This document shows positions 1 to 64,000 of a stretch of DNA of 64,000 nucleotides, piece by piece. The translations under genes were made by a program, and so were the position numbers. Position 1 is the first letter of the stretch; the number at the start of each line of letters is the position of its first letter. Origin of the DNA: an uncultured Actinomycetota bacterium (GTDB taxonomy: Bacteria > Actinomycetota > Acidimicrobiia > Acidimicrobiales > Bog-793); NCBI GenBank assembly GCA_963754255.1, contig CAVWEW010000011.1, positions 34,638-98,637 of the forward strand, given 5' to 3'. The notes under the pieces were generated by a model. The model was not told where the DNA came from and did not search any database. It was given only the letters and a program-made list of their open reading frames with translations.

Positions 1-697
1 GCTCGGCGGGGATGATGTAGCGGGAGCCTGCTCCCGGAGGATCGATCTCACGGATCCAGCGGATCCTGGCGCCGGCGGAGGTGAAGGTCGCGGAGGCCAT
101 GATGTGCTCGATCCCGGTCCATCCGGAGGTCCCGGCTCGCTGCACTTCGCCGGCGACGAAGATCTCGTTCGGGGCGGCCTCGATGACGGGGGTCCCGGTG
201 ATGCCGAGGGGGTAGACGTCGCCGCAGCTGCTGCTGAGCGTCGGTGCCGACTGCACGGCCGACTGCTGAGCCGGTTTGCCGATCGAAAAGCTCCACGCCC
301 TCTTGCCGGTGGTCGTGTCGAAGGCGTCGACGAAATCGTCCTCCGTCGCCACGACGACCAGGTGCCCGTCGACGAGCGGCTGCCCGTAGACGCCCGCCGA
401 GAGATCTTGCCTCCAACGCGGCGACCGGCCGATGCCGGCGAGCGACGGGCTCTCGGGACCTGACCCGTCCCGGGCGTTCCCGTAGCCGTAGGTGAGCAGG
501 TTCTCCGAGGCGGCGCCGGGCGCGGCAACTGTGCTCGAGGTGCCCGGAACCGAGCTTGTCGACGGCCCGGTAGTCGAGGATGCCCGACCATGGTGCCCCG
601 CTCGAGGCGCCGAGGCGCTCGAGGCACAGGATGCCAGCGTGCCGGCCGCGAGGAGAACGGCCGCCACCGCCGCCAGCCGCCGGCGGACGCTGCCCAT
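1..697 (-). CDS. PQQ-like beta-propeller repeat protein, N-terminal part (gene runs off the left edge)
   Basis: Absent from the ORF track because it has no stop codon in the window. My reverse-complement translation from the ATG at 697 gives MGSVRRRLAAVAAVLLAAGTLASCASS..., then ...YGQPLVDGHLVVVATEDDFVDAFDTTTGKRAWSF...CGDVYPLGITGTPVIEAAPNEIFVAGEVQRAGTSGWTGIEHIMA...IDPPGAGS. This is colinear with, and clearly paralogous to, the 1292..2542 product. Confidence 0.7.
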   Translation of the reverse strand, partial: MGSVRRRLAAVAAVLLAAGTLASCASSASAPRAGHHGRASSTTGPSTSSVPGTSSTVAAPGAASENLLTYGYGNARDGSGPESPSLAGIGRSPRWRQDLSAGVYGQPLVDGHLVVVATEDDFVDAFDTTTGKRAWSFSIGKPAQQSAVQSAPTLSSSCGDVYPLGITGTPVIEAAPNEIFVAGEVQRAGTSGWTGIEHIMASATFTSAGARIRWIREIDPPGAGSRYIIPAE

Positions 698-729
698 GGA
701 GAACTTGTCTACTCTGCGACGGTGTCTGA

Positions 730-2542
730 TCAGCTCGGGGGGGCGAATGCCTCCACCCCTGATTGCCCGGGGACGAAGACTCGGCCGTCACCTGCCGCGG
801 GCGTGGCGAAATGCTCCACCGGGTCGACGAGACGATCCACCTGGAGCTTGCCCGTGAGCGGGCTGAGGCCGTACATGGTCTGATCTTTTCCCCTTCCGCC
901 GTCTGCTCCGGTCGACAGGGCCCACAGGAGGCCGCCGGCGAGGATGGGAGGGCCGTTCGACTCGACACCTGAAGGCGCCCGCCAGGCGACGGAGAAGGTG
1001 GGGGTCGAGGTCGTGCCGCCGATGGTGAGGGCGACGGTTCCACTCGGGCAGGGGACAAAGACGTACGTGACGCTCCTTCCCCCGACCGTCACCGACTGGG
1101 CGGCCTCGGCGCCGAACACGGAACCGCCGCTCGGGCAAACGGTCCCGGAGAAGAGCGGGTGCCCGATTCCGCCGAGCGCAGCCGGATCGAGCAGGTACCC
1201 GGTGCTGACGCCGTTCGTCTGTCTCTTGCCGATCTCGAATATCAGCTTCCCGCCCGGGAGCTGGATCGGGCCGCCCGAGCCGAGGTCGAGGTCAGCCGCG
1301 TTGCAGCGTGTACCAGTCCGACGGAGCGAAGTAGCTGTCGATCCGGGACAGGTCGGGCGAGAGCCCGATGACCGAGTCCCCGTAATCGAAAGGCTGCCCA
1401 GAGCTGGTGTTGGCGCTGTTCCCGGTGGCAACGAAGAGCTCGCCGCCGGAGCTGATCGACGCGCCTCCCGTCGACCAGATGGCCCCCTCCCGGGAGGTGG
1501 GCACCTTGAAGGACTGCAAGGCGCCCTGGCCCGACTCTGCCATGCTGACGACGTAGCCCTGGTACATGCCACAGTCCCCGTTCAGCCCGCCGTACTCGAC
1601 GTAGACCCGGCCGCCGGAAAGGCTCAGGGCCGAGCGCTGCTGTTCGGCGGCGGTGATATAGGTGGACCCGGCGCCGGGCGGGTCGATCTCGTGCGACCAG
1701 GTCACCGTGGCGCTCTGGCGGGTGATCGTCGCCGCCACCAAGACGTGCTCGACGCCTTGCCAGTCAGAGGTGCCCGCTCGCTGTACCTCGCCGGCGACGA
1801 AGAGCTCGCTATGGCCCTGCCCGCTGTGGGCGGCGTCGATGACCGGCGTCCCCGTGATGCCGAGAGGGAAGATGTCGCCGCACCCGGAGAGCCCGGGCGC
1901 TGAGCGGACGGTCGTCGCCGCGACCGGGCTGCCGAGACTGAAATGCCATTCGATGCCGCCCGTGGAGCCGTTGAGGCCCCAGACCATGTCGTCTTCGGTT
2001 CCCACGATCACCTGGTTCCCGATGACGAGAGGCTGGCCGTAGATGCCCCCGGGGAGAGACCTCGTCCAAGCGGGCAGCTTGCCGACAGCGGCGAGCGATG
2101 AATCGACCGTGTCGACGCCGTCCCGGCCGTTCCCGTAGTCATAGGTCAGGAGATTGCCCGTCCGGGCGGCTGCCGGGGGCGCCGTCCCGGGCCGTGCCAC
2201 CATCGTCTGCCGCGCCGCCACCGCCCGCAGGCGTGGCGGAGATACCGTGCCCGCAGTCTCACGCCGGGCGGCACTCGCGGTCGAGGCACTCGAGATCACG
2301 CCGCCGCTCACGAGCAAAGCCGCGCAGGCCGACGCCGCCGCCAGGGAACGGAACCGGCGGCCCCTGTTGAACGAGGCAGCGTTAGCCCGCGCAGCGTCGC
2401 CCGCCCGGAAGGGAACGTCCTTTATGGCCCAGGCCTTCCGTGGCCGATGACCGGTCATTTCGGCACCTCCTGCCTCCGGGGCCGCTTTTCGGACTCCGGT
2501 CAGGCGGAGCGTACCGCTGCCCCGTGGTGCGGGTCGGGTCAC
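730..2542 (-). pseudogene. PQQ-like beta-propeller repeat protein, secreted; reading frame broken near 1295-1306
   Basis: ORF 1292..2542 has signal-like RRFRSLAAASACAALLVSG, then ...IYGQPLVIGNQVIVGTEDDMVWGLNGSTGGIEWHF..., and ends ...APSDWYTLQRG*. ORF 730..1572 continues in another frame as NAADLDLGSGGPIQLPGGKLIFEIGK...LLWALSTG.... Removing one base in ctgCaacgcg restores YTLNAADLDLGS. It is a tandem paralog of the gene at 1..697. Confidence 0.7.
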
Positions 2543-2549
2543 GAGGTGG

Positions 2550-3236
2550 TCAGCCCCGGCGCCGTGGCCCTGGAGGCGAGCTCCTCGGTGGCCGGAGGCC
2601 GATGACGTCGTTGGCCTGCACTTCTCTGGGTGCAGGCTCTGACGGCATGCTCCGCACGACGCCCTGCCGCCGGCGTCTCACCTCGTCGACGATGCCCCAC
2701 CTCGCCGCCTCGCCGGCATCCATGAAGCGGCCGGCAGCACAGGCCGCTTCGACCTGGGCCAGTGGCCGCCGGCACGCTTCTGCCAATCGCTCGTGATAGC
2801 GCTCGACAGACACCTGGTGGTTCTCGACGAGGTGCTCGAGGTGGCTGGCCCTGCCCTCGATCTCCACCTCGGGATCGGCCAACCTGAACCTCGTGTGCTC
2901 GAGCGCCAGCCTCCGGCGGCAGACGGCCGCCACGAGCACGGCCGCCCCCTCCACGCGTCCGAGGCAGGTCACCTCGACCTCCACTCCGACGGCGTCGAGG
3001 ACATCGACCACGGCGAAGGCAGCTTCGAGCGGACCACCGGGGCTGTCGAGTTGCAACTCGATCCTGTCATCGCCGGTGGCGTCGAGCGTCATCAGCTTCG
3101 AGGCCGCCCTCGTGGCGGCACTGTGGTCGAGGCTGCCCCGGAGGACGACCACGCGGCGGTCGAAGAGATGGCTCTCCAGCCAGTCGTCCCACTCCGTCCG
3201 CTCTCCGCTCGTGCTCATCGCTGTTCCCTTCGTCAT
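2550..3236 (-). CDS. ClpP-family (S14 fold) protein lacking the Ser-His-Asp triad (ClpR-like pseudoprotease)
   Basis: 228-aa ORF colinear with ClpP: LQLDSPGGPLEAAFAVVD matches ClpP YINSPGG..AGMAIYD, and RFMDAGEAARWGIVDEV matches ClpP FMSAEEAKEYGLID. Residues aligning with the catalytic Ser, His and Asp are Gly (CLGRVEGAAV), Ala (FRLADPE) and Gly (ACAAGRFM). An ATGA start/stop overlap links it to the upstream HTH gene. Confidence 0.75.
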   Translation of the reverse strand: MTKGTAMSTSGERTEWDDWLESHLFDRRVVVLRGSLDHSAATRAASKLMTLDATGDDRIELQLDSPGGPLEAAFAVVDVLDAVGVEVEVTCLGRVEGAAVLVAAVCRRRLALEHTRFRLADPEVEIEGRASHLEHLVENHQVSVERYHERLAEACRRPLAQVEAACAAGRFMDAGEAARWGIVDEVRRRRQGVVRSMPSEPAPREVQANDVIGLRPPRSSPPGPRRRG

Positions 3237-3574
3237 TTTTGGCTTTCAGGCTGGACCGGAGTGAGCTGCCAGCTCAGCTCGTGGTCGATGGCGGCCGCGT
3301 AACGCTCGAGCGTCGACAGCCTGACGTCGGCGTCGCCTGATTCGAGGCGCGCCACCGCCGACTGCGACGTGCCCATTCTCGCCGCCACTTCCGTTTGCGT
3401 GAGACCGAGCACGACCCGACGTCCCTCCAGCAGGCTGACGAGCTCATGGCGGCGCTCTGCCATTTCCTTGAAGCCGGGGAAGACGGGTAGCCGCCGCCCC
3501 CCTGGACGGGAGTGAAACCCGGCGGAGGAACCTGCAGGCGGCGAGTCGGAGGGTGGAGGGGGTAGCGGCGTCAT
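3233..3574 (-). CDS. XRE/Cro-type helix-turn-helix transcriptional regulator
   Basis: 113-aa ORF with a classic HTH (LGLTQTEVAARMGTSQSAVARLESG). The N-terminus is Pro-rich, so the true start may be the internal Met at 3463. Its stop overlaps the start of 2550..3236. It is divergent from clpP, an arrangement reminiscent of ClgR/PopR regulators next to clpP genes. Confidence 0.75.
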   Translation of the reverse strand: MTPLPPPPSDSPPAGSSAGFHSRPGGRRLPVFPGFKEMAERRHELVSLLEGRRVVLGLTQTEVAARMGTSQSAVARLESGDADVRLSTLERYAAAIDHELSWQLTPVQPESQK

Positions 3575-3594
3575 CTCGTTTTCGATATCTTATA

Positions 3595-3610
3595 TTCGCG
3601 ATACCGCGAA
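3595..3610. promoter_or_regulatory. Perfect palindrome TTCGCG-ATAC-CGCGAA in the HTH/clpP divergent intergenic region (candidate operator)
   Basis: Read directly: ...cttatattcgcgataccgcgaaaggaag..ATG(3626). It sits in the only AT-rich stretch of the locus and overlaps a TATATT -10-like hexamer (3591..3596). It resembles the CGC-N5/6-GCG type ClgR boxes as I remember them. No binding data are available. Confidence 0.3.
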
Positions 3611-3625
3611 AGGAAGGGCTCTGGC

Positions 3626-4330
3626 ATGAACCTCGGCATCCGGCACTCGATCATCCCCACCGTCCTCGACCAGACGAGTCGGGGCGACAGGGCATACGAC
3701 ATCTTCTCGCTTCTGTTGCGGGAGCGAATCGTCTTCCTCGGCCAGGAGGTCGACGACCAGATCGCCAACCTCCTCGTCGCCGAGATCCTCTACCTCGAAG
3801 CCGAGGACCCGGAGAAGGACATCCACCTCTACATCAACTCCCCTGGCGGGCTCGGTTATGCGGGCATGGCGATCTACGACGTGATGCAGCACACCCGTTG
3901 CGAGGTGTCGACGATCTGCGTCGGCATGGGCATGTCGGCGGCGGCCATGATCCTCGCCGGCGGGGCGGCCGGGAAGCGCTTCGCCCTGCCGAACGCCAAG
4001 ATCATGATCCACGAGGGCAGCGCCGGCACGAGAGGGGCACCCCGGGACATGGAGATCCATCTCCGGGAGGTGCTCGCCACGACGAGGAGGATGGTCGACA
4101 TCCTCGCTCACCACACCGGCCGGAGCACCGAGGAGGTGGGCCGCGACATCGAGCGGGACCGATACATGACCGCCGAGGAGGCCAAGGACTACGGCCTCAT
4201 CGACGAGATAATCATGCCCCGCCGAGGCGTCTCGGCCACCCATCTCGAGCTGGCCGTCACCGGCTCGTCGATGGAGGCATCGGTGGCGGCTGCAGTCGCG
4301 GCGGCTCCCCTCACCCACAGCGGTACTTGA
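3626..4330 (+). CDS. clpP: ATP-dependent Clp protease proteolytic subunit, active-site intact, with a ~40-aa C-terminal extension
   Basis: 234-aa ORF: TSRGDRAYDIFSLLLRERIVFLGQEVDDQIANLLVAEILYLEAEDPEKDIHLYINSPGG. The catalytic Ser is in VGMGMSAAAM, the His in KIMIHEGS and the Asp in DIERDRYM. An AGGAAG RBS lies about 10 nt upstream. Confidence 0.85.
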   Translation: MNLGIRHSIIPTVLDQTSRGDRAYDIFSLLLRERIVFLGQEVDDQIANLLVAEILYLEAEDPEKDIHLYINSPGGLGYAGMAIYDVMQHTRCEVSTICVGMGMSAAAMILAGGAAGKRFALPNAKIMIHEGSAGTRGAPRDMEIHLREVLATTRRMVDILAHHTGRSTEEVGRDIERDRYMTAEEAKDYGLIDEIIMPRRGVSATHLELAVTGSSMEASVAAAVAAAPLTHSGT

Positions 4331-4509
4331 TCGCTCCGAAGGGAAATGTCTCGAGCACACCAAAGGCGTCTTTCGACCGCCTGACCCGAGGGGGCCGAGC
4401 CTCTCGGGCCGGCCTGCAAGCATTCCCGGCCGGCAGCACTAACCTTGTTCCGTGCTCGTCTGATCTCCGCCGCCGTGCTCTGTCCACCTGCGTCCCTCCG
4501 GAGATCCCC

Positions 4510-6264
4510 GTGTCACTTCACTCGTCTTCCTCGCCCGCCACCGTCGTGGCACACCGCCTGAGCAAGTCGCGCGGACTTGCTCCCATCCTCGTCGACGTCG
4601 ACATCACCGTCGGCCCGAGCCACCGGGTGGGCGTCGTGGGACCGAACGGCGTGGGCAAGACGACGCTGCTGCGCATCCTGGCCGGACTGGAGCCCCTCGA
4701 CACCGGCCGAGTGGTGCTCAGCCCGCCCGCGGCCACGGTCGGTTACCTGGCCCAGGAACCAGAGGTCGTGGCCGGAGAGAGCCTGCGGGATCTGCTGCTC
4801 CGGCGCACCGGAGTGGGCGAGGCCGAGCGGCGGCTCGAGGAGGCGGCCGCCGCCCTCGGCAACGGCGCAGGTGCGCCCGGCGGCGGCGCGGGAGAGGGTG
4901 CGCCCACCAACGCCGGAGGCGGTGAGACCGCCGGCAGAGGATCCGGCAGTGGTGCTGCCATGAGCGTCGCCGACCGCTACTCGGTAGCGCTCGAACGCTA
5001 CCTGGCTCTCGGCGGCCCGGACATCGATGCCCGGGTGGGCGGCGTGCTCGACGACCTCGGGATCGCCGAGCGATTGCTCGACGTGCACGTCTCGGACCTG
5101 TCGGGCGGCCAACGAGCCCGATCGTCCCTGGCCGCCTTGTTGCTGTCCCGCTTCGACGTGCTCCTTCTCGATGAGCCGACGAACGATCTCGACTTCGACG
5201 GGCTCGCTCGCCTCGAGTCGTTCCTCGAGCAGCGAGAGGGCGGCCTGGCCGTGGTCTCGCACGACAGGGCGTTCCTCGAGCGGATCGTCACCTCGGTTCT
5301 CGAGATCGAAGAGGCGTCCCACCGGGCGAACGAATACGGCGGCGGCTGGAGCGCCTATCTCGAGGCACGGGAGACCGCCCGCCTCCACGCCGAGCAGGCC
5401 TACGCCGGATACACCGAGGAGCGCGACCGGCTGAAGGCGCGCGAGCGCCTGCAGCGGCAGTGGTCCGTCCAGGGGGTGACGAGGGAGAAACGGAACCCCC
5501 GCGACAACGACAAGGCTCAGCGAGACTTCCGCATCAACCGCACGGAGAAGCAGGCTGCCAAAGTGCGGATCACCGAGAAGGCAATCCACCGGCTCGATCC
5601 CGTGGAGCGGCCCTTCGAGCCGTGGCAGCTCCACCTCGACCTCGCCCGCGCCCGCCGCAGCGGCGACGTCGTGGCCCGGCTGAAGAGCGCCGTCGTCCGG
5701 CGGGGCGAGTGGCACCTCGGCCCGGTCGACCTCGAGGTGCGATGGGCGGACCGGCTCGCCATTCTCGGGCCGAACGGCAGCGGCAAGACGACACTCCTCT
5801 CGGCGCTCCTCGGCCGCCTGCCGCTCGAATCCGGCGAGCAATGGCTGGGTCCTTCGGTGGTAGTCGGAGAGCTCGGCCAGGAAAGGCGGCGCTTCTCGGC
5901 CGGGGGGATCTCGCTGCTCGACGCATTCCTGTCCGCGGCGCCGCTCTCGAACGCCGAGGGGCGCTCGCTGCTGGCCAAGTTCGGCCTCGGTGCCGGTCAC
6001 GTTCTCCGGCCGGCCGGCTCGCTCTCGCCGGGCGAGCGGACAAGGGCGGAGCTGGCACTGTTGATGGCGAGAGGCACGAACTGCCTCGTCCTCGACGAGC
6101 CGACCAACCATCTCGATCTGCCGGCGATCGAGCAGCTCGAGCACGCCCTTCATGCCTGGGAAGGCACGCTCATGCTGGTCACCCACGATCGGCGACTGCT
6201 CGAGTCGGTGGCGCTCAGCCGACGGTTGGAACTTCTCGACGGACACCCCTCTACGCTCCGGTGA
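4510..6264 (+). CDS. ABC-F family ATPase (two NBDs, no transmembrane domain)
   Basis: This is the 3' two-thirds of track ORF 3553..6264; the 5' part of that ORF is an out-of-frame artefact across clpP. A GTG at 4510 is in frame. There are two Walker A motifs (GPNGVGKTTL, GPNGSGKTTL) and two signature/Walker B pairs (LSGGQRARSSLA..LLLDEPTNDLD; LSPGERTRAELA..LVLDEPTNHLD), a charged inter-domain linker, and a Gly-rich insert (GNGAGAPGGGAGEG...). Confidence 0.85.
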   Translation: MSLHSSSSPATVVAHRLSKSRGLAPILVDVDITVGPSHRVGVVGPNGVGKTTLLRILAGLEPLDTGRVVLSPPAATVGYLAQEPEVVAGESLRDLLLRRTGVGEAERRLEEAAAALGNGAGAPGGGAGEGAPTNAGGGETAGRGSGSGAAMSVADRYSVALERYLALGGPDIDARVGGVLDDLGIAERLLDVHVSDLSGGQRARSSLAALLLSRFDVLLLDEPTNDLDFDGLARLESFLEQREGGLAVVSHDRAFLERIVTSVLEIEEASHRANEYGGGWSAYLEARETARLHAEQAYAGYTEERDRLKARERLQRQWSVQGVTREKRNPRDNDKAQRDFRINRTEKQAAKVRITEKAIHRLDPVERPFEPWQLHLDLARARRSGDVVARLKSAVVRRGEWHLGPVDLEVRWADRLAILGPNGSGKTTLLSALLGRLPLESGEQWLGPSVVVGELGQERRRFSAGGISLLDAFLSAAPLSNAEGRSLLAKFGLGAGHVLRPAGSLSPGERTRAELALLMARGTNCLVLDEPTNHLDLPAIEQLEHALHAWEGTLMLVTHDRRLLESVALSRRLELLDGHPSTLR

Positions 6265-6767
6265 TGGACCGAGCCGAGTCGCCCGGTGCTCGTCTCGCAA
6301 CCGAGCAGGCGGCTGATTCAGCCGCCATGTCGGTGGCGCTGGAAGAGGCGCGGGCATCCCTTTCCCACGGTGACGTGCCCATCGGTGCCGTCGTGGTGGC
6401 CGGCGGGGAGATAATCGCCCGGCGGCACAACGAGCGCGAGCGCACCGGGGACCCGACAGCCCATGCCGAGGTGCTGGCGTTGCGAGACGCCGCCAAAAGG
6501 CTCGGCGGCTGGCGCCTCGGTGTGGCGACGTTGGTTGTGACGCTCGAGCCCTGCCCGATGTGCGCCGGCGCCCTCGTCGCCGCCCGGATCGGCCGCCTCG
6601 TCTTCGGTGCCGCCGACCTGAAGGGTGGGGCGTGCGGCTCGCTTTACAACCTCTGTGCCGACCCGAGGCTCAACCACGAGGTGCCGGTGACGGCGGGCCT
6701 CATGGCAGAGGCCTGCGGGGAACTTCTCGTCAAGTTCTTCGGCGAGCGCCGGGGCGGCCTTTCCTGA
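6264..6767 (+). CDS. tadA: tRNA adenosine(34) deaminase
   Basis: CDA-fold motifs HAEVLALRDA and TLEPCPMCAGAL are present. The ATG at 6264 shares one base with the ABC-F TGA stop (TGATG). An alternative start is the Met of MSVALEEA about 20 codons downstream. Confidence 0.85.
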   Translation: MDRAESPGARLATEQAADSAAMSVALEEARASLSHGDVPIGAVVVAGGEIIARRHNERERTGDPTAHAEVLALRDAAKRLGGWRLGVATLVVTLEPCPMCAGALVAARIGRLVFGAADLKGGACGSLYNLCADPRLNHEVPVTAGLMAEACGELLVKFFGERRGGLS

Positions 6768-6858
6768 CCGGCAGCGGCGGCCCGATGAGCAGGCGGAACC
6801 CATTGCAGCATTGGGGCGTGACAGGAACGTCCGCCCCGCCCCGGGCAATACTTGCGCC

Positions 6859-7551
6859 GTGACGGACGCCCGGGTGCGGCGCATCGACCTCGGTTACTTC
6901 GTGCGGCCGGCCGAGGAGACGGGAACGGGGAGGGCGCGGGTGGAACCCTGCCTCGGCTATCTGATAGATCACCCGGACGGCCTACTGCTGCTCGACACCG
7001 GGATGGGTGCTCACCCGGAAGTCGATGCTCACTACCGGCCACGGCGCCGGCCGCTGCCGGCGGCTGTGGCCGCCGGCGGGGCCACCATCGAGGACGTCCG
7101 CTTCGTCGTGAACTGCCATCTCCACTTCGACCACTGCGGCGGCAACCCCGGTCTCCTAGGCCGGCCCGTCTTCACGCAGAGGATCGAGCTGGAGACGGCC
7201 CGCGACACCCCGGACTACACCCTGCCCGAGCTGATAGACGTCGCCGGCCTCACTTACGAGGTGCTCGACGGCGAGGCCGAGATCCTTCCCGGTGTGCTCG
7301 TCGTGCCCACGCCGGGACATACGGCGGGGCATCAATCCCTCATCGTCCGCCGCAGCGACGGCACGGTCGTGGTGGCCGGCCAGAGCCACTCCTCGGCCTC
7401 CGACTACGGAGCTGACGTCCTTGCCTGGCGCGCCGGGAGGGACGGGCACTCGGCGGATCTGCCTGCGGTACCCGGCTGGATCGAGCGGATTCAACAGCTC
7501 GACCCGGCCCGGGTCCTCTTCGCCCACGACCGTTCTGTGTGGGAACCGTGA
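6859..7551 (+). CDS. MBL-fold metallo-hydrolase, N-acyl-homoserine-lactonase-like
   Basis: HxHxDH motif (NCHLHFDHCGG), a later TPGHTAGH motif and a terminal FAHD. The track ORF starts at 6811; the in-frame GTG at 6859 (VTDARVRRIDLGYF) looks more plausible. Confidence 0.7.
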   Translation: MTDARVRRIDLGYFVRPAEETGTGRARVEPCLGYLIDHPDGLLLLDTGMGAHPEVDAHYRPRRRPLPAAVAAGGATIEDVRFVVNCHLHFDHCGGNPGLLGRPVFTQRIELETARDTPDYTLPELIDVAGLTYEVLDGEAEILPGVLVVPTPGHTAGHQSLIVRRSDGTVVVAGQSHSSASDYGADVLAWRAGRDGHSADLPAVPGWIERIQQLDPARVLFAHDRSVWEP

Positions 7552-7678
7552 GCCCCGGCCGCGGGCCACCGGCCGCTGGGCCAACCGCCACTCACCACTG
7601 AGCCAATCGCCACTGGGCCGCCGCCCGTAAGCCGCCGCCAGTAGTCCGCCGGGCGATCGTAGAGGCCAGACTTGAGCA

Positions 7679-9166
7679 GTGCAGGACGCCGAGCATCTGC
7701 CGTCACCGTGCCTGATCGTTCTCGTCGGCCCTGGAGCCGCGGGCAAATCGGCCTGGGCGGCCGCCCACTTCTCTCCCGACAGCATCGTGTCAAGCGACCG
7801 GCTGCGAGCGGTCGTAGGCGCCGGTGAGGACGACCAGAGCGCCAGTGAGGATGCCTTTGACCTGCTCGAACAGATCGTCGCCCGACGCCTCCGCCGGCGG
7901 TTGACGACGGTGATCGACACGCTCGGCCTCGACGCCGGGCGACGCCGGGGATGGCTGGAGGCATCGAGGCGCGGCGGGATGTGGTGCGTGGCAGTCGTGT
8001 TCGACACGCCGGCGAGGGAGTGCGAACGTCGGAACCGGGACCGCCGGCGGCAGATCCCGGTCGGCGTGCTGGCCGAACAGCTACGCGCCTATGCGAAGAC
8101 GCGGGAGGGGCTCGGTGAGGAGGGCTTCGACGCGGTGCTGGCCGCCGGCCCGGTCCGGGTCGTTCCAGCAGCCTTCGTACCGGCGCCGGCATGGCGGCGG
8201 CGACAGATCGAGCAGCCGGCCGGGCTGCGTTTCGGTCTCCATATCGGGGCGTTCAACTTTGCCGGCGGGCGCCCGGCGACCGCCCAGGCCCTCCGGACCT
8301 TGGCGGCAGCGGCCGAGTCCGCCGGCTTCGACGCCGTCTACGTCATGGACCACTTCCGGCAGATCCCGCAGATCGACCGGCCCTTCGCCGACTTTCTGGA
8401 GAGCTACACCACCCTCGCCTACCTGGCTGCCTGCACCGAGCGCGTCCGCCTCGGCGCCCTCGTCACCGGGGTCACATACCGGAACCCGGCCCACCTGGCG
8501 AAGATCGTTGCCTCGCTCGACGTGTTGAGCGGCGGGCGGGCAGTGTGCGGGATCGGCCTGGCCTGGTTCCGGGAGGAGCACCTCGCCTACGGCTGGGCAT
8601 TCCCTCCCGTAGCGGAACGATACGAGCTCCTCGAGGACACTTTGCAGCTGCTCCCTCTGCTGTGGGGCCCCGGCAGCCCTTCATTCGAAGGCCGGCGGAT
8701 CTCGGTGCCGGAGGCGATGTGCTACCCGCGGCCGTTGCAGGAGCACGTGCCGATCGTCCTCGGCGGCGGCGGGGAGCGCCGGACGCTCCGACTCGCCGCC
8801 CGGTACGCCGACGCGGCCAACGTCTTCGGGGACGCGGCCACGGTGCGGCACAAGGCTCTCGTGCTGCGGACGCACTGCGAGGCCGAGGGACGCGACCCGA
8901 GCCTCGTGGCGCTCTCGCATCTGTCGACCGTGCTCGTTGGTTCAAACGACAGTCACGTCTCGGAGCTGCTCGAGCGGCACCGCCCTTCGCGACGCGACGC
9001 CGCCCGTTTTGCGGTCGAGGTGAACGCCGGCACCGTCGCCGATCACATCGGGCGCTTCCGCGAGCTCGCCGAAGCCGGCGCCGGCGAGGTCGTCGTGAGA
9101 ATGCCCGACCCACTCGAGCAGAGCTCTATGGATGCCATGGGCCGGGTGATCTCGGCCTTCCGGTAG
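7679..9166 (+). CDS. Fusion protein: N-terminal P-loop kinase (AAA_33 / polynucleotide-kinase-like) + C-terminal LLM-class (luciferase-like, likely F420-dependent) oxidoreductase
   Basis: N-terminal ~165 aa: LIVLVGPGAAGKSAWAAAHF..SSDRLRAVVG..DQSASEDAF...TVIDTLGL..R..W...A....WCVAVVFDTP..ECERRNRDR. The remainder is LRFGLHIGAFN...FDAVYVMDHF...TTLAYLAACTERVRLGALVTGVTYRNPAHLAKIVASLDVLSGGRAVCGIGLAWFREEH, which is typical of LLM TIM-barrel proteins. Confidence 0.8.
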   Translation: MQDAEHLPSPCLIVLVGPGAAGKSAWAAAHFSPDSIVSSDRLRAVVGAGEDDQSASEDAFDLLEQIVARRLRRRLTTVIDTLGLDAGRRRGWLEASRRGGMWCVAVVFDTPARECERRNRDRRRQIPVGVLAEQLRAYAKTREGLGEEGFDAVLAAGPVRVVPAAFVPAPAWRRRQIEQPAGLRFGLHIGAFNFAGGRPATAQALRTLAAAAESAGFDAVYVMDHFRQIPQIDRPFADFLESYTTLAYLAACTERVRLGALVTGVTYRNPAHLAKIVASLDVLSGGRAVCGIGLAWFREEHLAYGWAFPPVAERYELLEDTLQLLPLLWGPGSPSFEGRRISVPEAMCYPRPLQEHVPIVLGGGGERRTLRLAARYADAANVFGDAATVRHKALVLRTHCEAEGRDPSLVALSHLSTVLVGSNDSHVSELLERHRPSRRDAARFAVEVNAGTVADHIGRFRELAEAGAGEVVVRMPDPLEQSSMDAMGRVISAFR

Positions 9167-9271
9167 CGGTATACGCGGTCGTTGGCCACCGCGGCCGGCG
9201 GTTTGACGGGCAGCACCGTCGTCCGGCGCCGAGGGACGGCGCGCTGTTCAGCTGCGTGGCGCCGGCGCCGG

Positions 9272-9859
9272 TCAGCGCTCCGATTTGTCGAGCCACTTGT
9301 CGACGCTCACCGGCGTCCAGGCGCTGAGCCGGTCGATCAGAGAGTCGGGATCCGAGTCCATCACCACCATGTCCCTGTGCTCAGGAAGAAGAAACTGCTC
9401 TCGGGTGGCCAGCTCGAACTGCGTCCGCAGGGGGTCGAAGTAACCGCCCACGTTGAGAATGCCGCACGGCTTGTCGTGGATCCCGAGCTGTGTCCACGTG
9501 ACGACCTCGAAGAACTCGTCGAGGGTGCCGAAGCCGCCCGGCAGCATGATGAAGGCCTCCGATTTGTCGGCCATGGCCGCCTTGCGCTCGTGCATGGTGC
9601 CCACGATCTGCAGGCTCGTCAGGCCCTGGTGGGCGATCTCTTTCTCCTCGAGAGCCCGCGTGATCACACCGTGGACCTCGCCGCCCGCGGCGATGGCAGC
9701 ATCTGCCAGGAGACCCATCAGGCCCACCCGGCCGCCCCCGTAGACGAGCCTTATCCCTCGGAGGGCGAGCAGCCGCCCCGTCAGGGCAGCCGTCTCCCCG
9801 AACAAAGGGTCGATGCCGGGTCTCGAGGCGCAATAGACACAGATCGAAGAGAGCTTCAC
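9272..9859 (-). CDS. LOG-family protein (TIGR00730-type cytokinin riboside 5'-monophosphate phosphoribohydrolase-like)
   Basis: 195 aa with GGGRVGLMG and the PGGFGTLDEFFE (PGGxGTxxE) motif. GTG start. Confidence 0.85.
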   Translation of the reverse strand: MKLSSICVYCASRPGIDPLFGETAALTGRLLALRGIRLVYGGGRVGLMGLLADAAIAAGGEVHGVITRALEEKEIAHQGLTSLQIVGTMHERKAAMADKSEAFIMLPGGFGTLDEFFEVVTWTQLGIHDKPCGILNVGGYFDPLRTQFELATREQFLLPEHRDMVVMDSDPDSLIDRLSAWTPVSVDKWLDKSER

Positions 9860-10019
9860 CGCACGATCATCTCCGCCGGCCGGACTGTCGGCTCACGATG
9901 ACGTTAGCCACATCGAGCGGACAGCTCGGAACCGGTCGCCGCCGACGGGCTCGGACACCGGTCGCGGCGGGGACATCGGGAACCGAACCTCCGCCGGCGG
10001 GGGTAGGTGAGGACTCACC

Positions 10020-13000
10020 CTATGCAGAGACACCCAGCCCGCTCGTCGCCGAGCCGGCAAGGTCGGCACCGCCATCGGAGTTCCCGAGCAAGGCGGCCGC
10101 CCGCTCCAGCAGCGGCTTGGACGGCAGGCGGCCGGCGATGGCCCACGCCTCGGTCGCCAGTTGCCCGGCGCGTTGTTCCTCACCGATCGCCCGACGCCAG
10201 GCTGCATGGTCGAGCAGCGCCCGGGCGACGAAGAAGGGCGCCCCGACCTCGAGCAGGCCCACCACCGCCTGCTCGAAGAGCGGCCCGGGGTCGCTTCCCG
10301 GGATTCCGCTCAACATGCGCGCCTGCGCCCGCAGCCGGTCGGCTCGGAGGAGGCGGGGGACGAGACCGGCGGGAAAGTGGTCGAGCCAGTCGAGGAGCCT
10401 CGATGCCTCGGCCCTGTCGCCGAGATCGAGGGCGGTGTCAACTGCGAGGGACCAGCTCCATCTCACCGGCTCGCTGTTCACCCCGAGCGACTCGACGACT
10501 TCTAGGGCCTGGCAGGCGAACTCGAGGGCGGCTGCCTGATCCCCTCGGCAAGCGGCGGCAACGGCGCGCCCGACGGCCAGCGCACCGAGATCCTGCAGGT
10601 CGTCAGAGTCGGCCAGAGCCTCCAGAGCGACCACAGCAGGCTCGTGCACGGTCCCGTCGCGCCACGCCCGCAGGATCAGGTCGTAGAACGAGTTCGAAGC
10701 GATTGAAGCGAACAGCTCGGCGTCGGGTCCGGAGGACACTTCCTCCACCTCGTCCCACCTGCCGAGCATCATGAGCGCCCCGCAGTAGTTGCCGAGGGCG
10801 ACCGCGAGCACGGCGCTCGAGCCGGCCCGGCGCAGGTCGGCGAGACCGTCGCGTGCGGCCTCGAGGGCCGCCGCCGGGTCGACGCCGGTCATCCCGTCGG
10901 CGAGGTTGAGCAGTGCCCGGCCGGCGGCGAGGTGGTCCTCCCGGCCGCGGGCGAGCCGGGCGGCCTCGCGCAGGCTGGCGGCGGCTTGCCGGACCAGGCC
11001 GCGGACGTGCTCGCCTATGCCGCGGGTCGTGAGCAGATCGGCGAGCACGTCGTCGGGCAGGTCGAGGCTCTGGGCGAGGTAGAGCGCCTCCTCCGCCAGA
11101 GCATCGGCCTCGTCGTCGCCGAGCATGGCGGCCATGATGGCCAGCTGGTGCACCGCGTCGACGGTGTCAGGACCCGGATCTTGCCTCATCACCGTGAGAG
11201 CCTCGAGGACGATCGTCCGGGCCTCGTCGTTGCGCCCGACCCGCCGAAGCGCCCCGGCACCCCCGACAGAGGCGCGGGCGGCGTCGCGTTCCCGCTCCAG
11301 GCGGCGAAAGAGCTCGCCGGCGCAGGAGAAGTGCTCGGCTAGCCACGATGGTATTCGCCCGCCTTGACGGCGGCGCTGCCGGCGCGCTCCCAGAGCCGGG
11401 CGGCGGCGAGATCGTGCTCGCTGCTACCGGACTCCTCTCTCAGAGCCGCCGCTGTCACCATCATCCGCCCAGCCGTGCTCGGCGCCCCCGTTCGATCGGC
11501 GCGCTCGGCGGCCCGGGTGAACGCGGCGATCGCCCGTTCCCGCAACTCGCTCACATCGGGATCGTCCGGGACGGCCGCCATGGCATCGAGCAGGTGGTTG
11601 GCGATCACCTCGCTCACCTCCTCGCCACCGTCGGGGAATGCGAGCGCCAGATGGTCGGACACCGCCAAGTGGCGTGACTTCCGTTCCCGGCGGGACAGGG
11701 TGTCGTAAGCCACCTGGCGGAACATCGTCTGCACGAAGCCGTACTGGCCGCGCTCCGGTGACAGGGCGTCAGCCCGCAGCGAGATCACCTCTCGCCGGGC
11801 GAGCCCGGCGAGCAGGCGCTCGACCTGGTCGCGGGAAAGGCCGCTCACCGCCACGAGGGCCTCGAGCGGGAACGTGCTGCCGATGACGGCGGCGTCGGAG
11901 ACGAGCCGGCGCTCTTCGACCGGCAGGGCATCGAGTCGCGCCGCCAGCAGCGATTGCAGCGTGTCGGGTACGGAGAGCTCGCCGATCTCACCGACCAAGT
12001 GGTAGGACTCGCCGAGCCGCTGGACCACGCCCCGGTCGACCAGCATCCGCACTGTCTCGATGGCGTAGAGAGGAATGCCCTGGGCCTGCTCCGCAATGGC
12101 CGACTTGGCCGCCGAGGGCATCTGAGGAACCAGGCCCTCGAGCACGGCGTCCATGGCCGGATCGCCCAGCGGCTCCAGAGCGAGCGTGGTGCCGTTCCGC
12201 CGGCCGGAGCCCCAGCCGCCCCGGCGCTCGTCGAATTCCGGCCTGGCGAGGGTGAGGACGAAGATGGGCACACCCCGAGCCCGATCAAGCAGGTGATCGA
12301 GAAACTCGAGAAACCCCTCATCGGCGTGCTGCAAGTCCTCCACCAGCAGTACGACCGGCGCTGAGGTGGCGAGCTGCTCGAAGAAGACCCGCCACCCGGC
12401 AAACAGCTCCTCCCGCCCGAGGTCGGCCGCCGGGCGTGCCCACGCCGATCAGGCGGGCGAGCCGGGGAAGCACGTACTCCCTCAGAGTCGCGTCGGGGAC
12501 AAGCTCGACGAGCCCGGCGGCGAGGCGCTCCCCGGCGGCGGAAGGCGGGTCTTCCTCGGCGATGCCAAGGCGTTGGCGGACCATCTCGGCCAGGGCGCCG
12601 AAGGCCACCACGTCGCCGTAGGTGAGGCAGCGCCCCCGGTGCCACCACAGTGTGGCTGCGAGGCCGTCGGCGTACTTCTCGAACTCCCAGCCGAGCCGGG
12701 ACTTCCCCACTCCGGCCGGTCCGCTCACCGCCAGGAGGCGGGGCGACCGTCGATCGACGCAGGCATGGAAGGACTCCTTCAGCATCCGCAGCTCGGCGTC
12801 CCGACCGGAAAGGGGGGCTTCCAGCCCGCCGCGGTGCTGGGCGCCCCCGATGGTCGAGATCACCCGCTCCGCCCGCCACAGCGGCACGGGCTGAGCCTTG
12901 CCCTTCAGCTCGTGCAGCCCGGCATCTGAGAAGGTGATGCCGCTGCGGGCGACGCGCCAGGTGGCGTCGTCGACGAGGACCCGGCCCGGAGGGGCAACGC

Positions 13001-13736
13001 TTTGGATGCGGGAGGCCGTGTTGACCGAGTCGCCGAGCACCATCCCCTCGGCGACCCTGCCCACCGTGACTGCTACCTCACCGGTGACGATGCCGGCGCG
13101 GGCCGCCAGCTCCGGCACGCCCGCCTCCCGACCGAGATCCTCGACCGCCCGTACCACGTCGAGAGCGGCCCTCACCGCCCGCTCCGCGTCTCCCTCGGCG
13201 GCCACCGGTGCTCCCCAGACCGCCATGACCGCGTCGCCGATGAATTTCTCGACGACACCTCCGAAGCGGTTGATCACAGTCTGGGCGGCGTCGAAGTACC
13301 GGGAGAGGAGCTCCCGGATCTCCTCCGGGTCACGTTGCTCGGCGAGCGGCGTGAATCCGACGAGATCAACGAACAGGACCGTGCAGACGCGGCGCTCCGC
13401 CAGCGGGGGCGGGCTGTCGGTTGCCCAAGCGGCCAGGTCGCCGTTGCCTGCGGGGGCGCCGGAGCCGACAGCGGATCGGGCGTCGGGACCGGCCACGCGG
13501 GCTCCGCACCTTCGGCAGAAGGGCCTTCCCTCCGACACCGGCGCACCACAGGACGGGCACGCCTTTCCGACAGGCGTGCCGCAGTTCTCACAGAAGCGGC
13601 TGTCTACGGGCAGCTCCCACCCACACGACGAGCAGCGCACCGATCCCTCCATGTCCCGTCGGGGAGCATAAGCCCGGATTCCGGCTGGCGTGGCCCGCCT
13701 CGGCCCGAGCAACATGGAGCACAGCTGCGAGCCCAT
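10020..13736 (-). pseudogene. Double zinc-ribbon / class III adenylate-guanylate cyclase / AAA (STAND-like) ATPase / TPR-like signalling protein, interrupted by two frameshifts
   Basis: ORF 12318..13736 contains CSSCGWELPVDSRFCENCG..CPSCGAPV..FCRRCG, then cyclase motifs (VLFVDLVGFTPLAE...KFIGDAVMAVWGAP...GDSVNTASR), then a P-loop (VSGPAGVGKSRL). ORF 11339..12343 continues as LLVEDLQHADEGFLEFL.... ORF 10020..11192 is a helical-repeat tail. The frame switches at about 12421-12432 and about 11335-11350. In both cases the downstream frame stays open and homologous across the junction. Confidence 0.8.
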
Positions 13737-13816
13737 AAACTTGGGTCCGATCTATTGCTGCCGGTGCTCCAAAAGATGGGCTGAGCCGTCCGACTGGTGA
13801 AGTCGAGGTCGACGCC

Positions 13817-14671
13817 GTGTCATGGAGCGTGCAGGACCACAGGAGCAGCCGGGAGCTGCCCGTCCGCCCAACCCGCCCCGCCGCCTTGCGCGCCGTGGCG
13901 GAGTCGCCTCAAGACGCCGATCTGCCCACCTTCGTCCTGAGCGGAGGGGGCAACCTCGGCGCTGTGCAGGTGGGAATGATCTATGCCCTCATCGAGAGGG
14001 GAATCCGACCGGGAATGATCGTCGGGACCTCGGTCGGGGCCATCAACGGCGCTTTCCTGGCCAGTCGCGCCAACCTGGGCGGGATTGACGAGATCGCCCG
14101 GTTCTGGGCCTCCCTCCGGCGCCGGGACGTCTTCGGGCTCGGCATCTTCCCCCTTGCCCTGGGGCTGGTCCGGCAACGTCGCTACCTGTTCGACTCGGGG
14201 CCGATGCGGCGAGTCCTCGAGTCCTTCCTCGGCTTTGATCGCCTGGAGGAGGCACCGATCCCCTTCGCCGTTGTGGCGACCGCGCTCGGCACGGGCGAGC
14301 CGGTGCTCCTCGAGTCGGGCGACGCGGTGACTGCCCTGCTCGCCAGCGCGGCGATCCCACGTGTCCTGCCACCTGTCGAGATCGACGGCAGGCTGCTCGT
14401 GGACGGGGCGGCAGCGGCCGACGTGCCGCTCTGCCAAGCGGTCTCGCTCGGGGCGCGCAACCTCTACGTGCTGCCGACCGCTCGGCCACAGGTGGCAAGG
14501 TTGCTCGAGCAGGCACCGGAGCACCGGGCAGCGGAGGCCCCGACTGTTCACGTCCTGAACCCACCGGACGTCTATGTGCCGCGGGGCGACCTCAGCCAGT
14601 CGAGGCGGCTGATCGACCTCGGCTATGTATTGGCGAGCTCGTGGATCGAGGCCGACCTCCGGCGGAACTGA
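13817..14671 (+). CDS. Patatin-like phospholipase family protein
   Basis: GGGNLGAVQVG (oxyanion GGGxxG), GTSVGA (GxSxG) and VDGAAA (DG[AG]) motifs occur in the canonical order. GTG start. It is divergent from the cyclase gene. Confidence 0.8.
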   Translation: MSWSVQDHRSSRELPVRPTRPAALRAVAESPQDADLPTFVLSGGGNLGAVQVGMIYALIERGIRPGMIVGTSVGAINGAFLASRANLGGIDEIARFWASLRRRDVFGLGIFPLALGLVRQRRYLFDSGPMRRVLESFLGFDRLEEAPIPFAVVATALGTGEPVLLESGDAVTALLASAAIPRVLPPVEIDGRLLVDGAAAADVPLCQAVSLGARNLYVLPTARPQVARLLEQAPEHRAAEAPTVHVLNPPDVYVPRGDLSQSRRLIDLGYVLASSWIEADLRRN

Positions 14672-14681
14672 TCTCGGCTCC

Positions 14682-15038
14682 TCAGGGTGACTTTGCTGTG
14701 GTCGCCGAAGGACGGCGGCGTTCCGCCTGCACGCCTCGAGCGCTGCCAGGAGAATGATCCTGGCGGCTGTTGCCCAAGAGGCTGAGCACGTCGCCGATGG
14801 CGCCTTGCCGGGCGTTCGGCTCCGGCAGCGGCAGGTGGTCGAGAATCTCGTACCGGTTGCGGCGACCCTGCCTGGACTTGACGACGTAGCCGGCGGTCGT
14901 CAGGTCGACGACGATGCCGTAAGCCCGCCGCTCGGTGATCCCGAGCTCGGCGGCGATGTCGCGCAGGCGTGCCTCCGGGTCTCGGGCGAGGCAGAGCAGC
15001 GCCCGGCCGTGGTTGGTGAGGAAGCTCCAGTTCGCCAC
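14682..15038 (-). CDS. Winged-helix (MarR/ArsR-like) transcriptional regulator
   Basis: 118 aa: WSFLTNHGRALLCLARDPEARLRDIAAELGITERRAYGIVVDLTTAGYVVKSRQGRRNRYEI. It is divergent from the surface-protein/sortase pair. Confidence 0.7.
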   Translation of the reverse strand: MANWSFLTNHGRALLCLARDPEARLRDIAAELGITERRAYGIVVDLTTAGYVVKSRQGRRNRYEILDHLPLPEPNARQGAIGDVLSLLGNSRQDHSPGSARGVQAERRRPSATTAKSP

Positions 15039-15070
15039 GGGAGACAGACTACTCGCTCTAGGCAGGCTTT

Positions 15071-15115
15071 CTGGAACTAAATAACTGGTAATTGGTAACT
15101 AGCTACATATATCGG
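15071..15115. promoter_or_regulatory. AT-rich divergent promoter region with direct heptamer repeat TGGTAAT-TGGTAAC
   Basis: The sequence ctggaactaaataactggtaattggtaactagctacatatat is strikingly AT-rich for this window. It lies between the regulator (14682..15038, minus strand) and the surface-protein gene (15178, plus strand). Any function is inferred only. Confidence 0.3.
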
Positions 15116-15177
15116 GTGTAGCGTGGAGCATCCGGCCGTGATCAAGAGCCGAGGGTCGTTTTTTTGAAGGAGCGGTC

Positions 15178-16224
15178 ATGCGGGTTAGGCGTGGAAGTCT
15201 GTCCGGGCGGTTCGCCCGGCTTCACATCCGAGGCGTGCTGGCTGTGACGCTCTCGTTGTTGACCGGAGCCTCCATGTTGCTAATGGGTGGGCTCATCCAG
15301 ATGCCACAGGCCTCGGCCGCGCCCGGTGCGCCGCCTATCAACCAGTGCAACCCGCCGGCCTTTCCCACCGGGGCCGGGGAACAGGTGAGCTGCACTGTCA
15401 GCGTCCAGAACAACATCAGCTCCTCGGGCGCCCGCAGCTCGGTGACCACGATCACGGCGTGCCTGGCGGCCGCCGGCGTGCTGCCGCCGGCAGGCTGTGT
15501 CACCACCATCGAAAGATCGATGACGGGACTCGTGAGCTCGGTCAACCAGTGCAACGGCGTCGTCAACGGTGGCGGCAGCAACGTGATCTGTAGCGTCTCG
15601 GTCGAGAACACCGTTCCGACGGGCACCACCACCTCGGGCGTCACCGTCAACGAGTGCATCGGGTCGGGCCAGGGTGGGGGCGGTACCGGCACCGTCGTGT
15701 GCAATCCGACCTCGAGCACGTCTGGTGCCACGGTCACCCAATGCAACGGCTCAGGTAACAACGGGGGCTCACCGGGACGGGTCAATTGCACAGTTGCAGG
15801 CGGAGTAATGGCTTTCCCGGTGACCATCAACCAGTGCAACGGTTCCTCCAACGGCGGCGGGAGCACCGTGATCTGCAGGACCACGGTCACCAACAGCTTC
15901 ATCACCGCCCCGACGACGACGACGACCACCACCACGACGCCAGTGTCGAAGAAGCCGAAGGGTCACCATTCCGGTAGCACCCCTGGGAGTGGCAACACCC
16001 CTGGGAGCGGCAACACTCCCGGCAGTGGCAACACGGGCAGCGGCACCCACACGAACAGCCCGGCGGTCGTGCCGAAGGGCGCACCGCAGACCGGCCTCGG
16101 CGGGGCCTCCCATTCTGACAATGGTCCTCTCGTTGCCTTCGGTGCTCTGGCCCTGCTCGGCGCCGGCTTGGCGATGGTCCAGGCCACTCGCCGCCGGGTG
16201 AGGCCCCTGGACACGAGGGAGTGA
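15178..16224 (+). CDS. Secreted, sortase-anchored surface protein with six CX12-16C Gly-rich loops, a Thr9 linker and (GSGNTP)3 repeats
   Basis: It has a signal peptide (..LIQMPQASA|AP). The repeat motif is [IV]NQCNG..GGGS.V.C.V.V.N (INQCNPPAFPTGAGEQVSC, VNQCNGVVNGGGSNVIC, VNECIGSGQGGGGTGTVVC, TQCNGSGNNGGSPGRVNC, INQCNGSSNGGGSTVIC). The C-terminal sorting signal is GAPQTG, followed by a hydrophobic helix (PLVAFGALALLGAGLAMV) and RRRVR. A GTGA overlap links it to the sortase gene. Confidence 0.75.
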   Translation: MRVRRGSLSGRFARLHIRGVLAVTLSLLTGASMLLMGGLIQMPQASAAPGAPPINQCNPPAFPTGAGEQVSCTVSVQNNISSSGARSSVTTITACLAAAGVLPPAGCVTTIERSMTGLVSSVNQCNGVVNGGGSNVICSVSVENTVPTGTTTSGVTVNECIGSGQGGGGTGTVVCNPTSSTSGATVTQCNGSGNNGGSPGRVNCTVAGGVMAFPVTINQCNGSSNGGGSTVICRTTVTNSFITAPTTTTTTTTTPVSKKPKGHHSGSTPGSGNTPGSGNTPGSGNTGSGTHTNSPAVVPKGAPQTGLGGASHSDNGPLVAFGALALLGAGLAMVQATRRRVRPLDTRE

Positions 16225-16931
16225 GCGGGCGCCAACCCCGCTGGACTCTTACCATCAGGTCGAGACGCTGGTTCGCTCTCGCGGCGGCCCTCGTTCTCCT
16301 CGGGTCGGGGGCTCTCGCGGTGGGGTTGCGCCAGCACCAGCACCCATTGGCCGGACCGGCGACGTCGTCCAGCTCGACAGCGACCGGTCCATCCGAACCG
16401 CCAGCGACCGGGACTACCAACACTGGGATCGCCCGCTCCCGGCCGGTCAGGCTGCGGATACCTGCCATCGGCGTATCGGTCTCCGTCTCGGAACTCGGGC
16501 TCAATCCGGACGGCACCGTCGAGGTGCCGACCGACATCCAAAAGCCCGGGTGGTTCGACCTGGGGCCCACTCCGGGGCAGGAGGGGTCGGCGGTCATCCT
16601 CGGGCACGTCGACTCGTACCAGGGCCCGGCGGTCTTCTTCCGGCTGCGGGCAATGAAGGCGGGTGATCGTGTCGATGTGCGGTTGGCAGACGGCGTGACG
16701 ACGCGGTTCGTCGTCCGATCCGTGGTCATGTACTCGAAAGCGCATTTCCCGGGTCGCCTGGTGTACGCATCGCACGGGTACAGCGGACTGCAGCTCGTGA
16801 CTTGTGGGGGCACCTTCGACAGCCAGACGGGCCATTACCTGTCCAACGTGGTCGTTTTCACCTCGCTCGTCACGTCCAGCCGCACCGCTGCCACGGCAGC
16901 CGACAGCAATGCGGCCATGTCGGCATCCTGA
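16221..16931 (+). CDS. Class F sortase
   Basis: N-terminal TM helix, then PVRLRIPAIGVSVSV..LG...DGTVEVP...PGWF..GPTPGQEGSAVILGHVD...GDRV...LQLVTCGG. This is the typical class F layout with its catalytic His and Cys motifs. Confidence 0.85.
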   Translation: MSGRQPRWTLTIRSRRWFALAAALVLLGSGALAVGLRQHQHPLAGPATSSSSTATGPSEPPATGTTNTGIARSRPVRLRIPAIGVSVSVSELGLNPDGTVEVPTDIQKPGWFDLGPTPGQEGSAVILGHVDSYQGPAVFFRLRAMKAGDRVDVRLADGVTTRFVVRSVVMYSKAHFPGRLVYASHGYSGLQLVTCGGTFDSQTGHYLSNVVVFTSLVTSSRTAATAADSNAAMSAS

Positions 16932-16944
16932 GCAGGATCTCCGG

Positions 16945-19012
16945 TCAGGTGGCCGGGGGCACCTGGGAAGCCATGACCATGGGGGCTCTCTCCCAGGCGC
17001 GGTGCAAGCCCACGGCAGCAATCAGCGCATCGCTTAACGACTTCCCGGCCGACCGCCCGGTCACCACGCCGGGCGAGTCGAGGTCGATTGATGACGCTTG
17101 GAGGATCGCAGTGCCGCTCCCCCAGGCGCCGACAGCCTTGCAGTGCCGGTAGGCCTCCTGAAGCAACAGCACCAGCTTGATGTCGGCGCCGGCTTCAACT
17201 CCGTCTGCCACGACGACGGCGTCGAGCTCGATCGAGCGGACCGTGAGCAACGTTCTCTCGACGATCTCCTGGTCGGTGCCGTCGGAGAGGACCCCACCTG
17301 TCGGGGCGATGACGTGGAGCTTGGCTCCGCCCTTCTCGATGGCGCTTCGTAGCTTTCCTATGCCGGAGAGGTCGGCCGCGGCGTCGGCGAAGACTCCAAT
17401 CTTGCGACCGGCGATCGGACCAGGTTCGAGGATGATCTGCGACAGCGCTCCCGACACGATCACGTCCTCAGCTGGGCTACCGCTCGGTGCGGGAAGGCCC
17501 AACCCGGCTGCCACCTGCCGCGCACAGGTCCGCGTCGACGTTCGCCAGCACTGCCAGTTCTCGTTCCCTGATGACCTGCTCGTAGCATTTCCCGAGCTCG
17601 AAAGTGAACGCCTCCACTATGTGTCGCTGTTCGAGGGGACTCAAGCTTCGGTAGAAGAGCGTCGCCTGGCTGAAATGATCCTCGAACGAAGTCGGGTTGG
17701 CGCGGACCGCTGTGCCCTCGATGACGCGGGGCGTCTGCACGTAGCCCCCCTCATCAGCCAGCGCCGGCAGCGGGCCACCATCGTCGATGCTGTTGGGTCG
17801 ATACGGAGCCAAACCGGTATGGATGGCGGTCTGGTGCATGCCATCTCTCAGCATGTCGTTCACCGGGCAGTGAGGGCGGTTGATCGGCAGCTGGGCGAAA
17901 TTCGGTCCCCCCAATCTGGTGATCTGGGTGTCGAGGTAGGAGAACAGTCGCGCCTGCATCAACGGGTCGTTGGTCACCTCTATGCCGGGCACCAGGTGCC
18001 CGATGTGGAAGGCGACCTGTTCAGTCTCTGCGAAATAGTTCGTCGGGTTGCGGTTCAAGGTGAGCTTCCCGATCAGCTGGACAGGTACGAGCTCCTCTGG
18101 CACGAGCTTGGTCGGGTCGAGCAGGTCGATTCCCTCAAAGCTGTCGGTCCCATCGTCCGGCATCACCTGGATGCCGAACTCGTACTCGAGGAAGGCACCG
18201 GCCTCGATGCCGTCGGCCATGTCCCGGCGGTGGAAGTCCGGGTCTACGCCGGCGGCGATCTGAGCCTCTTCCCACACGAGCGAGTGCACGCCGGCGAGGG
18301 GCTTCCAATGGAACTTCACCAGGCTCGACTCGTCTCGCGAGTTGACCAGCCTAAAGGTATGTACGCCGAAACCCTCCATCGTCCGGAACGACCGCGGGAT
18401 GCCGCGGTCACTCATGTTCCACATCACGTGGTGAGTGGCCTCGGTGTGCAGGGAGACAAAGTCCCAGAACGTGTCATGGGCCGACTGAGCTTGTGGAATC
18501 TCCCGGTCCGGATGGGGCTTGGCGGCATGGATGACGTCGGGGAACTTGATGCCGTCCTGGATGAAGAAGACCGGCATGTTGTTACCCACGAGGTCGAACA
18601 CGCCCTCTTCGGTATAGAACTTGACCGCGAAGCCGCGGGTGTCCCGGACCGTGTCAGCAGAGCCACGCGAGCCGAGCACGGTCGAGAAGCGGACGAACAC
18701 CTCGGTCTTCCGACCTTTCTGGAGGAAGCCCGCCTTTGTGACGGACGACGCCGTCCCATAAGACTCGAACACTCCGTGGGCCGCCGCACCGCGAGCGTGC
18801 ACCACCCTCTCCGGGATCCGCTCGTGGTCGAAGTGGGTGATCTTTTCTCGCAGGTGGAAGTCCTCGAGCAGCGTGGGCCCCCGGGTGCCTGCCTTGAGGG
18901 AATGATCGGTATCGGGCAGGCGCACACCTTGCGCAGTGGTCAGGTACTCGCCGGCCTGAGCCCTCGGGTCGAGGTCGCCCGGCTCACCTTCGAGCACACC
19001 CGTGGGGCTCAT
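16945..19012 (-). pseudogene. katE: Large-subunit (HPII-type) catalase, split between the catalase core and the C-terminal DJ-1/PfpI-like domain by a 1-nt indel near 17515-17522
   Basis: ORF 17477..19126 carries catalase motifs ([45 protein letters not shown]) and ends ...[22 protein letters not shown] 16945..17514 ([13 protein letters not shown]...GRKIGVFADAAADL...HVIAP) is the flavodoxin/DJ-1-like tail. Deleting one g in tgcgcGgcaggtg gives ...[13 protein letters not shown]. The start was chosen at the Met of [10 protein letters not shown] (19012); upstream Mets also exist. Confidence 0.85.
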
Positions 19013-19195
19013 GCGCAACGGTGCAGTCTGGTCCCGATGACGTCGTGGAGGCATCGCAACTCCCATGTGGTTTCTCGTGCGGAGGCGATGGTCTTCACCT
19101 GCTGGAGGAGCATAGCGAGCGCCCAATGTGCAGAATCACCAGGCTTGTACTGGGATTGGCGCCACCGGCGGATTCGATTGCAGCAGTGCCTGAGA

Positions 19196-19891
19196 TCAGG
19201 GCATCTCCCCGCTGTCGACAAGCTGCTGGGCGATCAGGCAGAGCTGGCGGTTGTTCCTCTGCGAAGACTGCGCCAGCATCGCGAAGGCCTGATCGGGCGT
19301 GATGCGGTGCCGCTCCATCAGTATGCCCTTGCCCATCCCGATGAGGTCCCGGTTCGAGGCCGCCACCCTCAACTGTTCAGTGCGTCGAGCGTCCGCGAGC
19401 GCCAACGCAGCGTGGGTGGCGAGGAGACGCGCCAGCCGCTCGTGACGGACGCCGAAGGCGTGGCGCACGGTGGCGTACAAGCTGAGCGATCCGACCTGCG
19501 TGTCGTCCACCCACAACGGGACGCACAACATGCTCCGCACGCCCAGAGTCGCCGCCAGCTCCGCGTAGGCAGGCCAGCGTTGCTCCTCCTCCATCGCCTC
19601 GATACGCACGCTCACCTGGTCCCGCGACGCGTCTATGCAAGGTCCCTGTGAGGTCTCCTGCTGAAAGGTGTCGAGGGCAGGCGGTGCTTCCCACACGGTG
19701 GCCTGCGGGGTGAACCGGCCGCGGATGAGCAGGTTCACGCCGGCATAGGAGGCGCCGTCGATCGTGTCGAGCGCGCAGCCGACGATGGCGCCCACTGTTG
19801 CACCGAGGTCCGCTTCTTTGACGTGAAGTGCTCGGCCGAGCCGCTCCAGAGCCGTCAAACTCAAGTCGTCGACTGTCTCGAACACGTCCAT
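19196..19891 (-). CDS. GAF and ANTAR domain-containing RNA-binding regulator
   Basis: This is the C-terminal 231 aa of track ORF 19196..20485. It has a GAF-like core (..SYAGVNLLIRGRF...SMLCVPLWVDDTQVGSLSLYA) followed by an ANTAR helix pair (LRVAASNRDLIGMGKGILMERHRITPDQAFAMLAQSSQRNNRQL). The start at ATG 19891 is provisional; an upstream Met near 20062 is possible. Confidence 0.75.
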   Translation of the reverse strand: MDVFETVDDLSLTALERLGRALHVKEADLGATVGAIVGCALDTIDGASYAGVNLLIRGRFTPQATVWEAPPALDTFQQETSQGPCIDASRDQVSVRIEAMEEEQRWPAYAELAATLGVRSMLCVPLWVDDTQVGSLSLYATVRHAFGVRHERLARLLATHAALALADARRTEQLRVAASNRDLIGMGKGILMERHRITPDQAFAMLAQSSQRNNRQLCLIAQQLVDSGEMP

Positions 19892-20213
19892 CTGCAGCCC
19901 GAGCAACCCCACCCCTCCACCCCCGTCGACTGGAACCACCGCCGGCGGAATGTTCCCTGTGGCCACGGGGGCGAAACAACGGGTTCCGGGCGGACCGGCC
20001 CCGCTGCGGCGGCTCCGGCCGCTGTCGCGGCCGCTCAGGTCACCGCCATCTGCTCTCAGCATTCGCAACGCCGGGGTGAGATGAGGAGACGGCGCAGCCG
20101 CGGGGCCAACAGTTGGCTGCCTACGGCGCGTTTGGTGGGTGTTGAGGTGGGTATGCGGAGTCCACATTCGTGAGGAACAGGAAGGCGGAATCGTGCACGA
20201 AGAAGGAAGCGGC

Positions 20214-21236
20214 ATGGCCACCCCACAGGACGCCCCGAAGGCTGATCTCGGCAGTTCACGGAATTCCCTCAGCCGGCGCCACGTCTTGATGCTCGGAGGC
20301 GCGGCCGCAGGCGGGGCCTTGGTGGCTGCTACTCCGCTGGCCTCAGGCCTGGCATCGGCCTCTACAACTGACACGCGACATGTCCAGGGAGCAGACGCCG
20401 GAAAGTCGCCGGCAGACCTCCCGACAAAGGAGATCGAGAGAATCGTCCGGGCGCAGGGCACGTTCAGCAACGGCGTGCTGAACATCGAGATTGACAGGGA
20501 CGACCTTCCTCACGTGACGAAGGAGGGCCACGTCATCAAGCCGGCCTTCATGATCAACGGCAACCTCTGCTTCGAGCAACTGCGCGACGGCTCGGTGATG
20601 ATGAACGGAGACCTTGCCTTCAAGCCCGAGGAGATCGACGGCTCGATCGCCCAGATGGTCAGGCACGGCATCACCTGGCAGGCCCTCCACCAGCATCTAT
20701 ACGGCCTCAACCCGATGGTCTACTTCATGCACATGCGAATCCGGGGCAGCGCCCGCAAGTCCGCGGAGGCCTGTGCGGCAGTCTTGAGCGCCACGTCGAC
20801 ACCACTGCCTCAGGCGCCGCCGAAGAACCCGACCACCCCGCTCGATCCGAAGAGACTCGGTTCGATAATCGGCTCTACCCCGACCGTGGGCGCCTCGGGT
20901 GTGGTCAGCTTCAGCCTTCCTCCGCGTGAGCAGATCATGCTGGGCGGGGTGGCGATCAACCCGTACCTGAACGTCTACACGTCAGTCGACTTCCAACCCC
21001 TCGGGGGCAACCGGGCTATCTGTGTTCCCGACTTCGGTCAGCGCTGGTACGAAGTCGACCCGTTGGCCAAGACCATGCTGGCGCAGGGCTGGCAGATCGA
21101 CTGCCTTTACAACCAGGAGACCGACGAGCAGCCGCAACTCTTCTTCTCCCACGACTACAAGGTGGGGGACGCCTACGAGCTCGCCAAAGAGGTGAGGCGC
21201 GGCCTCGACAAGCTCGACCTGGTGCTCGACAACTAG
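20214..21236 (+). CDS. Tat-exported DUF1259 (LppY/LpqO-like) protein
   Basis: Twin-arginine signal (SRRHVLMLGGAAAGGALVAA). The body resembles DUF1259 as I remember it (GVLNIEIDRDDL...INGNLCFEQL..., QALHQHLYGLNPMVYFMHMRG, a second half-domain repeat). The ATG at 20214 is in frame with track ORF 20139..21236. Confidence 0.65.
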   Translation: MATPQDAPKADLGSSRNSLSRRHVLMLGGAAAGGALVAATPLASGLASASTTDTRHVQGADAGKSPADLPTKEIERIVRAQGTFSNGVLNIEIDRDDLPHVTKEGHVIKPAFMINGNLCFEQLRDGSVMMNGDLAFKPEEIDGSIAQMVRHGITWQALHQHLYGLNPMVYFMHMRIRGSARKSAEACAAVLSATSTPLPQAPPKNPTTPLDPKRLGSIIGSTPTVGASGVVSFSLPPREQIMLGGVAINPYLNVYTSVDFQPLGGNRAICVPDFGQRWYEVDPLAKTMLAQGWQIDCLYNQETDEQPQLFFSHDYKVGDAYELAKEVRRGLDKLDLVLDN

Positions 21237-21540
21237 ACAGGCGCGCTACTAACGCTCAGTCGCCGGACTCGCCTCAGGGTCCACTTAGACCGTGACTGCC
21301 TTCACCGTCGGCGGCGACCGCCTGACCGGCAATAGGTGCCACGCCGATGGGCGCTCCCTCTTCGACTCGGATCACCGTGTACCGCGTGCCGGGAGGTTAG
21401 GGGGGGTTCCTCCAGGGACCTGGTCTCGCCGGCCAATCGACAGCGCGCGTCAGGCTCAACTGGTTGAAGGCGCACTTCGCGCGCCGGCGCATACCTATTG
21501 AAGACACCGATCCTCTCGAAGGTGTATTGCTGCCCGGTGG

Positions 21541-22638
21541 TTAGCTCGAGCCCCACTCCCAGGTGTCACTCAGCAACTGGTTCTGCCAGTAGTCATAGCC
21601 GCCGAACAGGAATACGGTGCCGGTGGCCGAGTCGTACGCCATCGCCGCGCCCTCCCGGGCCGCCGGGCGGTTCGCCGGGGCCTGTTTGGTCCAGGTGGAC
21701 CCGTCCCAGGTCTCGGTACCGCGTAGCGGGTAGTTGCCGCTCTGGCCGCCGAACAGGACGACGGTGCCGGTGGCCGCGTCGTAGGCTGCCGACCCGCCCT
21801 CGCGGCCGGCTGGGCGGTTTGCGGGCGCCTGCTTGGTCCAGCTGGTTCCGTTCCAGGTCCAGGTGTCACCGAATATGCGGCCTTGGGGGGCATTCGAGCC
21901 GCCGAACAGGACGACGGTGCCAGTGGCCGCGTCGTAGGCCGTCGACGCGCCCTGACGAGCGGACGGGCTGATCGGAGGGGCCTGCTTGGTCCACGTGGTT
22001 CCATTCCAGGTCCAGGTGTCGGCGAACCAGCGGTATCCGTTCGTGCCACCGAAGAGGACCACGGTGCCAGTGGCCACGTCGTAGGCCATCGACGCGTACC
22101 CCCGCGCCGCCGGGCTTGTCGCAGGGGCCTGCTTGGTCCAGGTGGTTCCGTTCCAGGTCCAGGTGTCGCCGAACCAGCGATAGCCGCCGAACAGGACGAC
22201 GGTGCCGGTGGACGCGTCGTAGGCCATCGACGCGCCCGATCGGGCAGGTGGGCTCGTCGTCGGCGCCTGCTTGGTCCAAGTGGATCCGTTCCAGGTCCAG
22301 GTGTCGCCGACACCCTGGCCGTTGACATCGCCGCCGAACAGGACCGCGGTGCCGGTGGCCGTGTCGTAGGCCATCGACACGTACCCCCGCGCCGGCGGGC
22401 TGGTCGCAGGGGCCTGCTTCGTCCAGTTCAGAATTGAGGAGGGACTGGCGAGAGCGGGTGACTGCGAGACGCCAGGAACGCCGAAGGCCAGCAAACAAGC
22501 GGCACCCGCGGCAAGCGAGCAGGCCCGGTCGCGCCAGCGGCGGCGGCCACGAGCTTCGGCGCGATGAACCCGGTCCTGCTGCCCGACGAGCCGTGCACTA
22601 CCGCGTGCAGCGGTGATCAACCTTCGGCTGATGCGCAT
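21541..22638 (-). CDS. Secreted six-bladed Kelch-repeat (galactose-oxidase-like beta-propeller) protein
   Basis: Signal-like N-terminus, then six units of about 46-51 aa: WTKQAP..SP.AR.GASMAYD.ATGTVVLFGG....GDTWTWNGT. Confidence 0.8.
   Translation of the reverse strand: MRISRRLITAARGSARLVGQQDRVHRAEARGRRRWRDRACSLAAGAACLLAFGVPGVSQSPALASPSSILNWTKQAPATSPPARGYVSMAYDTATGTAVLFGGDVNGQGVGDTWTWNGSTWTKQAPTTSPPARSGASMAYDASTGTVVLFGGYRWFGDTWTWNGTTWTKQAPATSPAARGYASMAYDVATGTVVLFGGTNGYRWFADTWTWNGTTWTKQAPPISPSARQGASTAYDAATGTVVLFGGSNAPQGRIFGDTWTWNGTSWTKQAPANRPAGREGGSAAYDAATGTVVLFGGQSGNYPLRGTETWDGSTWTKQAPANRPAAREGAAMAYDSATGTVFLFGGYDYWQNQLLSDTWEWGSS
21560..22420. repeat. Six tandem ~138-153-bp coding repeats (the Kelch blades) with high nucleotide identity
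   Basis: Recurrent strings are visible in the DNA, such as ggtgccggtggccgcgtcgtaggc, ccgccgaacaggacgac and ctgcttggtccaggtgg(a/t)tccgttccaggtccaggtgtc. Confidence 0.7.
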
Positions 22639-22962
22639 TTAGGCCGCCCTTCGTTGACCAATCACGCCGCTCCGGCAGCAACTTAGAGGTCCAGCATCGG
22701 CAGGATAGTTCGCCTGCCACTCGAACGGCGAATCCCTCGGGGAGACGTCCGGTCATGCTGACACCGCACCGCTACCATCGATATCTCGCCGCAGCGCGCA
22801 CTGGGCACACGTGATCGCGAACGCCGGTCGTGACCGTGGGAGCGCCTCCTCGGCTTCGGGCGCCTGGTAGTACCTCCTGTGGAGGTGCCGGCGCCGCCCG
22901 CTCGAGCCGGTGTGCAGGCACAGCTCTTGTCCCATCATCGCCGAGCGAGCAAGGAGCGCCCC

Positions 22963-23786
22963 GTGAAGATCTTCATCTCCTCCGACATGGAGGGGACAGC
23001 CGGCATCGTCGACTGGGAGCAGGTCCGTCCCGGCAGCGCCGACTATCCCGCCTCCGTGGAGCTGCTGCTCGCCGAAGTGAACGCGGCCATCATGGGGGCA
23101 GAGGAGGCTGGAGCGACTGAGTTCCTCGTGAACGACTCTCACAACCGGATGGCCAACCTTCCACCCGCTCGCCTTGCAGGGGGGCGCGCTACCTCTCCGG
23201 CCGCCTGAAGCCGCGCTACATGATGGAGGGGCTTGACGAGACCTTCGACGCGGCGTTCTTCGTCTCCTACCACGGATCGATGTCCGCGCACGGGTCGACC
23301 CTCTCGCACACCTACTTCCCGGCCGCCTTTCTCGAGGTCACGCTCAATGGTGACGTGGTGGGAGAAGCAGGCATCAATGCCCTCGTCGCCCACCACTACG
23401 GCGTGCCCGTCGTGCTGATCACCGGCGACGAGACAACTGCCACAGAGATCGGCAAGGTCAGCCCCGGCATCCGTAGCACGGTCGTCAAACGCTCCATCAC
23501 ACGGTTCGCCGCCGACTCAATGCACCCGGCGCTCGCCTGCGAGCTCATTAAAGAACAGGCCAGGCTCGCAATCGCCGGGCTCGGGAGAGCGGATCCTCCT
23601 GACATCGCCCTCCCAGCCTCTCTCGCCATCCGGTTCCACAACAGCGACTACGCCGACCTCGCCGCCCACGTCAGCGGCGTCAAGCACACGGGCGACCTGC
23701 AGGTGACTATCGCCAACGAAGACTCGCTCGAGCTGTTCCAGACCTTCATCACAGTCGTCCTCATCTGCCGCGGCTTTGTCGAGTAG
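22963..23786 (+). pseudogene. dppA: M55 family D-aminopeptidase (DppA-like), frameshifted in a G6 run at 23179-23184
   Basis: GTG at 22963 preceded by AAGGAG. The product VKIFISSDMEGTAGIV...ATEFLVNDSHNRMANL resembles B. subtilis DppA (MKLYMSVDMEG...VNDSHSKMNNL). The second ORF, 23220..23786, starts MMEGLDETFDAAFFVSYHG. The bridging residues GARYLSGRLKPRYMMEG are readable after a 1-nt shift at cagggggg. Confidence 0.8.
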
Positions 23787-24043
23787 GGCCGAGCTCGAAG
23801 ACAAGAGAGCCGCGGTCACCGGGATCGCCCACACGATCGGTGATGCGGTCGGGTAAACCACCCTCTCCACGAGGCCTCTCGGGCACGACGGCTGCTCAGT
23901 TATTCAGGTCGCCGTCGCTCTTTCGCATCACGACGTCTGGGCTGGACCGAAGGTAGTTCCCTCCGCGGCGAGATGCCGTTCGACCGACTGCTCGTCGGGA
24001 AACGCTTCAGGGTCGAACCGATCGATTCGGCAGGGGTAGATGT

Positions 24044-25225
24044 CTACGAAAGGTGGCAGCGCCCCGGACGATCTCGGCGGCCACCCTTCCAAATTCCCGG
24101 GCCGTGGCCGATGCCAGACTCGTTGTCCCCACCTACGACCACGACGTTGTCGTAGGTGGGGAGGTGGTCCGCAATTGGTTGCCCGTCGGGAGTGTATGTG
24201 GGCATTCCTTGTCTCCAGCAGGCCACGGTAGCGCCCGACAGGCGGGGAAAGATCGGCTCGAGACGGCCTTGCTCGCCACGCTGTAGCTCCATCAGCACCT
24301 CGCTTCGCGGCTGACCCGGCGCGATCGGGCCTTCACGCTGCTCGACCCGGTAGGCGACGCGATAGGCCGAGAAGCTTCCCCAAGTGAAGCGGCCGGCACT
24401 CTCTCGAATCCACATCCCGAAGTCGTCGCACTGGATCGTCGGCATGGTGTCTGGGATGCCCAGAGGTTCGGTGACAAGCCGTGACGCGACCACCCGAAGA
24501 AGCGGGAGCTTCATGCCGAGGTGCTGCAGGACAGAGTTCGTCCAGGCCCCGGCGGCAACAACGACAGCCGAGGCCCTCACAGCGCCGCGTGAGGTCACCA
24601 CGGCCGACACCTTGCCGTTGTTGGCGGAGAAGCCTTCGACGGTGATGCCGGATCGCAGTGTTCCTCCCATCCTGGCGATAAGCGAAGCTATGGCCTGCAC
24701 GGCCATACCGGTCTCAACCTGGATAGCAGTCGGCATCAGGACGGCACCGTGGACCGCGTCGGCGTTCACTACGCCGGTGATCCGGGCGATCTCTTGCGGA
24801 TCGATTATCCGTGTGCCCGGGGAAGCCGCCGGGTGCTCAGCCACCTGAACCACGCTGCGCCGCCAAGTCTTCGCAGTTAAGGCAAGGACCAGATTGCCAT
24901 TGTTGCGGTAGGCGATGGGGTGGCCGGCAGAGTTGAGGGCACCGTAGAAGGCCAATCCATAGCTCTCCAGCCCGAGACCGGGCTCGTCCACCTGCATTCT
25001 GCCTGCCGCCCACAACGCCACGAATCCTGCGCCGGCCGATGTGGTCCCGCCCCCGGGCGGATGGGCGTCGAGCACCGTGACATCGCGGGCGCCTGCCTTC
25101 AGCAGGTGGTATGCAGCCGAACAGCCCATGATCCCGGCCCCGATGACGACCACCGGATCCGCCGGACTGACCCGATCCCACGTTGCGGCGGACTCTGTCG
25201 TCAGGAGATCACCGACGAGGGTCAT
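24044..25225 (-). CDS. FAD-dependent oxidoreductase (DAO / sarcosine-oxidase-beta-like)
   Basis: N-terminal dinucleotide fold VVVIGAGIMGCSAAYHLLKAG.DVTVLD. An ATGA overlap links it to the upstream M20 gene. The 3' end looks disturbed. After GIGHGPGI the expected G.VAAEIVRG motif appears in another frame (shift near the AAA at 24091-24093). A further RFDPE-type tail appears in the third frame. The true stop may therefore be near 23928-24007. Confidence 0.75.
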   Translation of the reverse strand: MTLVGDLLTTESAATWDRVSPADPVVVIGAGIMGCSAAYHLLKAGARDVTVLDAHPPGGGTTSAGAGFVALWAAGRMQVDEPGLGLESYGLAFYGALNSAGHPIAYRNNGNLVLALTAKTWRRSVVQVAEHPAASPGTRIIDPQEIARITGVVNADAVHGAVLMPTAIQVETGMAVQAIASLIARMGGTLRSGITVEGFSANNGKVSAVVTSRGAVRASAVVVAAGAWTNSVLQHLGMKLPLLRVVASRLVTEPLGIPDTMPTIQCDDFGMWIRESAGRFTWGSFSAYRVAYRVEQREGPIAPGQPRSEVLMELQRGEQGRLEPIFPRLSGATVACWRQGMPTYTPDGQPIADHLPTYDNVVVVGGDNESGIGHGPGIWKGGRRDRPGRCHLS

Positions 25226-26531
25226 CGGGAGCCTGAGCAGTAGTCAATCGCCAAGAGGGCAAGCGAGGCGGTGCAAGCGAGCACTTCCTCGATCGGAACA
25301 CGTTCGCGTGGTCCGTGGGCCAAGCTCACATCTCCTGGACCGTAATGGGCCGTCGGCATCCCGCCCAGTGCGGTCGTGAGTCGCAAGTCACTTCCGTACG
25401 GTGCACCCCACACTCCCTGAGAGCGGTCGGACACCGCTGCATGTGCCTTCGCGAGCGAAGTGACAATCGTCGAGTCCACGTTGGTCATGCCGGGGGCGAA
25501 CTGACCCCCCACCACTCCACTTCGACCGGGTGGCTGTCCAGCCATGTGTCGCTTTCACAAGCCGTTCGAATGGTCTGTTCGAAGTGGAGTTTCGCCGATT
25601 CGATCTCCTCTTCCAGCGCGAGCCCGTACCGGCCTTCGGCGACGAGCGAATCGGGCACGGACGATGACCAGTCTCCGGCGCGGACCACACCTATCTCGAT
25701 GGGATAAGCGATGTCCCATCTCGCCATAAGGGGGTGAACGCTGACGTTTCGGTGGGCCTCGAGCTGCCGTAGGGCATCGAACACAGGCCAGAACTTCTCG
25801 ATCGCGCTCACGCCCGCCGTGCGTCGAGAGGCGTGACAGGCCCGCCCTGTGATGCGCAGGCGGAATGTGAGGCTTCCTGCTGCCGCCGGGACCAGGTCGA
25901 GAGAGGTCGGCTCCGGGATCACGCAGGCATCGGCCCGCCACCCACGGGCGAGCGTTGCGAAGGTCCCGAGTCCACCATCTTCTTCTCCCTGTACACAGGC
26001 GACGACGAGGTCTCCATCCAGGGGGACCTTCAACTCGATGAGGGTCCGCAGTGCCCACAGCGCGGCCACAAGACCCCCCTTCATGTCGCAGCTGCCCCGA
26101 CCCCAGACGAATCCGTCGCCGATCGCGCCGCCAAACGGCTCCTCTCTCCCCCACGCTCCGATCGTGCCTGGGGGCACCACGTCGACATGCCCGTTCAGCA
26201 TCAAGGACCGTCCTCCGCCGGCACCACGGGCACAACCCACCAGCCCCCACGCCTCCCGCCGGTCAACCTCCACTCCGGGAAAGCCTTCGGATGCAAGCGT
26301 GGTAAGGAGCGGTATCTCCCAACTGTCGACATCGAGGTCGAGCTGAACCAACTCCTGTGCCATCCTCGCCTGGATGGTGTTCTCCTCGTCACTGCCCGAG
26401 ATGCTCGGTATCTTCACGAGCTCGCTCAGTAAGAGCACGATCTGGCGGGCGTGGTCCTCCACGAACTCGCGGACGGCCGTTCGCCAATGAGCCGCCGGCT
26501 GTCGTTCCCGTCGCTCATCGCGGGGGGGCAT
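25222..26531 (-). pseudogene. M20 family metallopeptidase (ArgE/DapE/acetylornithine-deacetylase-like), frameshifted at the C6 run 25505-25510
   Basis: ORF 25485..26531 has LMLNGHVDVVP and GRGSCDMKGG and ends ...VEVEWWGVSSPPA*. ORF 25222..25545 continues as ..GGQFAPGMTNVDSTIVTSLAKAH...GGMPTAHYGPGDVSLAHGPRERV. A single G is missing in the run tggggggtcag on the minus strand. Confidence 0.8.
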
Positions 26532-26537
26532 TGATCG

Positions 26538-27560
26538 CTATCCTGCAGAGCCGGTCTGGGTCAAGGGGTAGTGACAGGCCACGAGTCGTCCGGCCCCACC
26601 GATCGGAAGGAGCGGGGGTTCCTCCAAGCGGCACCGGTCATCCGCGTAGGGACAGCGGGGATGGAACCGACAGCCCGGCGGCGGTGAGACGGCGCTCGGG
26701 ATCTCTCCACTCAGCACGATCCGGTCCGCGCGACCTCGAAGCTTGACGTCCGGAACCGGCACCGAGGAGAGGAGCGCCTCGGTGTAGGGGTGGAACGGTC
26801 GGCTCACGATTTCCTCCGCCGGCGCGATCTCAGCCAGCCTTCCGAGGTACATGACGGCGATCCGGTCCGAGATCTGACGAACGACTGACAGGTCGTGTGC
26901 AATGAAGACGTAGGTGAGGCCGAAGGTCTCCTTGAGGTCGGCAAGCAGGTTGACGACCTGTGCCTGAATCGAGACATCGAGGGCGGATACCGGCTCGTCG
27001 GCCACGATGAGCCGCGGATCAGCGGCCAGCGCCCGGGCGATGCCGATACGTTGCCGCTGGCCGCCCGAGAACTGGTGCGGGAAGCTTGCTGCGTGCTCCG
27101 GGCGTAGTCCAACCTGTTCGAGCAGTGCCCGCACACGGTCGGGGATCTCCGAGCGCGGCATTGAGCGGTTCAACCGGAGGGTCAGTCCCACGATCGACTC
27201 GATCCGCTTGCGCGGGTTGAGCGAGCCGTAGGGGTCCTGGAAGATCATCTGCATCTCTGCTCGCAGAGGGCGGAGCTTGCCGGGCGACAAGGTCGTGATG
27301 TCACGCCCGCCAAACTCAATGCGTCCCGACGTCAGGTCCGTCAGCCGGACGAGGCACCGGCCGAGCGTCGACTTGCCACAGCCGGACTCGCCGATGAGGC
27401 CGAGCGTCTCGCCGGCAAGGACGTCGAGATTGACCGAATCGACGGCATGGACCACCTCCTTCGACCGCCACGTCCTGCCCTTGCCGTGCACCGGGTAATG
27501 CTTTGTCACCCGATCGGCCCGCAAGAGGACATGGCCCACTTCAGTTTCGGCCAGGGTCAC
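26538..27560 (-). CDS. Peptide ABC transporter ATP-binding protein (DppF/OppF type)
   Basis: [25 protein letters not shown] and [11 protein letters not shown] motifs plus a C-terminal oligopeptide-type extension (HPYT...GCRFHPRCP). The GTG at 27560 forms a GTGA overlap with the upstream ATPase stop. Confidence 0.85.
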
Positions 27561-28579
27561 TGTCCTTGACCCGCTTCTCGAAGGAAGACCTGGACGTCGT
27601 CCGAGCCGCTGTGCAGGTGGCATGCAACCCGATGTCCGTCGGACACCGTTCTCAAGGCCGGCTGCACACCGCACGGTTCGAAGCGATGAGGGCATCGCCC
27701 GGCGAAGACGCAACCAGGCGCGATCTGTCCCGCCGAGGCCGGGGCGCCGGCGATCGAGGGAAGCCGGGACGGGCGGGGCTCGAAGAGACGAGGTATGGAT
27801 GCGCGCAGCCCGACCGTGTACGGATGCAGCGGTCTCTCGAAGATGTCGAACACAGTGCCCGCCTCGACCACACGGCCGCCGTACATTACCTGCACCCGGT
27901 CTGCGAGCTCGGCGACGACCCCCATGTCGTGGGTGACGAGGATCACCGACATCGCCGTCTCCGTCTTGAGCTTCGCGATCAGTCGGAGGATCTGAGCCTG
28001 GATGGTCACGTCCAAGGCGGTTGTGGGCTCGTCGGCGATCAGGATGCGGGGTTGACAGGAAAGGGCGAGTGCCACCATCACACGCTGCCGCATCCCGCCC
28101 GAGAGCTCATGGGGATAGCTGTCGATCCGCTGCTCGGGGTCTGCGATACCGACTTCACGCAGCAGTGCCAGCGCACGCCGACGGGCTGCCTTATCGGACA
28201 GGTCGGAATGGGCCCGGATCTGCTCGGCCAACTGCCAGCCGATCCGGTAGACGGGGTTCAACGCCGTCATCGGATCCTGAAAGATCATCGCGATGCGGCT
28301 CCCGCGGATGCTCTGCATCTGCCGCTGAGACAGCGTCAGCAGGTCACGGTCCTCGAAGAGCACGCTGCCCTCGTAGTCGACGACGCGGTCGTCCATGAGG
28401 CGCATGACGCTCAACATCGTGACGCTCTTACCGGAACCTGACTCGCCGACGATGCACATGACCTCGTCGGGGCCGAGCGAGATCGAGACGTCATCGACGA
28501 CTTTGAGGAGGCGTTGCTCGGTACGGATATTCACGCTCAGCTGCTGGATGTCGAGCACGGGTGGGCCTGCCATTGTCAT
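27557..28579 (-). CDS. Peptide ABC transporter ATP-binding protein (DppD/OppD type)
   Basis: The start MTMAGPPVLDIQQLSV is at 28579, with an ATGA overlap onto the permease stop. Motifs include GESGSGKSV, LSGGMRQRVMVALAL, LIADEPTTALD and HPYT...GCVFAGRCP. Confidence 0.85.
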   Translation of the reverse strand: MTMAGPPVLDIQQLSVNIRTEQRLLKVVDDVSISLGPDEVMCIVGESGSGKSVTMLSVMRLMDDRVVDYEGSVLFEDRDLLTLSQRQMQSIRGSRIAMIFQDPMTALNPVYRIGWQLAEQIRAHSDLSDKAARRRALALLREVGIADPEQRIDSYPHELSGGMRQRVMVALALSCQPRILIADEPTTALDVTIQAQILRLIAKLKTETAMSVILVTHDMGVVAELADRVQVMYGGRVVEAGTVFDIFERPLHPYTVGLRASIPRLFEPRPSRLPSIAGAPASAGQIAPGCVFAGRCPHRFEPCGVQPALRTVSDGHRVACHLHSGSDDVQVFLREAGQGQ

Positions 28580-29547
28580 GCACCCCGAATCCGTGGGTCG
28601 AGCCGGGCGTACAAGATGTCGACACAGGCGTTCGCCACGATGATGAACGCCCCGCCGTACAGCACCGTCGCCATGATGACCGGCAAATCGAGGCCGATCA
28701 GCGATTGATAGGTTAAAAGGCCAACTCCGGGAAGCGAGAAGACGACCTCCGCCAGCAGCGTCCCCCCTCCCACGAGAACGCCGAAGTCGAGCCCGAACAA
28801 GCTGAGGAACGTGCTCATCGACGTCCGGAGCATGTGCCGTGCCATGACACGGCTCTCGGAGATCCCCTTCGCCCTCGCCGTGCGGATGAAGTCCTCGTTC
28901 CGCACCTCGATGAGCGCTGAGCGCAGGATGCGAGCGTAGAGGCCCACGTAGAACGCCGAGAGCACGAGCCATGGAACGACCAAGTGCTTGAACCACATAA
29001 CGGGGCTCCGCGTGAGCGACGTATAGCCCGAAGGCGGGATCCATCGGAAGAGGATGAACGAGTGCCAGCGGTCCTGGGTGACGAGGTTCGCCACCGCTCC
29101 CAACCAGAACACTGGTATCGAGACCGCCACGATGCAGAACACCATGAGGCAGCGGTCCCAGACAGTGTGGCGGAGCATTGCAGCCACGACGCCGAGGGCG
29201 ATGCTGAACACCACCCAGATGACGGCGGCTCCGAGCGCGAGGGACAGCGTCACGGGCGCCGCCGACAGGACCTCGGGGACAACCTTGACGCCCGGGTTGG
29301 CGTACGACTGGAGATTCCGCCGGATGAACAGTTGGTCCATGAGACGCCAGTACCGGACCGGAAGCGGGCGGTCGAGGCCGAATGCGTGCCGGACGGCGGC
29401 CAGGGTCTGTGGTGACGCGTTCCTCCCAGCGAGCTGGCGAGCGGGATCCACACCAGGGATGGCGAAAAATATCAAGAACACGAGCACGCTCAGGGCGAAC
29501 AGGACGACCACCATCGCAGCCAGCCGGCGCAGGATGAACCGGCTCAC
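28576..29547 (-). CDS. Peptide ABC transporter permease (DppB/OppB type)
   Basis: VSRFILRRLAAMVVVLFALSVLVFLIFFAIPGDP-like N-terminus, plus the EAA-type loop IRTARAKGISESRVMARHMLR. The GTG at 29547 forms a GTGA overlap with the upstream permease stop. Confidence 0.85.
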   Translation of the reverse strand: MSRFILRRLAAMVVVLFALSVLVFLIFFAIPGVDPARQLAGRNASPQTLAAVRHAFGLDRPLPVRYWRLMDQLFIRRNLQSYANPGVKVVPEVLSAAPVTLSLALGAAVIWVVFSIALGVVAAMLRHTVWDRCLMVFCIVAVSIPVFWLGAVANLVTQDRWHSFILFRWIPPSGYTSLTRSPVMWFKHLVVPWLVLSAFYVGLYARILRSALIEVRNEDFIRTARAKGISESRVMARHMLRTSMSTFLSLFGLDFGVLVGGGTLLAEVVFSLPGVGLLTYQSLIGLDLPVIMATVLYGGAFIIVANACVDILYARLDPRIRGA

Positions 29548-30584
29548 GTTCGCACTCGACGTCTGCTGAGCCGTCGTGGCAGGAGGCCGCGGGGGTCGAT
29601 CGAGTCTCGCACGCCGTCGCCGATGACGGTCAGGAGAACGATGGCAAGGACGAGCATCAGCCCGGGTGCCAGCGAGACCCACGGACGCGTGTAGAGCTGG
29701 CCCTGGCCATCGCTGATGAGCGTCCCCCAACTCGCATTCGGAGGCTGAACACCGATCGAGAGGTACGACAGAGATGCCTCGGTGATGATATCTGTCGCGA
29801 TCAAAAGCGGCATCAGCACGAGGACTGTCGGCATGACGTTCGGCAGCAGCTCACTCCACATGATCCGCAGGCTCGACGCTCCCTGCCCGACGGCGCTCTC
29901 GACGAACTCACGTCGCCGCAATGACAGGACCTCGCCCCGAACGGGACGGGCCAGGTACGGGACGTAGATGATCGCGATTATCAAAGTAGGCAGCCACAGG
30001 CTGTTGGGGTTGATGCTGATCGGCCCAAACTTCACGCCCTGTGTGAGCAGCACGGTCGACAAGGCGATCGCCACGAGGTAGACGGGGAACGCCCACAGCA
30101 GATCGAGCAGGCGCGAGATGACGGTATCGAGCAGGCCGCCGTAGAAGCCTGCTACGAGGGCAATGAGCGTTCCGGCTGCCGCAGTTATGAGGGCTGCACC
30201 GATGCCTATGGTCAACGATGTCCGTCCCCCGTAGAGCAGTCGGGCCGCCACGTCTCGGCCTTGGGTGTCGGCGCCGAGAAAGTAGCGGCCGGTCCAGGTC
30301 GGCCCGATGGGAGTCGACCCGAGCCCCGAGGGGTTTGTCGGCACAACCGACACCCGGTGCCCGTGAAGGATCGTCGTGCCGAGGACGTTCGAGCTGAAGG
30401 GATCGGTGTGGGCGACGAAACTGGCGTAAAGCGGCGCGCACAGGCAGGCCAGCACGAGGAATCCGAACAGCACGAGCGCCACGATGGCCGCCCGGTTGTG
30501 GAGGAGCCGGCTTAGAGCGAGCCGGCCGGGGCTCGCTCCGACGTCACCCGAATTCCGGGACGGCACAGGCGACTGCGGCGGCAC
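29544..30584 (-). CDS. Peptide ABC transporter permease (DppC/OppC type)
   Basis: LGADTQGRDVAARLLYGGRTSL and a typical DppC core (..FVESAVGQGASSLRIMWSELLPN..). The start is uncertain within the first ~30 codons. Confidence 0.8.
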   Translation of the reverse strand: MPPQSPVPSRNSGDVGASPGRLALSRLLHNRAAIVALVLFGFLVLACLCAPLYASFVAHTDPFSSNVLGTTILHGHRVSVVPTNPSGLGSTPIGPTWTGRYFLGADTQGRDVAARLLYGGRTSLTIGIGAALITAAAGTLIALVAGFYGGLLDTVISRLLDLLWAFPVYLVAIALSTVLLTQGVKFGPISINPNSLWLPTLIIAIIYVPYLARPVRGEVLSLRRREFVESAVGQGASSLRIMWSELLPNVMPTVLVLMPLLIATDIITEASLSYLSIGVQPPNASWGTLISDGQGQLYTRPWVSLAPGLMLVLAIVLLTVIGDGVRDSIDPRGLLPRRLSRRRVRT

Positions 30585-30605
30585 TGGTCAGCCGGGGCGG
30601 CCGCC

Positions 30606-32315
30606 TCACTGCACCCATGCCTGGTCGATGAGGAAGCCGCCCGTGGTCGCCTCACTGTATTCATAGTGATGGACGCGCTTAGAGACGAAGGCGAGGACCT
30701 TTGCCACATAGAGCGACACTTGTGGCGCCTGCGCCGTGACGTCACGGTCGATGGCTGCCCACAGTGCGTTGGCGGCGGGAACGTTTGTCTCCTGGACCGT
30801 CAGCGCCTGCTGGGTCTTGGCCTGGATGCTCGGGTTGCAGAAGTACGACAGGTTGGGACTCGCCGTGCTGTCCTTGTGGAAGCCGGCACAGCCGATCTCG
30901 GTCGAGAGGAAGTCCGACGCCGCCGTGAAGTCCGGATCCCAATACGTCTCGTCCATCTGGGCGTTGTTCTTAGAGTTCTGGACATAAGGGTACTCGACGG
31001 AATTCGAGAACGTCTTGAGCGTGGCGTGGTAGCCCAGCTTGTTCAGAAGGGACAAGAAGTATTGGTCGATCACCGGCGCGGGGAACGTGGGTGAGCCCAC
31101 TATGGTCACCTTGTCCCCCTTCGTGCCGGATGCCGCTATCAGCTGCTCGGCTCGGGCCATGTCCGGCGCTGTCCATTGCGTGCCAGGGTTCTTGGTGTAA
31201 GGGCAGTTCGGTTCGTACCCGGGGAAGTTCGGCGGCAGGATCTGGCAAGTTGGTGTGGCCAGCCGCGGGCCCCCCACGAGCTGGACTATGGCTTTGCGAT
31301 CGGTGGCGAAGTTGACGGCCTGCCGGGCGTCGACGTTGTTGAACGGCGGGATGAGCGTGTCAAGCGCCATGTAGTAGACGATCGGCAGGGAACTTATGTG
31401 TACCTGAGACGGATAGCGCGTGGCGATCTCGTTCAAGCGGTCCGCCGGCGGGGTGTCGTACATCCAGTCCGCCTGCCCGTTCTCGATCTCGGTGACCGCA
31501 TTCTCGTCCGAGACGCCGATCTTCATCACGATTGAATTCGGGTGACCACTCGGCTGTGCCTGCTGGGACCACTGCTTGAAATACGGATTCCGCACAAACG
31601 TCATCGTCTGATTTGGAACGTAGGACTTGATCATGTAAGGCCCTGTGGCGGGAAGTGGCTTCGTCCCGATGTCCGCATTCGGCAGGCCCGGTGGCAACAC
31701 GTAAGCGAATGGCAGGGCCAGCTCTTCGAGGAAGTTCGGGTCCGGCGCGGTCAGATGGAACGTCACAGTCCCGGCACTGTTGTCGGCAACGATTCCTCGT
31801 GAGAGGTCGCAGCTCTTCGGCGTCACCAGGCATGCCTGGCCGCCGACGATATCGGAGTAGAAGTTGACGCCGGGGCCGGGGATTTTGAACTCCCTTGTCA
31901 AGGTGGAGACGAAGTCACTCGCCAGAACGGGAGCACCGGTTGAGAACTTGATTCCCGGGCGCAACGTGAAGACGTAGGTCTTGCCGCCGTTGGTCGGAGC
32001 GGGCGCCGCTTTCGCCAGGTCGGGCACGAGGTCGTTGCCCTTCGTCCCACCCACCTGGTCCCACGTCATGAGGCCGTCGTTGGTCATACGCAGGACGTAC
32101 CAGTTGGAGTCGTAGTCCACGCTGGTGTCGATGGAGCTTCCAGCGCTGTTCCACAGCATCGTGAAGGTTCCCCCGTCATGGGACGTTGCGGAGGTTGTCT
32201 TCGACGAAGGAGCGGTCGTCGGCGACGAAGGAGAGCTCGTGGTCGAGCACCCGGCGATCATGAGGGCTGCAGCGAGAGCAGCGCAGGCAGCGCTAAGGAG
32301 CCGTGGCATTCCCAT
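30606..32315 (-). CDS. Family-5 (peptide/nickel type) ABC substrate-binding lipoprotein
   Basis: It has a lipobox (LMIAGCSTT), a Ser/Thr/Pro linker and an SBP_bac_5-like body (..KTYVFTLRPGIKFSTGAP...GTGPYMIKSYVPNQTMTFVRNPYF..). Confidence 0.85.
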   Translation of the reverse strand: MGMPRLLSAACAALAAALMIAGCSTTSSPSSPTTAPSSKTTSATSHDGGTFTMLWNSAGSSIDTSVDYDSNWYVLRMTNDGLMTWDQVGGTKGNDLVPDLAKAAPAPTNGGKTYVFTLRPGIKFSTGAPVLASDFVSTLTREFKIPGPGVNFYSDIVGGQACLVTPKSCDLSRGIVADNSAGTVTFHLTAPDPNFLEELALPFAYVLPPGLPNADIGTKPLPATGPYMIKSYVPNQTMTFVRNPYFKQWSQQAQPSGHPNSIVMKIGVSDENAVTEIENGQADWMYDTPPADRLNEIATRYPSQVHISSLPIVYYMALDTLIPPFNNVDARQAVNFATDRKAIVQLVGGPRLATPTCQILPPNFPGYEPNCPYTKNPGTQWTAPDMARAEQLIAASGTKGDKVTIVGSPTFPAPVIDQYFLSLLNKLGYHATLKTFSNSVEYPYVQNSKNNAQMDETYWDPDFTAASDFLSTEIGCAGFHKDSTASPNLSYFCNPSIQAKTQQALTVQETNVPAANALWAAIDRDVTAQAPQVSLYVAKVLAFVSKRVHHYEYSEATTGGFLIDQAWVQ

Positions 32316-32322
32316 GTCTACC

Positions 32323-34305
32323 TCACTTCATCGAAAGCTGGGTGTGATCTTCCCGTTCAGCTGGACGTCCGGGGCGGGGTCCCACTGCCCGAGCCATATC
32401 GAGCAGGCGCCGGTCACGCTCATCTCGAGCCTTGCCCGCGGCCGCGCTGATCGAGGAGCGCAGCCATGGGCCATCGGGTCGCGAACCCGGCTCTTTTTCG
32501 AGAGTGGAGAGCTCACGCCACAAGCCGGGGCTCGTCGTTAGATGGCTTCGCCTCGCCCAAGACCGGGCGACTGCGCCGGCGGCGCCGCGACCGTTGTAGG
32601 CGGCGAAGGCCGGTTCGGACAGGTAAGGGAACATCGAGTGCGCTCCCACCTTGCGCAAGTGGCGGGCGGCCGTCGCACCGTCGCCAGCGTCGATTGCGGT
32701 AAGGGCGGCGTCCATGGAGGCGATGTCGCCATCGATCTGGGCGTGCGGGTAGCAAGCGTGGTTGCGTTGGTCGAGAGCGACGAGTCCGCGTCCGACGCGC
32801 TTGAATGCCGCCCGGGGTGCGGCCTCCCGGTGGTGCCGGGCGGCGGCGGCCAACGGTTCTCCCGCTCGCCCGGCATCGCGGGCTATCGCGCTCAGTTGGC
32901 GCGCCCGTGCACCCTGGTCAATGAAGGTCTCAGCCTGACGGTCGGCCTCCATGATCAAAAGGGCGTAGAAGCGCGCCTGCATGGCCATGTACCCGAAGTC
33001 GAGGATTGACACAGTGTCGAGCTGGGTGTGGTAATCCGTTTTGCTGAAAGGCGTCCCCCAGGCATACGCAGCCACGCTCGGGACGCCGGCCACCAGGAAT
33101 GGCCACAGCTCCGTCCCAGGCGAAGGGGGACCGAGGCGCCACCCCATAGGCAGCCATCCCTCGTCGGCGGCGGCGCGAGTCGTCCGTCTTGCCCAAGCAG
33201 CCAGCTCGACAGGCGTCTCGACGAGCATGCGCAGGTCATGATGGCCCGTCGCCTCGACGCAAAGATGGAATGGCGCCCGCACGCTCCACTCGGGATGAGT
33301 GGTGGTCACCTGCTCCCACGCTCCGATGCACCAGTCATAGAAGCTGTTCGCTATGCCGTACTCCTCACCAGTACGGGTCGTGAAGCACACGGTGTGGCGC
33401 AGGTGGTGCCCCGACCCGGCCACGGCTCTCGCGATGGCCAACATTGCCGCCACACCGCTCGCGTTGTCGAAAGCGCCGTAGAACCATCCATCGTGGTGTG
33501 CTCCGACAACGATGGGTCCGGGGCGCTCCCCCGGCCAGTACCCGACGACGTTTCGCCCCTGTGTGCGGAGCTGCATGTCGGCGTCGAGCGTCAGGTGCGC
33601 GTCGGCCGGTCCCTCCCGAAGGCGTGCCCGCAGGGCGACGACGTCTTCGCTGCGGAGCGTGACCATCGGTGGCGCCGGAGCGACCCATTGCCCGTCGAAC
33701 GCGCCGAGAGCGCCGGGCGACTGGTACCACGGGCCTTTGTCAGGACAGTTCATGACGATGGCCACGGCGCCGCGGTTGGCGAGCTCCACGGCCACAGCGG
33801 AAGGGGCCACACGGCTGTCGCGCCAATCGAGCAACGCAACAGCACCGGCGAGATCGAGGCGAGAGAGGGTACGACGTCTTCCGGTCCCGACATCGACGAG
33901 ACGGCCCCGCAAGCCACCGGGCGGTGTCGGGGGGACGCCACCGAAGCTCGCCCCTTCGTAGGTGGCACCATCCACTTCCACCGTCGCCGACTTGAAGCGC
34001 CATCCGTCCACCTCAACCTCTTCCACGGCAACGTCGGCAAGGCCGATGGCGGCCATCTCGTCTGCGACGAAGGAGGCGACAGCGGCATCCTCGGGTGTGC
34101 CCGTGGTCCGGAAGCCGCGAGAGCTCGACCCAATGCTGCTCAGATGCTCGACGACGCGGCGCATGTAGCTCTCGTCGATCGAGAGGCCGCGGACTGTCGC
34201 GAGCGGACCCGCCGTGTCCTGCGAGCACGTGCTCCGCCGCGACGACTGCAGTCGTGACGGTTGAGGGCCGGCCGGCGTACTTTTAGCCACTATAAGTCTC
34301 CCCAT
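32323..34305 (-). CDS. M28 family metallopeptidase with a long helical C-terminal region
   Basis: VVGAHHDGWFYGAFDNASGVAAMLAIA and TGEEYG match the M28 metal-ligand pattern (H-D...D...EE). The start directly abuts the upstream stop (TGAATG). Confidence 0.7.
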   Translation of the reverse strand: MGRLIVAKSTPAGPQPSRLQSSRRSTCSQDTAGPLATVRGLSIDESYMRRVVEHLSSIGSSSRGFRTTGTPEDAAVASFVADEMAAIGLADVAVEEVEVDGWRFKSATVEVDGATYEGASFGGVPPTPPGGLRGRLVDVGTGRRRTLSRLDLAGAVALLDWRDSRVAPSAVAVELANRGAVAIVMNCPDKGPWYQSPGALGAFDGQWVAPAPPMVTLRSEDVVALRARLREGPADAHLTLDADMQLRTQGRNVVGYWPGERPGPIVVGAHHDGWFYGAFDNASGVAAMLAIARAVAGSGHHLRHTVCFTTRTGEEYGIANSFYDWCIGAWEQVTTTHPEWSVRAPFHLCVEATGHHDLRMLVETPVELAAWARRTTRAAADEGWLPMGWRLGPPSPGTELWPFLVAGVPSVAAYAWGTPFSKTDYHTQLDTVSILDFGYMAMQARFYALLIMEADRQAETFIDQGARARQLSAIARDAGRAGEPLAAAARHHREAAPRAAFKRVGRGLVALDQRNHACYPHAQIDGDIASMDAALTAIDAGDGATAARHLRKVGAHSMFPYLSEPAFAAYNGRGAAGAVARSWARRSHLTTSPGLWRELSTLEKEPGSRPDGPWLRSSISAAAGKARDERDRRLLDMARAVGPRPGRPAEREDHTQLSMK

Positions 34306-35466
34306 TCAGTCATAGGCATAGGGAAAGGGGGCTTGGATCGGCTCACCCTCCTCGAACCTGCCCGGTCGGAAAGGCTCCAGGTCTACCGACGCAGATCTGC
34401 TCCCCGTTACGAGCTCGGCGATCGACTCGCCCACCGCCGGCGAGATCTTGAAGCCCATGCCGGACAGGCCGACCGCCACGACCAAGCCGGTCGTTCCGGG
34501 GACTTCTCCGAGCAACGGGCGCCAATCTGGTGTCATGTCATAAGCGCCCGTGACACTCGGGCCGATACCGGCTTCAGCGAGGCACGGAACCCGGAGTGAC
34601 GTCGCTTCCACCATGGCGGCCAGTTCGTCGGGAGTGCCGGCTTGCGGGATGGTGTCCGGGTCCATGCCTCGAGGGCCCGTGAAACTGCCAATCAGCGTGC
34701 GGGCCCCTCCCGCCTCGGGTCGGAAGTACGTCTGAGTGGTCGAATCTATGCAGGCGACCGAGACACCTCGCCCCGGAGGGTGACTCACCACGGCTACCTG
34801 ATGGAACTCCGTCTCGAGCTGCAGCTTGATACCGGCGGAACCGAGCAGCGGGGGGGCCCACACGCCGGCGGCGAGCACGACAGTCCCGGCGCTGGTGATC
34901 CCGTCTGCGGTTTCGACTCCGACTATACGATCACCCTCGCGGACCAGGCGGTGCACCGGTGTGTTGGGACGATAGGAGACCCCGCTCCGACGCGCCGCAG
35001 TGAGAAGGTCACCGGCCACGACGGATCCGTCGCCGTACCCACCGTTCGGCTCCCAAGCCGCGCAGGCTACGTCGTCGACCCGAAAGCCTGGTGCGACATG
35101 GGCTAGCTCGTCGCCGTCGAGCAACTCGACACGTGCTCCGACGGATTGCTGCATCTCGACATTCGTGCGAAGCCGGGCCTCCTCTCCCGGTGCGACGATG
35201 CGGACGAAACCGACTCGGCGGATGCACGAGGGCTGCCCCACCAGGTCGGGCCACTGCTCGAACATCCGGTCGCTTCGAACAGCAAGTTCGACCTCAGGTT
35301 TGAACGTGTAATGCATCCGAACCAGAGCCGAGGACCTGCTGCTCATTCCGGAGCCCACAGTGCCGCGGTCGATCACCTCGACATCGGCAGCACCCAATCT
35401 CGCCAAGTGGAACGCAGTTGCGGCACCAATCACCCCGGCCCCGACGACGATGACCTCCGCGCTCAT
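34306..35466 (-). CDS. FAD-dependent oxidoreductase (DAO / sarcosine-oxidase-beta-like), second copy
   Basis: MSAEVIVVGAGVIGAATAFHLARLGAADVEVIDR starts at ATG 35466. The tail is ..GLSGMGFKISPAVGESIAELV...FRPGRFEEG. The longer track ORF (to 35607) adds an implausible N-terminal extension. Confidence 0.8.
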   Translation of the reverse strand: MSAEVIVVGAGVIGAATAFHLARLGAADVEVIDRGTVGSGMSSRSSALVRMHYTFKPEVELAVRSDRMFEQWPDLVGQPSCIRRVGFVRIVAPGEEARLRTNVEMQQSVGARVELLDGDELAHVAPGFRVDDVACAAWEPNGGYGDGSVVAGDLLTAARRSGVSYRPNTPVHRLVREGDRIVGVETADGITSAGTVVLAAGVWAPPLLGSAGIKLQLETEFHQVAVVSHPPGRGVSVACIDSTTQTYFRPEAGGARTLIGSFTGPRGMDPDTIPQAGTPDELAAMVEATSLRVPCLAEAGIGPSVTGAYDMTPDWRPLLGEVPGTTGLVVAVGLSGMGFKISPAVGESIAELVTGSRSASVDLEPFRPGRFEEGEPIQAPFPYAYD

Positions 35467-35694
35467 TTGGCTCCGCTCACTTCGGATGTTCCCGTCGGGA
35501 CCATAACCGCCCCTTGTCCTCGCGGCAAGGATCCGGGAATGCCCGAGGAGACGCTTTCCGAAGAGGGAATTGCGCTGCCCCCGCCTGAGCCGCCGCGGCG
35601 ACGGCATGGCGTGGGCCCCGACTCACTGGGCCGGATTCTGCGAGGTGACCTGTTTGCGACTTCGCGATAGAGATCCCGGCTGAATCAAACAACA

Positions 35695-36584
35695 TCATCG
35701 GGTCTCCGTTCGGGCTTTGTTGTCAGTGCTGCGATGGTAGGCGAGGCGACGGAGCCGGGCTGCTTCGAGACCGGCCACCCGCGCCTTTCTGATGAGGGCA
35801 CCGCGGCCGTCATGCTCGTCGTTAGGAGTTACGTAGCCGATGCCGGCGTGCAGCCGGCCGTCATTCCAGTGCTGGCGGATGATGGCGAGCTCGGCGCGCA
35901 GCACGACAGGGTCGGTGATCGCCTCAAGATGGGGATGCTCGGCCTTCAGGTGTCCGAAGAAACTCTCGATCCAGGCCTGGTCGGTCGGCGTGCCGGGACG
36001 ACCGAAGTGTTGGGCGATGGCGCACAGCGCCATGAACTCACGCGTAGAGCCGGAGGTCATCTGGGCCCCATTGTCGGAGACGACGAGCAGGATCGGCCTC
36101 GCCTCGTCATCTCGTGTGATGTCGTCGAGGCCATCTGCCCGGCGCTCAAGGACCTCGAGGAGGCCTTCGGAGGAGAGGGCGTCGGTGAAGACGATCTCGA
36201 TCTGGGTGGAGGTCTCCTCAGACGAGACGATCTCCCCGATCCACTTGCGGCTGACGAGGTCCTCGACGACGTTGACGGCCAACTTGGCGCGGGGAAAGTG
36301 CGTCGTGTCGTAGATCGAGATCTGGCACGGCCGGTACTCGACCCACTCGGGGAAGGGCTTTCGGACCGAGGATCCGGGCCGGGTCGGCGGGTTGAGATGA
36401 AGGTCGTGAGCAGCAAGGACGCGCCGTACAGAGGCCGGAGAGACCCAGACGCGGCTCGCAGATATGAGCCGCGGTGGGCGAGCTTTCGGTGCGAGCGGTC
36501 GACATCTCCCCATTCGTTGTAGAGGGCGATGATCTCGTTGATCTCGTCGTCCAAGAGGCCGTGCCTCGGTAGCGAGCAACCCAC
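35695..36584 (-). mobile_element. IS transposase remnant (rve/DDE integrase core), 5'-truncated and frameshifted near 36450-36465
   Basis: ORF 35695..36579 carries ..IYDTTHF...LVVSDNGAQMTS...GRPGTPTDQAWIESFFGHLKAEH...HWNDGRLHAGIGYVTP. Its N-terminal part (LLDDEINEIIALYNEWGDVDRSHRKLAHRGSYL) lies in a different frame (ORF 36057..36584). No HTH/OrfA part is present. Confidence 0.7.
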
Positions 36585-36639
36585 TACTGGCGCTAGCGGC
36601 CGGGGCGGGCGATGCCGAGAAAACCCCGACCCGTACCGC

Positions 36640-37107
36640 CGAAGGTCAGCTCGCGGTCCACGGCGACCGGGGCTCGTCCATGACCTCGAACCCGGTCGTC
36701 GAGCTGCTCAACTTCCTCGGCATCGCCCGGAGCCACAGCCGCCCGCACGTGAGCAACGACAATTGCTACTCCGAGGCGAACTTCAAGACGCTCAAGTACT
36801 GCCCGGCCTTTCCCGAACGCTTCGGCTCGATCGAGAACCGCGGGCGTTCTGCTCAGCGTTCTTCGCCTACTACAACCACGACCACCGCCACTCTGGCATC
36901 TCGTACCACACGCCCGCCTCCGTCCACTACGGCACCGCGGCCGAGGTCCGTGCCCAGCGGGCCGAGACGCTCGACGCCGCCTATGCCGCCAACCCGGCCC
37001 GCTTCCGCCACCGCCGGCCGCAGCCGCCGAAGCTGCCGAAGCTGCCGAGCATCGCCTGGATCAACGAGCCCCCGCCGCCGAACGACGGTACACAGAAGGC
37101 GTCGTAA
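36640..37107 (+). mobile_element. C-terminal fragment of a second, different rve/DDE (IS3-family-like) transposase, frameshifted near 36838-36843
   Basis: ..VHGDRGSSMTSNPVVELLNFLGIARSHSRPHVSNDNCYSEANFKTLKYCPAFPERFGSIEN is in one frame. RAFCSAFFAYYNHDHRHSGISYHTPASVHYG...NPARF...AWINEP is in another. The 5' end abuts the oppositely oriented remnant at about 36590-36640. Confidence 0.65.
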
Positions 37108-37169
37108 CAAAGTGTCTCAATACGCTTGACAGGTTCCGCAGCGAGCAGGAAGGTTGAGTTCTGATTCTC

Positions 37170-37615
37170 GCGAACCTCCGGTTGCCCGAAGGCGGCTCGG
37201 TTGGACGCGATCGTGATGTCTGCACACAGGGCGTACCACATGCCACCTCCGAGACACCACCCGTTGACAGCCGCGATGATCGGCTTCTGGAGCCGCATGA
37301 GCGACAGGTGCTTGCTCGCCGCTGAGGTGTCGGCATCCCACCACGTCATCACGATGTCGCGCACGCTTGTCTGTCGGCCGTTGACAGCAGCATCTTCGGA
37401 GAGGTCGTACCCGGGACTGGATGCGTCCCGGTTCCGGTGAGCACGATCGCTCGAAGGGAGGGATTTGCCGACGCCGTTCGGAGCGCCTCGTGCAGCTCGC
37501 CCTACATCTCGCCGGTGAGGGCGTTGCGTTGCTCTGGTCGGTTGAAAGCGAGGATGAGAACCGTCTCGTGCGTCGACCACGACAGGGTCTTGAACACGGG
37601 GGCATCCTGCGTCAT
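37170..37615 (-). pseudogene. Enoyl-CoA hydratase/isomerase (crotonase) family pseudogene: in-frame TAG, frameshift and 3' truncation
   Basis: From ATG 37615 the product reads MTQDAPVFKTLSWSTHETVLILAFNRPEQRNALTGEM, then TAG at 37502-37504 (codon 38), then GELHEALRTASANPSLRAIVLTGTG. After a frame switch it reads ..SPGYDLSED...LQKPIIAAVNGWCLGGGMWYALCADITIASNRAAFGQPEVR. Similarity stops at about 37170, next to the IS fragment. Confidence 0.7.
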
Positions 37616-38053
37616 CGAAGTACCTGACCTTTCCTTCTTGGCAGTTACGTCCGGTTCGTTGGCGGGCAAGGACCTCCGCGGACGTCCCTTTGTCAGGCCC
37701 TTCTCGACGGCCGGAGCGCGGCGAGCGGCTCGACGTTCAGTTCAACAAGCCGTCGTTCTGCGGTCCGAAGACTACAGCCCTACGAGACCTAGTCGACGGC
37801 GTCTTCGGCGCCTAGCGAGTCGACAAGCTGTTGCTCTGCACGAGCGGCGGAACCTAGACTGCGCACTCAGCTGTCCGCCGACATGATGGCGCTGGACACA
37901 CCTGATGCGTGCAGAATTTCCGCGTACGACCCTGTCCAGCCACCAATATCCGTCGTTGAAAGTGGGTCAGGCGGTGTCGCCGAGGGAAGAAGAACATCGA
38001 GGCAAGCGGGCACATGACGCGTCGTCCTTCGGCAATTCGCCTCGCCGGAGCGT

Positions 38054-38965
38054 TTGCAAGCTGGCTCTATGAGGACGTCTGCCACGATTGGCCTCGCACA
38101 GTGGCTTCCCGAGCCAGGGAAGCCTGACGTCAACGAAGCGACTGCCGTCACAGCTCTGCTCGAGCTTGCCAAGCGAGGCTGTGACGTCGCAGTTCTTCCA
38201 GAGCTCTGGTTGTGTGGCTACCGGACATCTACTCTCGCCATCGATGCTGCGCGGGACGCTCAGACTCTGGACGGACAAGTCGGCACACAACTCGCTTCGG
38301 TCGCCGCTGACACAAGCATGATCGTGTGCGCAGGCTCCGTTCCGGAGGCGCTCGACGGCTCCCTATACAACACCTCGGTGCTGTATGACCGCTCAGGAGC
38401 GAGAGCCCTAGTTCACCGCAAAGTTCACCTCTACGGAAAGGAGAGCGAGGTCTTCGAGGCCGGCGAGACGTTTTCTACCGCCTACATTGACGAACTTGGC
38501 ATAGTCGGTATCTGCATATGCTTCGACGGAGACTTCCCTGAATCCGCCCGCACCCTTCGCGAGCAAGGAGCCAGGGTCATCTTCCACCCCTGCGCCTACG
38601 AAGCCGCGACGCAGCGATGGTGGGACGTCCTCTACCCGGCGCATGCTCTGGCCAACGGGCAGTGGTGGCTCTCTTGCAACCAGCACGGGGGTCTTGGCCA
38701 GGACAGATTTTTCGGCGGCAGCCGCGTCATCGCGCCAAACGGTGAGGTGCGGGTCGGAGCACCAGCGCTGGGTGCAGCGCCGAACATGCCCGAGCTTGTC
38801 ATCACGACGGTGTCGCTGGCGCCCGAACTGGAGACGAGCGACCGCGAAGCAGCAGCGCTGTTTGAAGCCCGTCGACCGGCGGCATACGGGCGAAGGTTCA
38901 CATCTACCTCAACAAGAAGGGGTGCCGGGGCTGACCACGCTGCCTTCGGCTGCCGTGGGTGCTGA
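38054..38965 (+). CDS. Carbon-nitrogen hydrolase (nitrilase superfamily) protein
   Basis: Glu-Lys-Cys triad context: VAVLPELWLCGY, LVHRKVHLYG, GIVGICICFDGDFPE. The start may be the Met at 38069 (MRTSATIGLAQW). Confidence 0.8.
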   Translation: MQAGSMRTSATIGLAQWLPEPGKPDVNEATAVTALLELAKRGCDVAVLPELWLCGYRTSTLAIDAARDAQTLDGQVGTQLASVAADTSMIVCAGSVPEALDGSLYNTSVLYDRSGARALVHRKVHLYGKESEVFEAGETFSTAYIDELGIVGICICFDGDFPESARTLREQGARVIFHPCAYEAATQRWWDVLYPAHALANGQWWLSCNQHGGLGQDRFFGGSRVIAPNGEVRVGAPALGAAPNMPELVITTVSLAPELETSDREAAALFEARRPAAYGRRFTSTSTRRGAGADHAAFGCRGC

Positions 38966-38996
38966 CCGGGCGCCGCGCGAGACCGCGTGAGACGCG

Positions 38997-41041
38997 TATG
39001 ACCGAGAATCTCCGCGTCGCGGTTGACGTCGGCGGGACCTTTAGCGACCTCGTCGCGGTCGGGTAAGCACGTCGCCGACGGCATTATTCGGGCGAAGGTG
39101 CCAACTACATCATCGAGCCCGGAGGAGGGGGTCCTTGCCGCCATGTCCGCGGGGGGTATCGAACCCGCCTCGATCGTCGGATTCGTCCACGGGACGACCG
39201 TGGTCATCAACACCATCACGCAGCGACATGGCGCACGGGTGGCACTCGTCACCACCGGAGGCTTCCGCGACATCCTCGTCATCGGCCGAGGAAACCGGCC
39301 CGACATGTACAACCTCACCTACCGTAAGCCGAGCCCGTTCATCCCGCGGCATTTGTCCTTCGAGGTGACAGAGCGAACCACCCACGACGGCCGCATCCTC
39401 AAGGAGCCGAGTACCCTCGATCTCGAGCGGGTGGCGACCCAGTTGCGGACTGAGCAGGTGGACGCCGTCGCGATCTGCTTTCTCCACGGGTGGGCCAACC
39501 CGACCAACGAGATGAAGGCCGAAGCGCTGCTGCGCGAGCTGTTGCCGCAGACGACGGTGGTGTCCTCCTACTCCACCAGCAGACAGTGGCGGGAGTTCGA
39601 GCGCGCTAGCAGCACGGTCCTGTCCGCCTACGTCGCTCCAGCCGTACGAAGCTATCTCAGCTCTCTCGAGTCGTCCCTTCGCTCCCTTGGGTCGTCCGGG
39701 CCAATTCCCGCGATGCGCTCCAACGGCGGTGTGAGCTCGTTCGCGTCGGCGGCTGGTCAGCCGATCAGCCTGCTCGAGTCCGGTCCCGCTGCAGGCGTCG
39801 CGGCGGCGGCGGCGCTTGGGCGCAGACTCGGCGCTCGACATATCCTCACCCTCGACATCGGTGGGACGACTGCGAAGACTTCCGCCGTTCGCGATGGCAA
39901 CGTACGCATCAAGCCGCTCCACCACATCGAGGCGTCTCCTCGAAGTGCTGGGTATCCGGTGCAGGGGGCCATCGTGGACATTGTCGAGATCGGCGCCGGC
40001 GGCGGATCGATCGCCACCCTCGACACCGCCGGCGGCCTCCACGTCGGGCCCGCCAGCGCCGGATCGGTGCCGGGCCCCGCGTGCGACGGCCGAGGCGGGT
40101 TGCTGCCGACGGTGACCGACGCCAACCTCGCAGCCGGCCGAGTCGACCCGGCGTTCTTCCTGGGCGGGGAGATGGGTCTCGATACGCGGGAGGCAGAGGC
40201 CGCTCTCGCGAGGCTCGGGAGCCGCCTCGGGATCGATGCGAGGCAGGCTGCGAGGGGAGTGCTTCGGGTTGGCGTGGCATTGATGGCGAACGCGCTGAGG
40301 CTCGTGACTCTGCAGCGGGGCCACGACCCGCGCGACTTCACTTTTGTGGCATTCGGAGGCGCAGGACCGCTGCATGCGACGCTGCTCGCTCGAGAACTCG
40401 GCATCAAGCAGGCCATCGTCCCGCCGTGCCCGGGTCACTTTTCGGCCTACGGAATGCTAGAAGGGGAGCGCAAAGCAGACGCGATCCACACACACGTCAG
40501 CTCCTTGGCGTCGTTCGCTCTCCTGCCGGCTCTTGCGGAGGCGGAGCAAGAGGCACGCGAAGAGCTCGGCGAGCCCGGGTCGCCCTCGACAGTGCAGCGC
40601 TCTCTCGACCTTCGCTATGCGGGCCAGGAGCACACGATCGAAGTTCCGGTGCCCGTCGGCGTCATCGACAACGGCACGATCGCAGCACTCAAAGCTGCAT
40701 TCGACCTTCGCTCCATGGAGGAGTTCGGGTTCAGCCTCGACACGCCTGTCGAGGTCGTGGCCGTGCGAGCCAGCGCCCGTCTCCCGGCTGACGAGCTTCC
40801 TCCCCCCGCGAGTGCCGGCTGCGGCTGCGGTGGGCGCGAACCAGAGCCGCGGGCCGTTGACTTCGACGTCCACGGCGGCCTTCGCGTTGTTGATGTCCGC
40901 GACCGGTGCAGCCTTTCGCCGGGCGAGAGCGTGAACGGTCCATGCGTGATCGAAGAGACCGCAGCCACGACGCTGGTGCTCCCGGGCCAGGTGGTGCGCT
41001 GTGATCACTTCTGGAACCTACGTGTCGAGGAGTCGGCATGA
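38997..41041 (+). pseudogene. hyuA: Hydantoinase A / 5-oxoprolinase-type ATP-dependent hydrolase subunit A, frameshifted near 39058-39066
   Basis: ATG 38997 gives MTENLRVAVDVGGTFSDLVAVG*, the canonical HyuA N-terminus. Track ORF 39023..41041 continues in another frame as ..KVPTTSSSPEEGVLAAM...FVHGTTVVINTITQRHGARVALVTTGGFRDILVIGR. Confidence 0.85.
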
Positions 41042-42724
41042 ACAGCGTCGACCAGTTCGACCTCGATGTGCTCCGTGAGGCCTTTCTCGCGACCTCCGAC
41101 GAGATGTTCGTCGCGATGCAGCGAGCTTCTCAGAGCCCGCTCATCTACGAGGTACTCGACTTCGCCGTGGGACTGACCGACCGTCACGGGGAGCTGGTGT
41201 CGCAGGGCAACGGCGTAGCGGGGTTCCTTGGGCCGCTTGGTGACGCCGTTCGGGACACCCTAAAACGTGTCCATGACCTGGCCCCCGGTGACATCGTCGC
41301 AACGAACGACCCGTTCGCTGGTGGTGGCACTCACCTATCGGACGTCGCACTTGTGCGGCCGCTGTTCGAAGGGGCGAGGTTGATGGGGTTCGCAGTCTGC
41401 AAGGGCCACTGGACAGAACTCGGGGGAAAGGATCCTGGCTCGTGGAGCGCTGACTCGACCGAAGTCTTCCAGGAGGGTCTTCAGCTTCCCTTTGTGAAAG
41501 TGGTGCGTCGGGGGACTGCCGATCGGGACCTCCTCGAGATCGCTTCGCGCCAACAGCCGGTTGCCCGACCAGACGGTTGGCGACCTATTGGCGGCCACGG
41601 CGTCATTGGAAGTCTGCGCGAGGCGGGTCGCCGAGCTGTGCGGCAGGTTCGGCTCCGAACTCGTCGAGGCAGCGATGTCTGACGCGCTCCGCAGGGGCGA
41701 GCAAATGGCTCGAGCCGCCCTGGCCGACCTGCCGCACGGCGTGTTCGAGGCGGAGGACTTCCTTGACGACGACGGGCTCGGCAGCGGACCTCTCCTGGTA
41801 CGAGTCAAAGTCGAGCTCTCGTCGACGGGCATGGTCTGTGACTTCACAGGGAGTCACGCCCAAGCACTCGGCCCTGTCAACTGCACGGCAAGCGCCCTCA
41901 GCTCAGGTGTGCGCTCCGTCTTCAAGGCCATCACCGGGGCGTCGGTTCCCGCGAGCGACGGCTGGTTTCGACCTTTGCGGATCGTGTGCCCGGCCGGCAC
42001 CGTCTTCAGCGCACAGCGTCCGGCCGCGGTGGGTGCCTTCTTTGAGGCTGAGGAGATGGCGACTGACCTCGTGTGGAAGGCGCTCGCCGAGGTGCTGCCG
42101 GACGTACTCGGCGCCGGCAGCTTTCTCTCGGTGTGCTCGACATCGATAACCTTGGTTGACGGCGATGGTGCCGGCACGATGCTCGTGGAACCCCAAGCTG
42201 GAGGGTGGGGCGCGAGTCCCTCCGAGGACGGTGAGAGCGCCCTCGTCTCTGTCGGCGATGGCGAGACTTACCTGATGCCCGTCGAGGTCCTCGAGCAGCG
42301 CTTTCCGTTGATGGTAGAGCGGTTCGGTCTCGACATCGTCGAGGGCGCCGGGGCGGGTCGCTACCGGGGCGGCCGCGGCGTTGCGCGAGAATACCGTGTG
42401 GTCGCCGCTTCTGGCTTGCTGACGACGGTCTTCGGTCGGCATCGCTTCCCTCCCTGGGCCACCTCGGGGGGACGTCCGGGCTCTACGAACTACGTCGAGG
42501 TGTGTCCGAAGCAGGGAGCGCCACTCAAGTTCGGCTCAGCAACACGGGTTCCACTTCACGAAGGAGATCTGGTCCGGCTCGTCACCGGTACAGGTGGTGG
42601 CAGCGGAGACCCGATGGCCCGCGATATCTCGCTCATCCGGCGGGATTTGCGAGACGCCGTCGTGACCGACTGGGAGGCCAGCGAAATCTACGGAATTGAC
42701 CGTCCGCGGAACAGCACGGAGTGA
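41038..42724 (+). pseudogene. hyuB: Hydantoinase B / oxoprolinase subunit B, frameshifted near 41540
   Basis: An ATGA overlap links it to hyuA. ORF 41038..41682 (..NDPFAGGGTHLSDVALVRPLF...DRDLLEI) and ORF 41561..42724 (LRANSRLPDQTVGDLLAATASLEV..., ending ..TGTGGGSGDP) are colinear with HyuB across a 1-nt shift. Confidence 0.85.
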
Positions 42725-43245
42725 GCTGTCTCCTCGATGCCTCGACACGCCGGAGTTCGCTCACATTGACCGATGCCGCAGTCTCGACGAGCCGGCTGCG
42801 AATCGGAAACTCGAGCCTCCTGAGTCGCCATAAGGCACTGCTGAAAACCACCATGGGCAAAGCAGATGCCGCGCTGGCGCAGGTCGTCGACAGCATAAAG
42901 ACATCTAAGGCCGGGTCCCCCTTCGTCGCAGTCGGCGGCGGCAGTCCGTTCGTCCCACCTAGCCTTCCCGGAATAATCGAGGCCGCTCGTCCTGGCCACT
43001 TCGAGGTGGCGAACGCCATAGGTACTGCCGTCGCCAAGGTAGGAGGCCAGGCCGACCGCATCGTTTATTTCGGCGTCGGCAACCGGCAAGAGGTGCTCGC
43101 GGAGGTGACGGACGAGCCGTGTGGACCAGACGTCGTCGCCGGAGCTGACCAGAGCACCGTCGAGATGGTGACGCTCGAGGAGACTCCGCTTGCCTACCGC
43201 ACGACCCCTAGCGTCCGTGTCCAGGCCACGGCCTTGGTGACTTGA
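42721..43245 (+). CDS. Short hydantoinase/oxoprolinase-family-like protein (appears to correspond only to the C-terminal ~130 aa of longer family members)
   Basis: A GTGA overlap links it to the hyuB stop. SPFVAVGGGSPFVPPSLPG...HFEVANAIGTAVAKVGGQADRIV resembles the ..AVGGGS...VANAIGAA.. segment of about 500-aa hydantoinase-family proteins. No N-terminal ATPase half is present. Confidence 0.4.
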   Translation: MSCLLDASTRRSSLTLTDAAVSTSRLRIGNSSLLSRHKALLKTTMGKADAALAQVVDSIKTSKAGSPFVAVGGGSPFVPPSLPGIIEAARPGHFEVANAIGTAVAKVGGQADRIVYFGVGNRQEVLAEVTDEPCGPDVVAGADQSTVEMVTLEETPLAYRTTPSVRVQATALVT

Positions 43246-43261
43246 GAGGAGCAGATATTCG

Positions 43262-45386
43262 ATGAAGCAGGTCACGATCGACCGACTTGCTCCGGTGCTT
43301 CAACCGCGTCATGTCGCAGTGCTCGGGGCCTCGAGCCAGCGTCACACACTCGGCAACCAGGTCCTGCAGAACTTTACGCAGGAGGGCTATCCCGGCTTGG
43401 TCACCGCCGTCAACGAGCGAGTCGAAAGCCTGGAGGGGCGGCCGACCGTGCCGTCCATCGAGGACCTGGAGCGCGGTCTCGACGTTGCCATGGTCTGCAT
43501 CGCGGCACCGTCGTTGCCCGATGTGCTCGTGAGGCTCGACGCCATTGGATGCCGATCGGCTGTCGTGCCGACGGCGGGCTTCAGCCCGGCGCAATACGAG
43601 GCGCTGAGAGAGGCATGTCGTTCGATCGACATGACAGTCACAGGACCGAACTGCCTCGGCATTCTGAGCCTGGCCGACTCCGCTCCCCTGTGGACCGCGA
43701 GGTATCGAACGACGGTTCCTCGCGGCGGCGTCGGTCTCGTCGCTCAGTCCGGATCGGCGGCTATCTCGATCATGAGTTCGCTCGGGCTCGGCTTCTCGAG
43801 AATCATCTCGAGCGGGAGCGAGCTCGAAGTTAACTCCGCCGACTACATCCGTTGGCTCGTCGACGACCCGGCGACAAGCTGTATCGGCCTCATAATCGAA
43901 TCCATCAAGTCACCTGACGAGTTCGCCGCTGCCGTTGCCGATGCGCAGCAAGCGGACAAGCAAATCGTCGCCCTGAAGGTGGGCCGGTCGGTGATCGGCT
44001 CCCTGGCGGCCCAGGCACATACGGGTGCGTTGGTAAGCGATTACGACGCCTATGTCGCCTTCTTCGCACGCATCGGCGTCGCCACCGTCCTCGACTACGA
44101 CGAGATGGTCGCGACGCTGCAGTGCCTCTCTAACGACAGGCTCCCAAGGTCGCCCGGCGGCCGCATCGGAATCGTCGGGATCTCCGGCGGCCAGACTGCA
44201 CTCGCCTGCGACTTGGCCAGCGAGGCCGGAGCCGAACTTGCCGAGTTCGCTCCGGCGACGATCAGCCGCGTCGAGGCCGCTCTTCCCGACGCGCCAGGAA
44301 GCAACCCTGTCGACATCGGAGCGAGCGTCGGCTTCGAACGGCGCAGGCCGGACGAGGCGCTGCAGGCCGTGCTCGACGATCCGGGCGTAGATTCTGTCCT
44401 CGTCATCCAGGACGCGCAGAGCACGCTTCCGCTCGATTCGAGTCACATGTACATCACGCAGGTACGCACCGTCGAACGGGTGAGCCGGACTAGCAAGAAG
44501 CCCATCGTCATCGCGTCGAGCTCGGCGGGAGAAACCCATCCCATGCTCGAGGAGCTCGTGGAGAACGCGGCGACGCCCCTCATCCGAGGGCTTCGCCCCG
44601 CACTGGTCGCACTGCGAAACCTGGCGGTTCGCGCGGCCGTACCGAAGGACCCGCAGCCCTCGGCGCGGTTCCCCGATCTCGAGCGGCAAGTTGCAGAGCA
44701 CCGTGGGCCCCTTCCTTACCCGCTCGTGCGGTCCCTTCTCGCCGCGTACGAGATTCCCTTCGTTCGGTCCACTCTCGCCAGGGACAGGGCCGAAGCGATG
44801 GCCTCGGCGGCCGACATCGGCTATCCGCTGGTGGTGAAGGTCGCTTCGACCGACATCCCGCACCGGCTCGAGGTCGGCGGCATCGTGAGCGACGTGCAGG
44901 ATGCCTCCTCGCTCGAAGTCGCTCTCGAACAGATCGGCGGCAATCTCGCTCGCGCCGCGCCTGAAGCCCGGCTCGATGGGTACGAGCTGCAGGAATACAT
45001 CCCGCGGGCGGTCGAGAGCATCGTCGGCTTCGCAACCGCGCCGCCGTTCGGACCGATGATGGTCGTCGGGACGGGAGGCTCGTTTGTCGAGCTGATCGGT
45101 GACCGCTCTGCCGATCTCGCGCCACTCGAGATCTCGCAGGCCACCGATATGATTCGCAGAACAGCCCTCGAAAAGAATCCTTGGGGGCTACCGAGGCAAG
45201 GTCGCCGAGACCAGCCTCGAGGGCCTGGCAGACACGCTGTGCAAATTCTCACTGCTGGCCAATGATTTTCGCGCCCTCATCTGCGAGGGAGATCTCAACC
45301 CCGCTCTGGTCGAGGTCGGAACAGGACGGGTGGTTGTCGTCGACGCGCTCCTGATCGTCAGTGGCCGCTTACGTAGTGACGGTTAA
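43262..45386 (+). pseudogene. ADP-forming acyl-CoA synthetase (CoA-binding + succinyl-CoA-ligase-like + ATP-grasp domains), frameshifted near 45176
   Basis: VAVLGASSQRHTLGNQVLQN...TGPNCLGI...VGLVAQSGSAA...AHTGAL, then a C-terminal ATP-grasp part (IGYPLVVKVAS.DIPHRLEVGGI). The track ORF ends in junk (..EKNPWGLPRQGRRDQ). Shifting one base after gaaaag gives ..EKILGGYRGKVAETSLEGLADTLCKFSLLANDF...GDLNPALV... with a stop at 45384-45386. Confidence 0.8.
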
Positions 45387-45411
45387 CTGGAGAGTCAGGG
45401 CCCGCGGTACC

Positions 45412-46386
45412 TTATCGCTCGCGCAAGCGGGCATCGAGGACATTGCGCAGCGCATCGCCGAGAAGGTTGAAGGCGATAACAGTGATGACCACGATGATGC
45501 CGGCGGGGTAGATCTCCCACCAGTAGCCGTTGTACATGTTGTTGAGGCCCTCTGACAGGATTCCACCCCACGACGCCGACGGCGGAGGGAGCCCGAACCC
45601 GAGAAACGAGAGGTAGGCCAACAGCAGGACCGCATCTGCCACCTGGAATGTGGCGTTCACGACGATCACGCCGATGGCGTTCGGCACGATGTGGCGCCTC
45701 AGAATCCAGGGCTGTCGTGCGCCGAAGCCACGGGCCGCCTCGACGAAGGACAGGGTCCTGATCGACAGGCTCTCGCCCCTGACGAGTCTGGCCGGGACCA
45801 GCCATGAGATGAGAGCGATCACGCCGATGAGATCTAAGAGGTTGGGCCGCACTGCACTGGCAAGGAAGATGACGATGAAGAGGCCCGGAATGGCGAGGAG
45901 GACATCGACGACGCGCATCATCACCGAATCCACGACACCACCGGTCAGAGCTGCAAGTGATCCCCATACAGCGCCGAGGGTGGTGGCTAACACGGCGACG
46001 GAAAGGCCGATCTCCATCGACGATTGACCGCCCGCCATGAGCCGGCCAAGCAAGTCGTAGCCGAGATCATCCGTTCCGAGGAGGTGCTTGGAGCTCGGAG
46101 GGAGGTTGATTGCCGTCAGATGCGTGTGAACCTGGTCCGTCCGATAGAAAATCGGCCCGACGAAGCAAAAGAGCAGGACGAAGACGACTAGTACGAGCCC
46201 GGTGAGTGCGGACTTGTCGCTCCAGAAGTAGCTCGTAAGTCGCCGTAAGAGCCCAGGCGAGGATGCCGCGTCTTTCCTTGGCTGCCACCTGGGCTTATCG
46301 GCCGCGCCGGCCATGGTGGAAAAAGATTTTGAGGCGGCGGCGTCGGCCCCTGGGCCATTGCCTTTCGATCTCACGCCGTCACTCAT
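45412..46386 (-). CDS. Peptide-type ABC transporter permease (DppC/OppC type)
   Basis: MSDGVRSK... starts at 46386 and overlaps the upstream permease stop by 8 nt. Motifs include LLGTDDLGYDLLGRLMAGGQSS and the EAA loop FVEAARGFGARQPWILRRHIVPN. Confidence 0.8.
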   Translation of the reverse strand: MSDGVRSKGNGPGADAAASKSFSTMAGAADKPRWQPRKDAASSPGLLRRLTSYFWSDKSALTGLVLVVFVLLFCFVGPIFYRTDQVHTHLTAINLPPSSKHLLGTDDLGYDLLGRLMAGGQSSMEIGLSVAVLATTLGAVWGSLAALTGGVVDSVMMRVVDVLLAIPGLFIVIFLASAVRPNLLDLIGVIALISWLVPARLVRGESLSIRTLSFVEAARGFGARQPWILRRHIVPNAIGVIVVNATFQVADAVLLLAYLSFLGFGLPPPSASWGGILSEGLNNMYNGYWWEIYPAGIIVVITVIAFNLLGDALRNVLDARLRER

Positions 46387-47320
46387 ATCGGATACGCGGG
46401 TCAAGGATCGCGTAGGCGAGGTCGGCCATAAGGCTGCCCAAGACGGTGGCAACGCCGACTATCACGATGATGCCGAGCTCGAGTGGGTAGTCGTCGGTCA
46501 CCGCCGCGTTGTAGAAAGTGAGTCCGGTTCCCGGATAGTTGAAGACGTACTCGACCACGACCCCCCACGTGAGGACGGCGGGAAGCGAGAGCCCGATGAG
46601 CGTGACGATGGCGCCAAGCGAGTTCCGCAGTGTGTGGCGTGTCAACACCCTCAGCCGTGATGCCCCCTTCGCTCGGGCTGTCCGGATGTAGTCAGAGGCC
46701 AGCGTATCGATGGCCGAAGATCTCATGTAGCGACTGAACAAGGCATAACTGACGAGCGCGATCGTGGCGATGGGAAGTACAAGCCCCCGCGGATCACCGA
46801 GACTGTTGCTCTGAGGCGCCTGGGCGGGAAAGAGCGAGGAGTTCACAGCGAGCAACTGGATGAGCAGGAGTCCGAGCCAGAACGACGGCATCGAGTACAG
46901 GAGGAACGATACTGACGTGGCAGTGTGGTCGAATATCTTTCCTTGGCGAGACGCCTGAGCGATGCCAAGCGGCACCGCTATCACCACGGCCAAGGCAAGC
47001 GCCACTCCGACGAGGAGAAGATCATTGGGCAGATCTCTCGCGAGTATCGAGTCGACCGATTGGTTCAGCTTGTACGAGTATCCGAGGTTTCCATGGAGGA
47101 GCTGCCAGAGGAAGCTCCAGTACTGAGTGGGAAGGGACTTGTTGAGGCCGTACTGGGCCACGAATGCCTTGATGCTCAGGGGATTCGCCCGGGGCCCGAG
47201 CATGGACCTCGCAAGCGTGGTGCCACTAGCTACGGCGTGCTGCAAGATGAACGTCACGACGGTGACGCCGAGGATGACGATGATTGCATGCACCACGCGG
47301 CGGACGAGGTAGGCGAGCAT
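46379..47320 (-). CDS. Peptide-type ABC transporter permease (DppB/OppB type)
   Basis: MLAYLVRRVVHAIIVILGVTVVTFIL... plus the EAA loop YIRTARAKGASRLRVLTRHTLRN. Confidence 0.85.
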   Translation of the reverse strand: MLAYLVRRVVHAIIVILGVTVVTFILQHAVASGTTLARSMLGPRANPLSIKAFVAQYGLNKSLPTQYWSFLWQLLHGNLGYSYKLNQSVDSILARDLPNDLLLVGVALALAVVIAVPLGIAQASRQGKIFDHTATSVSFLLYSMPSFWLGLLLIQLLAVNSSLFPAQAPQSNSLGDPRGLVLPIATIALVSYALFSRYMRSSAIDTLASDYIRTARAKGASRLRVLTRHTLRNSLGAIVTLIGLSLPAVLTWGVVVEYVFNYPGTGLTFYNAAVTDDYPLELGIIVIVGVATVLGSLMADLAYAILDPRIRYE

Positions 47321-47446
47321 TAGCCGTCACACATAGAACTACCCGTAGCCGAACACAAGGCCGATCGGCCACCCGCTGGTCGATCTCGGCTACCAACTCG
47401 GCTCTGGTCGCCGGCCGATCGGGTGTACGGCCGCGCCACGCAAGCC

Positions 47447-48391
47447 CTAGCTCATTCCGAGGAAGCGACAGGCGTTGCCGTACAACCACTTTTCCTTGAC
47501 TGCGTCCTTCAGAGGCAGCGCGAGATACTCCTCGATGGCCTCTTCCATGGTCATGCCGAGGAGCGTCCAAGAGAGAGCTACCATGATCTTGTCCTGAAGA
47601 AGTGTATTGCCGAATTGCAAAAACTGCTCCCAACCGGAGCCCCTCGTGGCGAAGTGCCGGGGCCGGTGCGCGGCGGTATCGCAATACAGGTTGGGATGAC
47701 GACGTAGTAGCCCAACCATCTCGCTCACCCACGGCCAACCTGCGAGTCCTGCGATCATCCGCAGCTCCGGGAAGTCAATTGCGACTCGATCGAGCTCTCT
47801 CGGATGACCAAGATCGTAAGGTCGATCGTTGGCGTACGTCATCGCGGTGTAAATTCGCACGGGAATGTCGAGCTCGACACATTTGGCATAGAGCGGGTAG
47901 TACCGGGCGTCGCCGGCTCTCACCTGATCATAGAGCGACGCGACGCTGAGGCCGGAGAAGCCCTCCTCGCGGACCAGCCGCTCGAGTTCGCGCACAGCCC
48001 TCATGCCGTCGAACGCACTCAGGTGGGCGAAGCCTAGGACCCGCGAGGGAAACAATCGGATGACCTCGCTGGTGATGGCGTTAGAACCGGTGGACAACAC
48101 GCACTTCGTGACGTTCGCCTTGTCCATGAGACTGACCATCTCCGCGGCACGTTCGGCGATGGGCCTCGTATCCTCGTCAACCTCGCCACGGGAGGAGAAG
48201 ATCGTCGAGTAGTTCGGGAAGCCATATCCCTCCGGCATGGGCAACCGGTCAGGCCCTGCCGGCCCTACCACCTCCACGTACGGTGAAGGGGTTCGCCCAG
48301 GCAGATACCCTTCCAAGTCGAAGACTTGCATGCCCAATCCTCCCGTCATATCAATACTCTCGAAGATGCTCGCCCCGTCAGCCACGAGCAC
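47447..48391 (-). CDS. Amidohydrolase-2 (TIM-barrel) family protein, apparently without the usual metal ligands
   Basis: It is colinear with PF04909-type proteins as I remember them (..LMDKANVTKCVLS...FPSRVLGFAHL...YYPLYAKCVELDIPV...FPELRMIAG.AGWPW...HPNLYCDT...NACRFLG). The start may be the internal Met at 48331 (MQVFDLEGY). Confidence 0.65.
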   Translation of the reverse strand: MLVADGASIFESIDMTGGLGMQVFDLEGYLPGRTPSPYVEVVGPAGPDRLPMPEGYGFPNYSTIFSSRGEVDEDTRPIAERAAEMVSLMDKANVTKCVLSTGSNAITSEVIRLFPSRVLGFAHLSAFDGMRAVRELERLVREEGFSGLSVASLYDQVRAGDARYYPLYAKCVELDIPVRIYTAMTYANDRPYDLGHPRELDRVAIDFPELRMIAGLAGWPWVSEMVGLLRRHPNLYCDTAAHRPRHFATRGSGWEQFLQFGNTLLQDKIMVALSWTLLGMTMEEAIEEYLALPLKDAVKEKWLYGNACRFLGMS

Positions 48392-48435
48392 GGGCCGTCG
48401 CTAGCAACGGTCGCGACGACGTTCCCTCAGCAAAA

Positions 48436-50427
48436 TCAGGACTTCGTGAAGTACCAGAGCTGCGGAGTGATGTTGCCTGCCACCGGGTTCTGAGGCAGCG
48501 TGCCATGGAGGTTGACCTTGATGACTGAAGTCTGGTTGTAGATCATCGGAATCCACAAGTTCGGATTTATCTGCTCCAGGTAGCGCTCGTACGAATAGAG
48601 TGCGCTAGTCGCCTGAGAGCCCGGCACTGTGCGCACCTTCTGGATCAGCTTGTCCACCGTGGAGGAGTATGGGGCGGTGCCTTCGTAGAGCGCGGCCCCT
48701 GTGCCGAAGGCCGCTCCACCATCCGGATAGGGACCGGGCGCAAAGTAGTAGCCGACCTCGTAGTCGATGAGCCCCCACTTGCACGCGCTACCCGGCTTGC
48801 ATGGCGCCAGCGTGGCACCGATCCCATTATTCGTGAGCCCTACGAGCGTCCACTTGATCCCGGCCGAAGTCATGGAGGACTCAATCGCCTGCATCATGTC
48901 GTCGATCTCCGGGAACCCGGTGGGTTCGATAGCCGTGAGCGCGAGCGGCATGCCCCTCGAGATCCCGGCGCCACACTTGGCCGGGTCGGCACACCTGGTG
49001 GTTCCGTTGGGAACTACGTTCCAACCGTGGCTCTTTAGGAGACTGATCGCCTTACTTGGGTCATAGGGATATGTTGCCTGCTTCTCTGATGGACCCGCGA
49101 AACTAGTCAGTGGTTTGTTTGGCACCGGACCGTACGTTGGATAGGCATAGCCATGGTAGATACTTTTTACGAGCAGGGGCTGGTTTATCAGTGACTGCAT
49201 GGCGACGCGGACGTACTGCTGCTTCATGAATGGAGCAGAAGAAGGATTAGTGTAATTGACATACAAGTAGTTGATACCCCAAATCGGCCACGGGGCGGCC
49301 TGGTAGCCCTTCTGCTCAAGTCTCGGAAGCTCTGGCGTGTTGGTAGCAGCCACGTATCCGTAGTCGACACTTCCGGTGAGCACGGCGTCGTTCTCTGCGG
49401 CCGAACTCGTGAATGGCAGCTCCACGAGTTTAGCGATGTGGGGCTTGGGGCCGAAGTACCTGGGATTCGGCACAAAGGTGAAGCGGCCAGTGGGCGTATT
49501 CGCGGTCAGGCGGAAGGCGCCGTCGACGACCTTCCACAGAGCGTTGGTCGAATAGGTCGCTGTGTTCTTCGACTGCGAGTTCAGGAAGTTGTAGACAGAG
49601 TGAGCCCCGACTGTCGTCCGGTCAAAATTGCCGACAGACCCCGACATCGAGGTGCGATCCCAACTGTGTTGCGGGATCGGGGTGATCTCGCTCAACGCCG
49701 TGTAAGTAAACCACTGGGGGTTGAAAGAAGCTGTGAGATGCAGAACGATCGTGTGCGAATTGGGATAGGCTGCGCTTGAGACATCGTCCGGGAATGTGCC
49801 GGGAACATAGGGTCCGTAGTTCGCCTTGTTCGCCTTCAGCAGGTTGATCCAGAACTCGACGTCGCGAGATGTGATCGGCGCCCCATCCGACCACGTCATC
49901 CCTGACCTGAGGTGGATCGTGACGGTTCGGTCGTTGTCGGTGTAGGCGGGTGCGCTGGCAAGGCTCAGCGCCGGGTTGATGTCTAGAGAGTTCCCCTTGC
50001 CGAACCAGTAGAGCGGCGGATACAGGAGGTTCTCAAGCAGAGCCGTGTTGTTATTCGAGTAGTACGCCAAGGAATACAGCGGGAAGATGTACACGGGTGC
50101 CGCGCCCGGTTCCTCGGCGAAGGTCACCGTCCCACCTGAGACTGGGGTCCCGCCGGTAGCGGACGTCGGTCGGGTGCTGCTGCAGGCGGCCAAGAGCAGG
50201 CTCAGCGCGCCCACCAGCGCCGCGACGGTGGCCCCGAGTACGGCGCGACCTTCGCGTTGCTCGCGCGATCGCAAGAGCGGAACGAGATGCGTGACTGTGC
50301 CCGGTAGGACCCATCTACTCTGTCCCCTCCTGCCTGATGGCTGCAGGAGCAGGCGCTGGCTCACTGGACTCCACGAGAAGCCGTCCGAGCGCCGGCTGCA
50401 CGCTTGTCCGACCGCTGGCCATAGCAC
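48436..50427 (-). CDS. Family-5 ABC substrate-binding lipoprotein (second copy)
   Basis: It has a lipobox (SLLLAACSST) and an SBP_bac_5-like body. The track start (50427) adds about 50 implausible residues. A TTG at 50274 would give MRSREQREGRAVLGATVAALVGALSLLLAAC. GC content is noticeably lower than its surroundings. Confidence 0.8.
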   Translation of the reverse strand: MLWPAVGQACSRRSDGFSWSPVSQRLLLQPSGRRGQSRWVLPGTVTHLVPLLRSREQREGRAVLGATVAALVGALSLLLAACSSTRPTSATGGTPVSGGTVTFAEEPGAAPVYIFPLYSLAYYSNNNTALLENLLYPPLYWFGKGNSLDINPALSLASAPAYTDNDRTVTIHLRSGMTWSDGAPITSRDVEFWINLLKANKANYGPYVPGTFPDDVSSAAYPNSHTIVLHLTASFNPQWFTYTALSEITPIPQHSWDRTSMSGSVGNFDRTTVGAHSVYNFLNSQSKNTATYSTNALWKVVDGAFRLTANTPTGRFTFVPNPRYFGPKPHIAKLVELPFTSSAAENDAVLTGSVDYGYVAATNTPELPRLEQKGYQAAPWPIWGINYLYVNYTNPSSAPFMKQQYVRVAMQSLINQPLLVKSIYHGYAYPTYGPVPNKPLTSFAGPSEKQATYPYDPSKAISLLKSHGWNVVPNGTTRCADPAKCGAGISRGMPLALTAIEPTGFPEIDDMMQAIESSMTSAGIKWTLVGLTNNGIGATLAPCKPGSACKWGLIDYEVGYYFAPGPYPDGGAAFGTGAALYEGTAPYSSTVDKLIQKVRTVPGSQATSALYSYERYLEQINPNLWIPMIYNQTSVIKVNLHGTLPQNPVAGNITPQLWYFTKS

Positions 50428-50880
50428 CCCTCCGCATCCCGGAAAGCGGCGGCTTCGGTAGCCCGCTGCGCTTTCCTATTGGTCGGGAGGAGCATAGCTC
50501 TGCCCTGTCCAAATTTTCAAGGAGACTCAAGGCTTTCTCTCTTGCCAGAAGGCGCGCCCGGCGTTCACCGAGACCCTGCCGCGTTCGGCCGGGAACGCTG
50601 GCGGACCGCCTGATCCTGTTCCCGCATTTCGGCTTGAAGACAGGGTGCCAGCAGCCAAGCGGGAGAACCGCCTCACCGTCAGCCGGAGGCGGTATCGGCC
50701 CGCATGAGCAGGACGCCGCGAACCGTCAACTACCGGCTCGTCTGGGTGTATCGGCCTGGGATCCCCCCACCAGCCACCATGGTTACCTCAAGGCACCTGG
50801 ACGACGCGTGATGCCCCGCCAGACCCAGGGGCCCGGAGCCTCAGGCTGGGACCGGCAGGTGTCGGGATAGAGTTCCGCAC

Positions 50881-50966
50881 GGAGGGATGCGAGAGTGGCC
50901 GAATCGGGCGGTCTCGAAAACCGTTGTGTCTTATGGGCACCGTGGGTTCGAATCCCACTCCCTCCC
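50881..50966 (+). tRNA. tRNA-Ser (anticodon CGA)
   Basis: Folded by hand. The acceptor stem GGAGGGA/TCCCTCC pairs. The anticodon stem GCGGT/ACCGT carries loop CTCGAAA (anticodon CGA). There is a long variable arm (TGTGTCTTATGGGCAC). The T-arm is GTGGG-TTCGAAT-CCCAC. No CCA is encoded. Confidence 0.85.
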
Positions 50967-51099
50967 GCCCAGCCGGGCGGCCGCCGGGACTCGGAGGACA
51001 GAAATGACCGCTCTCGGCGACAGCGCTCTCGGCGAGGTTGCCGTTCATCTGTAGCGCCTCCGCATGTCTCGGGGGCCGCGTCCGATTCGGACTGGGGCG

Positions 51100-51828
51100 C
51101 CAGCATGTTGCCTGCCAGGGGCACGAGATCGTGGTTGTGGCCGACGACGAGGAGTTCGAGGCGGCCGACCACGTCTCTCTCACCCTGCCCTCGAGCCAAG
51201 ATGAGCTCATAGATGCGGTGGCGGCGGCCAATCCGGACACGGTGGTGGTCGTGGACGCCGGCGGCCCTGTGGCGATGCCGTGGCTGCCCAGGGTCCGCGC
51301 GGTCCTCGACGACTGGTACCCGGGCCAGTCCGATGGCCAACGGCAGGGTCCATTACTCCGAAGGTGTCGACATCGGCTACCGCTGGTACGACGCCACCGG
51401 GCACCGCCCGCTCTTCGGCTTCGGGCTGACCTACACCACCTTCAGCTACACCGATACGACCGCGCACGTGGCGCTGGTGCACGGCCAACCGGTGGTGAAT
51501 GCCTCGGTGGAGGTGAGCAACACGGGGAGAGCCGTGCCGGCGCCGACGTCGCCCGCTCTATCTGGGAGAACCGCCGGTCGCAAACGAGCCGCCGCGTCAG
51601 ATCGAGGCGTTCAAGCGCGTGACGCTCGGACCTGGCGCCTCGATGACGGTCGACTTCACCCTGCGCGGCCTCGCGCTCGCCTACTACGACTCGCCGAAGA
51701 GCTCGTGGCGGATCGCTCCCGGCACTTACCACGTCTTCATCGGGGACTCGTCAGCCCTCGCACAGCTCCCGGCCCGGGTCAACTTCTCCCTTCCGGCGAG
51801 CAGCTCCGTCGGACCGACCGTTTCCTGA
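51100..51828 (+). pseudogene. Glycoside hydrolase family 3 (beta-glucosidase-like) C-terminal remnant with several frame changes and an internal deletion
   Basis: Three frames each carry consecutive GH3 C-terminal segments: ..SLTLPSSQDELIDAVAAANPDTVVVVDAGGPVAMPWLPRVRAVLDDWYPGQ, then ..VHYSEGVDIGYRWYDATGHRPLFGFGLTYTTFSY...VEVSNTG, then ..IEAFKRVTLGPGASMTVDFTL...WRIAPGTYHVFIGDSS. The N-terminal catalytic domain is absent. Confidence 0.7.
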
Positions 51829-51959
51829 GGCCTCGCCCGGCGCCGGGCACTACCACCGCCCGGTGGCCCTGGCGCGGAGAAGTCCCGGCTCCGATCCCCC
51901 CGTCGGGAGCGGAACCGGGACTTTCCAACGCGGCTATTGGCCGCGAACCGGGTTGCTGG

Positions 51960-53620
51960 TCAAGCTGGCGGACCGGCGGCCAGCGTGACCGTCACGGTGT
52001 GAAGCTGCCCAGAGGAGTCGTCGAAGCCGACGGTGACTCGGTCACCGGCATGGTGGCTGTTCATCAGGCTCGAGAGCCCACTCGGCGAACCGACTGCTTG
52101 GCCGTCGAGAGAGACGATCACGTCACCAGCGACCAGCCCGGCCGACGCAGCGGGGGACCCGGGGATGGCCGCCGCGATGACAGCGCCGGAGACAGAGCCG
52201 CCCGCACCTGCCCCGCTTGCCTGGACCTCGACGCCGAGCATCGCCGCGGTGCCGATGTGGACCGTAGACGAGCCCTGCCCGCTCTCGATCTGGGAGGCGA
52301 TGTTGAGCGCCGTCGAGATCGGGATGGCGAAGGCCTGGCTCTGGTTGCTAGACGTGGACTGGAACTGGCTACCGGACGATGCAGCCGTGTCGATAGCCAG
52401 CACTTGACCCGACTTGTTCACGAGCGGTCCGCCGGAGTCGCCCGCCTGAATCGGGGCGTCGGTCTCGATCAGGCCGCTCAGGTGCTCAGAGTTTGCGCCG
52501 GAATCGTCCGTGGCCGTGATGGACTGGTGGAGGGCGACGACCGCTCCGGCCGCCGTGCTCGGGGTGCCGCCGGCGCCGCCGGCGTTGCCGATGGCGAGGA
52601 CCGCCAGCCCGGTGTGGACGCTCGAACTGGAGCCGATTCGGGCGGTGGTGAGGCCGGAGGCGTTCTGCAGTTGGAGAACGGCGATGTCCTGAGTGGCGTC
52701 CGTACCGACAACCCTGGCGGAGTAGGTGCGGCCGTTGCCGACGTCGGTGACCCTGATGCTCGTCGCCCCGTCGACGACGTGGTTGTTCGTCAGGACCTCA
52801 CCGTTCGATGTCAGCACAATGCCGGTGCCGGCAGCGCTTGCCTCCTCATATCCGAGGACGACGTTCACGTCCACGAGGGCTGGATCGACCTTGGCGGCGA
52901 CCGCCGAGGCGTTGATCGAGCCACCTCCGGCTCCGACCCCCGTCGATGCTCCTGAGCCGGTCGAGCCGGTCGAGCCGGTCGAACCGCCGACGCCACCAAA
53001 GGTGCCACCGAGGCCGCCAAAGCCGAACGAGCCACCAGGACCTGACGACCCGGGCGAGAGCGACGATCCCCCGGACGACGCGCCCCCTCGAGACGCTGCG
53101 CTCGTGTTGGAGCTACCTGCCGACAGGCGCCCGACCGCCGCACCGCCCCCGGCGAAGCCTGCCAGCAGGGCGACGAGCAGCAGGCCGTTACGGAACCGGC
53201 GTCGTTTCTTGGCCGGAGATGCCGGCGCCTGGGTGTGACCCGGATAGAAGGCCTGAGGCGCTGTGGCATAGGCGCCCCAGGGCTCTCCGGCACCAGGGCC
53301 GGGCTGGCCGTACGGCGACGAGACCGGCGGCTGCCAGTAGGGATTCGAGTCATGGCCGGCGGCTGCCAATAGCCCCCGGCAGGCGAAGCGGGCCAGTGGG
53401 GACCGCCGGAGGGAGGGCCCGTAGGGGCAGCGGGCTCATACGGCCGCTCGGAAGGCGGTCCGCTTGCAGAAGCGGGCTCGTGGGGACCGCCGGACGGCGG
53501 GTCACTCTGGTTCGCCGATGACTCAGGCGCCGGTGAAGCGCCGGCCCCGTAAGGAACCCAGTTCGGCCGGGGTGCCTGATCATCTCGCTCGTTGGGGAGA
53601 GGGTTCTCTGGGAAGTTCAT
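51960..53620 (-). pseudogene. HtrA/DegP-like trypsin-fold serine protease with PDZ domain and a Pro-rich cytoplasmic N-terminus; frame broken near 53335-53365
   Basis: ORF 51960..53369 has a TM helix (LLLVALLAGFAGG), a Gly/Ser linker, TNNHVV, DIAVLQL, GDSGGPLV and a PDZ-like tail. MNFPENPLPNERDDQAPRPNWVPYG...GGYWQPPA (from ATG 53620) lies in another frame and joins ..GHDSNPYWQPPVSSPYGQP. Confidence 0.8.
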
Positions 53621-53765
53621 CGTTGCGTCCTTCGTTCGATTCGCACTCGACGATCGAGCTACACAAGAGGTAACAGGACACGGCTGAGAATCTCTTGAGA
53701 GCCTGCTTCGCACTTCGCGAGAGAAACCGGACGGCTCGGACCGGCCCACCGGACAGGATGGAGCG

Positions 53766-55034
53766 GTGAGCGAGCGGGCGGACCCACCGAGGGAGGGCGC
53801 GCTGCCGGAGCCGCGGGGGGACGGCCGGGGCTTGGCGCGATCACGCGCAGGCGAGCAGCGGGCTCGCTATCGCGCCGTCATTCGCGCCCCTGGCGTGAGC
53901 TGGCTGCTCGGAACATCGCTCGTCGCCCGCCTTCCGGTGGCGATGGTCAATCTCGCCATCATCCTCCGCGTCGCCCACGCCAGCGGCTCGTATGCCCGAG
54001 CGGGAACCGTTACGGCCGCCTATGTGATCGGCACCGGCCTCATCGGGCCTCTTCTCGGGCGCCTTGCCGATCGCGTGGGCCGCCGGCCGGTGCTCCTCGG
54101 CGCCGCCGCCGTCAACACGTCCGGGCTGGTGGCGATGGCCCTCGTTCCCGTCCGCCAGTTCGGGCTGCTCCTCGGCATTGCTGCCATCACCGGCGGCAGC
54201 GTGCCGCCGGTGGCCCCGGCTGTGCGCTCGCTCTGGCGGGCGCTCGTGCCCGAGGACGTCCAAGCCAGCTTGTATGCGATGGATGCCACCTTGCAGGAAG
54301 TGACTTTCATGGTCGGGCCGACGCTCGTGGCACTGATCGCCTCCTTCGCCAGCGCCTCGGCGGCCCTCGTCTGCTGCGGTGCCATCGGCCTGGTCGGTAC
54401 GGTCGCGGTGGCCGGCCACCCGGCGACCGCCCACCGGAGACGCGACCGCTCGCTCACATCGGCGCGCACACCGATCGGCTCGTCGGCACTGGTGACGATC
54501 GTGTTGATCACCCTCATGTTCCTGGCCACGATCGTCATCGTCGAGATTTCGGTCGTGGCCTTTGCGGGCCGGCATCACGCCGCCGATCAGGCGGGTCTGC
54601 TCCTGGCGGTGTGGAGCGGGGGGTCGATGGCCGGCGGCATTCTCTTCGGCGCCCGGATGGCCGACGGAGGCGCCCGGCTGTTGGCGCCGTTGATGTTGGC
54701 AGGAGCGGGGGGTTTCTTGTTGGTGGCGGCGGCACCGGGGGTGGGCGTGCTGTACGGGCTCATGTTCGTCGCCGGCGTGGCGATCGCCCCCGGCTTCAGC
54801 TGCATCTACGGCATCGTGGGAGCCGTCAGCCCGGCCACATCCTCGATCGAAAGCTTCAGCTGGGTGGCGAGCGGGATACAGGTTGGCGCAGCCATCGGAG
54901 CCGCCGTCGGAGGCTTCCTCGTTCAGCTCGTCGGCCCCCGGCTGGCCTTTGTCTGCGCCGGGGGATGCGGGCTCGCCACCGCCGTCTTTGCGGCGTGGCG
55001 TACCCGCCGCCTGACCGCCGCCGTGGATCACTGA
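53766..55034 (+). CDS. MFS transporter
   Basis: About 12 predicted hydrophobic helices and the MFS loop motif GRLADRVGRRPVLL between TM2 and TM3. Confidence 0.8.
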   Translation: MSERADPPREGALPEPRGDGRGLARSRAGEQRARYRAVIRAPGVSWLLGTSLVARLPVAMVNLAIILRVAHASGSYARAGTVTAAYVIGTGLIGPLLGRLADRVGRRPVLLGAAAVNTSGLVAMALVPVRQFGLLLGIAAITGGSVPPVAPAVRSLWRALVPEDVQASLYAMDATLQEVTFMVGPTLVALIASFASASAALVCCGAIGLVGTVAVAGHPATAHRRRDRSLTSARTPIGSSALVTIVLITLMFLATIVIVEISVVAFAGRHHAADQAGLLLAVWSGGSMAGGILFGARMADGGARLLAPLMLAGAGGFLLVAAAPGVGVLYGLMFVAGVAIAPGFSCIYGIVGAVSPATSSIESFSWVASGIQVGAAIGAAVGGFLVQLVGPRLAFVCAGGCGLATAVFAAWRTRRLTAAVDH

Positions 55035-55215
55035 ACCCGGGGGAACCGCAATTGCCACCGGAGTAGACGCCGGCGGTGCATGGCCTGCACCAGCCATCGA
55101 TGCTGCGCGGAGCAGGTGAAGGGCTTATCGCCGCGGCATTAGCCTGGAGCACCAGATCGAGGCTCCGGAGGTTCCGGGTGGACCGCATGCAGCTGCTCAG
55201 CCACTGAGGCCGGTC

Positions 55216-56355
55216 ATGGTGGCCGTCCTCACCCCGTCGGACCGGGCAGCCTTCAAGGCTTGCCGCCGCGCCTGGGATCTGGGTGCACAGGGACGGCGCA
55301 ACCTCGAGCCGGCGGCGGTCGATCCGCCCCTCGACGCAGATCGCCTGGTGCGCGATGCACTGGCCGTCTACTACTTCCCCGGCATGTGGGACTGGTCGCG
55401 GGCCATCGTCCTTCCCCTGGTGGCTCAGGCGCTCAGCAAGGCCGTCGCCCGGGAGCGTGACCAGCTCGGGTCTCTGCTCCCGCCGGACTTCGAGGAGCGG
55501 GCCGGCGGCATGGCGCGCCTGCTCGATGCCTACCTCGAGTGGGCGCCGAGCGTGGAGCGCCTTGCCCCGGTGCTGGTCGAGGCTGACTACGAGGTCGACC
55601 TGCCAGACCCGAGCCAACCCGACACAGGGCTGCGGACAGCCTCGGGCGACCACGTGGGCTACCGGGGCAGAGTGGATCTGCTGGCGGTCGACGAGCACGA
55701 CGCCTACTGGGTGCTCCGGCACCGAGTCGTGGAGGACTGGACCGAGTTCGAGGCGCTCCTTCGCGACGAGGAGGCAGTGGCGGCCTGCTGGGCGTGGGAG
55801 CACTTCTACATCGGCATGAACATCGCCGGCACGATCCACAACGAGCTCCGCCTGCCCGCCGGCGCCGAGCCGGACCGTCGAGCGCGGCCGGTGCCACCGC
55901 CGGCCTCGGACCATGAGCGCGGAGGGCTGCCCCAGCATGAGGGGAGCGGCGGCGGACGCTCGATTCCCCAGCACCGCCGGCTCTACGCGCAGGCGAGCGA
56001 ACCGGGAGAGCTCGAGCGGACCGTGCGAGACGACGGACCGTGGTTCCGCCGCACCTGGATCCGGCGCGGCCGGGCCGAGATCGAGCAGGCCGGCCGCCAG
56101 CTCGCCGGTGAGGCGCTCGAGATCCTCGGCGGCACGGTGGCCGTGTTCCCGTCGCCATCGGAGGCGACCTGCGGCCCGTGCGCCTTCCGTGCGCCTTGCC
56201 TGGCCATGTACGAAGGTGGCGACGCCGAGGCCATCCTGGCCGCGGATTACCGGGGCCGGCCGCCGGCCGAGCTCGTCGAGGGGCGGCTCGGGGGCGTGAG
56301 CTGGAGCACGGGGCGCGGCGCCGCCCCGCCGCGTTTCTCGCACGGTGTGACGTAG
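55216..56355 (+). CDS. Cas4/AddB-like PD-(D/E)XK-superfamily protein candidate with a 4-Cys (Fe-S type) signature
   Basis: An N-terminal Cys in LTPSDRAAFKACRRAW plus C-terminal CGPCAFRAPC (CX2CX5C) match the Cas4/AddB cluster layout. There is a GRVDLLAVDE segment. A canonical (D/E)xK is not obvious (VLRHR), so activity and family assignment are tentative. Confidence 0.45.
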   Translation: MVAVLTPSDRAAFKACRRAWDLGAQGRRNLEPAAVDPPLDADRLVRDALAVYYFPGMWDWSRAIVLPLVAQALSKAVARERDQLGSLLPPDFEERAGGMARLLDAYLEWAPSVERLAPVLVEADYEVDLPDPSQPDTGLRTASGDHVGYRGRVDLLAVDEHDAYWVLRHRVVEDWTEFEALLRDEEAVAACWAWEHFYIGMNIAGTIHNELRLPAGAEPDRRARPVPPPASDHERGGLPQHEGSGGGRSIPQHRRLYAQASEPGELERTVRDDGPWFRRTWIRRGRAEIEQAGRQLAGEALEILGGTVAVFPSPSEATCGPCAFRAPCLAMYEGGDAEAILAADYRGRPPAELVEGRLGGVSWSTGRGAAPPRFSHGVT

Positions 56356-56449
56356 GTGGGACTCGTCAGTCCGATCGAGCCGGACCTGCCTCTGCGACAC
56401 GTCTTTCCTACCGTATCGAGCAGTTCTCCGCCTCCCGAAAGGAGTCAGC

Positions 56450-57214
56450 ATGTCCCAGCCCGGTAGAGAACGGGATCTCCCCGCCGCCGAGTCGGAGGCT
56501 GGGCGGCTTCGCCACGGTGACATCGGCTACGTCTCGTTGTGGGTAGCTGAGGTCGAGAGAGCGGCGGTTTTCTTCTCGGCCGTGCTCGGGTGGCGGTATC
56601 GACCCGGGAGCGGGTCGGAGGAGCGTCAGGTCGAGGGGACGAGCCTGCCGCACGGCATGCGGGGCGGCCAGCCGCGGAGCACGCTCATGCTCTGCTACGC
56701 AGTCGAAGACCTGGAGACGGCCACCGATAGAGTGCGAGCCGCCGGCGGGACGGCCGAACAGTCACATGAGGAGCCTTTCGGCCGGATCTCGGACTGCGTG
56801 GACAGCCAAGGGGTGCGCTTTGCCCTCTTCCAGCCCCCGGACGGCGTCGCCGAAGGAGACCGGCAGGGCGAGGCGGGACGGAGTGAGGCCGGCGGCATCG
56901 CTTACGTGACGATGGAGGTGGTCGACTCCGCCGAAGCTCGCTCCTTCTACGGCTCTGTCCTCGGCTGGCGCTTTGCTCCGGGCCGTGTGCAGGACGGGTG
57001 GCAGGTGGAGGATGTCGTCCCCATGGTGGGAATGGCCGGCGGGCGCGAGATGGCCACGACGATCCCCATGTACCAGGTCGATGACATCGCCGCCGCCGTG
57101 GATCGCGTGCGGTCGGCCGGGGGCACCGCCTCCGATCCTGAGGTGCAGCCGTACGGGATCACCTCGGCGTGCACCGACGACCAGGGGACTCGGTTCTACC
57201 TCGGGCAGCTCTGA
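56450..57214 (+). CDS. VOC (glyoxalase/bleomycin-resistance/dioxygenase) family protein, two tandem modules
   Basis: A GGAG-type RBS (aaaggag) lies 7 nt upstream of the ATG. The half-domains repeat: IGYVSLWVAEVERAAVFFSAVLGWRY... and IAYVTMEVVDSAEARSFYGSVLGWRF.... Confidence 0.8.
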   Translation: MSQPGRERDLPAAESEAGRLRHGDIGYVSLWVAEVERAAVFFSAVLGWRYRPGSGSEERQVEGTSLPHGMRGGQPRSTLMLCYAVEDLETATDRVRAAGGTAEQSHEEPFGRISDCVDSQGVRFALFQPPDGVAEGDRQGEAGRSEAGGIAYVTMEVVDSAEARSFYGSVLGWRFAPGRVQDGWQVEDVVPMVGMAGGREMATTIPMYQVDDIAAAVDRVRSAGGTASDPEVQPYGITSACTDDQGTRFYLGQL

Positions 57215-57475
57215 GAGGGGCGGTTCTGCCGGGCGCGGGCACGACCCCGCCGGCGGCCGCCGGCGGCGGCGGCGCAACGGTGAGGCGCGGTTGGCGCCAA
57301 ATGCGTCGTGCACGCCTCGGGTGTGCCAAACGGTGGGCGCGCTTGTCGTCACGTGCCGGAGACAACCGCGGGCACCGTTCCGATGATGCCCCGGCACTCG
57401 GCGTCCCGAACCGAACTCGCCCGACGCTGTCCACCGAGATTCTCCGCTGGTGGCCGGTCCCGGCGTCGGGGGAAC

Positions 57476-58483
57476 TCAGCTCCCGGCCGGCCCCGACCCG
57501 TCCGCCTCGACGGCGGCCCGCTGCTCCAGCCAGCGGTGCAGGCCGGCGGCGTTGGAGTGAAAGCCGTTCAGCGTCTCGAGCTTCTCCTTGGTCGCGTCGT
57601 CGAGGACGGTTCCGTCCGCGGCCGCTCCCGCCGGCCCCCCGCCGAAGCGCCTCTCGAGAGCCACCGCGATGTCCTCGCCCGCCCGCCACGCCCGCTCGGC
57701 TTCCTCCGCCCAGGATCGCAACGTGCCGTCGGCCTCCTCCAACAGCTCGTAGGGGTCGAGCGGCACGAGGCCGTAATGAGCCAGAGCGATGCCGACCGGC
57801 CTGTGCTCGGCGAAGCGCCGCAAGGAAGTCAGCGCCTGGTCGAGGTCGAAGTCCGGCGGCGGGGTCGCCGGCCGGAGCACGCCACCATCGGGCAGGCGCA
57901 CACCGACGGCGTCGCCGGCGAACAAGAGCCCGCTCACGCTGTCGAGCAGTCCGAGGTGGTGCTTGGCATGTCCCGGTGAGTCGATGGTGTGCAGGCTGCG
58001 CCCGTGGCCGACGTCGATCTCCTCGCCGTCTGCCAGGACGTGGATGCGCTCGGCCGGAGTCGGGTCGAGCCGGCCGTAGAGGGAGTCGAGGAGGGGCCCG
58101 TAGACCCGGGCCGCCGAGTTGACGAGCCGGGAGGGATCGACGAGATGACGGGCTCCCTTCTCGTGCACGTAGACCGTGGCGCTCGGAAAGGCGCGGGCGA
58201 CGTCTCCCACCCCGCCGGCATGGTCGAGGTGGATGTGGGTGACCGCCACGCCGGCGAGATCGGCCGGTGACACTCCGAGCCGGTCGAGTGCCCCCAAAAG
58301 AGTCGTGATCGAGCTCTGGCTGCCCGTCTCGACGAGGACCGGACGGGGACCCTCGATGAGGTAACCGGCCGTCATCCTCTCCCAGCCGCCGAGCATGGTG
58401 TCGATCTCGATCACGCCGGCGGCGATTCGCCGCCCGGGCTCCGAGCCACCGGCGCGAGCGGCAGCTTCGCCGGACGGCTCCAC
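57476..58483 (-). CDS. MBL-fold metallo-hydrolase
   Basis: VAVTHIHLDHAGGVGDV (HxHxDH), SPGHAKHH and a later LAHYG. An alternative GTG start lies at 58414 (VIEIDTMLGG). Confidence 0.75.
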   Translation of the reverse strand: MEPSGEAAARAGGSEPGRRIAAGVIEIDTMLGGWERMTAGYLIEGPRPVLVETGSQSSITTLLGALDRLGVSPADLAGVAVTHIHLDHAGGVGDVARAFPSATVYVHEKGARHLVDPSRLVNSAARVYGPLLDSLYGRLDPTPAERIHVLADGEEIDVGHGRSLHTIDSPGHAKHHLGLLDSVSGLLFAGDAVGVRLPDGGVLRPATPPPDFDLDQALTSLRRFAEHRPVGIALAHYGLVPLDPYELLEEADGTLRSWAEEAERAWRAGEDIAVALERRFGGGPAGAAADGTVLDDATKEKLETLNGFHSNAAGLHRWLEQRAAVEADGSGPAGS

Positions 58484-58564
58484 GCCGGCGGGAGCGGCAG
58501 CCTCGCCGGGCAGTGCTCCCCCGCCCCTCTCTGGGCCGTCAGGAGCTCCGCCGCTCGTGGTCCG

Positions 58565-59389
58565 TCACCCCCGCTCCCGCAACCAGGTGCGGGCGATGAC
58601 GGTGGCGTAACGGGGCCCGTAGAGCAGGTTGCTCCCTTTCTTCGACTCGCCGGAGGTGCGGGGGTGCCAGACGGCGGGACGCTCGGCGATGCGCCACCCG
58701 CGGCTGGCAGCGCTGATGATCAGCTCGGCCGTCTGGTACTGGTCCTGCTCGAGCAGCACGTCTTTCAGCACGTCGATCCGCAGGGCCCGGAACCCGTTCG
58801 ACGTGTCCGTCAGCTTCTGCCCGGTCAGGCGGTTGATGACGGCGGCGAAGACGAGGACACCGGTCTTGCGCAGCTGGTCGCTCGTCTGATCGACGCCGAG
58901 GCGGCGGCTGGCGATCACGAAGTCCGCCTCGCCGGCGACGACCGGCTCGAGCAGGCCGGCGATCTCCTTCGGGTCGTTCTGACCGTCGGCGTCGAGAGTG
59001 ACCACGTACTCGGCGCCGTGCTCGATGGCCAGTTCGTAACCGAGGCGCAGCGCCACGCCGTGGCCGAGGTTCACCGGCAGCTTGGCGTAGAACGCCCCCG
59101 TGGGGTCCACCACCTGCTCGGTGCCGTCGTCGCCGCCGTCTATCACGACGAGGGTGGACGTCTTCAGGCCGCATATCTCGGCCGGCACCGCCTCGAGGAC
59201 GGGACCGATGTTGTCCGCTTCCAGGTATGCGGCGAGGAGCACGAGGACGGGGGCGAACTTGAGCCCCGGATGGCGTTCCTCGAAGTCCCGCCGGGCCAGA
59301 TCGGTTCCGAGACGCTTCATGTCCTCGTACCGCCGCCGGAAGCGGTCCTTCGGCCCTTTCACCGGGGGGATACGACTGCCGAGCGACAT
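58565..59389 (-). CDS. Glycosyltransferase family 2 (polyprenyl-phosphate sugar synthase-like)
   Basis: MSLGSRIPPV... starts at ATG 59389, sharing one base with the upstream stop (TGATG). Motifs include VIDGGDDGT, LDADGQNDP (DxD) and NGFRAL. Confidence 0.8.
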   Translation of the reverse strand: MSLGSRIPPVKGPKDRFRRRYEDMKRLGTDLARRDFEERHPGLKFAPVLVLLAAYLEADNIGPVLEAVPAEICGLKTSTLVVIDGGDDGTEQVVDPTGAFYAKLPVNLGHGVALRLGYELAIEHGAEYVVTLDADGQNDPKEIAGLLEPVVAGEADFVIASRRLGVDQTSDQLRKTGVLVFAAVINRLTGQKLTDTSNGFRALRIDVLKDVLLEQDQYQTAELIISAASRGWRIAERPAVWHPRTSGESKKGSNLLYGPRYATVIARTWLRERG

Positions 59390-60441
59390 CAGCTCCCGCC
59401 TCCGATCTCGATGACCACCTTCACGTCGTCGGCCTGGCGCTCGAGTGCCCCGGCGAACTGCTCCATCGGGGCCCGGCGCGTGATCAGCTTGGCCAGCCAT
59501 GCCGAGTCCGCTTTGGCAAGCGCCTCGCCGGCTGCCTCGTAATGGCGGCGGTTGGCGTTCACAGAGCCGACGATGCACTCGTTCTGCAGGACGATGTCAC
59601 GGTTGACGAGGCCGGCGTCGACCTCCAGATTGCGACCGGTCGGCGACACTCCGGTCAGGCAGACGACGCCACCGGAGGAGACGTGCTCGATGGCTTCGAA
59701 CACGAGGGCGCCGACGCCGGTGCACTCCATGATGACGTCGGGCGAGGCGCACGCCGAGGCGATGGGGCCGGTGTGGTAGTGCGCGCCGAGCGCCTCCACG
59801 AGGTCGGGCTTGAGGCCCTCTGTCACCTGATCGATGACGTGCACCTCGAGACCCTTCTGGACCCCGATGAGGGCCGCCAGCAGCCCGATCGGCCCGGCCC
59901 CTGTCACGACTGCCCGCTCGGGCCGCCACTGGGCCCGGTTGCCGGTGCGATCGGCCTGCTCCCATGCTTTTGCGACGACGCTCGTCGGCTCGAGGAGGAC
60001 GCCGAGGGTTCCGAGCCGGCTGTCGAGCTTCACGAGAGCGTCCGGGAGCGCCCGGTACCTCTCCCGCATGAACCCGTCGAGGGACTTGATGCCGTGCTCG
60101 GTGTACTGGCCGTTCCGGCAGAAGTCCCATTCGCCGGCGGCGCAGCTGTAGCACGGCACCGGGTCAGGCCTCCTCACGATGCCGACGACGTAGTCACCCT
60201 TCGCCAAGCCGGACCCATCGGGTGCCTCGGCCACGCGGCCGATCGACTCGTGCCCGAGCACCAGCCTCTCGTGACCGGGGGGCGCCCATCCGTACTCTCC
60301 GGCAGAGATCTCCAGATCAGTGCCGCATACCCCGACTGCCAGGGTCTCGACGAGGACGGGCCCGTCGCCTTCAGGCGGCTCGTCGAAATCCTCCAGCTGC
60401 GCTGAGCCGGCCTTGCCCGGCACGATGGTGATGGCTTTCAC
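59389..60441 (-). CDS. Zn-dependent MDR-family dehydrogenase, glucose-1-dehydrogenase-like
   Basis: MKAITIVPGK..., GVCGTDLE, LGHESIG, structural-Zn Cys region (PCYSCAAGEWDFC) and the NAD(P) fold VVTGAGPIGLLA. The overall pattern resembles archaeal-type glucose dehydrogenases as I remember them. Confidence 0.75.
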   Translation of the reverse strand: MKAITIVPGKAGSAQLEDFDEPPEGDGPVLVETLAVGVCGTDLEISAGEYGWAPPGHERLVLGHESIGRVAEAPDGSGLAKGDYVVGIVRRPDPVPCYSCAAGEWDFCRNGQYTEHGIKSLDGFMRERYRALPDALVKLDSRLGTLGVLLEPTSVVAKAWEQADRTGNRAQWRPERAVVTGAGPIGLLAALIGVQKGLEVHVIDQVTEGLKPDLVEALGAHYHTGPIASACASPDVIMECTGVGALVFEAIEHVSSGGVVCLTGVSPTGRNLEVDAGLVNRDIVLQNECIVGSVNANRRHYEAAGEALAKADSAWLAKLITRRAPMEQFAGALERQADDVKVVIEIGGGS

Positions 60442-60526
60442 GTGGCCTCCTCCATAGGGGTGTGAGCCGTCGGAACGCCGCCGCCGGCCGGCTCGACGTC
60501 CGCGGTCGCCGACCCGGTCTACCGGC

Positions 60527-62437
60527 TCAGTGCTTCAGCCCGAGCCGGTGGCGGCGGTGCGGGCGCGGGCTGCGGAGGGTGCCCCCCGGATGGCTCACGG
60601 TTGTGCCCTTGATGCGCTCGAGATGAGTCATGCCGGTGCCGAGGTCCTTCAGAGCAAGCCCGATCGCGGTGTTGACGAGTGAGACGTGGGAGAACGCTTG
60701 GGGAAAGTTGCCCACGAGCCTGCCGGCGACCGGGTCGTACTCCTCTGACAGCAGGCCCAGGTCGTTGCGGAGCGACAACAGCTTCTCGAAGAGGGTCTCG
60801 GCCTCGTCGGTCCGCCCGATCAGATGGAGGTCGTCTGCCATCCAGAACGAGCAGGCGAGAAAGGCGCCCTCCCTGCCGGAGAGCCCGTCCACGTGCTCGG
60901 AACGCTGCGAGTCGTACCGCATGACAAACCCGTCGACGGTGAGCTCTTGCTGGATCGCCTCCACGGTCCCGATCACGCGGGGATCCTGAGCAGGCAAGAA
61001 ACCCACCAGAGGGATCATCAACACACTCGCGTCGAGCTCCTTCGAGCCGTAGTACTGGGTGAAGGTGTTGCGTTCCCGGTCGTAGCCCTTCTCGAGCACC
61101 TCGGTGTGGATCTCGTCCCGGAGCGCCTTCCACTTGTCGGTCGGTCCGTCCAGGCCGAAGCCTTCGATATCACTCAAGACGCTGTTCACTGCGTTCCAGG
61201 CCATCACTTTTGAATGGGTGAAGTGGCGGCGGGGTCCCCGCACCTCCCAGATGCCGTCGTCGGGCTCCTTCCAGCCGGACTCGAGGAAATCCATGATGGC
61301 CACTTCCATGTCCCAGGCGGGATCGGCCGACTGAATCCCGGTCCGGCGTGCCTCGTGGAGAGCGCCGAGTACCTCGCCGTAGACGTCGAGCTGGTACTGG
61401 CCGGAGGCGGCGTTGCCTACCCGGACAGGCGCCGATCCCTCGTAGCCGGGCAGCCACGGGATCTCCCGCTCGAGCAGGTTCCTCTCGCCGGCCGGCCCGT
61501 ACATGATCTGCAGCTTGGACGGTTCGCCGGCGACGGCTCGCAGCAGCCAGTCCCGCCAGGCAGACGCCTCGTCGTAGTAGCCGCACGCCATGAGGGCCGA
61601 GAGCGTGAGGGTGGCGTCCCGCAGCCACGAGAAGCGGTAGTCCCAGTTCCGGGAGCCCCCGAGCGCCTCGGGGAGCGACGTCGTGGCGGCGGCGATGATC
61701 CCGCCTGTCGGCTGGAAGGTGAGCGCCTTCAAGGTTATGAGGGAGCGCACGACCGGGTCCTGCCAGCTCCCGAGGTCGACGTGCTCCATCTCCGCCCACT
61801 GCTGCCAGAATTGGGCCGTGTGGTCGACCGCGTAGCCGCCGTCGATCGGTCGGGGCACATCGTCTGTCGAGGCGAAGTAGCTGAGGACGAAGGGCACGCG
61901 GTTGCCCTCGCGGAGCGTGAACTCGGCGACTGTGCTCATGTCCCTGCCGTGGGTGTGCACGGGAGACCAGAGCGCCAATCCGTCGGGACCGGCCACGGCT
62001 GACAGGACTCCGTCCTGTCGCCGGACCCACGGGATGGCAGAGCCGTACTCCAGGCGGATGGTGAGGTCCATCCGCATCGCCACGGCGCCCCTGGTGCATT
62101 CGACCATCCGGACGATCTGCGGATGCACCTGACGGATCGGCATGCAGTCGGTGAGCTTGACGGTGCCCTCGGGCAGGTCCCACTCCGTCTCGAGGACGAG
62201 CGAGTTCTCGACGTACCGGCGGCGGGTGGCGAGCAGCGGCTCCCCCTTCCCCGGAGGAGGGCTTGCCTGTGGGGCGATGCGCCACAGGCCGTGCTCGGGG
62301 CGGCCGAGAAGGTTGGCGAAGACGGACGACGAGTCGAAGCGGGGCAGGCACAGCCAGTCGATCGAACCGTCGCGCCCGACGAGGGCAGCGGTCTGGGTAT
62401 CCCCGATCAGGCCGTAGTCCTCGATGCGCAGAGCCAC
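60527..62437 (-). CDS. Glycoside hydrolase family 15 (glucoamylase/trehalase-type)
   Basis: MALRIEDYGLIGDTQTAALVGRDGSIDWLCLPRFDSSSVFANLLG, ..SLPE..GGSRNWDYRFSWLRDA.. and ..FLACSFWMAD.. are typical of bacterial GH15. Confidence 0.85.
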   Translation of the reverse strand: MALRIEDYGLIGDTQTAALVGRDGSIDWLCLPRFDSSSVFANLLGRPEHGLWRIAPQASPPPGKGEPLLATRRRYVENSLVLETEWDLPEGTVKLTDCMPIRQVHPQIVRMVECTRGAVAMRMDLTIRLEYGSAIPWVRRQDGVLSAVAGPDGLALWSPVHTHGRDMSTVAEFTLREGNRVPFVLSYFASTDDVPRPIDGGYAVDHTAQFWQQWAEMEHVDLGSWQDPVVRSLITLKALTFQPTGGIIAAATTSLPEALGGSRNWDYRFSWLRDATLTLSALMACGYYDEASAWRDWLLRAVAGEPSKLQIMYGPAGERNLLEREIPWLPGYEGSAPVRVGNAASGQYQLDVYGEVLGALHEARRTGIQSADPAWDMEVAIMDFLESGWKEPDDGIWEVRGPRRHFTHSKVMAWNAVNSVLSDIEGFGLDGPTDKWKALRDEIHTEVLEKGYDRERNTFTQYYGSKELDASVLMIPLVGFLPAQDPRVIGTVEAIQQELTVDGFVMRYDSQRSEHVDGLSGREGAFLACSFWMADDLHLIGRTDEAETLFEKLLSLRNDLGLLSEEYDPVAGRLVGNFPQAFSHVSLVNTAIGLALKDLGTGMTHLERIKGTTVSHPGGTLRSPRPHRRHRLGLKH

Positions 62438-62539
62438 AGCGCCATCATGGCCGATCGCTGTCGGGACATGCAGCCAACGCGGCTCAGGGCCTCAGGACAT
62501 GCGGTCATCGGCGGGTCGCCGGCGGGGGATTCAGTCGGC

Positions 62540-62671
62540 GGATCAGCTGTCGGTGCGGGCGCCGGTCGGGGCGGATCAGCTCGTGGTGCAGGCGCCGGTC
62601 GAGGCGGATCAGCTGTCGGTGCAGGCGCCGGTCGAGGCGGATCAGCTGTCGGTGCAGGCGCCGGTCGAGGC
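62540..62671. repeat. Four head-to-tail copies of a 33-bp unit (ggatcagctgtcggtgcaggcgccggtcgaggc)
   Basis: Counted by hand. Copies lie at 62540-62572, 62573-62605, 62606-62638 and 62639-62671. Copies 3 and 4 are identical. Copy 2 has a 4-nt block changed (gtcg to tcgt). Copy 1 has 2 substitutions. A more degenerate partial copy may precede at about 62507-62539. Copy 4 contains the last 9 codons and the TGA of marP. Confidence 0.9.
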
Positions 62672-63823
62672 GATCGAACCGGCCGGTCGCCTCTCCGCGA
62701 GCAGGACGCGTGCGCGCACACCGGGAGACGCGAGTGCGAAGCCGATCCGGTTCTCGTTGGCGGCCCGGGAGAAGACGATCCCGATCACCGTGCCGCCCGA
62801 TTCGACGAGCGGGCCACCGGAGTTGCCCGGGCGCACCAGAGACCGGATCTCGTAGATCTGGCGCTGGACGCTCGTCGTGCCGTAGATGTTCGTCGACACG
62901 GGGTCGAAGCGCATGAGAACCCCCGCCGGCTGAGGGTCGAGGAAGGTCTCGCCCCCCGGATAGCCGAGCACCGTCGCCTTCGTGCCCCGGCTCACGTATC
63001 CCGGGTCGAGCCGGAGTGGCGGCTCGGGGACGTTCGCCCGGAGGACGGCGAGGTCGAAGTTCGGGTCGAAGAAGACGGGGGTGGCAGCCACGGACCGGAC
63101 ACCGCCGTAGTCGACGGAGATCTGGCTCGTGCCGGCGATCACGTGAGCGTTCGTCACAACGAGGTGCGGTGCGACGACGAAGCCCGACCCTTCCTGGACG
63201 ACGCCGACGCAGCCCCCGGCGACGATCCGCACCGTCGAAGGTCCGTCCGCGAGAACGGCGGCGCGAACGGCCGGGGCTTTCGGCAGCGGCACGGGGCCGG
63301 TGGACGGCAGGATGCCCAAGTAGCCGAACGAGAAGCCGTCGTCGTTGAGCTGCCGCTCCACCGTCGCCAGCTCGTTAGGCAGGCCGGGCATGACGTCGGT
63401 GACGGCGTGGAGCACGGCGGAGTCCTCTATCTGGCGCGAGACCTGCCCGACCTGGCTCTGGGCCAGCATCGAGGCCAGCAACCACACCACGACGAGAGCA
63501 CCGGTCATGGCGACGACAGCGCCCGTCGCCGAGTCGACGGCGGCAATGGCGTGGCCGTGCAGCCGGCGCCAGATTCGGGTGCCGATCTGCCGACCGGCGC
63601 CCCAGAGCAGGCTGGTAGGCACGAGGAGGCACAGCAGGGCCACGAAGGTCCTCGTGAAGGGATCGTGCAGATGCGGCAACACCTGTGAGATGAGAGCTAT
63701 GCCGAGCGCCGCCCCGACGATGGCTCCGGCAAAAGAGAGCACCTGCACCGCCGCACCGAGGCGCACCCCGTGCACAGCTGCCAGCACGACGACGATGATT
63801 ATGATGACGTCGAGCGCGTCCAT
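62642..63823 (-). CDS. marP: MarP-type membrane-anchored serine protease (CvpA-like 4-TM N-terminus + chymotrypsin-fold domain)
   Basis: N-terminal hydrophobic helices (MDALDVIIIIVVVLAAVHG..., FAGAIVGAALGIALI, FVALLCLLVP, AVVAMTGALVVVWLLA). The protease part is VVTNAHVI (His), FDLAVLR (Asp) and RPGNSGGPLV (Ser). A Cys close to the C-terminus (STGACTDS) matches mycobacterial MarP/Rv3671c. Confidence 0.75.
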   Translation of the reverse strand: MDALDVIIIIVVVLAAVHGVRLGAAVQVLSFAGAIVGAALGIALISQVLPHLHDPFTRTFVALLCLLVPTSLLWGAGRQIGTRIWRRLHGHAIAAVDSATGAVVAMTGALVVVWLLASMLAQSQVGQVSRQIEDSAVLHAVTDVMPGLPNELATVERQLNDDGFSFGYLGILPSTGPVPLPKAPAVRAAVLADGPSTVRIVAGGCVGVVQEGSGFVVAPHLVVTNAHVIAGTSQISVDYGGVRSVAATPVFFDPNFDLAVLRANVPEPPLRLDPGYVSRGTKATVLGYPGGETFLDPQPAGVLMRFDPVSTNIYGTTSVQRQIYEIRSLVRPGNSGGPLVESGGTVIGIVFSRAANENRIGFALASPGVRARVLLAERRPAGSIASTGACTDS

Positions 63824-64000
63824 CAGGTGCGGCCGGGATCCATAGCCCGACCGAGTGTAGGTGGTCGTTGTATCCCGAGGTCTTCAGCCGGCCTCCCTGC
63901 TCGCGCCGCTTGGGCCAAAGGTGGGCTAGACCTATTGCATGGGCGGTGACTCACCGCGTCCCTCGGACGACATCGGCAGTCAGGCGTCTCCCGGTCAGAG

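Follow-up and report, generated by a model that had tools for sequence, protein, structure and literature searches.

Which function might be served by a ClpP paralog that has lost its catalytic residues, and whose gene is coupled to that of a transcriptional regulator beside a divergent gene for a catalytic ClpP? This question is raised by a three-gene unit of a soil actinobacterium of the order Acidimicrobiales. The unit lies within a stretch of 64,000 nucleotides that was analysed as a whole and is referred to as the window. Features of the locus, in window coordinates, are as follows.

1292..2542, minus strand: PQQ/BamB-like beta-propeller gene, outside the conserved unit (weak PQQ_2 match)
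2550..3236, minus strand: dead clpP, encoding a ClpR-like non-catalytic ClpP paralog of 228 aa, referred to as DEAD (ORF, Pfam)
3233..3236, minus strand: ATGA stop/start overlap of the HTH gene and dead clpP (read in the sequence)
3233..3574, minus strand: gene of the XRE-family HTH regulator, 113 aa (Pfam HTH_3/HTH_31)
3586..3603, no strand: candidate operator, an inverted repeat, window copy TATCTTATATTCGCGATA on the plus strand (family-wide conservation)
3591..3596, plus strand: TATATT, putative -10-like box of active clpP (read by hand)
3595..3610, no strand: perfect palindrome TTCGCG-ATAC-CGCGAA, specific to the window (sequence)
3610-3617, plus strand: RBS-like AAGGAAGG, following TATATT (read by hand)
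3626..4330, plus strand: active clpP, encoding a catalytically intact ClpP of a distinct subfamily, 234 aa, referred to as ACT (Pfam, NF001368)
4217..4327, plus strand: C-terminal extension of ACT, consisting of PRRG[VIL]SA (4217-4237) and a variable tail (ortholog comparison)

Gene layout and conservation of the unit

The HTH gene and active clpP are divergent, with 51 bp between them, and the dead gene follows the HTH gene so closely that its ATG (3236-3234) overlaps the HTH TGA (3235-3233). This ATGA coupling, claimed in the preliminary description of the locus, is indeed present, and an NTGA overlap of the two genes was found in 54 of 75 related loci. In 65 of the 75, the dead-gene start codon is located -4 to +15 nt from the HTH stop. 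NCBI places the start of the dead gene at Met7 (position 3218), which yields a protein of 222 aa (P0001); with either start, 3236 or 3218, the HTH and dead genes are tightly coupled. Acidic codons at the C-terminus of the HTH protein (GAGGAG/GAGGAC) form a Shine-Dalgarno-like sequence upstream of the dead-gene start.

The same arrangement of HTH, dead clpP and clpP genes recurs in relatives. Starting from the dead gene, the order clpP(-) <> HTH(+) dead clpP(+) was detected in 73 of 80 related species-level loci; the other seven are without a clpP or HTH call, and most of these are situated at a contig or locus end. Approached from the ACT side, the unit is present in about 30 of 31 loci. All ACT-type loci with enough upstream flank carry the HTH and dead genes, with the exception of L120, which indicates that dependence of ACT on DEAD is not obligate in all lineages. 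The unit is distributed across Acidimicrobiales MAGs, usually in one copy per genome, and a cultured isolate, Acidiferrimicrobium sp. IK, carries it as well. The genes flanking the unit vary from locus to locus; the three therefore travel together. Moreover, pairwise distances of ACT and DEAD are correlated (Pearson r=0.85). We propose that the three genes form a self-contained Clp unit that is inherited vertically within Acidimicrobiales. Literature searches retrieved no description of an actinobacterial dead ClpP or ClpR, in agreement with the novelty that had been suggested for such a ClpP/ClpR-like pair.

The operon had also been thought to extend, after an 8-nt gap, to two genes for secreted beta-propellers. 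The distance from the dead gene to the next ORF is 7 nt (2543-2549), the start codon of that ORF being uncertain. Its product (1292..2542) has a weak PQQ_2 match (E=1.2e-6), which lends the first propeller some support, whereas the second ORF, which overlaps the first by 280 nt, gave no Pfam match. Propeller-like genes directly downstream of dead clpP occur in four of about 75 loci (L001, L003, L013 and L014); the extension is not conserved and was discarded.

No ClpX-like Walker A protein was detected in about 115 ACT-type loci with 6-kb flanks or in the 64-kb window, whereas the same scan located clpX immediately downstream in 25 of 39 ordinary ClpP loci. Further, no tig was seen near the ACT-type unit and no additional ClpP in the 64-kb window. 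An accessory status of this Clp locus is plausible. Neither ClpP matched any defence system in PADLOC.

The two ClpP paralogs

DEAD has CLP_protease as its sole Pfam match (E=3e-26), spanning profile positions 10-180 of 182, and retains the SPGG motif, as expected from the full-length ClpP likeness noted earlier. SppA/NfeD, a conceivable alternative family, gave no match in the Pfam search. The best eight NCBIfam matches are ClpP models, every one of them below cut-off (the best ClpP score is 97 bits versus a cut-off of 228 bits); these are followed by weak matches to phage ClpP-like prohead-protease models.

Alignment to solved ClpPs by phmmer puts the position of catalytic Ser into a two-residue gap (GRV--EGA versus GQACSMG) and reveals replacement of His by Ala (RLADP versus MIHQP) and of Asp by Gly (AAGRFM versus DRDRFM). 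MAFFT alignment with E. coli ClpP yields Ser to Gly, His to Ala and Asp to Gly, exactly the substitutions previously read by manual alignment; neither method places Ser, His or Asp at the catalytic positions. The entire family shares this property: 287 clusters (50% identity) match it at E<=1e-30, and a full triad is found in none of the 150 best cluster representatives. Judged by its sequence, DEAD is a non-peptidase ClpP homolog. The dead family is annotated everywhere as ordinary "ATP-dependent Clp protease proteolytic subunit" and should be flagged as a non-peptidase homolog.

The AlphaFold2 model of DEAD (pLDDT 88.8) displays a ClpP fold in which the long handle helix (130-155) is present, the N-terminal hairpin is absent and the C-terminal part (190-228) is disordered. 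Its similarity to ClpP structures is high (Foldseek target-normalised TM about 0.9), and the best listed matches among solved structures are ordinary bacterial ClpPs. Several functional surfaces are nevertheless missing. DEAD is devoid of the N-terminal axial loop and of the aromatic pocket for unfoldase docking; at the pocket positions (60/62/82/112 in E. coli numbering) it has E/Q/A/L, and throughout the family these residues are polar or variable. The pair equivalent to Asp170/Arg171, the oligomerisation sensor beside the catalytic Asp, is Ala-Ala, and the Arg171-equivalent column is variable over the dead family. The handle sequence is also non-canonical (DPEVxxxGxAS).

ACT, by contrast, has an intact triad, as had been claimed for the divergent ClpP, and is conserved in relatives. 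The triad consists of Ser104 (GMGMS), His129 (MIHEG) and Asp178 (ERDRY). The protein matches Pfam CLP_protease with E=1.4e-72 and exceeds the cut-off of the NCBIfam ClpP subfamily NF001368 (277.9 versus 249 bits). Its N-terminal loop is canonical and its docking pocket near-canonical (H/Y/H/F at the four E. coli positions given above). The handle sequence, HQGSAGTRGAPRD, is non-canonical, and the handle motif MIHQGSAGTRGAPRDME, standing where MIHQPLGG is usual, marks the subfamily. The unusual tail, estimated at about 40 aa, extends 37 aa past the Pfam domain. The PRRGxSA motif is common to ACT orthologs from related loci; the tails after GLIDEI are variable, mostly 17-42 aa long, and often contain Ala/Gly/Val at the end.

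DEAD and ACT show no special kinship, as DEAD scores 49.7 bits with ACT and 69.7 bits with distant ClpPs. DEAD is the less conserved of the two, with mean pairwise identity of 0.51 versus 0.80 for ACT (66 species). Median dN/dS is 0.049 for ACT and 0.175 for DEAD (228 species pairs), the latter indicating purifying selection, and the reading frame of DEAD is intact in related loci not cut by a contig end. Two tandem ClpP-ClpP proteins with one triad-less domain (P0304 and P0342) were considered as support for co-assembly and dropped; since each domain reaches only about 90 bits with the dead-family profile, they are not members of the dead family.

The regulator and the shared promoter region

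The HTH protein contains Pfam HTH_3 (2e-10) and HTH_31 domains. NCBI calls it at the same length of 113 aa (P0121), and its start at 3574 coincides with the conserved position of GAGATG relative to the operator. Approximately 37 N-terminal residues are Pro/Ser-rich and lineage-specific, the conserved core comprising residues ~38-113. The stretch of the recognition helix, MGTSQSAVARLE, is nearly invariant across loci, and median dN/dS is 0.099. Among proteins of solved structure, HigA3 and the phage 434 repressor are closest to the regulator, along with the HigA2 and HipB antitoxins, and the best NCBIfam match is an antitoxin model. No ClgR-named chain appears among the 38 PDB matches at E<=1, although a ClgR structure is presumably present in PDB, and neither ClgR nor PopR is named among the best 120 homologs. 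The listed orthologs have charged ends (GERGR, RPLED, PESQK), none of them a C-terminal Ala-Ala. On these homologies, the regulator is a generic XRE protein, not a ClgR/PopR-like one.

An inverted repeat, TATCTC(A/G)-N4-T(G/A)AGATA, is conserved between the HTH gene and clpP. At least 11 of 14 matches to it were found in 66 of 74 intergenic regions, versus none of 1475 background segments of 150 nt, with hardly any variation in the outer quartets, TATC and GATA. The window, L001 and L002 have the block TATCGCGAATATAAGATATCGAAAACGAGATG in identical form. Searching the window with three mismatches gave two matches versus 0.53 expected, which alone is not significant; the second (43762), located within a long ORF, is regarded as a chance occurrence. 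The window copy thus derives its weight from the conserved position and not from the match within the window. This candidate operator overlaps -10-like boxes of both divergent genes. Both the TATATT box at 3591-3596 and the gap of about 50 bp reported in the preliminary description stand; promoter boxes were read by eye, the scan for consensus sigma-70 promoters having returned no full promoter.

The palindrome TTCGCG-N4-CGCGAA, to which attention had been drawn before, is present and perfect in the window (TTCGCGATACCGCGAA at 3595-3610, the only copy versus 0.01 expected) and overlaps one half-site of the conserved operator. As a conserved element it does not hold, since it is not kept even in the closest relatives, where the region reads TTCGTCCTATCGCGAA (L001) and TTCGTCGTATCGCGAA (L002). 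L001, L002 and L004 do not preserve the arm that is closer to the start of active clpP. The relaxed form TTCGC-N6-GCGAA (at most one mismatch) is found in only 4 of 73 intergenic regions, and the palindrome was rejected as operator. Known operators of clp regulators are GTTCGC-N5-GCG for ClgR and TCTGCC-N3-GGCAGA for PopR (PMC9775585); the conserved repeat is unrelated to either motif.

Possible roles of DEAD and comparison with known systems

We consider it about an even chance (roughly 0.5) that DEAD serves the adjacent ClpP as a structural partner in the manner of ClpR, the two being co-regulated by an autoregulated XRE protein. An XRE dimer would bind the conserved repeat in the shared divergent promoter region and control both the ACT gene and its own two-gene operon. 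Because the operator overlaps -10/-35-like boxes on both sides, repression appears more likely than activation. On the other hand, activation is the mode of the closest analogues, ClgR and PopR, and the boxes in question were read by hand. DEAD would co-assemble with ACT into a heteromeric core, resembling ClpR/ClpP, P. aeruginosa ClpP2 and actinobacterial ClpP1P2. In such a mixed core only ACT would supply active sites and dock ClpX/ClpC, while dead subunits might shape or cap the chamber. The divergent layout with a shared operator would keep both subunit types co-expressed. Loss of the Asp/Arg sensor pair in DEAD could weaken standard ring-ring pairing.

Coupling of the dead subunit to the regulator and not to ACT resembles toxin-antitoxin or co-repressor layouts and, by this analogy, may point to a regulatory role. 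DEAD might then act mainly as a partner of the XRE protein: a co-repressor, an anti-repressor or an assembly sensor. Produced in a fixed ratio with the regulator, free DEAD would bind the HTH protein and tune both promoters in a toxin-antitoxin-like manner. We regard this as possible, though rather unlikely. It would suit the antitoxin-like layout (small HTH gene first, conserved 4-nt overlap), the kinship of the regulator to HigA3/HigA2/HipB antitoxins and phage repressors with an antitoxin model as best NCBIfam match, and the absence from DEAD of every surface needed to work with unfoldases. A protein joining the N-terminal part of dead ClpP to an HTH (P0115) would be in line with it, but derives from one 1.9-kb contig that may be an assembly artefact, and was set aside as too weak. 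A regulatory role does not require near-perfect linkage to a catalytic ClpP, and retention of the handle region along with the complete ClpP core suggests that DEAD still makes use of oligomer contacts. An equally tentative formulation makes DEAD a ClpP-derived pseudoenzyme that serves as signalling partner of the XRE regulator and not as a subunit of the protease core. In this function it would convey to the shared promoter how far the Clp machinery is assembled or loaded, either through binding to the regulator or through competition with ACT in ring pairing; if true, DEAD would be a protease-fold transcriptional co-regulator.

An inhibitory role of DEAD is less probable still. As a decoy, it would form mixed inactive complexes with housekeeping ClpP1P2 or cap ACT, thereby lowering Clp proteolysis. 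A ClpP fold without triad or docking pocket could do so, clpX is missing near ACT-type loci in contrast to most ordinary ones (25 of 39), and in cultured Acidimicrobiaceae the numbering of accessions suggests that tig, clpP and clpX form a cluster of their own. However, a usually single copy, inheritance with its neighbours, purifying selection and co-evolution with ACT fit a constitutive partner better, and no defence-system model is matched by either ClpP. We find it improbable that the locus is a local ClgR/PopR regulon, with the regulator as ortholog and the pair corresponding to either clpP1P2 or clpP3P4. An XRE-type regulator does adjoin clpP genes in an actinobacterium, and in Streptomyces a second clpP pair is under the control of PopR, a paralog of ClgR; but the regulator had no ClgR-named chain among its 38 PDB matches (E<=1), C-terminal Ala-Ala is absent, the operator is unrelated, and the clpP genes are divergent instead of forming one operon. 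Besides, Streptomyces ClpP1 and ClpP2 both have canonical triads (PMC9765437), whereas one partner here has none. The idea that DEAD is a functionless, decaying relic can draw on the loss of all catalytic residues and on its faster evolution (identity 0.51 versus 0.80 for ACT). Opposed to it are a median dN/dS of 0.175 over 228 species pairs, an intact frame, 287 clusters at E<=1e-30 with invariant positions, the preserved start/stop coupling and a confident structure model. Selection and conservation data effectively refute it, and its probability is minimal.

The three genes with their 18-bp operator, also available in Acidiferrimicrobium sp. IK, could serve as a compact test system for the function of dead subunits within Clp cores and for the control of their dosage.

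Among known systems, type II toxin-antitoxin modules (HigA/HipB) share with this unit an HTH gene in first position, a stop codon overlapping the next start and a palindromic operator at the promoter. They differ in that the second gene here encodes a ClpP-fold pseudoenzyme with only ClpP matches and no known toxin, and in that the unit is usually single-copy, conserved across Acidimicrobiales MAGs and paired with a catalytic ClpP.

PopR and ClgR are XRE-type activators of clp genes in Streptomyces, Corynebacterium and Mycobacterium. PopR, a paralog of ClgR, controls the alternative clpP pair in Streptomyces (PMC9765437, PMC9775585). Common to these systems and ours is a small XRE-family regulator, putatively dedicated to clpP genes in our case, where control is suggested by the conserved operator. 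In contrast, the regulator and the dead subunit belong to one operon here, and the operator overlaps promoter boxes, suggesting repression and not activation. The ClgR/PopR parallel drawn in the preliminary description is thus an analogy and not family membership, given the lack of a ClgR match and of Ala-Ala and the different operator.

ClpP2 of P. aeruginosa alone does not work with an unfoldase, and the ClpP1-ClpP2 complex is one-sided. ClpP2 keeps its catalytic triad, unlike DEAD, and we know of no dedicated regulator adjacent to it. Likeness resides in a second ClpP joining ClpP1 in a heteromeric complex (PMC12451819), and a similar asymmetry is predicted for DEAD/ACT.

ClpP1P2 of Mycobacterium and Streptomyces likewise consists of two ClpP paralogs encoded side by side. 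The actinobacterial clpP1-clpP2(-clpX) operon is co-directional, with both triads and located beside tig/clpX, while the genes described here are divergent and one product is triad-less. In Streptomyces, the ClpP2 triad is dispensable and the rings split catalysis and ATPase docking (PMC9765437). There, triads are kept by both subunits and ATPase docking falls to ClpP2, the less catalytic ring; in the present pair, docking features are found on the active subunit and are missing from the dead one. DEAD/ACT might represent the natural end-point of the Streptomyces trend, with sites that are dispensable in one ring there being wholly lost here.

Non-catalytic ClpP subunits of the ClpR type are well known from apicoplasts of apicomplexans. 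They are also established in plastids and cyanobacteria (PMC6508832, PMC7966870). ClpR, like DEAD, has a ClpP fold without triad, is kept by selection and has its gene next to that of a catalytic ClpP or under shared regulation with it; its expected role, as proposed for DEAD, is that of a structural subunit of a mixed core. Unlike ClpR, DEAD belongs to Actinomycetota, has lost the N-terminal loop and docking pocket as well, and is translated together with a transcription factor instead of a ClpP. The triad-less ClpP family described here would represent a separate bacterial case beside those of plastids, cyanobacteria and apicoplasts.

A ClpP paralog devoid of catalytic residues

Analysis concerns three genes, whose positions in the preliminary description agree exactly with ORF calls:

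2550..3236, minus strand: triad-less ClpP paralog (dead ClpP), 228 aa
3233..3574, minus strand: XRE-type HTH regulator, 113 aa
3626..4330, plus strand: triad-intact ClpP (active ClpP), 234 aa

CLP_protease is the sole Pfam match of the 228-aa product (E=3e-26, nearly whole profile). Its assignment to the ClpP family rather than to SppA/NfeD is thus upheld, as neither of the latter was matched in the Pfam search. Its top NCBIfam matches are ClpP models, each under cut-off, followed by weak matches to phage prohead-protease models. Pfam identifies the 113-aa product as HTH_3/HTH_31 (XRE) and gives a strong ClpP match for the 234-aa product (E=1.4e-72), which also exceeds the NCBIfam ClpP subfamily cut-off.

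Three independent alignments concur in showing the 228-aa protein devoid of catalytic residues. When aligned to solved ClpPs by phmmer, the catalytic serine falls in a 2-residue gap (GRV--EGA versus GQACSMG), histidine is replaced by alanine (RLADP versus MIHQP) and aspartate by glycine (AAGRFM versus DRDRFM). MAFFT alignment with E. coli ClpP places Gly, Ala and Gly at the triad positions, the very residues read earlier from manual alignment, so both programs agree on triad loss. The triad of the divergently encoded ClpP is intact (Ser104, His129, Asp178).

Word-indexed search retrieved 124 dead ClpP homologs, almost all from Acidimicrobiales MAGs. Among 120 of them, glycine occupies the equivalent of E. 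coli Ser97 in 112 and that of Asp171 in 106, while histidine is found at the His122 equivalent in none (0/120). An exhaustive search with the dead-family profile against 1.84 billion cluster representatives returned 287 clusters at E<=1e-30, and a complete triad is absent from all of the top 150. Median dN/dS (Nei-Gojobori, 228 species pairs for the dead gene) is 0.175 for dead ClpP, 0.049 for active ClpP and 0.099 for the regulator. The dead clpP gene is under purifying selection. Together with conservation of the family, this excludes a decaying pseudogene.

Fused proteins were encountered as well. P0115 (188 aa, 1.9-kb JGI contig) joins a dead-family ClpP, shortened to its N-terminal two-thirds, to a C-terminal HTH_3 domain, and could be a genuine fusion or an assembly chimera. 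P0304 (470 aa) and P0342 (363 aa; its cluster includes Planctomycetota) are tandem ClpP-ClpP fusions with one domain lacking catalytic residues. They lie outside the dead family, yet show dead and active ClpP domains joined elsewhere in a single chain.

The AlphaFold2 model of dead ClpP is confident (pLDDT 88.8) and displays the ClpP fold with a long handle helix (130-155). In Foldseek, ClpP structures, among them that of M. tuberculosis ClpP1P2, match the model at a target-normalised TM of ~0.9. Because helix A of the model begins at residue 10, dead ClpP lacks the N-terminal axial hairpin, through which ClpP contacts the unfoldase. Docking-pocket positions are polar or variable throughout the dead family, and in the window's dead ClpP two alanines replace the Asp/Arg pair beside the catalytic Asp. 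Active ClpP has a canonical N-terminus and a near-canonical docking pocket.

Residues at unfoldase-docking pocket positions (E. coli numbering)
Tyr60: Glu in dead ClpP, His in active ClpP
Tyr62: Gln in dead ClpP, Tyr in active ClpP
Phe82: Ala in dead ClpP, His in active ClpP
Phe112: Leu in dead ClpP, Phe in active ClpP

Active ClpP is strongly conserved (mean identity 0.80, 66 species) and constitutes its own subfamily, in which the handle motif MIHQGSAGTRGAPRDME replaces MIHQPLGGxxGQAxD (window 3923-4330; orthologs of L001-L128). Its C-terminal tail, described before as unusual, is indeed present. It is not peculiar to the window, since conserved PRRG[VIL]SA followed by a variable tail occurs across the subfamily, and is therefore a family trait.

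Conservation of the three-gene unit

With the dead-family profile, a scan that took one genome from each GTDB species yielded 80 loci. The arrangement sought in relatives recurs in 73 of them: the HTH gene is followed by dead clpP and preceded by an active-type clpP in divergent orientation. The remaining seven miss one gene call, mostly because the contig or locus stops there. In a reciprocal scan of metagenome contigs from active ClpP, all orthologs with at least 63% identity and enough upstream flank have the HTH and dead genes, bar one. This sole exception (L120:5205-6618) carries the subfamily HQGSAG handle and PRRG tail, with an ArsR-type HTH_20 gene divergently upstream and hypF/hypD downstream. 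The unit is also present in a cultured isolate, Acidiferrimicrobium sp. IK (GCA_025499425.1). Genes flanking it vary from locus to locus, which delimits the unit to the three genes. Divergence is correlated among all three proteins (Pearson r=0.85 for the active-dead pair), a pattern that fits co-inheritance.

The proposed ATGA overlap between HTH stop and dead clpP start can be read at 3233-3236, and a 4-nt overlap (NTGA) is found in 54/75 loci. A Shine-Dalgarno-like role is ascribed to acidic C-terminal HTH codons (GAGGAG/GAGGAC) ahead of the dead gene. HTH orthologs are mostly 85-92 aa long, starting near a conserved GAGATG; the Pro/Ser-rich N-terminal extension (residues 1-37, window 3464-3574) is complete only in the window's closest relatives.

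Extension of the operon to beta-propeller genes was not borne out, as propeller-like genes follow the dead gene in four loci only and fall outside the unit. The two downstream ORFs in the window (730-1572 and 1292-2542, minus strand) share 280 nt, and at least one of the two starts must therefore be set too far upstream. The ORF farther from dead clpP (730-1572) matches nothing in Pfam, and the product of the nearer one (1292-2542) has near its N-terminus an RRF-containing stretch resembling a Tat signal. Past active clpP, an ABC-F type ATPase gene is found in the window (4513-6264, plus strand; two ABC domains read from ORF translation) and in L082 (6525-8192; Pfam ABC_tran twice), with a cytidine/tRNA deaminase gene nearby in both. 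This local synteny is confined to a subset of lineages.

MAGs labelled Candidatus Dormibacteria (L035, L070) have the complete unit, and a MAG with the label Candidatus Dormiibacterota encodes a close homolog of the HTH protein (P0227); these occurrences reflect mis-binning or a horizontal transfer that started from Acidimicrobiales. MAG MFD09603.bin.4.860 contains the unit twice (L001, L002), each copy at a contig end, with dead ClpPs 80% and 91% identical to that of the window. This could be a duplication or a strain mix.

The shared intergenic region

The HTH gene and active clpP are separated by 51 bp. The palindrome and TATATT box noticed earlier do exist there (TTCGCGATACCGCGAA at 3595-3610, its only occurrence in the window; TATATT at 3591-3596). 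As a conserved element, the palindrome fails already in the closest relatives, where the arm nearer the active clpP start is altered (TTCGTCCTATCGCGAA in L001, TTCGTCGTATCGCGAA in L002). Alignment of intergenic regions revealed another inverted repeat overlapping it, with consensus G-n-TATCTC(A/G)-N4-T(G/A)AGATA-(T/C)-C:

3586-3603: window copy of the candidate operator, TATCTTATATTCGCGATA, from aligned intergenic regions

At least 11/14 matches to this repeat are found in 66/74 intergenic regions versus 0/1475 random 150-nt segments of the same loci. By itself the match in the window is non-significant; weight rests on conserved position. The window, L001 and L002 share the 32-nt block around it without a single difference. 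The recognition-helix stretch of the regulator, MGTSQSAVARLE, is nearly invariant, in keeping with the near-invariant TATC/GATA quartets of the repeat.

Consensus promoter scan found no promoter. Visual inspection shows -10/-35-like boxes of the two divergent genes overlapped by the repeat; its window copy contains TATATT (-10-like, clpP), with TAAGAT (HTH gene) on the opposite strand. We therefore favour repression of both divergent units by the regulator.

In L030 (3460-5680) and L065 (3570-5730), a ~2.2-kb insertion with an IS1595-family transposase lies between active clpP and the HTH gene; L067 has the same insertion as L065, and L076 probably carries one too. In L030 it apparently lies inside the conserved operator repeat, with half-sites on either side. 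Insertion at this region seems to have happened repeatedly, given that the affected loci appear to come from different sequence groups.

Possible role and relation to known Clp systems

No further ClpP is encoded in the window, and no ClpX-like gene was found within 6 kb in any of ~115 active-type loci; ordinary ClpP loci in the same scan have clpX directly downstream in 25/39. A published table of cultured Acidimicrobiaceae (PMC10490939, supplementary table) lists trigger factor, ClpP and ClpX with neighbouring accession numbers, suggesting for the class a tig-clpP-clpX cluster plus a second ClpP at another location. Together, these accessions and the absence of clpX make an accessory nature of the unit plausible, though unproven, in the genomes studied here.

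Adjacent ClpP paralogs usually co-assemble. By analogy, dead ClpP may be a ClpR-like structural subunit joining the divergently encoded ClpP; of the readings considered this one has the best support, and we assign it a probability of about 0.5. Active sites and unfoldase docking would then be supplied by the active subunit alone, and the XRE protein, via the shared candidate operator, would set the dose of both subunits. The main rival holds that dead ClpP acts together with the XRE regulator; the antitoxin-like gene layout hints at such a regulatory role, which we nevertheless consider rather unlikely. Action of dead ClpP as an inhibitor or decoy seems more doubtful still.

The ClpR-like reading has parallels. 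Plastids and cyanobacteria have ClpR as a core subunit without catalytic function (PMC6508832, PMC7966870), Streptomyces ClpP1P2 has one catalytic ring, the triad of the other being dispensable (PMC9765437), and P. aeruginosa ClpP2 forms a heterocomplex with ClpP1 (PMC12451819). Full-text literature searches found no account of a ClpP lacking catalysis in actinobacteria, nor of this three-gene unit; in databases, the dead protein is named as though it were an active protease subunit. We regard the unit as a variation on the ClpP/ClpR-type pair, with a dedicated XRE regulator.

The closest solved relatives of this regulator are M. tuberculosis HigA3, phage 434 repressor and HipB. Its solved-structure matches at E<=1 include no ClgR chain, neither ClgR nor PopR occurs as a name among its top 120 homologs, and its C-termini are charged, not Ala-Ala. 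The reported operators of ClgR (GTTCGC-N5-GCG) and PopR (TCTGCC-N3-GGCAGA; PMC9775585) differ from the candidate operator of this unit. The parallel drawn previously with ClgR/PopR is thus one of functional analogy rather than family membership.

Follow-up and report, generated by a model that had tools for sequence, protein, structure and literature searches.

A class F sortase and the candidate APQTG-signal DUF8253 cargo encoded next to it in an actinobacterium

Introduction

SrtB of S. aureus is a dedicated or specialized class B sortase, and its substrate IsdC carries the signal NPQTN. Also of class B, SrtB of C. difficile uses [SP]PxTG-type signals, SPQTG included (PMC4155245, PMC5569036). 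Class E sortases have LAXTG substrates; examples are SrtE1/E2 of Streptomyces with the chaplins, and SrtE of A. missouriensis (PMC8225981, PMC13251363).

Class F is the largest uncharacterized sortase class in actinobacteria. Reviews give its function and structure as unknown (PMC11231552), and a 2026 study of A. missouriensis still lists the class F substrates as unknown (PMC13251363). In that organism AMIS_11010 and AMIS_36440 adjoin srtF1 and srtF4 and have a signal peptide, a transmembrane (TM) segment and a basic tail, with no known pentapeptide. The authors considered them as perhaps SrtF substrates and set them aside without a recognized motif (PMC13251363). A strain lacking all four srtF genes had no phenotype (PMC13251363). 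The sole biochemically studied 'class F' enzyme is SrtF of C. acnes, which is the only sortase of its host, has a housekeeping role and uses LPXTG (LPQTGE) (PMC8225981, PMC7451113).

Here we analyze a locus in which a class F sortase gene overlaps the gene of a Cys-rich protein with an APQTG signal. We put the probability that this is a surface-display cassette, in which the class F sortase anchors its own APQTG cargo, at roughly three in four.

Results and Discussion

Layout of the locus

The window is the whole stretch of 64,000 nucleotides that was analyzed. The host is a peat-soil actinobacterium. At positions 14682–16931 the window carries three genes, which encode a wHTH regulator, a 348-residue predicted secreted cargo and a class F sortase. 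The features are listed below.

14682–15038, minus strand: wHTH regulator gene, 118 aa (open reading frame)
15071–15102, no strand assigned: operator/promoter-like array CTGG-N10-CTGG-N10-CTAG, its spacing shared with the leader regions of relatives
15108–15177, plus strand: 5′ leader with the ribosome-binding site GAAGGAG at 15166–15172, nearly identical to the leader of locus L080
15178–16224, plus strand: cargo gene, 348 aa (open reading frame)
15178–15318, plus strand: cargo residues 1–47, predicted Sec-type signal peptide ending in QASA before AP (read from the sequence)
15319–15912, plus strand: cargo residues 48–245, DUF8253 (PF26781) domain, predicted all-beta, with 12 Cys
15913–16065, plus strand: low-complexity stalk of the cargo with Thr9, KKPKGHH and GSGNTP repeats (TRF)
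16066–16224, plus strand: C-terminal sorting signal of the cargo, VVPK-G-APQTG-LGGASHS (conserved residues, NF058571 alignment)
16221–16931, plus strand: class F sortase gene, 236 aa (open reading frame; NF033748, PF04203)

The cargo and sortase genes overlap by the 4 bp GTGA, exactly as the first-pass annotation had read them, with GTG at 16221–16223 and TGA at 16222–16224. The same 4-bp overlap is seen again in most of the related loci. Within the 64 kb there is no second sortase and no further protein with a sorting signal.

The sortase

The enzyme scores 174.7 bits with the class F model NF033748 (cutoff 166), so the class first given to it stands. The second-best NCBIfam model, class GN, reaches 21.4 bits. 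PF04203 matches residues 78–217 with 74.4 bits (cutoff 26.6), which places the protein in the sortase superfamily. Inspection of the sequence points to an N-terminal membrane anchor, the hydrophobic segment WFALAAALVLLGSGALAVGL (approximately residues 27–46) following a basic stretch; it is kept in relatives. The catalytic His129 lies in ILGHVDS (nt 16605–16607) and the catalytic Cys195 in the TLxTC-like motif LQLVTCGG (nt 16803–16805). Both residues are invariant in 13 aligned sortases, two divergent types included.

The canonical slot of the catalytic Arg lies approximately 13 residues past the Cys, where the last strand begins. Asn209 (YLSNVVVF) occupies it here, at Cys+14, and the region beyond the Cys is devoid of a conserved Arg. 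To our knowledge, all sortases studied so far have a catalytic Arg in this slot. When 1.84 billion representative proteins were searched for class F, the matches fell into 12,733 clusters (50% identity). Of 143 class F representatives, 132 have Asn at Cys+14, which makes it a trait of the class as a whole. Because of this substitution, and because a conserved Arg after the Cys is missing, the chemistry may differ from that of the model sortases, or the Arg may be supplied from elsewhere in the fold.

A profile search against solved sortases placed class C closest, weakly (E 5e-8), together with weak class A matches; all of these alignments end at the Cys. No class F structure was found, and a single-sequence search of solved structures gave no matches. 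C. acnes SrtF shares its class name and an actinobacterial host with the window enzyme. Its catalytic-Cys region, however, reads AIVICWDYVK (mutagenic primer, PMC7451113) and not LVTCGG.FD as in the NF033748 family, and for this reason it may not be a good model.

The cargo protein

The cargo begins with a predicted signal peptide that has a basic n-region, a hydrophobic stretch at residues 19–39 and an AxA motif; AF2 places a helix at residues 9–38. Judged from the sequence, cleavage would occur between QASA and AP. The domain that follows has a G-, T-, V-, S- and N-rich composition and is devoid of K, D, H, W and Y. Its 12 Cys residues form six local pairs (57/72, 95/107, 125/138, 160/175, 189/204 and 220/233). 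The first-pass annotation had described six loops with CX12-16C spacing, each opened by an NQC motif. The 12 Cys and their six pairs are as described, but the spacing is CX11-14C (14, 11, 12, 14, 14 and 12 intervening residues), and [IV][NT][QE]C opens five of the six loops; the second (C95–C107) differs in sequence. Of the 12 Cys, 11 do not vary in 42 and in 121 homologues, which is not due to chance. The remaining one, C107, shifts in one subclade.

The loop repeat had also been taken for an unnamed domain. It already has a Pfam entry, PF26781 or DUF8253, to which no function is attached. We assign the cargo to this family through its homologues, on indirect but strong evidence, as the Pfam release that we scanned predates the PF26781 model and gave no useful match for the cargo and eight homologues. 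PF26781 is precomputed on all 120 listed homologues (46–73% identity, E down to 4e-152), and a syntenic relative (P0001) that is 73% identical to the cargo is labeled PF26781:DUF8253. A literature search for PF26781 returned nothing, and we found no structure, function or sortase link on record for DUF8253.

The AF2 model of the domain alone (121 sequences) has a pLDDT of 74.3 and a pTM of 0.76; it shows 12 strands and lacks helices. The model of the full-length cargo (42 sequences) is poor, with a pLDDT of 58.8. Foldseek against the PDB with the domain model gave nothing meaningful (best E 0.24, TM ≤0.24). The best hit of a profile search of PDB sequences was a type IV pilin at E 0.062, which we take as chance. 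Like the cargo, class E substrates are surface proteins anchored in actinobacteria that are small, contain Cys and are hydrophobic or neutral. Unlike them, the cargo comes with a class F sortase of its own and lacks a Leu-Ala start of the motif, and neither a chaplin nor any other Pfam domain was detected in it. Homology to chaplins was rejected on this last ground.

A low-complexity stalk follows the domain. TRF reports a period of 3 at 15911–15939 and a period of 18 nt in 3.2 copies at 15978–16034. The Thr9 run (residues 246–254) noted in the first reading is present, but the 18-nt repeat encodes two full GSGNTP units and one GSGNTG instead of (GSGNTP)3. In relatives the stalk is a P-, T-, G-, S- and A-rich region of variable length. 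It could span the wall or be glycosylated.

The sorting signal

The C-terminus is tripartite. It has G301, APQTG at residues 302–306 (nt 16081–16095) and LGG, then a hydrophobic segment at 317–337 (nt 16126–16188), and finally RRRVR at 338–342 (nt 16189–16203). This layout is found in approximately 110 of 120 homologues. Residues P299, G301, T305, G306, G308, G309 and R338–340 are invariant or nearly so among 42 homologues. Pentapeptides counted among the 120 include APQTG (54), SPQTG (18), SPETG (15) and GAQTG (6), and each is followed by a conserved [LF]GGA. Leu is never found at position 1, which holds Ala, Ser, Gly or Pro. The cargo has no match to the canonical LPXTG model PF00746 at E ≤1, and two homologues match it at E 0.11–0.42. 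The early reading of GAPQTG, a hydrophobic helix and RRRVR as a non-canonical signal is borne out, and the signal is conserved across 120 homologues.

A related catalogued model is NF058571 (GVDTG_CTERM, "GVDTG sorting domain"). It aligns with the cargo over positions 1–44 of 44, with a score of 24.1 bits that stays under the 29-bit cutoff. It reaches E ≤0.01 in 39 of 42 homologues (best E 9.8e-9), and ten homologues scored individually gave 17.1–28.9 bits, all below the cutoff. The signal is a relative of NF058571 and, by the curated threshold, not a member. Across approximately 1 Mb of retrieved flanking sequence, 39 open reading frames carry a window-type signal, and every one of them encodes a DUF8253 protein.

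Literature searches for APQTG and SPQTG led, in a sortase context, to C. difficile SrtB alone; those for GVDTG-type motifs, the NF058571 model included, gave no relevant publication. The S. aureus and C. difficile SrtB systems are like the window pair in combining a specialized sortase with a non-LPXTG signal that has a Pro-x-Thr core, and the SPQTG of C. difficile recurs in the 18 homologues counted above. They differ in that they belong to class B and to Firmicutes, whereas the window pair is class F, with Asn in the Arg slot and a conserved G-x-G-G after Thr-Gly.

Other class F loci

We inspected six unrelated class F loci. Five have a secreted-protein gene immediately upstream of the sortase gene; these five cargos end in PxG[GS][VI][DSA][TA]G[DG]G[SA], with a TM segment and a basic tail as well in three. 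One, from Blastococcus, scores 29.7 bits with NF058571, above the 29-bit cutoff. The layout of an enzyme with an upstream cargo at other class F sortases makes the window case less singular. NF058571 proteins, for example that of Blastococcus capsensis (L083), share with the window cargo the pattern P-x-G-x-x-x-[T/A]-G-x-G-[G/S], a TM helix and an Arg-rich tail, and their genes likewise lie immediately upstream of a class F sortase gene, often overlapping it. Their signals are GVDTG, GVSTG or GIAAG, whereas the window has APQTG, whose Pro, at position 3, matches that of LPXTG. The cargo domains differ as well: DUF8253 in the window, and ice-binding-like (DUF3494) or CHRD-like domains at the other loci. 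DUF3494 ice-binding-like cargos adjoin class F sortases in Cellulomonas, Pengzhenrongella and Modestobacter. By their published description, AMIS_11010 and AMIS_36440 are also like the window cargo, being secreted, with a TM helix, a basic tail and a class F neighbor.

At Modestobacter-type loci the cargo gene ends approximately 12 residues past VDTGDGS and encodes no TM helix, which fits poorly with classical retention followed by transfer. This, the class-wide Asn in place of the canonical Arg (132/143) and the quadruple srtF mutant of A. missouriensis without a phenotype (PMC13251363) are what one would cite for a different activity, in which the enzyme acts as a protease for processing or release, clipping the cargo at TG-xGG so that it is shed or given to an acceptor other than peptidoglycan. 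We consider this unlikely for the window, where the His and Cys are conserved, the signal has all three parts found in wall-anchored proteins (motif, TM helix and Arg tail), and the long Thr/Pro/Gly stalk would suit a wall-spanning segment.

Co-variation of signal and sortase

We checked 79 related loci; the counts given here are limited to those with enough downstream sequence. A window-type class F sortase lies immediately downstream at 34 of 36 DUF8253 loci with the signal G[ASGP][PA]xTGxGG, and an adjacent downstream sortase at 0 of 18 with a canonical L[AP]xTG signal. A DSKTDG signal is accompanied by a different, divergent type of sortase (4/4 loci; PF04203 27–35 bits), and PSHTGEPW by a third type (3/3 loci; PF04203 60 bits). 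The adjacency is therefore conserved and depends on the type of signal, which upholds the initial view of cargo and sortase as a cognate pair kept in related genomes. The two xPQTG loci without a sortase are L001 and L003, and L001 shares its contig with a sortase-bearing locus, L004. Most of the loci come from one order of metagenome-assembled genomes, so part of the 34/36 reflects shared ancestry. A rough neighbor-joining tree of the domain (no bootstrap) places members with L[AP]xTG and no sortase at at least four places inside the xPQTG clade, which suggests that the type of signal has switched repeatedly. The L[AP]xTG paralogues of DUF8253 (LAFTG, LALTG and LASTG, with no adjacent sortase) presumably use the housekeeping class E route.

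These comparisons make it well supported that the overlapping upstream gene encodes the cognate cargo of the class F sortase. They also bear on whether the cargo might be merely anchored in the membrane by its C-terminus, with the sortase serving distant substrates and the adjacency an operonic convenience. The signal has neither the Leu of LPXTG/LAXTG nor a PF00746 match, and comparable neighbors in A. missouriensis were excluded by the authors for want of a motif (PMC13251363). A plain anchor, however, would not need the strict P-x-G-x-P-x-T-G-x-G-G block before the TM helix. It would also leave unexplained why the sortase accompanies xPQTG-GG signals and is absent beside L[AP]xTG, and why two other odd signals each have a sortase of their own (7/7 loci). 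We regard simple membrane anchoring as distinctly improbable.

Highly improbable, finally, is a pilus-type (class C-like) polymerase joining DUF8253 proteins head to tail through Lys isopeptide bonds: dedicated operons of sortase and substrate are typical of pili, and the closest solved sortases are class C at the weak E given above, but the mature domain (residues 48–246) has no Lys, on which ground we rejected this role, the few Lys of the stalk are not conserved, each locus has a single cargo gene and no tip or base pilin genes, and the class C model scores ≤15.9 bits in the sortases of relatives and is absent from the models matched by the window enzyme.

Proposed mechanism

We propose that the cassette works as a self-contained system of surface display. 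The observed basis of this proposal is the gene content, the class F assignment, the conserved signal and the co-variation of signal and sortase across genomes. The divergent wHTH protein probably controls the shared AT-rich promoter/operator. The cargo and sortase genes would be co-transcribed, with translation coupled through the GTGA overlap. The cargo would be exported by Sec, and its uncharged, all-beta DUF8253 domain would fold extracellularly, probably stapled by six short-range disulfides. Beyond the Thr/Pro/Gly/Ser stalk, the C-terminal TM helix and Arg tail would keep the precursor in the membrane. There the membrane-anchored sortase (His129/Cys195) would recognize an extended P-x-G-[AS]-P-[QE]-T-G-x-G-G; the candidate recognition peptide is ...VVPKGAPQTGLGGAS... 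Cleavage is most likely after Thr305, and the protein would then be passed to a cell-wall precursor. The signal would serve as a private address that the housekeeping L[AP]xTG sortases presumably ignore, with the class F enzyme reserved for the DUF8253 cargo alone. Our best guess for the role of the cargo is a neutral coat or an adhesin-like surface layer.

The Cys-loop domain (PF26781), a related signal model (NF058571) and the gene layout were already catalogued; the APQTG variant appears to be new, and our literature search found no paper describing the pairing of DUF8253, APQTG and class F. The locus gives an explicit candidate motif and a concrete candidate substrate for class F. It also amounts to a natural specificity experiment, with one cargo domain and four C-terminal addresses, each with its own type of sortase or none. 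A handful of peptides and enzymes would thus suffice to test class F specificity directly, and orthogonal sortase/tag pairs for protein ligation could follow.

A broader reading, which we hold as doubtful, joins two ideas. One is that class F is a separate mechanistic branch, with one enzyme for one cargo, the extended signal P-x-G-x-x-x-[T/A]-G-x-G-G and Asn for Arg. The other is that DUF8253 is a stapled beta-hairpin fold without a solved relative, forming a neutral coat faced with Thr, Ser and Asn in peat and cold-soil actinobacteria. In function, such a coat may resemble the DUF3494 ice-binding-like cargos found at the same position beside class F sortases.

Regulator, promoter and leader

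The wHTH regulator has a conserved N-terminal NWSFLTNHG, and its Pfam matches are weak (TrmB 24.2 bits, HTH_IclR 23.3, MarR_2 19.7). A divergent regulator upstream of the cargo gene, as first annotated, is confirmed, and a homologue is kept in this position at at least 31 of 37 xPQTG loci. Homologues are also found, divergently oriented, at three L[AP]xTG loci (L039, L049 and L061).

The spacing CT[AG]G-N10-CT[AGT]G-N10-CT[AG]G is strict in 11 of 38 leader regions and near in 6 more, against 0.005 expected from shuffles. Its consensus in relatives is CTAGAAAT-NN-ATTGCTAG-N10-CTAGAGTA. The repeat TGGTAAT/TGGTAAC, initially seen as a direct repeat in an AT-rich promoter region, is present at 15086–15099, inside this array. 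The closest relative, L080, lacks it as such, and it is better read as part of the conserved operator-like CT[AG]G-N10 array. We infer that the wHTH regulator binds the array at 15071–15102.

The last approximately 70 nt of the leader are almost identical to those of the syntenic L080, whose cargo protein is 73% identical. The predicted fold of the leader is no better than that of shuffled sequences in the window (z −0.27) and better in L080 (z −3.8). A terminator or attenuator (hairpin and U-run) in the window leader was dropped as a candidate, given the weak stem and this z value. No Rfam family was found in the leaders of five loci, and a scan of 14950–17100 for sigma-70 promoters and terminators gave nothing. 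The AT-rich character of the upstream region is as first described: its GC content falls to a minimum of 0.37 against a window mean of 0.669, the second-lowest spot in the 64 kb. Another low-GC stretch, at 47.4–49.3 kb of the window, was dropped as something special, as it holds ordinary ABC-transporter and amidohydrolase genes.

Cassette Layout and Cargo Architecture

The DNA is high-GC and actinobacterial (mean GC of the window 0.669). ORF calling gave three genes in the cassette:

Genes of the cassette
14682-15038, minus strand: winged-helix (wHTH) regulator, 118 aa
15178-16224, plus strand: cargo protein, 348 aa
16221-16931, plus strand: sortase, 236 aa, GTG start

The sortase GTG start overlaps the cargo TGA stop, which is the GTGA overlap described in the first-pass annotation. 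The wHTH protein has only weak Pfam matches, to the TrmB, IclR and MarR models.

The cargo sequence reads as a long Sec-type signal peptide at the N-terminus and a Cys-rich region of 199 residues. The 12 cysteines fall into six pairs, as annotated (57/72, 95/107, 125/138, 160/175, 189/204 and 220/233), at a spacing of CX11-14C and not the CX12-16C given originally. The motif shared by the loops was likewise stated too broadly; [IV][NT][QE]C opens five of the six, and the second pair differs. Around 64% of the domain is Gly, Thr, Val, Ser or Asn, and Lys, Asp, His, Trp and Tyr are absent. The Thr9 run and GSGNTP repeats are present after the Cys domain; in the DNA, the latter are 3.2 tandem copies of an 18-nt unit. 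The C-terminus reads VVPK-G-APQTG-LGGASHS, followed by 21 hydrophobic residues and RRRVR, so the annotated order of GAPQTG, hydrophobic segment and RRRVR is correct. In peptide form, the signal and candidate substrate is VVPKGAPQTGLGGAS. Small corrections aside, the original observation was confirmed as real.

The DUF8253 Family

Searched against 5.8 billion protein clusters, the cargo gave at least 580 relatives at E <= 1e-3. The precomputed Pfam domain PF26781 lies on all 120 cargo relatives among the matches listed, and the gene table of the syntenic relative locus L080 names it DUF8253. The Cys-loop repeat had not been recognised as a named domain; it is already catalogued. Eleven of the 12 cysteines never vary, whether 42 or 121 sequences are aligned. 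The closest cargo relative among the matches listed (73% identical) is on a JGI metagenome contig, L080, with the gene order of the window: zinc-ribbon/cyclase/AAA16 protein, patatin, wHTH, DUF8253, sortase.

Scanning one genome per GTDB species gave 421 DUF8253 loci. The best 79 of these are mostly Acidimicrobiaceae/Acidimicrobiales MAGs from peat, palsa, bog and Danish soils, with a more distant set from Microbacteriaceae (Clavibacter, Cryobacterium, Subtercola and Glaciihabitans). One MAG contig (L003) has two xPQTG cargo gene copies about 6 kb apart (1061-2218 and 7297-8146), with no sortase between them. The second copy is cut off by the edge of the locus and, as far as it goes, translates to the same sequence as the first. 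Either a true duplication or an artefact of assembly could account for the pair.

The Sorting Signal

Among the 120 homologues listed, the pentapeptide is APQTG in 54, SPQTG in 18, SPETG in 15 and GAQTG in six, and it is always followed by [LFM]GGA[SA]. Residues P299, G301, T305, G306, G308 and G309 are invariant or nearly so in 42 homologues. In a full-length alignment, NCBIfam NF058571 (GVDTG_CTERM, "GVDTG sorting domain") covers the whole 44-residue C-terminus of the window cargo, at 24.1 bits and thus below its cutoff of 29 bits. This model matches 39 of the 42 homologues at E <= 0.01, and none of the ten homologues scored singly reached the cutoff. Signals of the type [SP]PxTG, SPQTG included, are known for the sortase of C. 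difficile (PMC4155245, PMC5569036), so the Pro-Gln-Thr-Gly core is not unprecedented among sortases. The C. difficile enzyme is of class B, whereas the one here is of class F.

Signal Type and Adjacent Sortase

ORFs were called in all 79 loci, with the window proteins and two further sortases met en route as queries. A locus was tabulated only if 800 nt or more of sequence followed its cargo gene.

Sorting signal of the DUF8253 protein and sortase adjacent to it
G[ASGP][PA]xTGxGG: 36 loci, 34 with an adjacent window-type class F sortase, usually with the same 4-bp overlap
Canonical L[AP]xTG (LAFTG, LALTG, LPVTG, LASTG and others): 18 loci, none with an adjacent sortase
DS[KR]TDG (Cryobacterium): 4 loci, 4 with a divergent sortase (PF04203, 27-35 bits; class F model, 25-29 bits)
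PSHTGEPW (three Acidimicrobiales MAGs): 3 loci, 3 with a third type of sortase (PF04203, 60 bits)

The pairing of cargo and sortase is thus kept in related genomes for the window's type of signal (34/36) and absent for L[AP]xTG (0/18). Of the two first-row loci that lack the sortase, L001 shares its contig with a sortase-bearing locus, L004. All 39 ORFs with an xxxTG-x-GG, TM and basic-tail signal in about 1 Mb of fetched flanks are DUF8253 proteins, and the 64-kb window holds no second sortase or other sorting-signal protein. These comparisons strongly support a signal that serves as a private address for the adjacent enzyme. In a rough neighbor-joining tree of the domain, built without bootstrap, the L[AP]xTG members lacking a sortase fall at no fewer than four separate positions within the xPQTG clade. 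This scatter suggests that the association between signal and sortase was probably made and broken repeatedly and not merely inherited.

The Cryobacterium proteins (L068, L072, L075 and L079) end in NVLHDSKTDGFG, a TM helix and RKADARR, and each has its own divergent sortase gene (4/4). Cryobacterium gelidum and C. algoritolerans are cultivable species with the sortase-paired form, and Clavibacter has the LPVTG signal. Those of the Acidimicrobiales MAGs L011, L021 and L038 end in VPPSHTGEPWAGWPYW, a TM helix and RRRRA, also with their own divergent sortase gene (3/3). Neither signal matches any NCBIfam sorting-domain model. For the PSHTGEPW-type sortase, the best class model is D/E-like, far below its cutoff.

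The Enzyme and Other Class F Loci

PF04203 identifies the 236-aa protein as a sortase (74.4 bits), and its earlier assignment to class F is borne out by NCBIfam NF033748 (174.7 bits; cutoff 166). His129 (ILGHVDS) and Cys195 (LVTCGG) are invariant in the aligned sortases. Immediately ahead of the last strand, at the canonical position of the catalytic Arg, sits Asn209 (YLSNVVVF; nt 16845-16847). The L011-type sortase has Arg there (PDRLVV). Of the best 150 class F representatives, 143 could be scored at Cys+14, and 132 of them have Asn there (motif TCGG.FD......Y..N.VV), so the exchange is not peculiar to the window. We record the missing Arg at the canonical position as a class-wide trait; another Arg may stand in for it. 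A sequence search of the PDB found no class F structure, and alignments by profile to solved sortases go no further than the Cys.

From a class F sortase 45% identical to the window enzyme we moved to its relatives and fetched six loci.

Cargo genes directly upstream of other class F sortases
L081, Pengzhenrongella sicca: ice-binding-like (NF045625 match); end VPSGGVSTGDGS, TM, RRNRRA
L082, Cellulomonas fengjieae: ice-binding-like (PF11999); end VPRGGIAAGDGS, TM, RARRRQRG
L083, Blastococcus: CHRD-like (faint match); end MPSGGVDAGGGA, TM, RRRTAR
L084, Modestobacter sp.: end VPVGSVDTGDGS; gene stops about 12 residues past VDTGDGS, without TM helix or basic tail
L085, JGI metagenome relative: cargo as in L084, end VPVGSVDTGDGS; same early stop, without TM helix or basic tail
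L086, ENA metagenome contig: upstream cargo gene absent

The three sortases scored (L081-L083) are firmly class F, at 190-200 bits. The L083 cargo exceeds the GVDTG cutoff (29.7 bits). The L084 and L085 cargos have no Pfam match; by eye, their N-termini look ice-binding-like. With a cargo gene directly upstream at L081-L085, the layout of cargo plus sortase is general in class F. The cassette in the window is its DUF8253/APQTG version.

Proposed Mechanism

To the observed gene content, class membership, conservation and co-variation we add biochemical steps that we infer as the most likely course. The cargo and sortase genes would be co-expressed and translationally coupled. The cargo would be exported via Sec and its domain stapled by disulfides, while the C-terminal TM helix and Arg tail would hold the precursor in the membrane. 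The class F sortase would then read P-x-G-[AS]-P-[QE]-T-G-x-G-G and form an acyl-enzyme at Thr305. The wall precursor would receive the cargo, whose Thr/Pro/Gly stalk would cross the wall.

The gravest of three rivals is that the enzyme is a release protease or uses another acceptor. The Asn-for-Arg change in class F and the TM-less cargos of the Modestobacter-type loci both speak for it and give it this rank; we still consider it unlikely. That the C-terminus is a plain tail anchor appears more improbable again, next to a class F sortase gene at 34 of 36 loci. A pilus polymerase is the least credible of the three and receives very little weight.

Regulation and Leader

The annotated divergent wHTH gene upstream of the cargo is kept in at least 31 of 37 xPQTG loci. 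Three L[AP]xTG loci without a sortase have a homologue too, so the wHTH gene follows the cargo gene. The promoter region is AT-rich as described, the intergenic stretch being the second most AT-rich spot of the window. It contains the following array:

15071-15102, intergenic: CTGG-N10-CTGG-N10-CTAG

This 14-bp-spaced array is strict in 11 of 38 leader regions and near in six more (0.005 expected by chance); in relatives it reads CTAGAAAT-NN-ATTGCTAG-N10-CTAGAGTA. The annotated TGGTAAT/TGGTAAC repeat exists as part of the array, but as a direct repeat it is not kept in L080. The wHTH regulator may bind the array. Over its final ~70 nt the leader hardly differs between the window and L080. The predicted fold of the window leader is no better than shuffles.

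A 5'-leader hairpin lies about 10 nt before the ribosome-binding site of the DUF8253 gene in 26 loci among L002-L060 (in L028, ~75 nt upstream of the cargo start) and is absent from the window. It reads CCYCGRA-CGT-CCGTC-loop-GACGG-TKGTYTAT-TYCGRGG. Pairing holds in 94% of cells, and both sides have changed in five of seven outer-helix pairs. None of 500 shuffles equalled the observed covariation; slid controls were 27-62% paired. No Rfam family matches the hairpin, which we propose as a candidate new cis-regulatory RNA motif.

Relation to Known Systems and Neighboring DNA

According to reviews and a 2026 genetic study, class F sortases have no known role, substrate or structure (PMC8225981, PMC11231552, PMC13251363). 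The sole enzyme studied, from C. acnes, uses LPXTG (PMC8225981, PMC11231552, PMC13251363). Proteins with a signal peptide, TM and basic tail adjoin srtF1 and srtF4; they have no recognisable motif and were left untested (PMC13251363). Both pieces, DUF8253 and GVDTG_CTERM, are already curated in databases, and the finding is not categorically new; our literature search found no paper linking the two. What is new is the cargo, with a distinct pentapeptide that escapes the curated GVDTG model, and a DUF8253 family in which four addresses on one domain map to sortase type. The finding turns the open question of class F substrates into a simple experiment.

Neighbors of the cassette
13817-14671, plus strand: patatin-like phospholipase, syntenic with L080 (as is the cyclase protein)
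17477-19126, minus strand: catalase
19196-20485, minus strand: GAF-ANTAR regulator

No functional link was found between the patatin, catalase or GAF-ANTAR genes and the cassette. Upstream of the patatin gene, the zinc-ribbon/adenylate-cyclase/AAA16 gene (11339-13736, minus strand) is split into two ORFs, 12318-13736 and 11339-12343, which overlap in different frames. Its L080 counterpart is a single protein of 1204 aa. A frameshift, a sequencing error or decay to a pseudogene could each explain the split.

GC content in the window is lowest at 47441-49311 (0.35-0.42), a stretch within and between ordinary genes for an ABC peptide-transporter permease, an amidohydrolase and a family-5 solute-binding protein, and nothing unusual was noticed there. 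Near it is one RNA gene:

50881-50966: tRNA-Ser(CGA)

Follow-up and report, generated by a model that had tools for sequence, protein, structure and literature searches.

Introduction

Tandem repeats in prokaryotes are enriched just downstream of stop codons, and arrays in which old and new units are mixed have been described (PMC12418385). MIRUs are intergenic tandem direct repeats of 40–100 bp that are oriented with their flanking genes, carry small open reading frames, occupy 41 loci in M. tuberculosis, and are apparently mobile; they insert at start codons, where the internal ORF is coupled to the downstream gene by a -4 overlap (PMC5056196; PMC12548453). Intergenic VNTRs or minisatellites of bacteria, of the kind used for MLVA typing, are head-to-tail direct repeats with a unit of 10–100 bp that arise by slipped-strand mispairing. 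MarP of M. tuberculosis (Rv3671c) joins a four-helix Colicin_V membrane domain to a chymotrypsin-fold protease domain and ends 2–4 residues after a cysteine in a TG.C motif; in mycobacterial MarP, this C-terminal Cys is disulfide-bonded with a Cys near position 214 (PMC4992679).

Here we analyze a 33-bp tandem array at the end of a marP gene in a 64,000-nt stretch of DNA (the window) from an uncultured Actinomycetota bacterium. Like MIRUs, the array is an actinobacterial intergenic tandem direct repeat that is co-oriented with its flanking genes, carries frame-aware stops, and lies between genes of a likely operon. Unlike MIRUs, its unit is only 33 bp, occupies a single locus in the 64-kb window and none in representative genomes, derives from the end of the gene upstream, and leaves 103 nt before the start codon downstream. 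Like VNTRs, the array consists of head-to-tail units of 10–100 bp in an intergenic spacer, differs in copy number between lineages (1, about 2, and 4 here), sets identical young units beside diverged old ones, and has microhomology at its boundaries; unlike them, its unit straddles a stop codon, with each copy holding C-terminal codons plus a stop, and its polymorphism is between species-level relatives. The host gene shares both domains and the C-terminal TG.C motif with Rv3671c but is an Acidimicrobiales orthologue of putative function, and mycobacterial marP has no 3'-end repeat described in the literature that we retrieved.

Results

The array repeats the end of a MarP-family gene

Tandem Repeats Finder called one array at 62537-62672, with a period of 33, 4.1 copies, 94% matches, and a score of 242. 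A search for the unit with up to three mismatches found exactly four adjoining sites, at 62540-62671, where 0 were expected from 100 dinucleotide shuffles, and on both strands of the 64-kb window these four 33-mers were the only ones with at least 24/33 identity to the unit (Table 1). Both searches therefore confirmed the initial annotation in its count of four head-to-tail units, two of them identical. The same annotation had allowed for a degenerate fifth copy at 62507-62539, which we discard: this segment matches the unit at 9/33 positions in register, compared to a window-wide mean of 9.5, and its likeness to the unit is confined to the 13 nt GCCGACTGAATCC. These 13 nt supply the GCC of the GATCCGCC junction and look like old downstream flank, a reading based upon the homologous GGCGACTGCATC in a sister-species contig (L001).

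Table 1. Features of the marP–GH15 region, in window coordinates. Copies are numbered from the marP end.
Feature	Coordinates	Strand	Mismatches to unit	Remarks
GH15-family glycoside hydrolase, trehalase-like, 636 aa, GTG start	60527..62437	-		Pfam Glyco_hydro_15 and TREH_N
CGATCGGCCATGATGGCGCT, motif directly upstream of the GH15 GTG	62438..62457	-		left intact by the array
Two-copy direct repeat, distal spacer	62461..62510	-		19-nt cores, 79% identity, 31-nt spacing
GCCGACTGAATCC	62527..62539	-		old downstream flank or 13-nt unit stub; in-frame TGA 62531-62533
Copy 4, distal	62540..62572	-	2	both differences T->C (Ser->Pro, Cys->Arg); in-frame TGA 62543-62545
Copy 3	62573..62605	-	3	differences in a single codon, GAC->ACG (Asp->Thr); in-frame TGA 62576-62578
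Copy 2	62606..62638	-	0	0/33 differences to copy 1; in-frame TGA 62609-62611
Copy 1, master copy	62639..62671	-	0	last 9 marP codons, TGA, and TCC; GCCTCGACCGGCGCCTGCACCGACAGCTGATCC = ASTGACTDS*S
GATC/GCC, 5' boundary of copy 1	62669..62675	-		read from the sequence
marP, MarP-family membrane serine protease, 393 aa	62642..63823	-		ends ...GSIASTGACTDS; TGA 62642-62644

Read on the minus strand in the marP frame, the region gives ...GSIASTGACTDS*SASTGACTDS*SASTGACTTS*SAPTGARTDS*SAD*, with TGA codons beginning at 62642, 62609, 62576, 62543, and 62531. Each unit had been annotated as encoding the marP C-terminal peptide with its cysteine, and this description needs amending in that the variants are A(S/P)TGA(C/R)T(D/T)S, with Arg in place of Cys in copy 4. 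Similarly, the palindromes GATC, CAGCTG, and GGCGCC had been ascribed to every unit, which stands except that CAGCTG is lost from copy 3. All five of the differences among array copies (5/5) change an amino acid, including the Cys->Arg change.

The identity of the host gene is well supported. Its product contains the Pfam domains Colicin_V (PF02674) and Trypsin_2 (PF13365), scores 303.9 bits against the NCBIfam model NF033740 (MarP family serine protease; cut-off 250) over residues 4-391, and has the catalytic His/Asp/Ser motifs TNAHV, FDLAVL, and GNSGGP. It aligns to the Rv3671c structure 3k6z through the C-terminal TGAC, with TGAC paired with TGAC and vaggC paired with laprC, so that the partner Cys is also present here. 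As annotated, the unit thus duplicates the end of a genuine MarP-family gene, from the ninth-last codon through the stop and three bases beyond it. Among the best 120 MarP homologues, the C-terminal Cys is conserved in 120/120, and all end 2–4 residues after it; for this reason we take the first TGA to be the native marP stop, with which the alignment to Rv3671c agrees, and the earlier statement that the first copy met by the ribosome ends MarP holds. Those homologues that carry a name come from uncultured Acidimicrobiales, and the array belongs to a lineage of soil Acidimicrobiales.

Downstream, the product of the GH15 gene scores 376 bits against the TreH1 model, which is under the equivalog cut-off. 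The core of the motif that precedes this gene, GCCATGATG, is conserved in all relatives examined, at MarP identities as low as 54%, and GCCATGATGGCGCC stands directly before the GH15 GTG across relatives (the motif can also be written (C)CATCGGCCATGATGGCGCC). Several features of this motif can be read from its sequence. The segment cATGAT, at -12 to -7 of the GTG, would suit a leaderless transcript as its -10 box; another possibility is that ATGATG begins a short ORF, upstream and in the +1 frame, which in one relative (L008) reads ATG ATG TTG CGG TGA and overlaps the GTG as GTGA; and GCCATgATGGC is a small palindrome. The two cores of the distal-spacer repeat, TCGGGACATGCAGCCAACG and TCAGGACATGCGGTCATCG, may reflect an older duplication layer or chance, and two-copy repeat families of such size (19-nt cores) can arise by chance.

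The marP and GH15 genes share one reading frame both in the window (62438-62644) and in L001 (4180-4305). In L001, the MarP frame runs on to the start of GH15 with a single TGA as its sole stop, and read-through would therefore fuse the MarP and GH15 proteins; the window has six in-frame stops in the corresponding interval.

Other tandem repeats occur elsewhere in the window. A repeat with a 42-nt period at 53385-53501 (2.8 copies, 68% matches) contains G+C-rich cores that resemble hairpins (GGGGACCGCCGGA.GGCGGG), lies in an apparent ~400-nt stretch between convincing ORFs, and has no Rfam match at the gathering threshold. A long tandem repeat at 21595-22426, with periods of 147, 285, and 300 nt (2–6 copies, 75–84% matches), probably reflects a protein domain repeated inside a coding sequence.

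Copy number and spacer length differ among relatives

We compared the marP–GH15 locus across 16 other contigs, of which L005 and L014 break off before the GH15 gene would come into view. In all contigs that extend beyond the marP stop, marP and GH15 lie side by side in the same orientation, and this holds even for MarP identities of 54–60%. The spacer from the marP stop to the GH15 start measures 14 nt in L008, 39–40 nt in L006, L007, and L010, 48–76 nt in L003, L004, and L009, 55 nt in L002, 123 nt in L001 (with one decayed extra copy), 150 nt in L011 and, identically, in L015-L018 (five independent assemblies, with decayed copies), and 204 nt in the window. In a neighbor-joining tree of marP DNA, the window pairs with L001 (89% identity) and L011 pairs with L002 (93%). 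Copy number at this one locus, compared here among species-level relatives, is 1 in L002, L003, and L004, 1 plus a decayed copy in L001, and 4 in the window. The array is absent from relatives that have 84–88% identical MarP, the same gene pair, and the same pre-GH15 motif, and these single-copy relatives encode a homologous STGxCxDG* at the marP end.

Within L001, copy 1 is followed by one decayed copy, which carries a ~14-nt internal insertion and a 1-nt deletion, is frame-shifted, and has lost its stop. The 5' half of this decayed copy (GTCCCCGCCCGGCGCCCGC) has both of the T->C changes found in copy 4 of the window. To look beyond this pair, we aligned every spacer with the marP 3' end from its own locus and scored the match against 500 dinucleotide shuffles. 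The match was significant for L001 (score 40, p=0.002), L011 (score 25, p=0.004), and L009 (score 21, p=0.008), marginal for the distal spacer of the window (p=0.045), and not significant for L003 and L004 (scores 15 and 14, p about 0.13); L006, L007, and L010, at 59–60% identity, showed none (score 10, p 0.70–0.84). These matches suggest that some spacers hold older copies of the marP end.

In the L011 spacer (4183-4332), several decayed copies of that locus's own marP end can be discerned as GCACCGACGGCTGAG-like motifs spaced 32–38 nt apart, and CCACGGGCGT occurs twice. The L002 spacer (4183-4237) reads like that of L011 minus ~95 nt between GCACCG repeats. Contraction thus apparently also occurs, with the L002 spacer representing the state after a deletion between these repeats.

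The array is probably a slippage minisatellite

We read the array as a lineage-specific minisatellite, a VNTR-type tandem duplication in the marP–GH15 spacer that is near-neutral, and assign this reading a probability of roughly 0.8. First, the copies are tandem at a level above chance, copy number varies at the locus, and the unit is local in origin. Second, the GATC/GCC at the 5' boundary and the GATCC/GCC at the unit junctions form a short direct repeat 33–34 nt apart, and the single-copy ancestor therefore would have had short direct repeats ~33 nt apart. Such repeats at this distance are a classic substrate for slippage. We infer that the 33-bp segment (the last nine marP codons, the TGA, and three bases) was duplicated by replication slippage or unequal recombination between GATCGCC and GATCCGCC, which would have stood ~33 nt apart around the stop. 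Third, because copy 4 and the decayed copy of L001 share derived changes, two copies were already in place before the window lineage and L001 diverged. The window lineage later gained two more copies beside the gene, of which copy 2 is the youngest duplicate because it is identical to copy 1. Together, the identity of copies 1 and 2 and the changes shared by copy 4 and the L001 copy indicate that new copies arise beside the gene and old ones decay, with the distal copy 4 being the oldest by this comparison.

Selection on the MarP C-terminus, with its predicted disulfide Cys, would keep the in-gene copy from changing, and the downstream copies, predicted to be untranslated, would be free to decay. 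The extra copies indeed appear to be without constraint, as all of their differences change amino acids and the L001 copy has indels and has lost its stop. The MarP protein is unchanged by the array, as the first stop is the native one and translation ends there. What can be demonstrated is limited to a spacer of 204 nt, compared to 14–76 nt in repeat-free relatives, and four extra in-frame stops, and from the lack of conservation and of signals we judge the array to be selectively neutral or nearly so. The initial annotation had proposed that slippage between in-frame copies would be silent for the protein. This proposal is right for the identical copies 1 and 2 but not for recombination with copies 3 or 4, as contraction via either of these copies could bring Cys->Arg, Ser->Pro, or Asp->Thr into marP.

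Alternative readings of the array

Phased protein-binding sites, with the 33-bp spacing corresponding to about three helical turns, could in principle control GH15 or processing of the marP 3' end. The position of the array would suit such a role, as it lies 103–234 nt before the GTG at 62437, in agreement with the distance first annotated; so would the short palindromes in the units, a junction, CCGACAGCTGATCCGCC, that is weakly like CCGACAGCGATCGGCC just before the pre-GH15 motif (score 21, p=0.045), and the recurrence of marP-end copies in the spacers of several lineages. However, L002, L003, L004, and L006-L010 keep both the gene pair and the motif and lack the array, the extra copy in L001 has decayed by indels, and CAGCTG is already gone from copy 3. 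Moreover, any 33-bp period is phased automatically, the palindromes are G+C-rich and 4–6 bp long in a window whose G+C content is 67%, and there is no promoter-like site nearby. The marginal junction match is the only hint of the phased array that the initial annotation had offered, and with relatives that have the same genes and motif doing without it, we consider this role quite unlikely.

The recurrence of copies bears on a broader idea as well, namely that the marP–GH15 spacer is a recurrent and possibly selected conveyor belt of duplicated marP ends kept for a function. Such duplicated ends occur in two or more sub-lineages and differ in sequence between them, which could reflect a hotspot or selection instead of pure chance. 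On this model, the duplications in the window/L001 lineage and in L011-type lineages would be independent, and the traces in L009, L003, and L004 would be remnants of the same process. The function served might be, for example, the spacing or uncoupling of marP and the trehalase-like gene, the provision of repeated binding sites, or a set of fail-safe stops that prevent a MarP–GH15 read-through fusion. We regard upkeep for any such function as quite improbable.

Could the array instead be an artefact of assembly, either an over-expanded copy or a longer array collapsed to four units? The window is part of a metagenome-assembled genome, there is no difference between copies 1 and 2, and collapse of repeats is a recognized error of short-read assembly (PMC12418385). 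The locus also seems to break assemblies. A same-species contig from another sample, L014 (Logan SRR30413545, 1649 nt, 98% identical marP), stops at the first unit, ending ...CAGCTGATC, one base before the end of unit 1. This break falls ~3 nt from the prediction of a simple k=31 unitig model and suggests, in the sense of being consistent with, a repeat-induced assembly break at an array that is also present there. Three observations speak against an artefact. Copies 3 and 4 have distinct substitutions, which assemblers do not invent; the longest exact repeat is <100 nt and can be spanned by ordinary reads and large k-mers; and the independent assembly of the sister species (L001, JGI 3300054962) shows, at this very site, a decayed copy with the copy-4 changes. 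This last observation also upholds a local repeat, and an artefactual origin is very unlikely.

An RNA element, such as a terminator or attenuator, a stability element, or a modulator of GH15 translation, would find a plausible setting between two genes of like orientation whose synteny extends across the family, and the CAGCUG sequences of neighboring units can self-pair. The predicted folds nevertheless gave no sign of structure. Minimum free energies were no better than those of dinucleotide shuffles, with z-scores of +0.86 for the 276-nt region, -0.05 for the 135-nt array, and -0.45 for the opposite strand, and folds of one unit, two units, the array on both strands, and the spacer all stayed at shuffle level (z -0.87 to +0.86). 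A scan of the region for terminators and promoters, which requires a -35 box and therefore misses actinobacterial -10-only promoters, returned 0 sites, and there was neither an intrinsic terminator nor, in 0 matches at E<=1, any Rfam family in the region. In addition, the array is not conserved in relatives. The RNA structural element that had been suggested for the marP 3' UTR can thus be set aside as highly improbable. In a scan of the whole window at the Rfam gathering threshold, the only RNA gene detected was a tRNA-Ser (anticodon CGA) at 50881-50966.

That the extra copies are translated, by TGA read-through, frameshifting, or phase-variable recombination, to give variants of the MarP C-terminus is extremely improbable. 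Every copy keeps the marP frame, a ribosome reading through the first TGA would append xSASTGACTDS, an alternative frame is open across the array (PRPAPAPTADP, ORF 62407-62721), and recombination with copy 4 would replace the predicted disulfide Cys with Arg. Yet 120/120 homologues stop at the same position, the differences between copies bear no mark of purifying selection, the L001 copy is frame-shifted with its stop lost, a G+C content of 67% makes open frames expected, and the region yielded neither a recoding signal nor a structure. The 104-aa ORF of PRPAPAPTADP repeats and the antisense ORFs over the array were rejected as spurious, being expected at 67% G+C and interrupted by indels in L001.

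Finally, insertion of a mobile or dispersed MIRU, REP, or MITE-type repeat at the marP stop, for which the MIRU-like tandem, intergenic, and co-oriented arrangement with frame-aware stops might argue, is scarcely credible, given that the unit is marP's own 3' end with a homologous STGxCxDG* in single-copy relatives, is shorter than the MIRU range of 40–100 bp, lacks terminal inverted repeats and a REP-like hairpin, and stops 103 nt before the downstream start without abutting or overlapping it. Dispersal through the genome, which the initial annotation had named as grounds for refuting its reading, was not seen: no further copy was found in the 64-kb window, and a degenerate unit pattern had 0 matches in 185,579 species-representative genomes (GTDB); a 24-nt marP-end pattern also had 0 matches in metagenome contigs, a collection that likewise misses the pattern-bearing L001 contig. 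MIRU-like size, dispersal, and an internal ORF coupled to the downstream start were not seen, nor were the inverted repeats within units, folding beyond shuffle level, or dispersal of REP or MITE elements.

Discussion

The array is an ordinary kind of feature, although this particular array is undescribed. Annotating it as a gene, an RNA, or a mobile element would be wrong. As a marker it could help to tell strains apart in this uncultured Acidimicrobiales population, and it may break short-k assemblies, as the Logan contig that ends one base short of the end of unit 1 illustrates.

More generally, the array fits the reported enrichment of repeats downstream of stop codons and illustrates current understanding rather than changing it. 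It provides a small and clean example of intergenic DNA born from the end of a gene, in which a duplication that straddles the stop codon spares the protein. The in-gene copy would be fixed by selection, and the copies downstream would drift, decay, and sometimes be deleted. In some lineages, the spacer has been stretched from 14–76 nt to 123–204 nt. From these comparisons, it seems that the marP–GH15 spacer in this clade grew as the end of marP was copied again and again, and that it was at times shortened.
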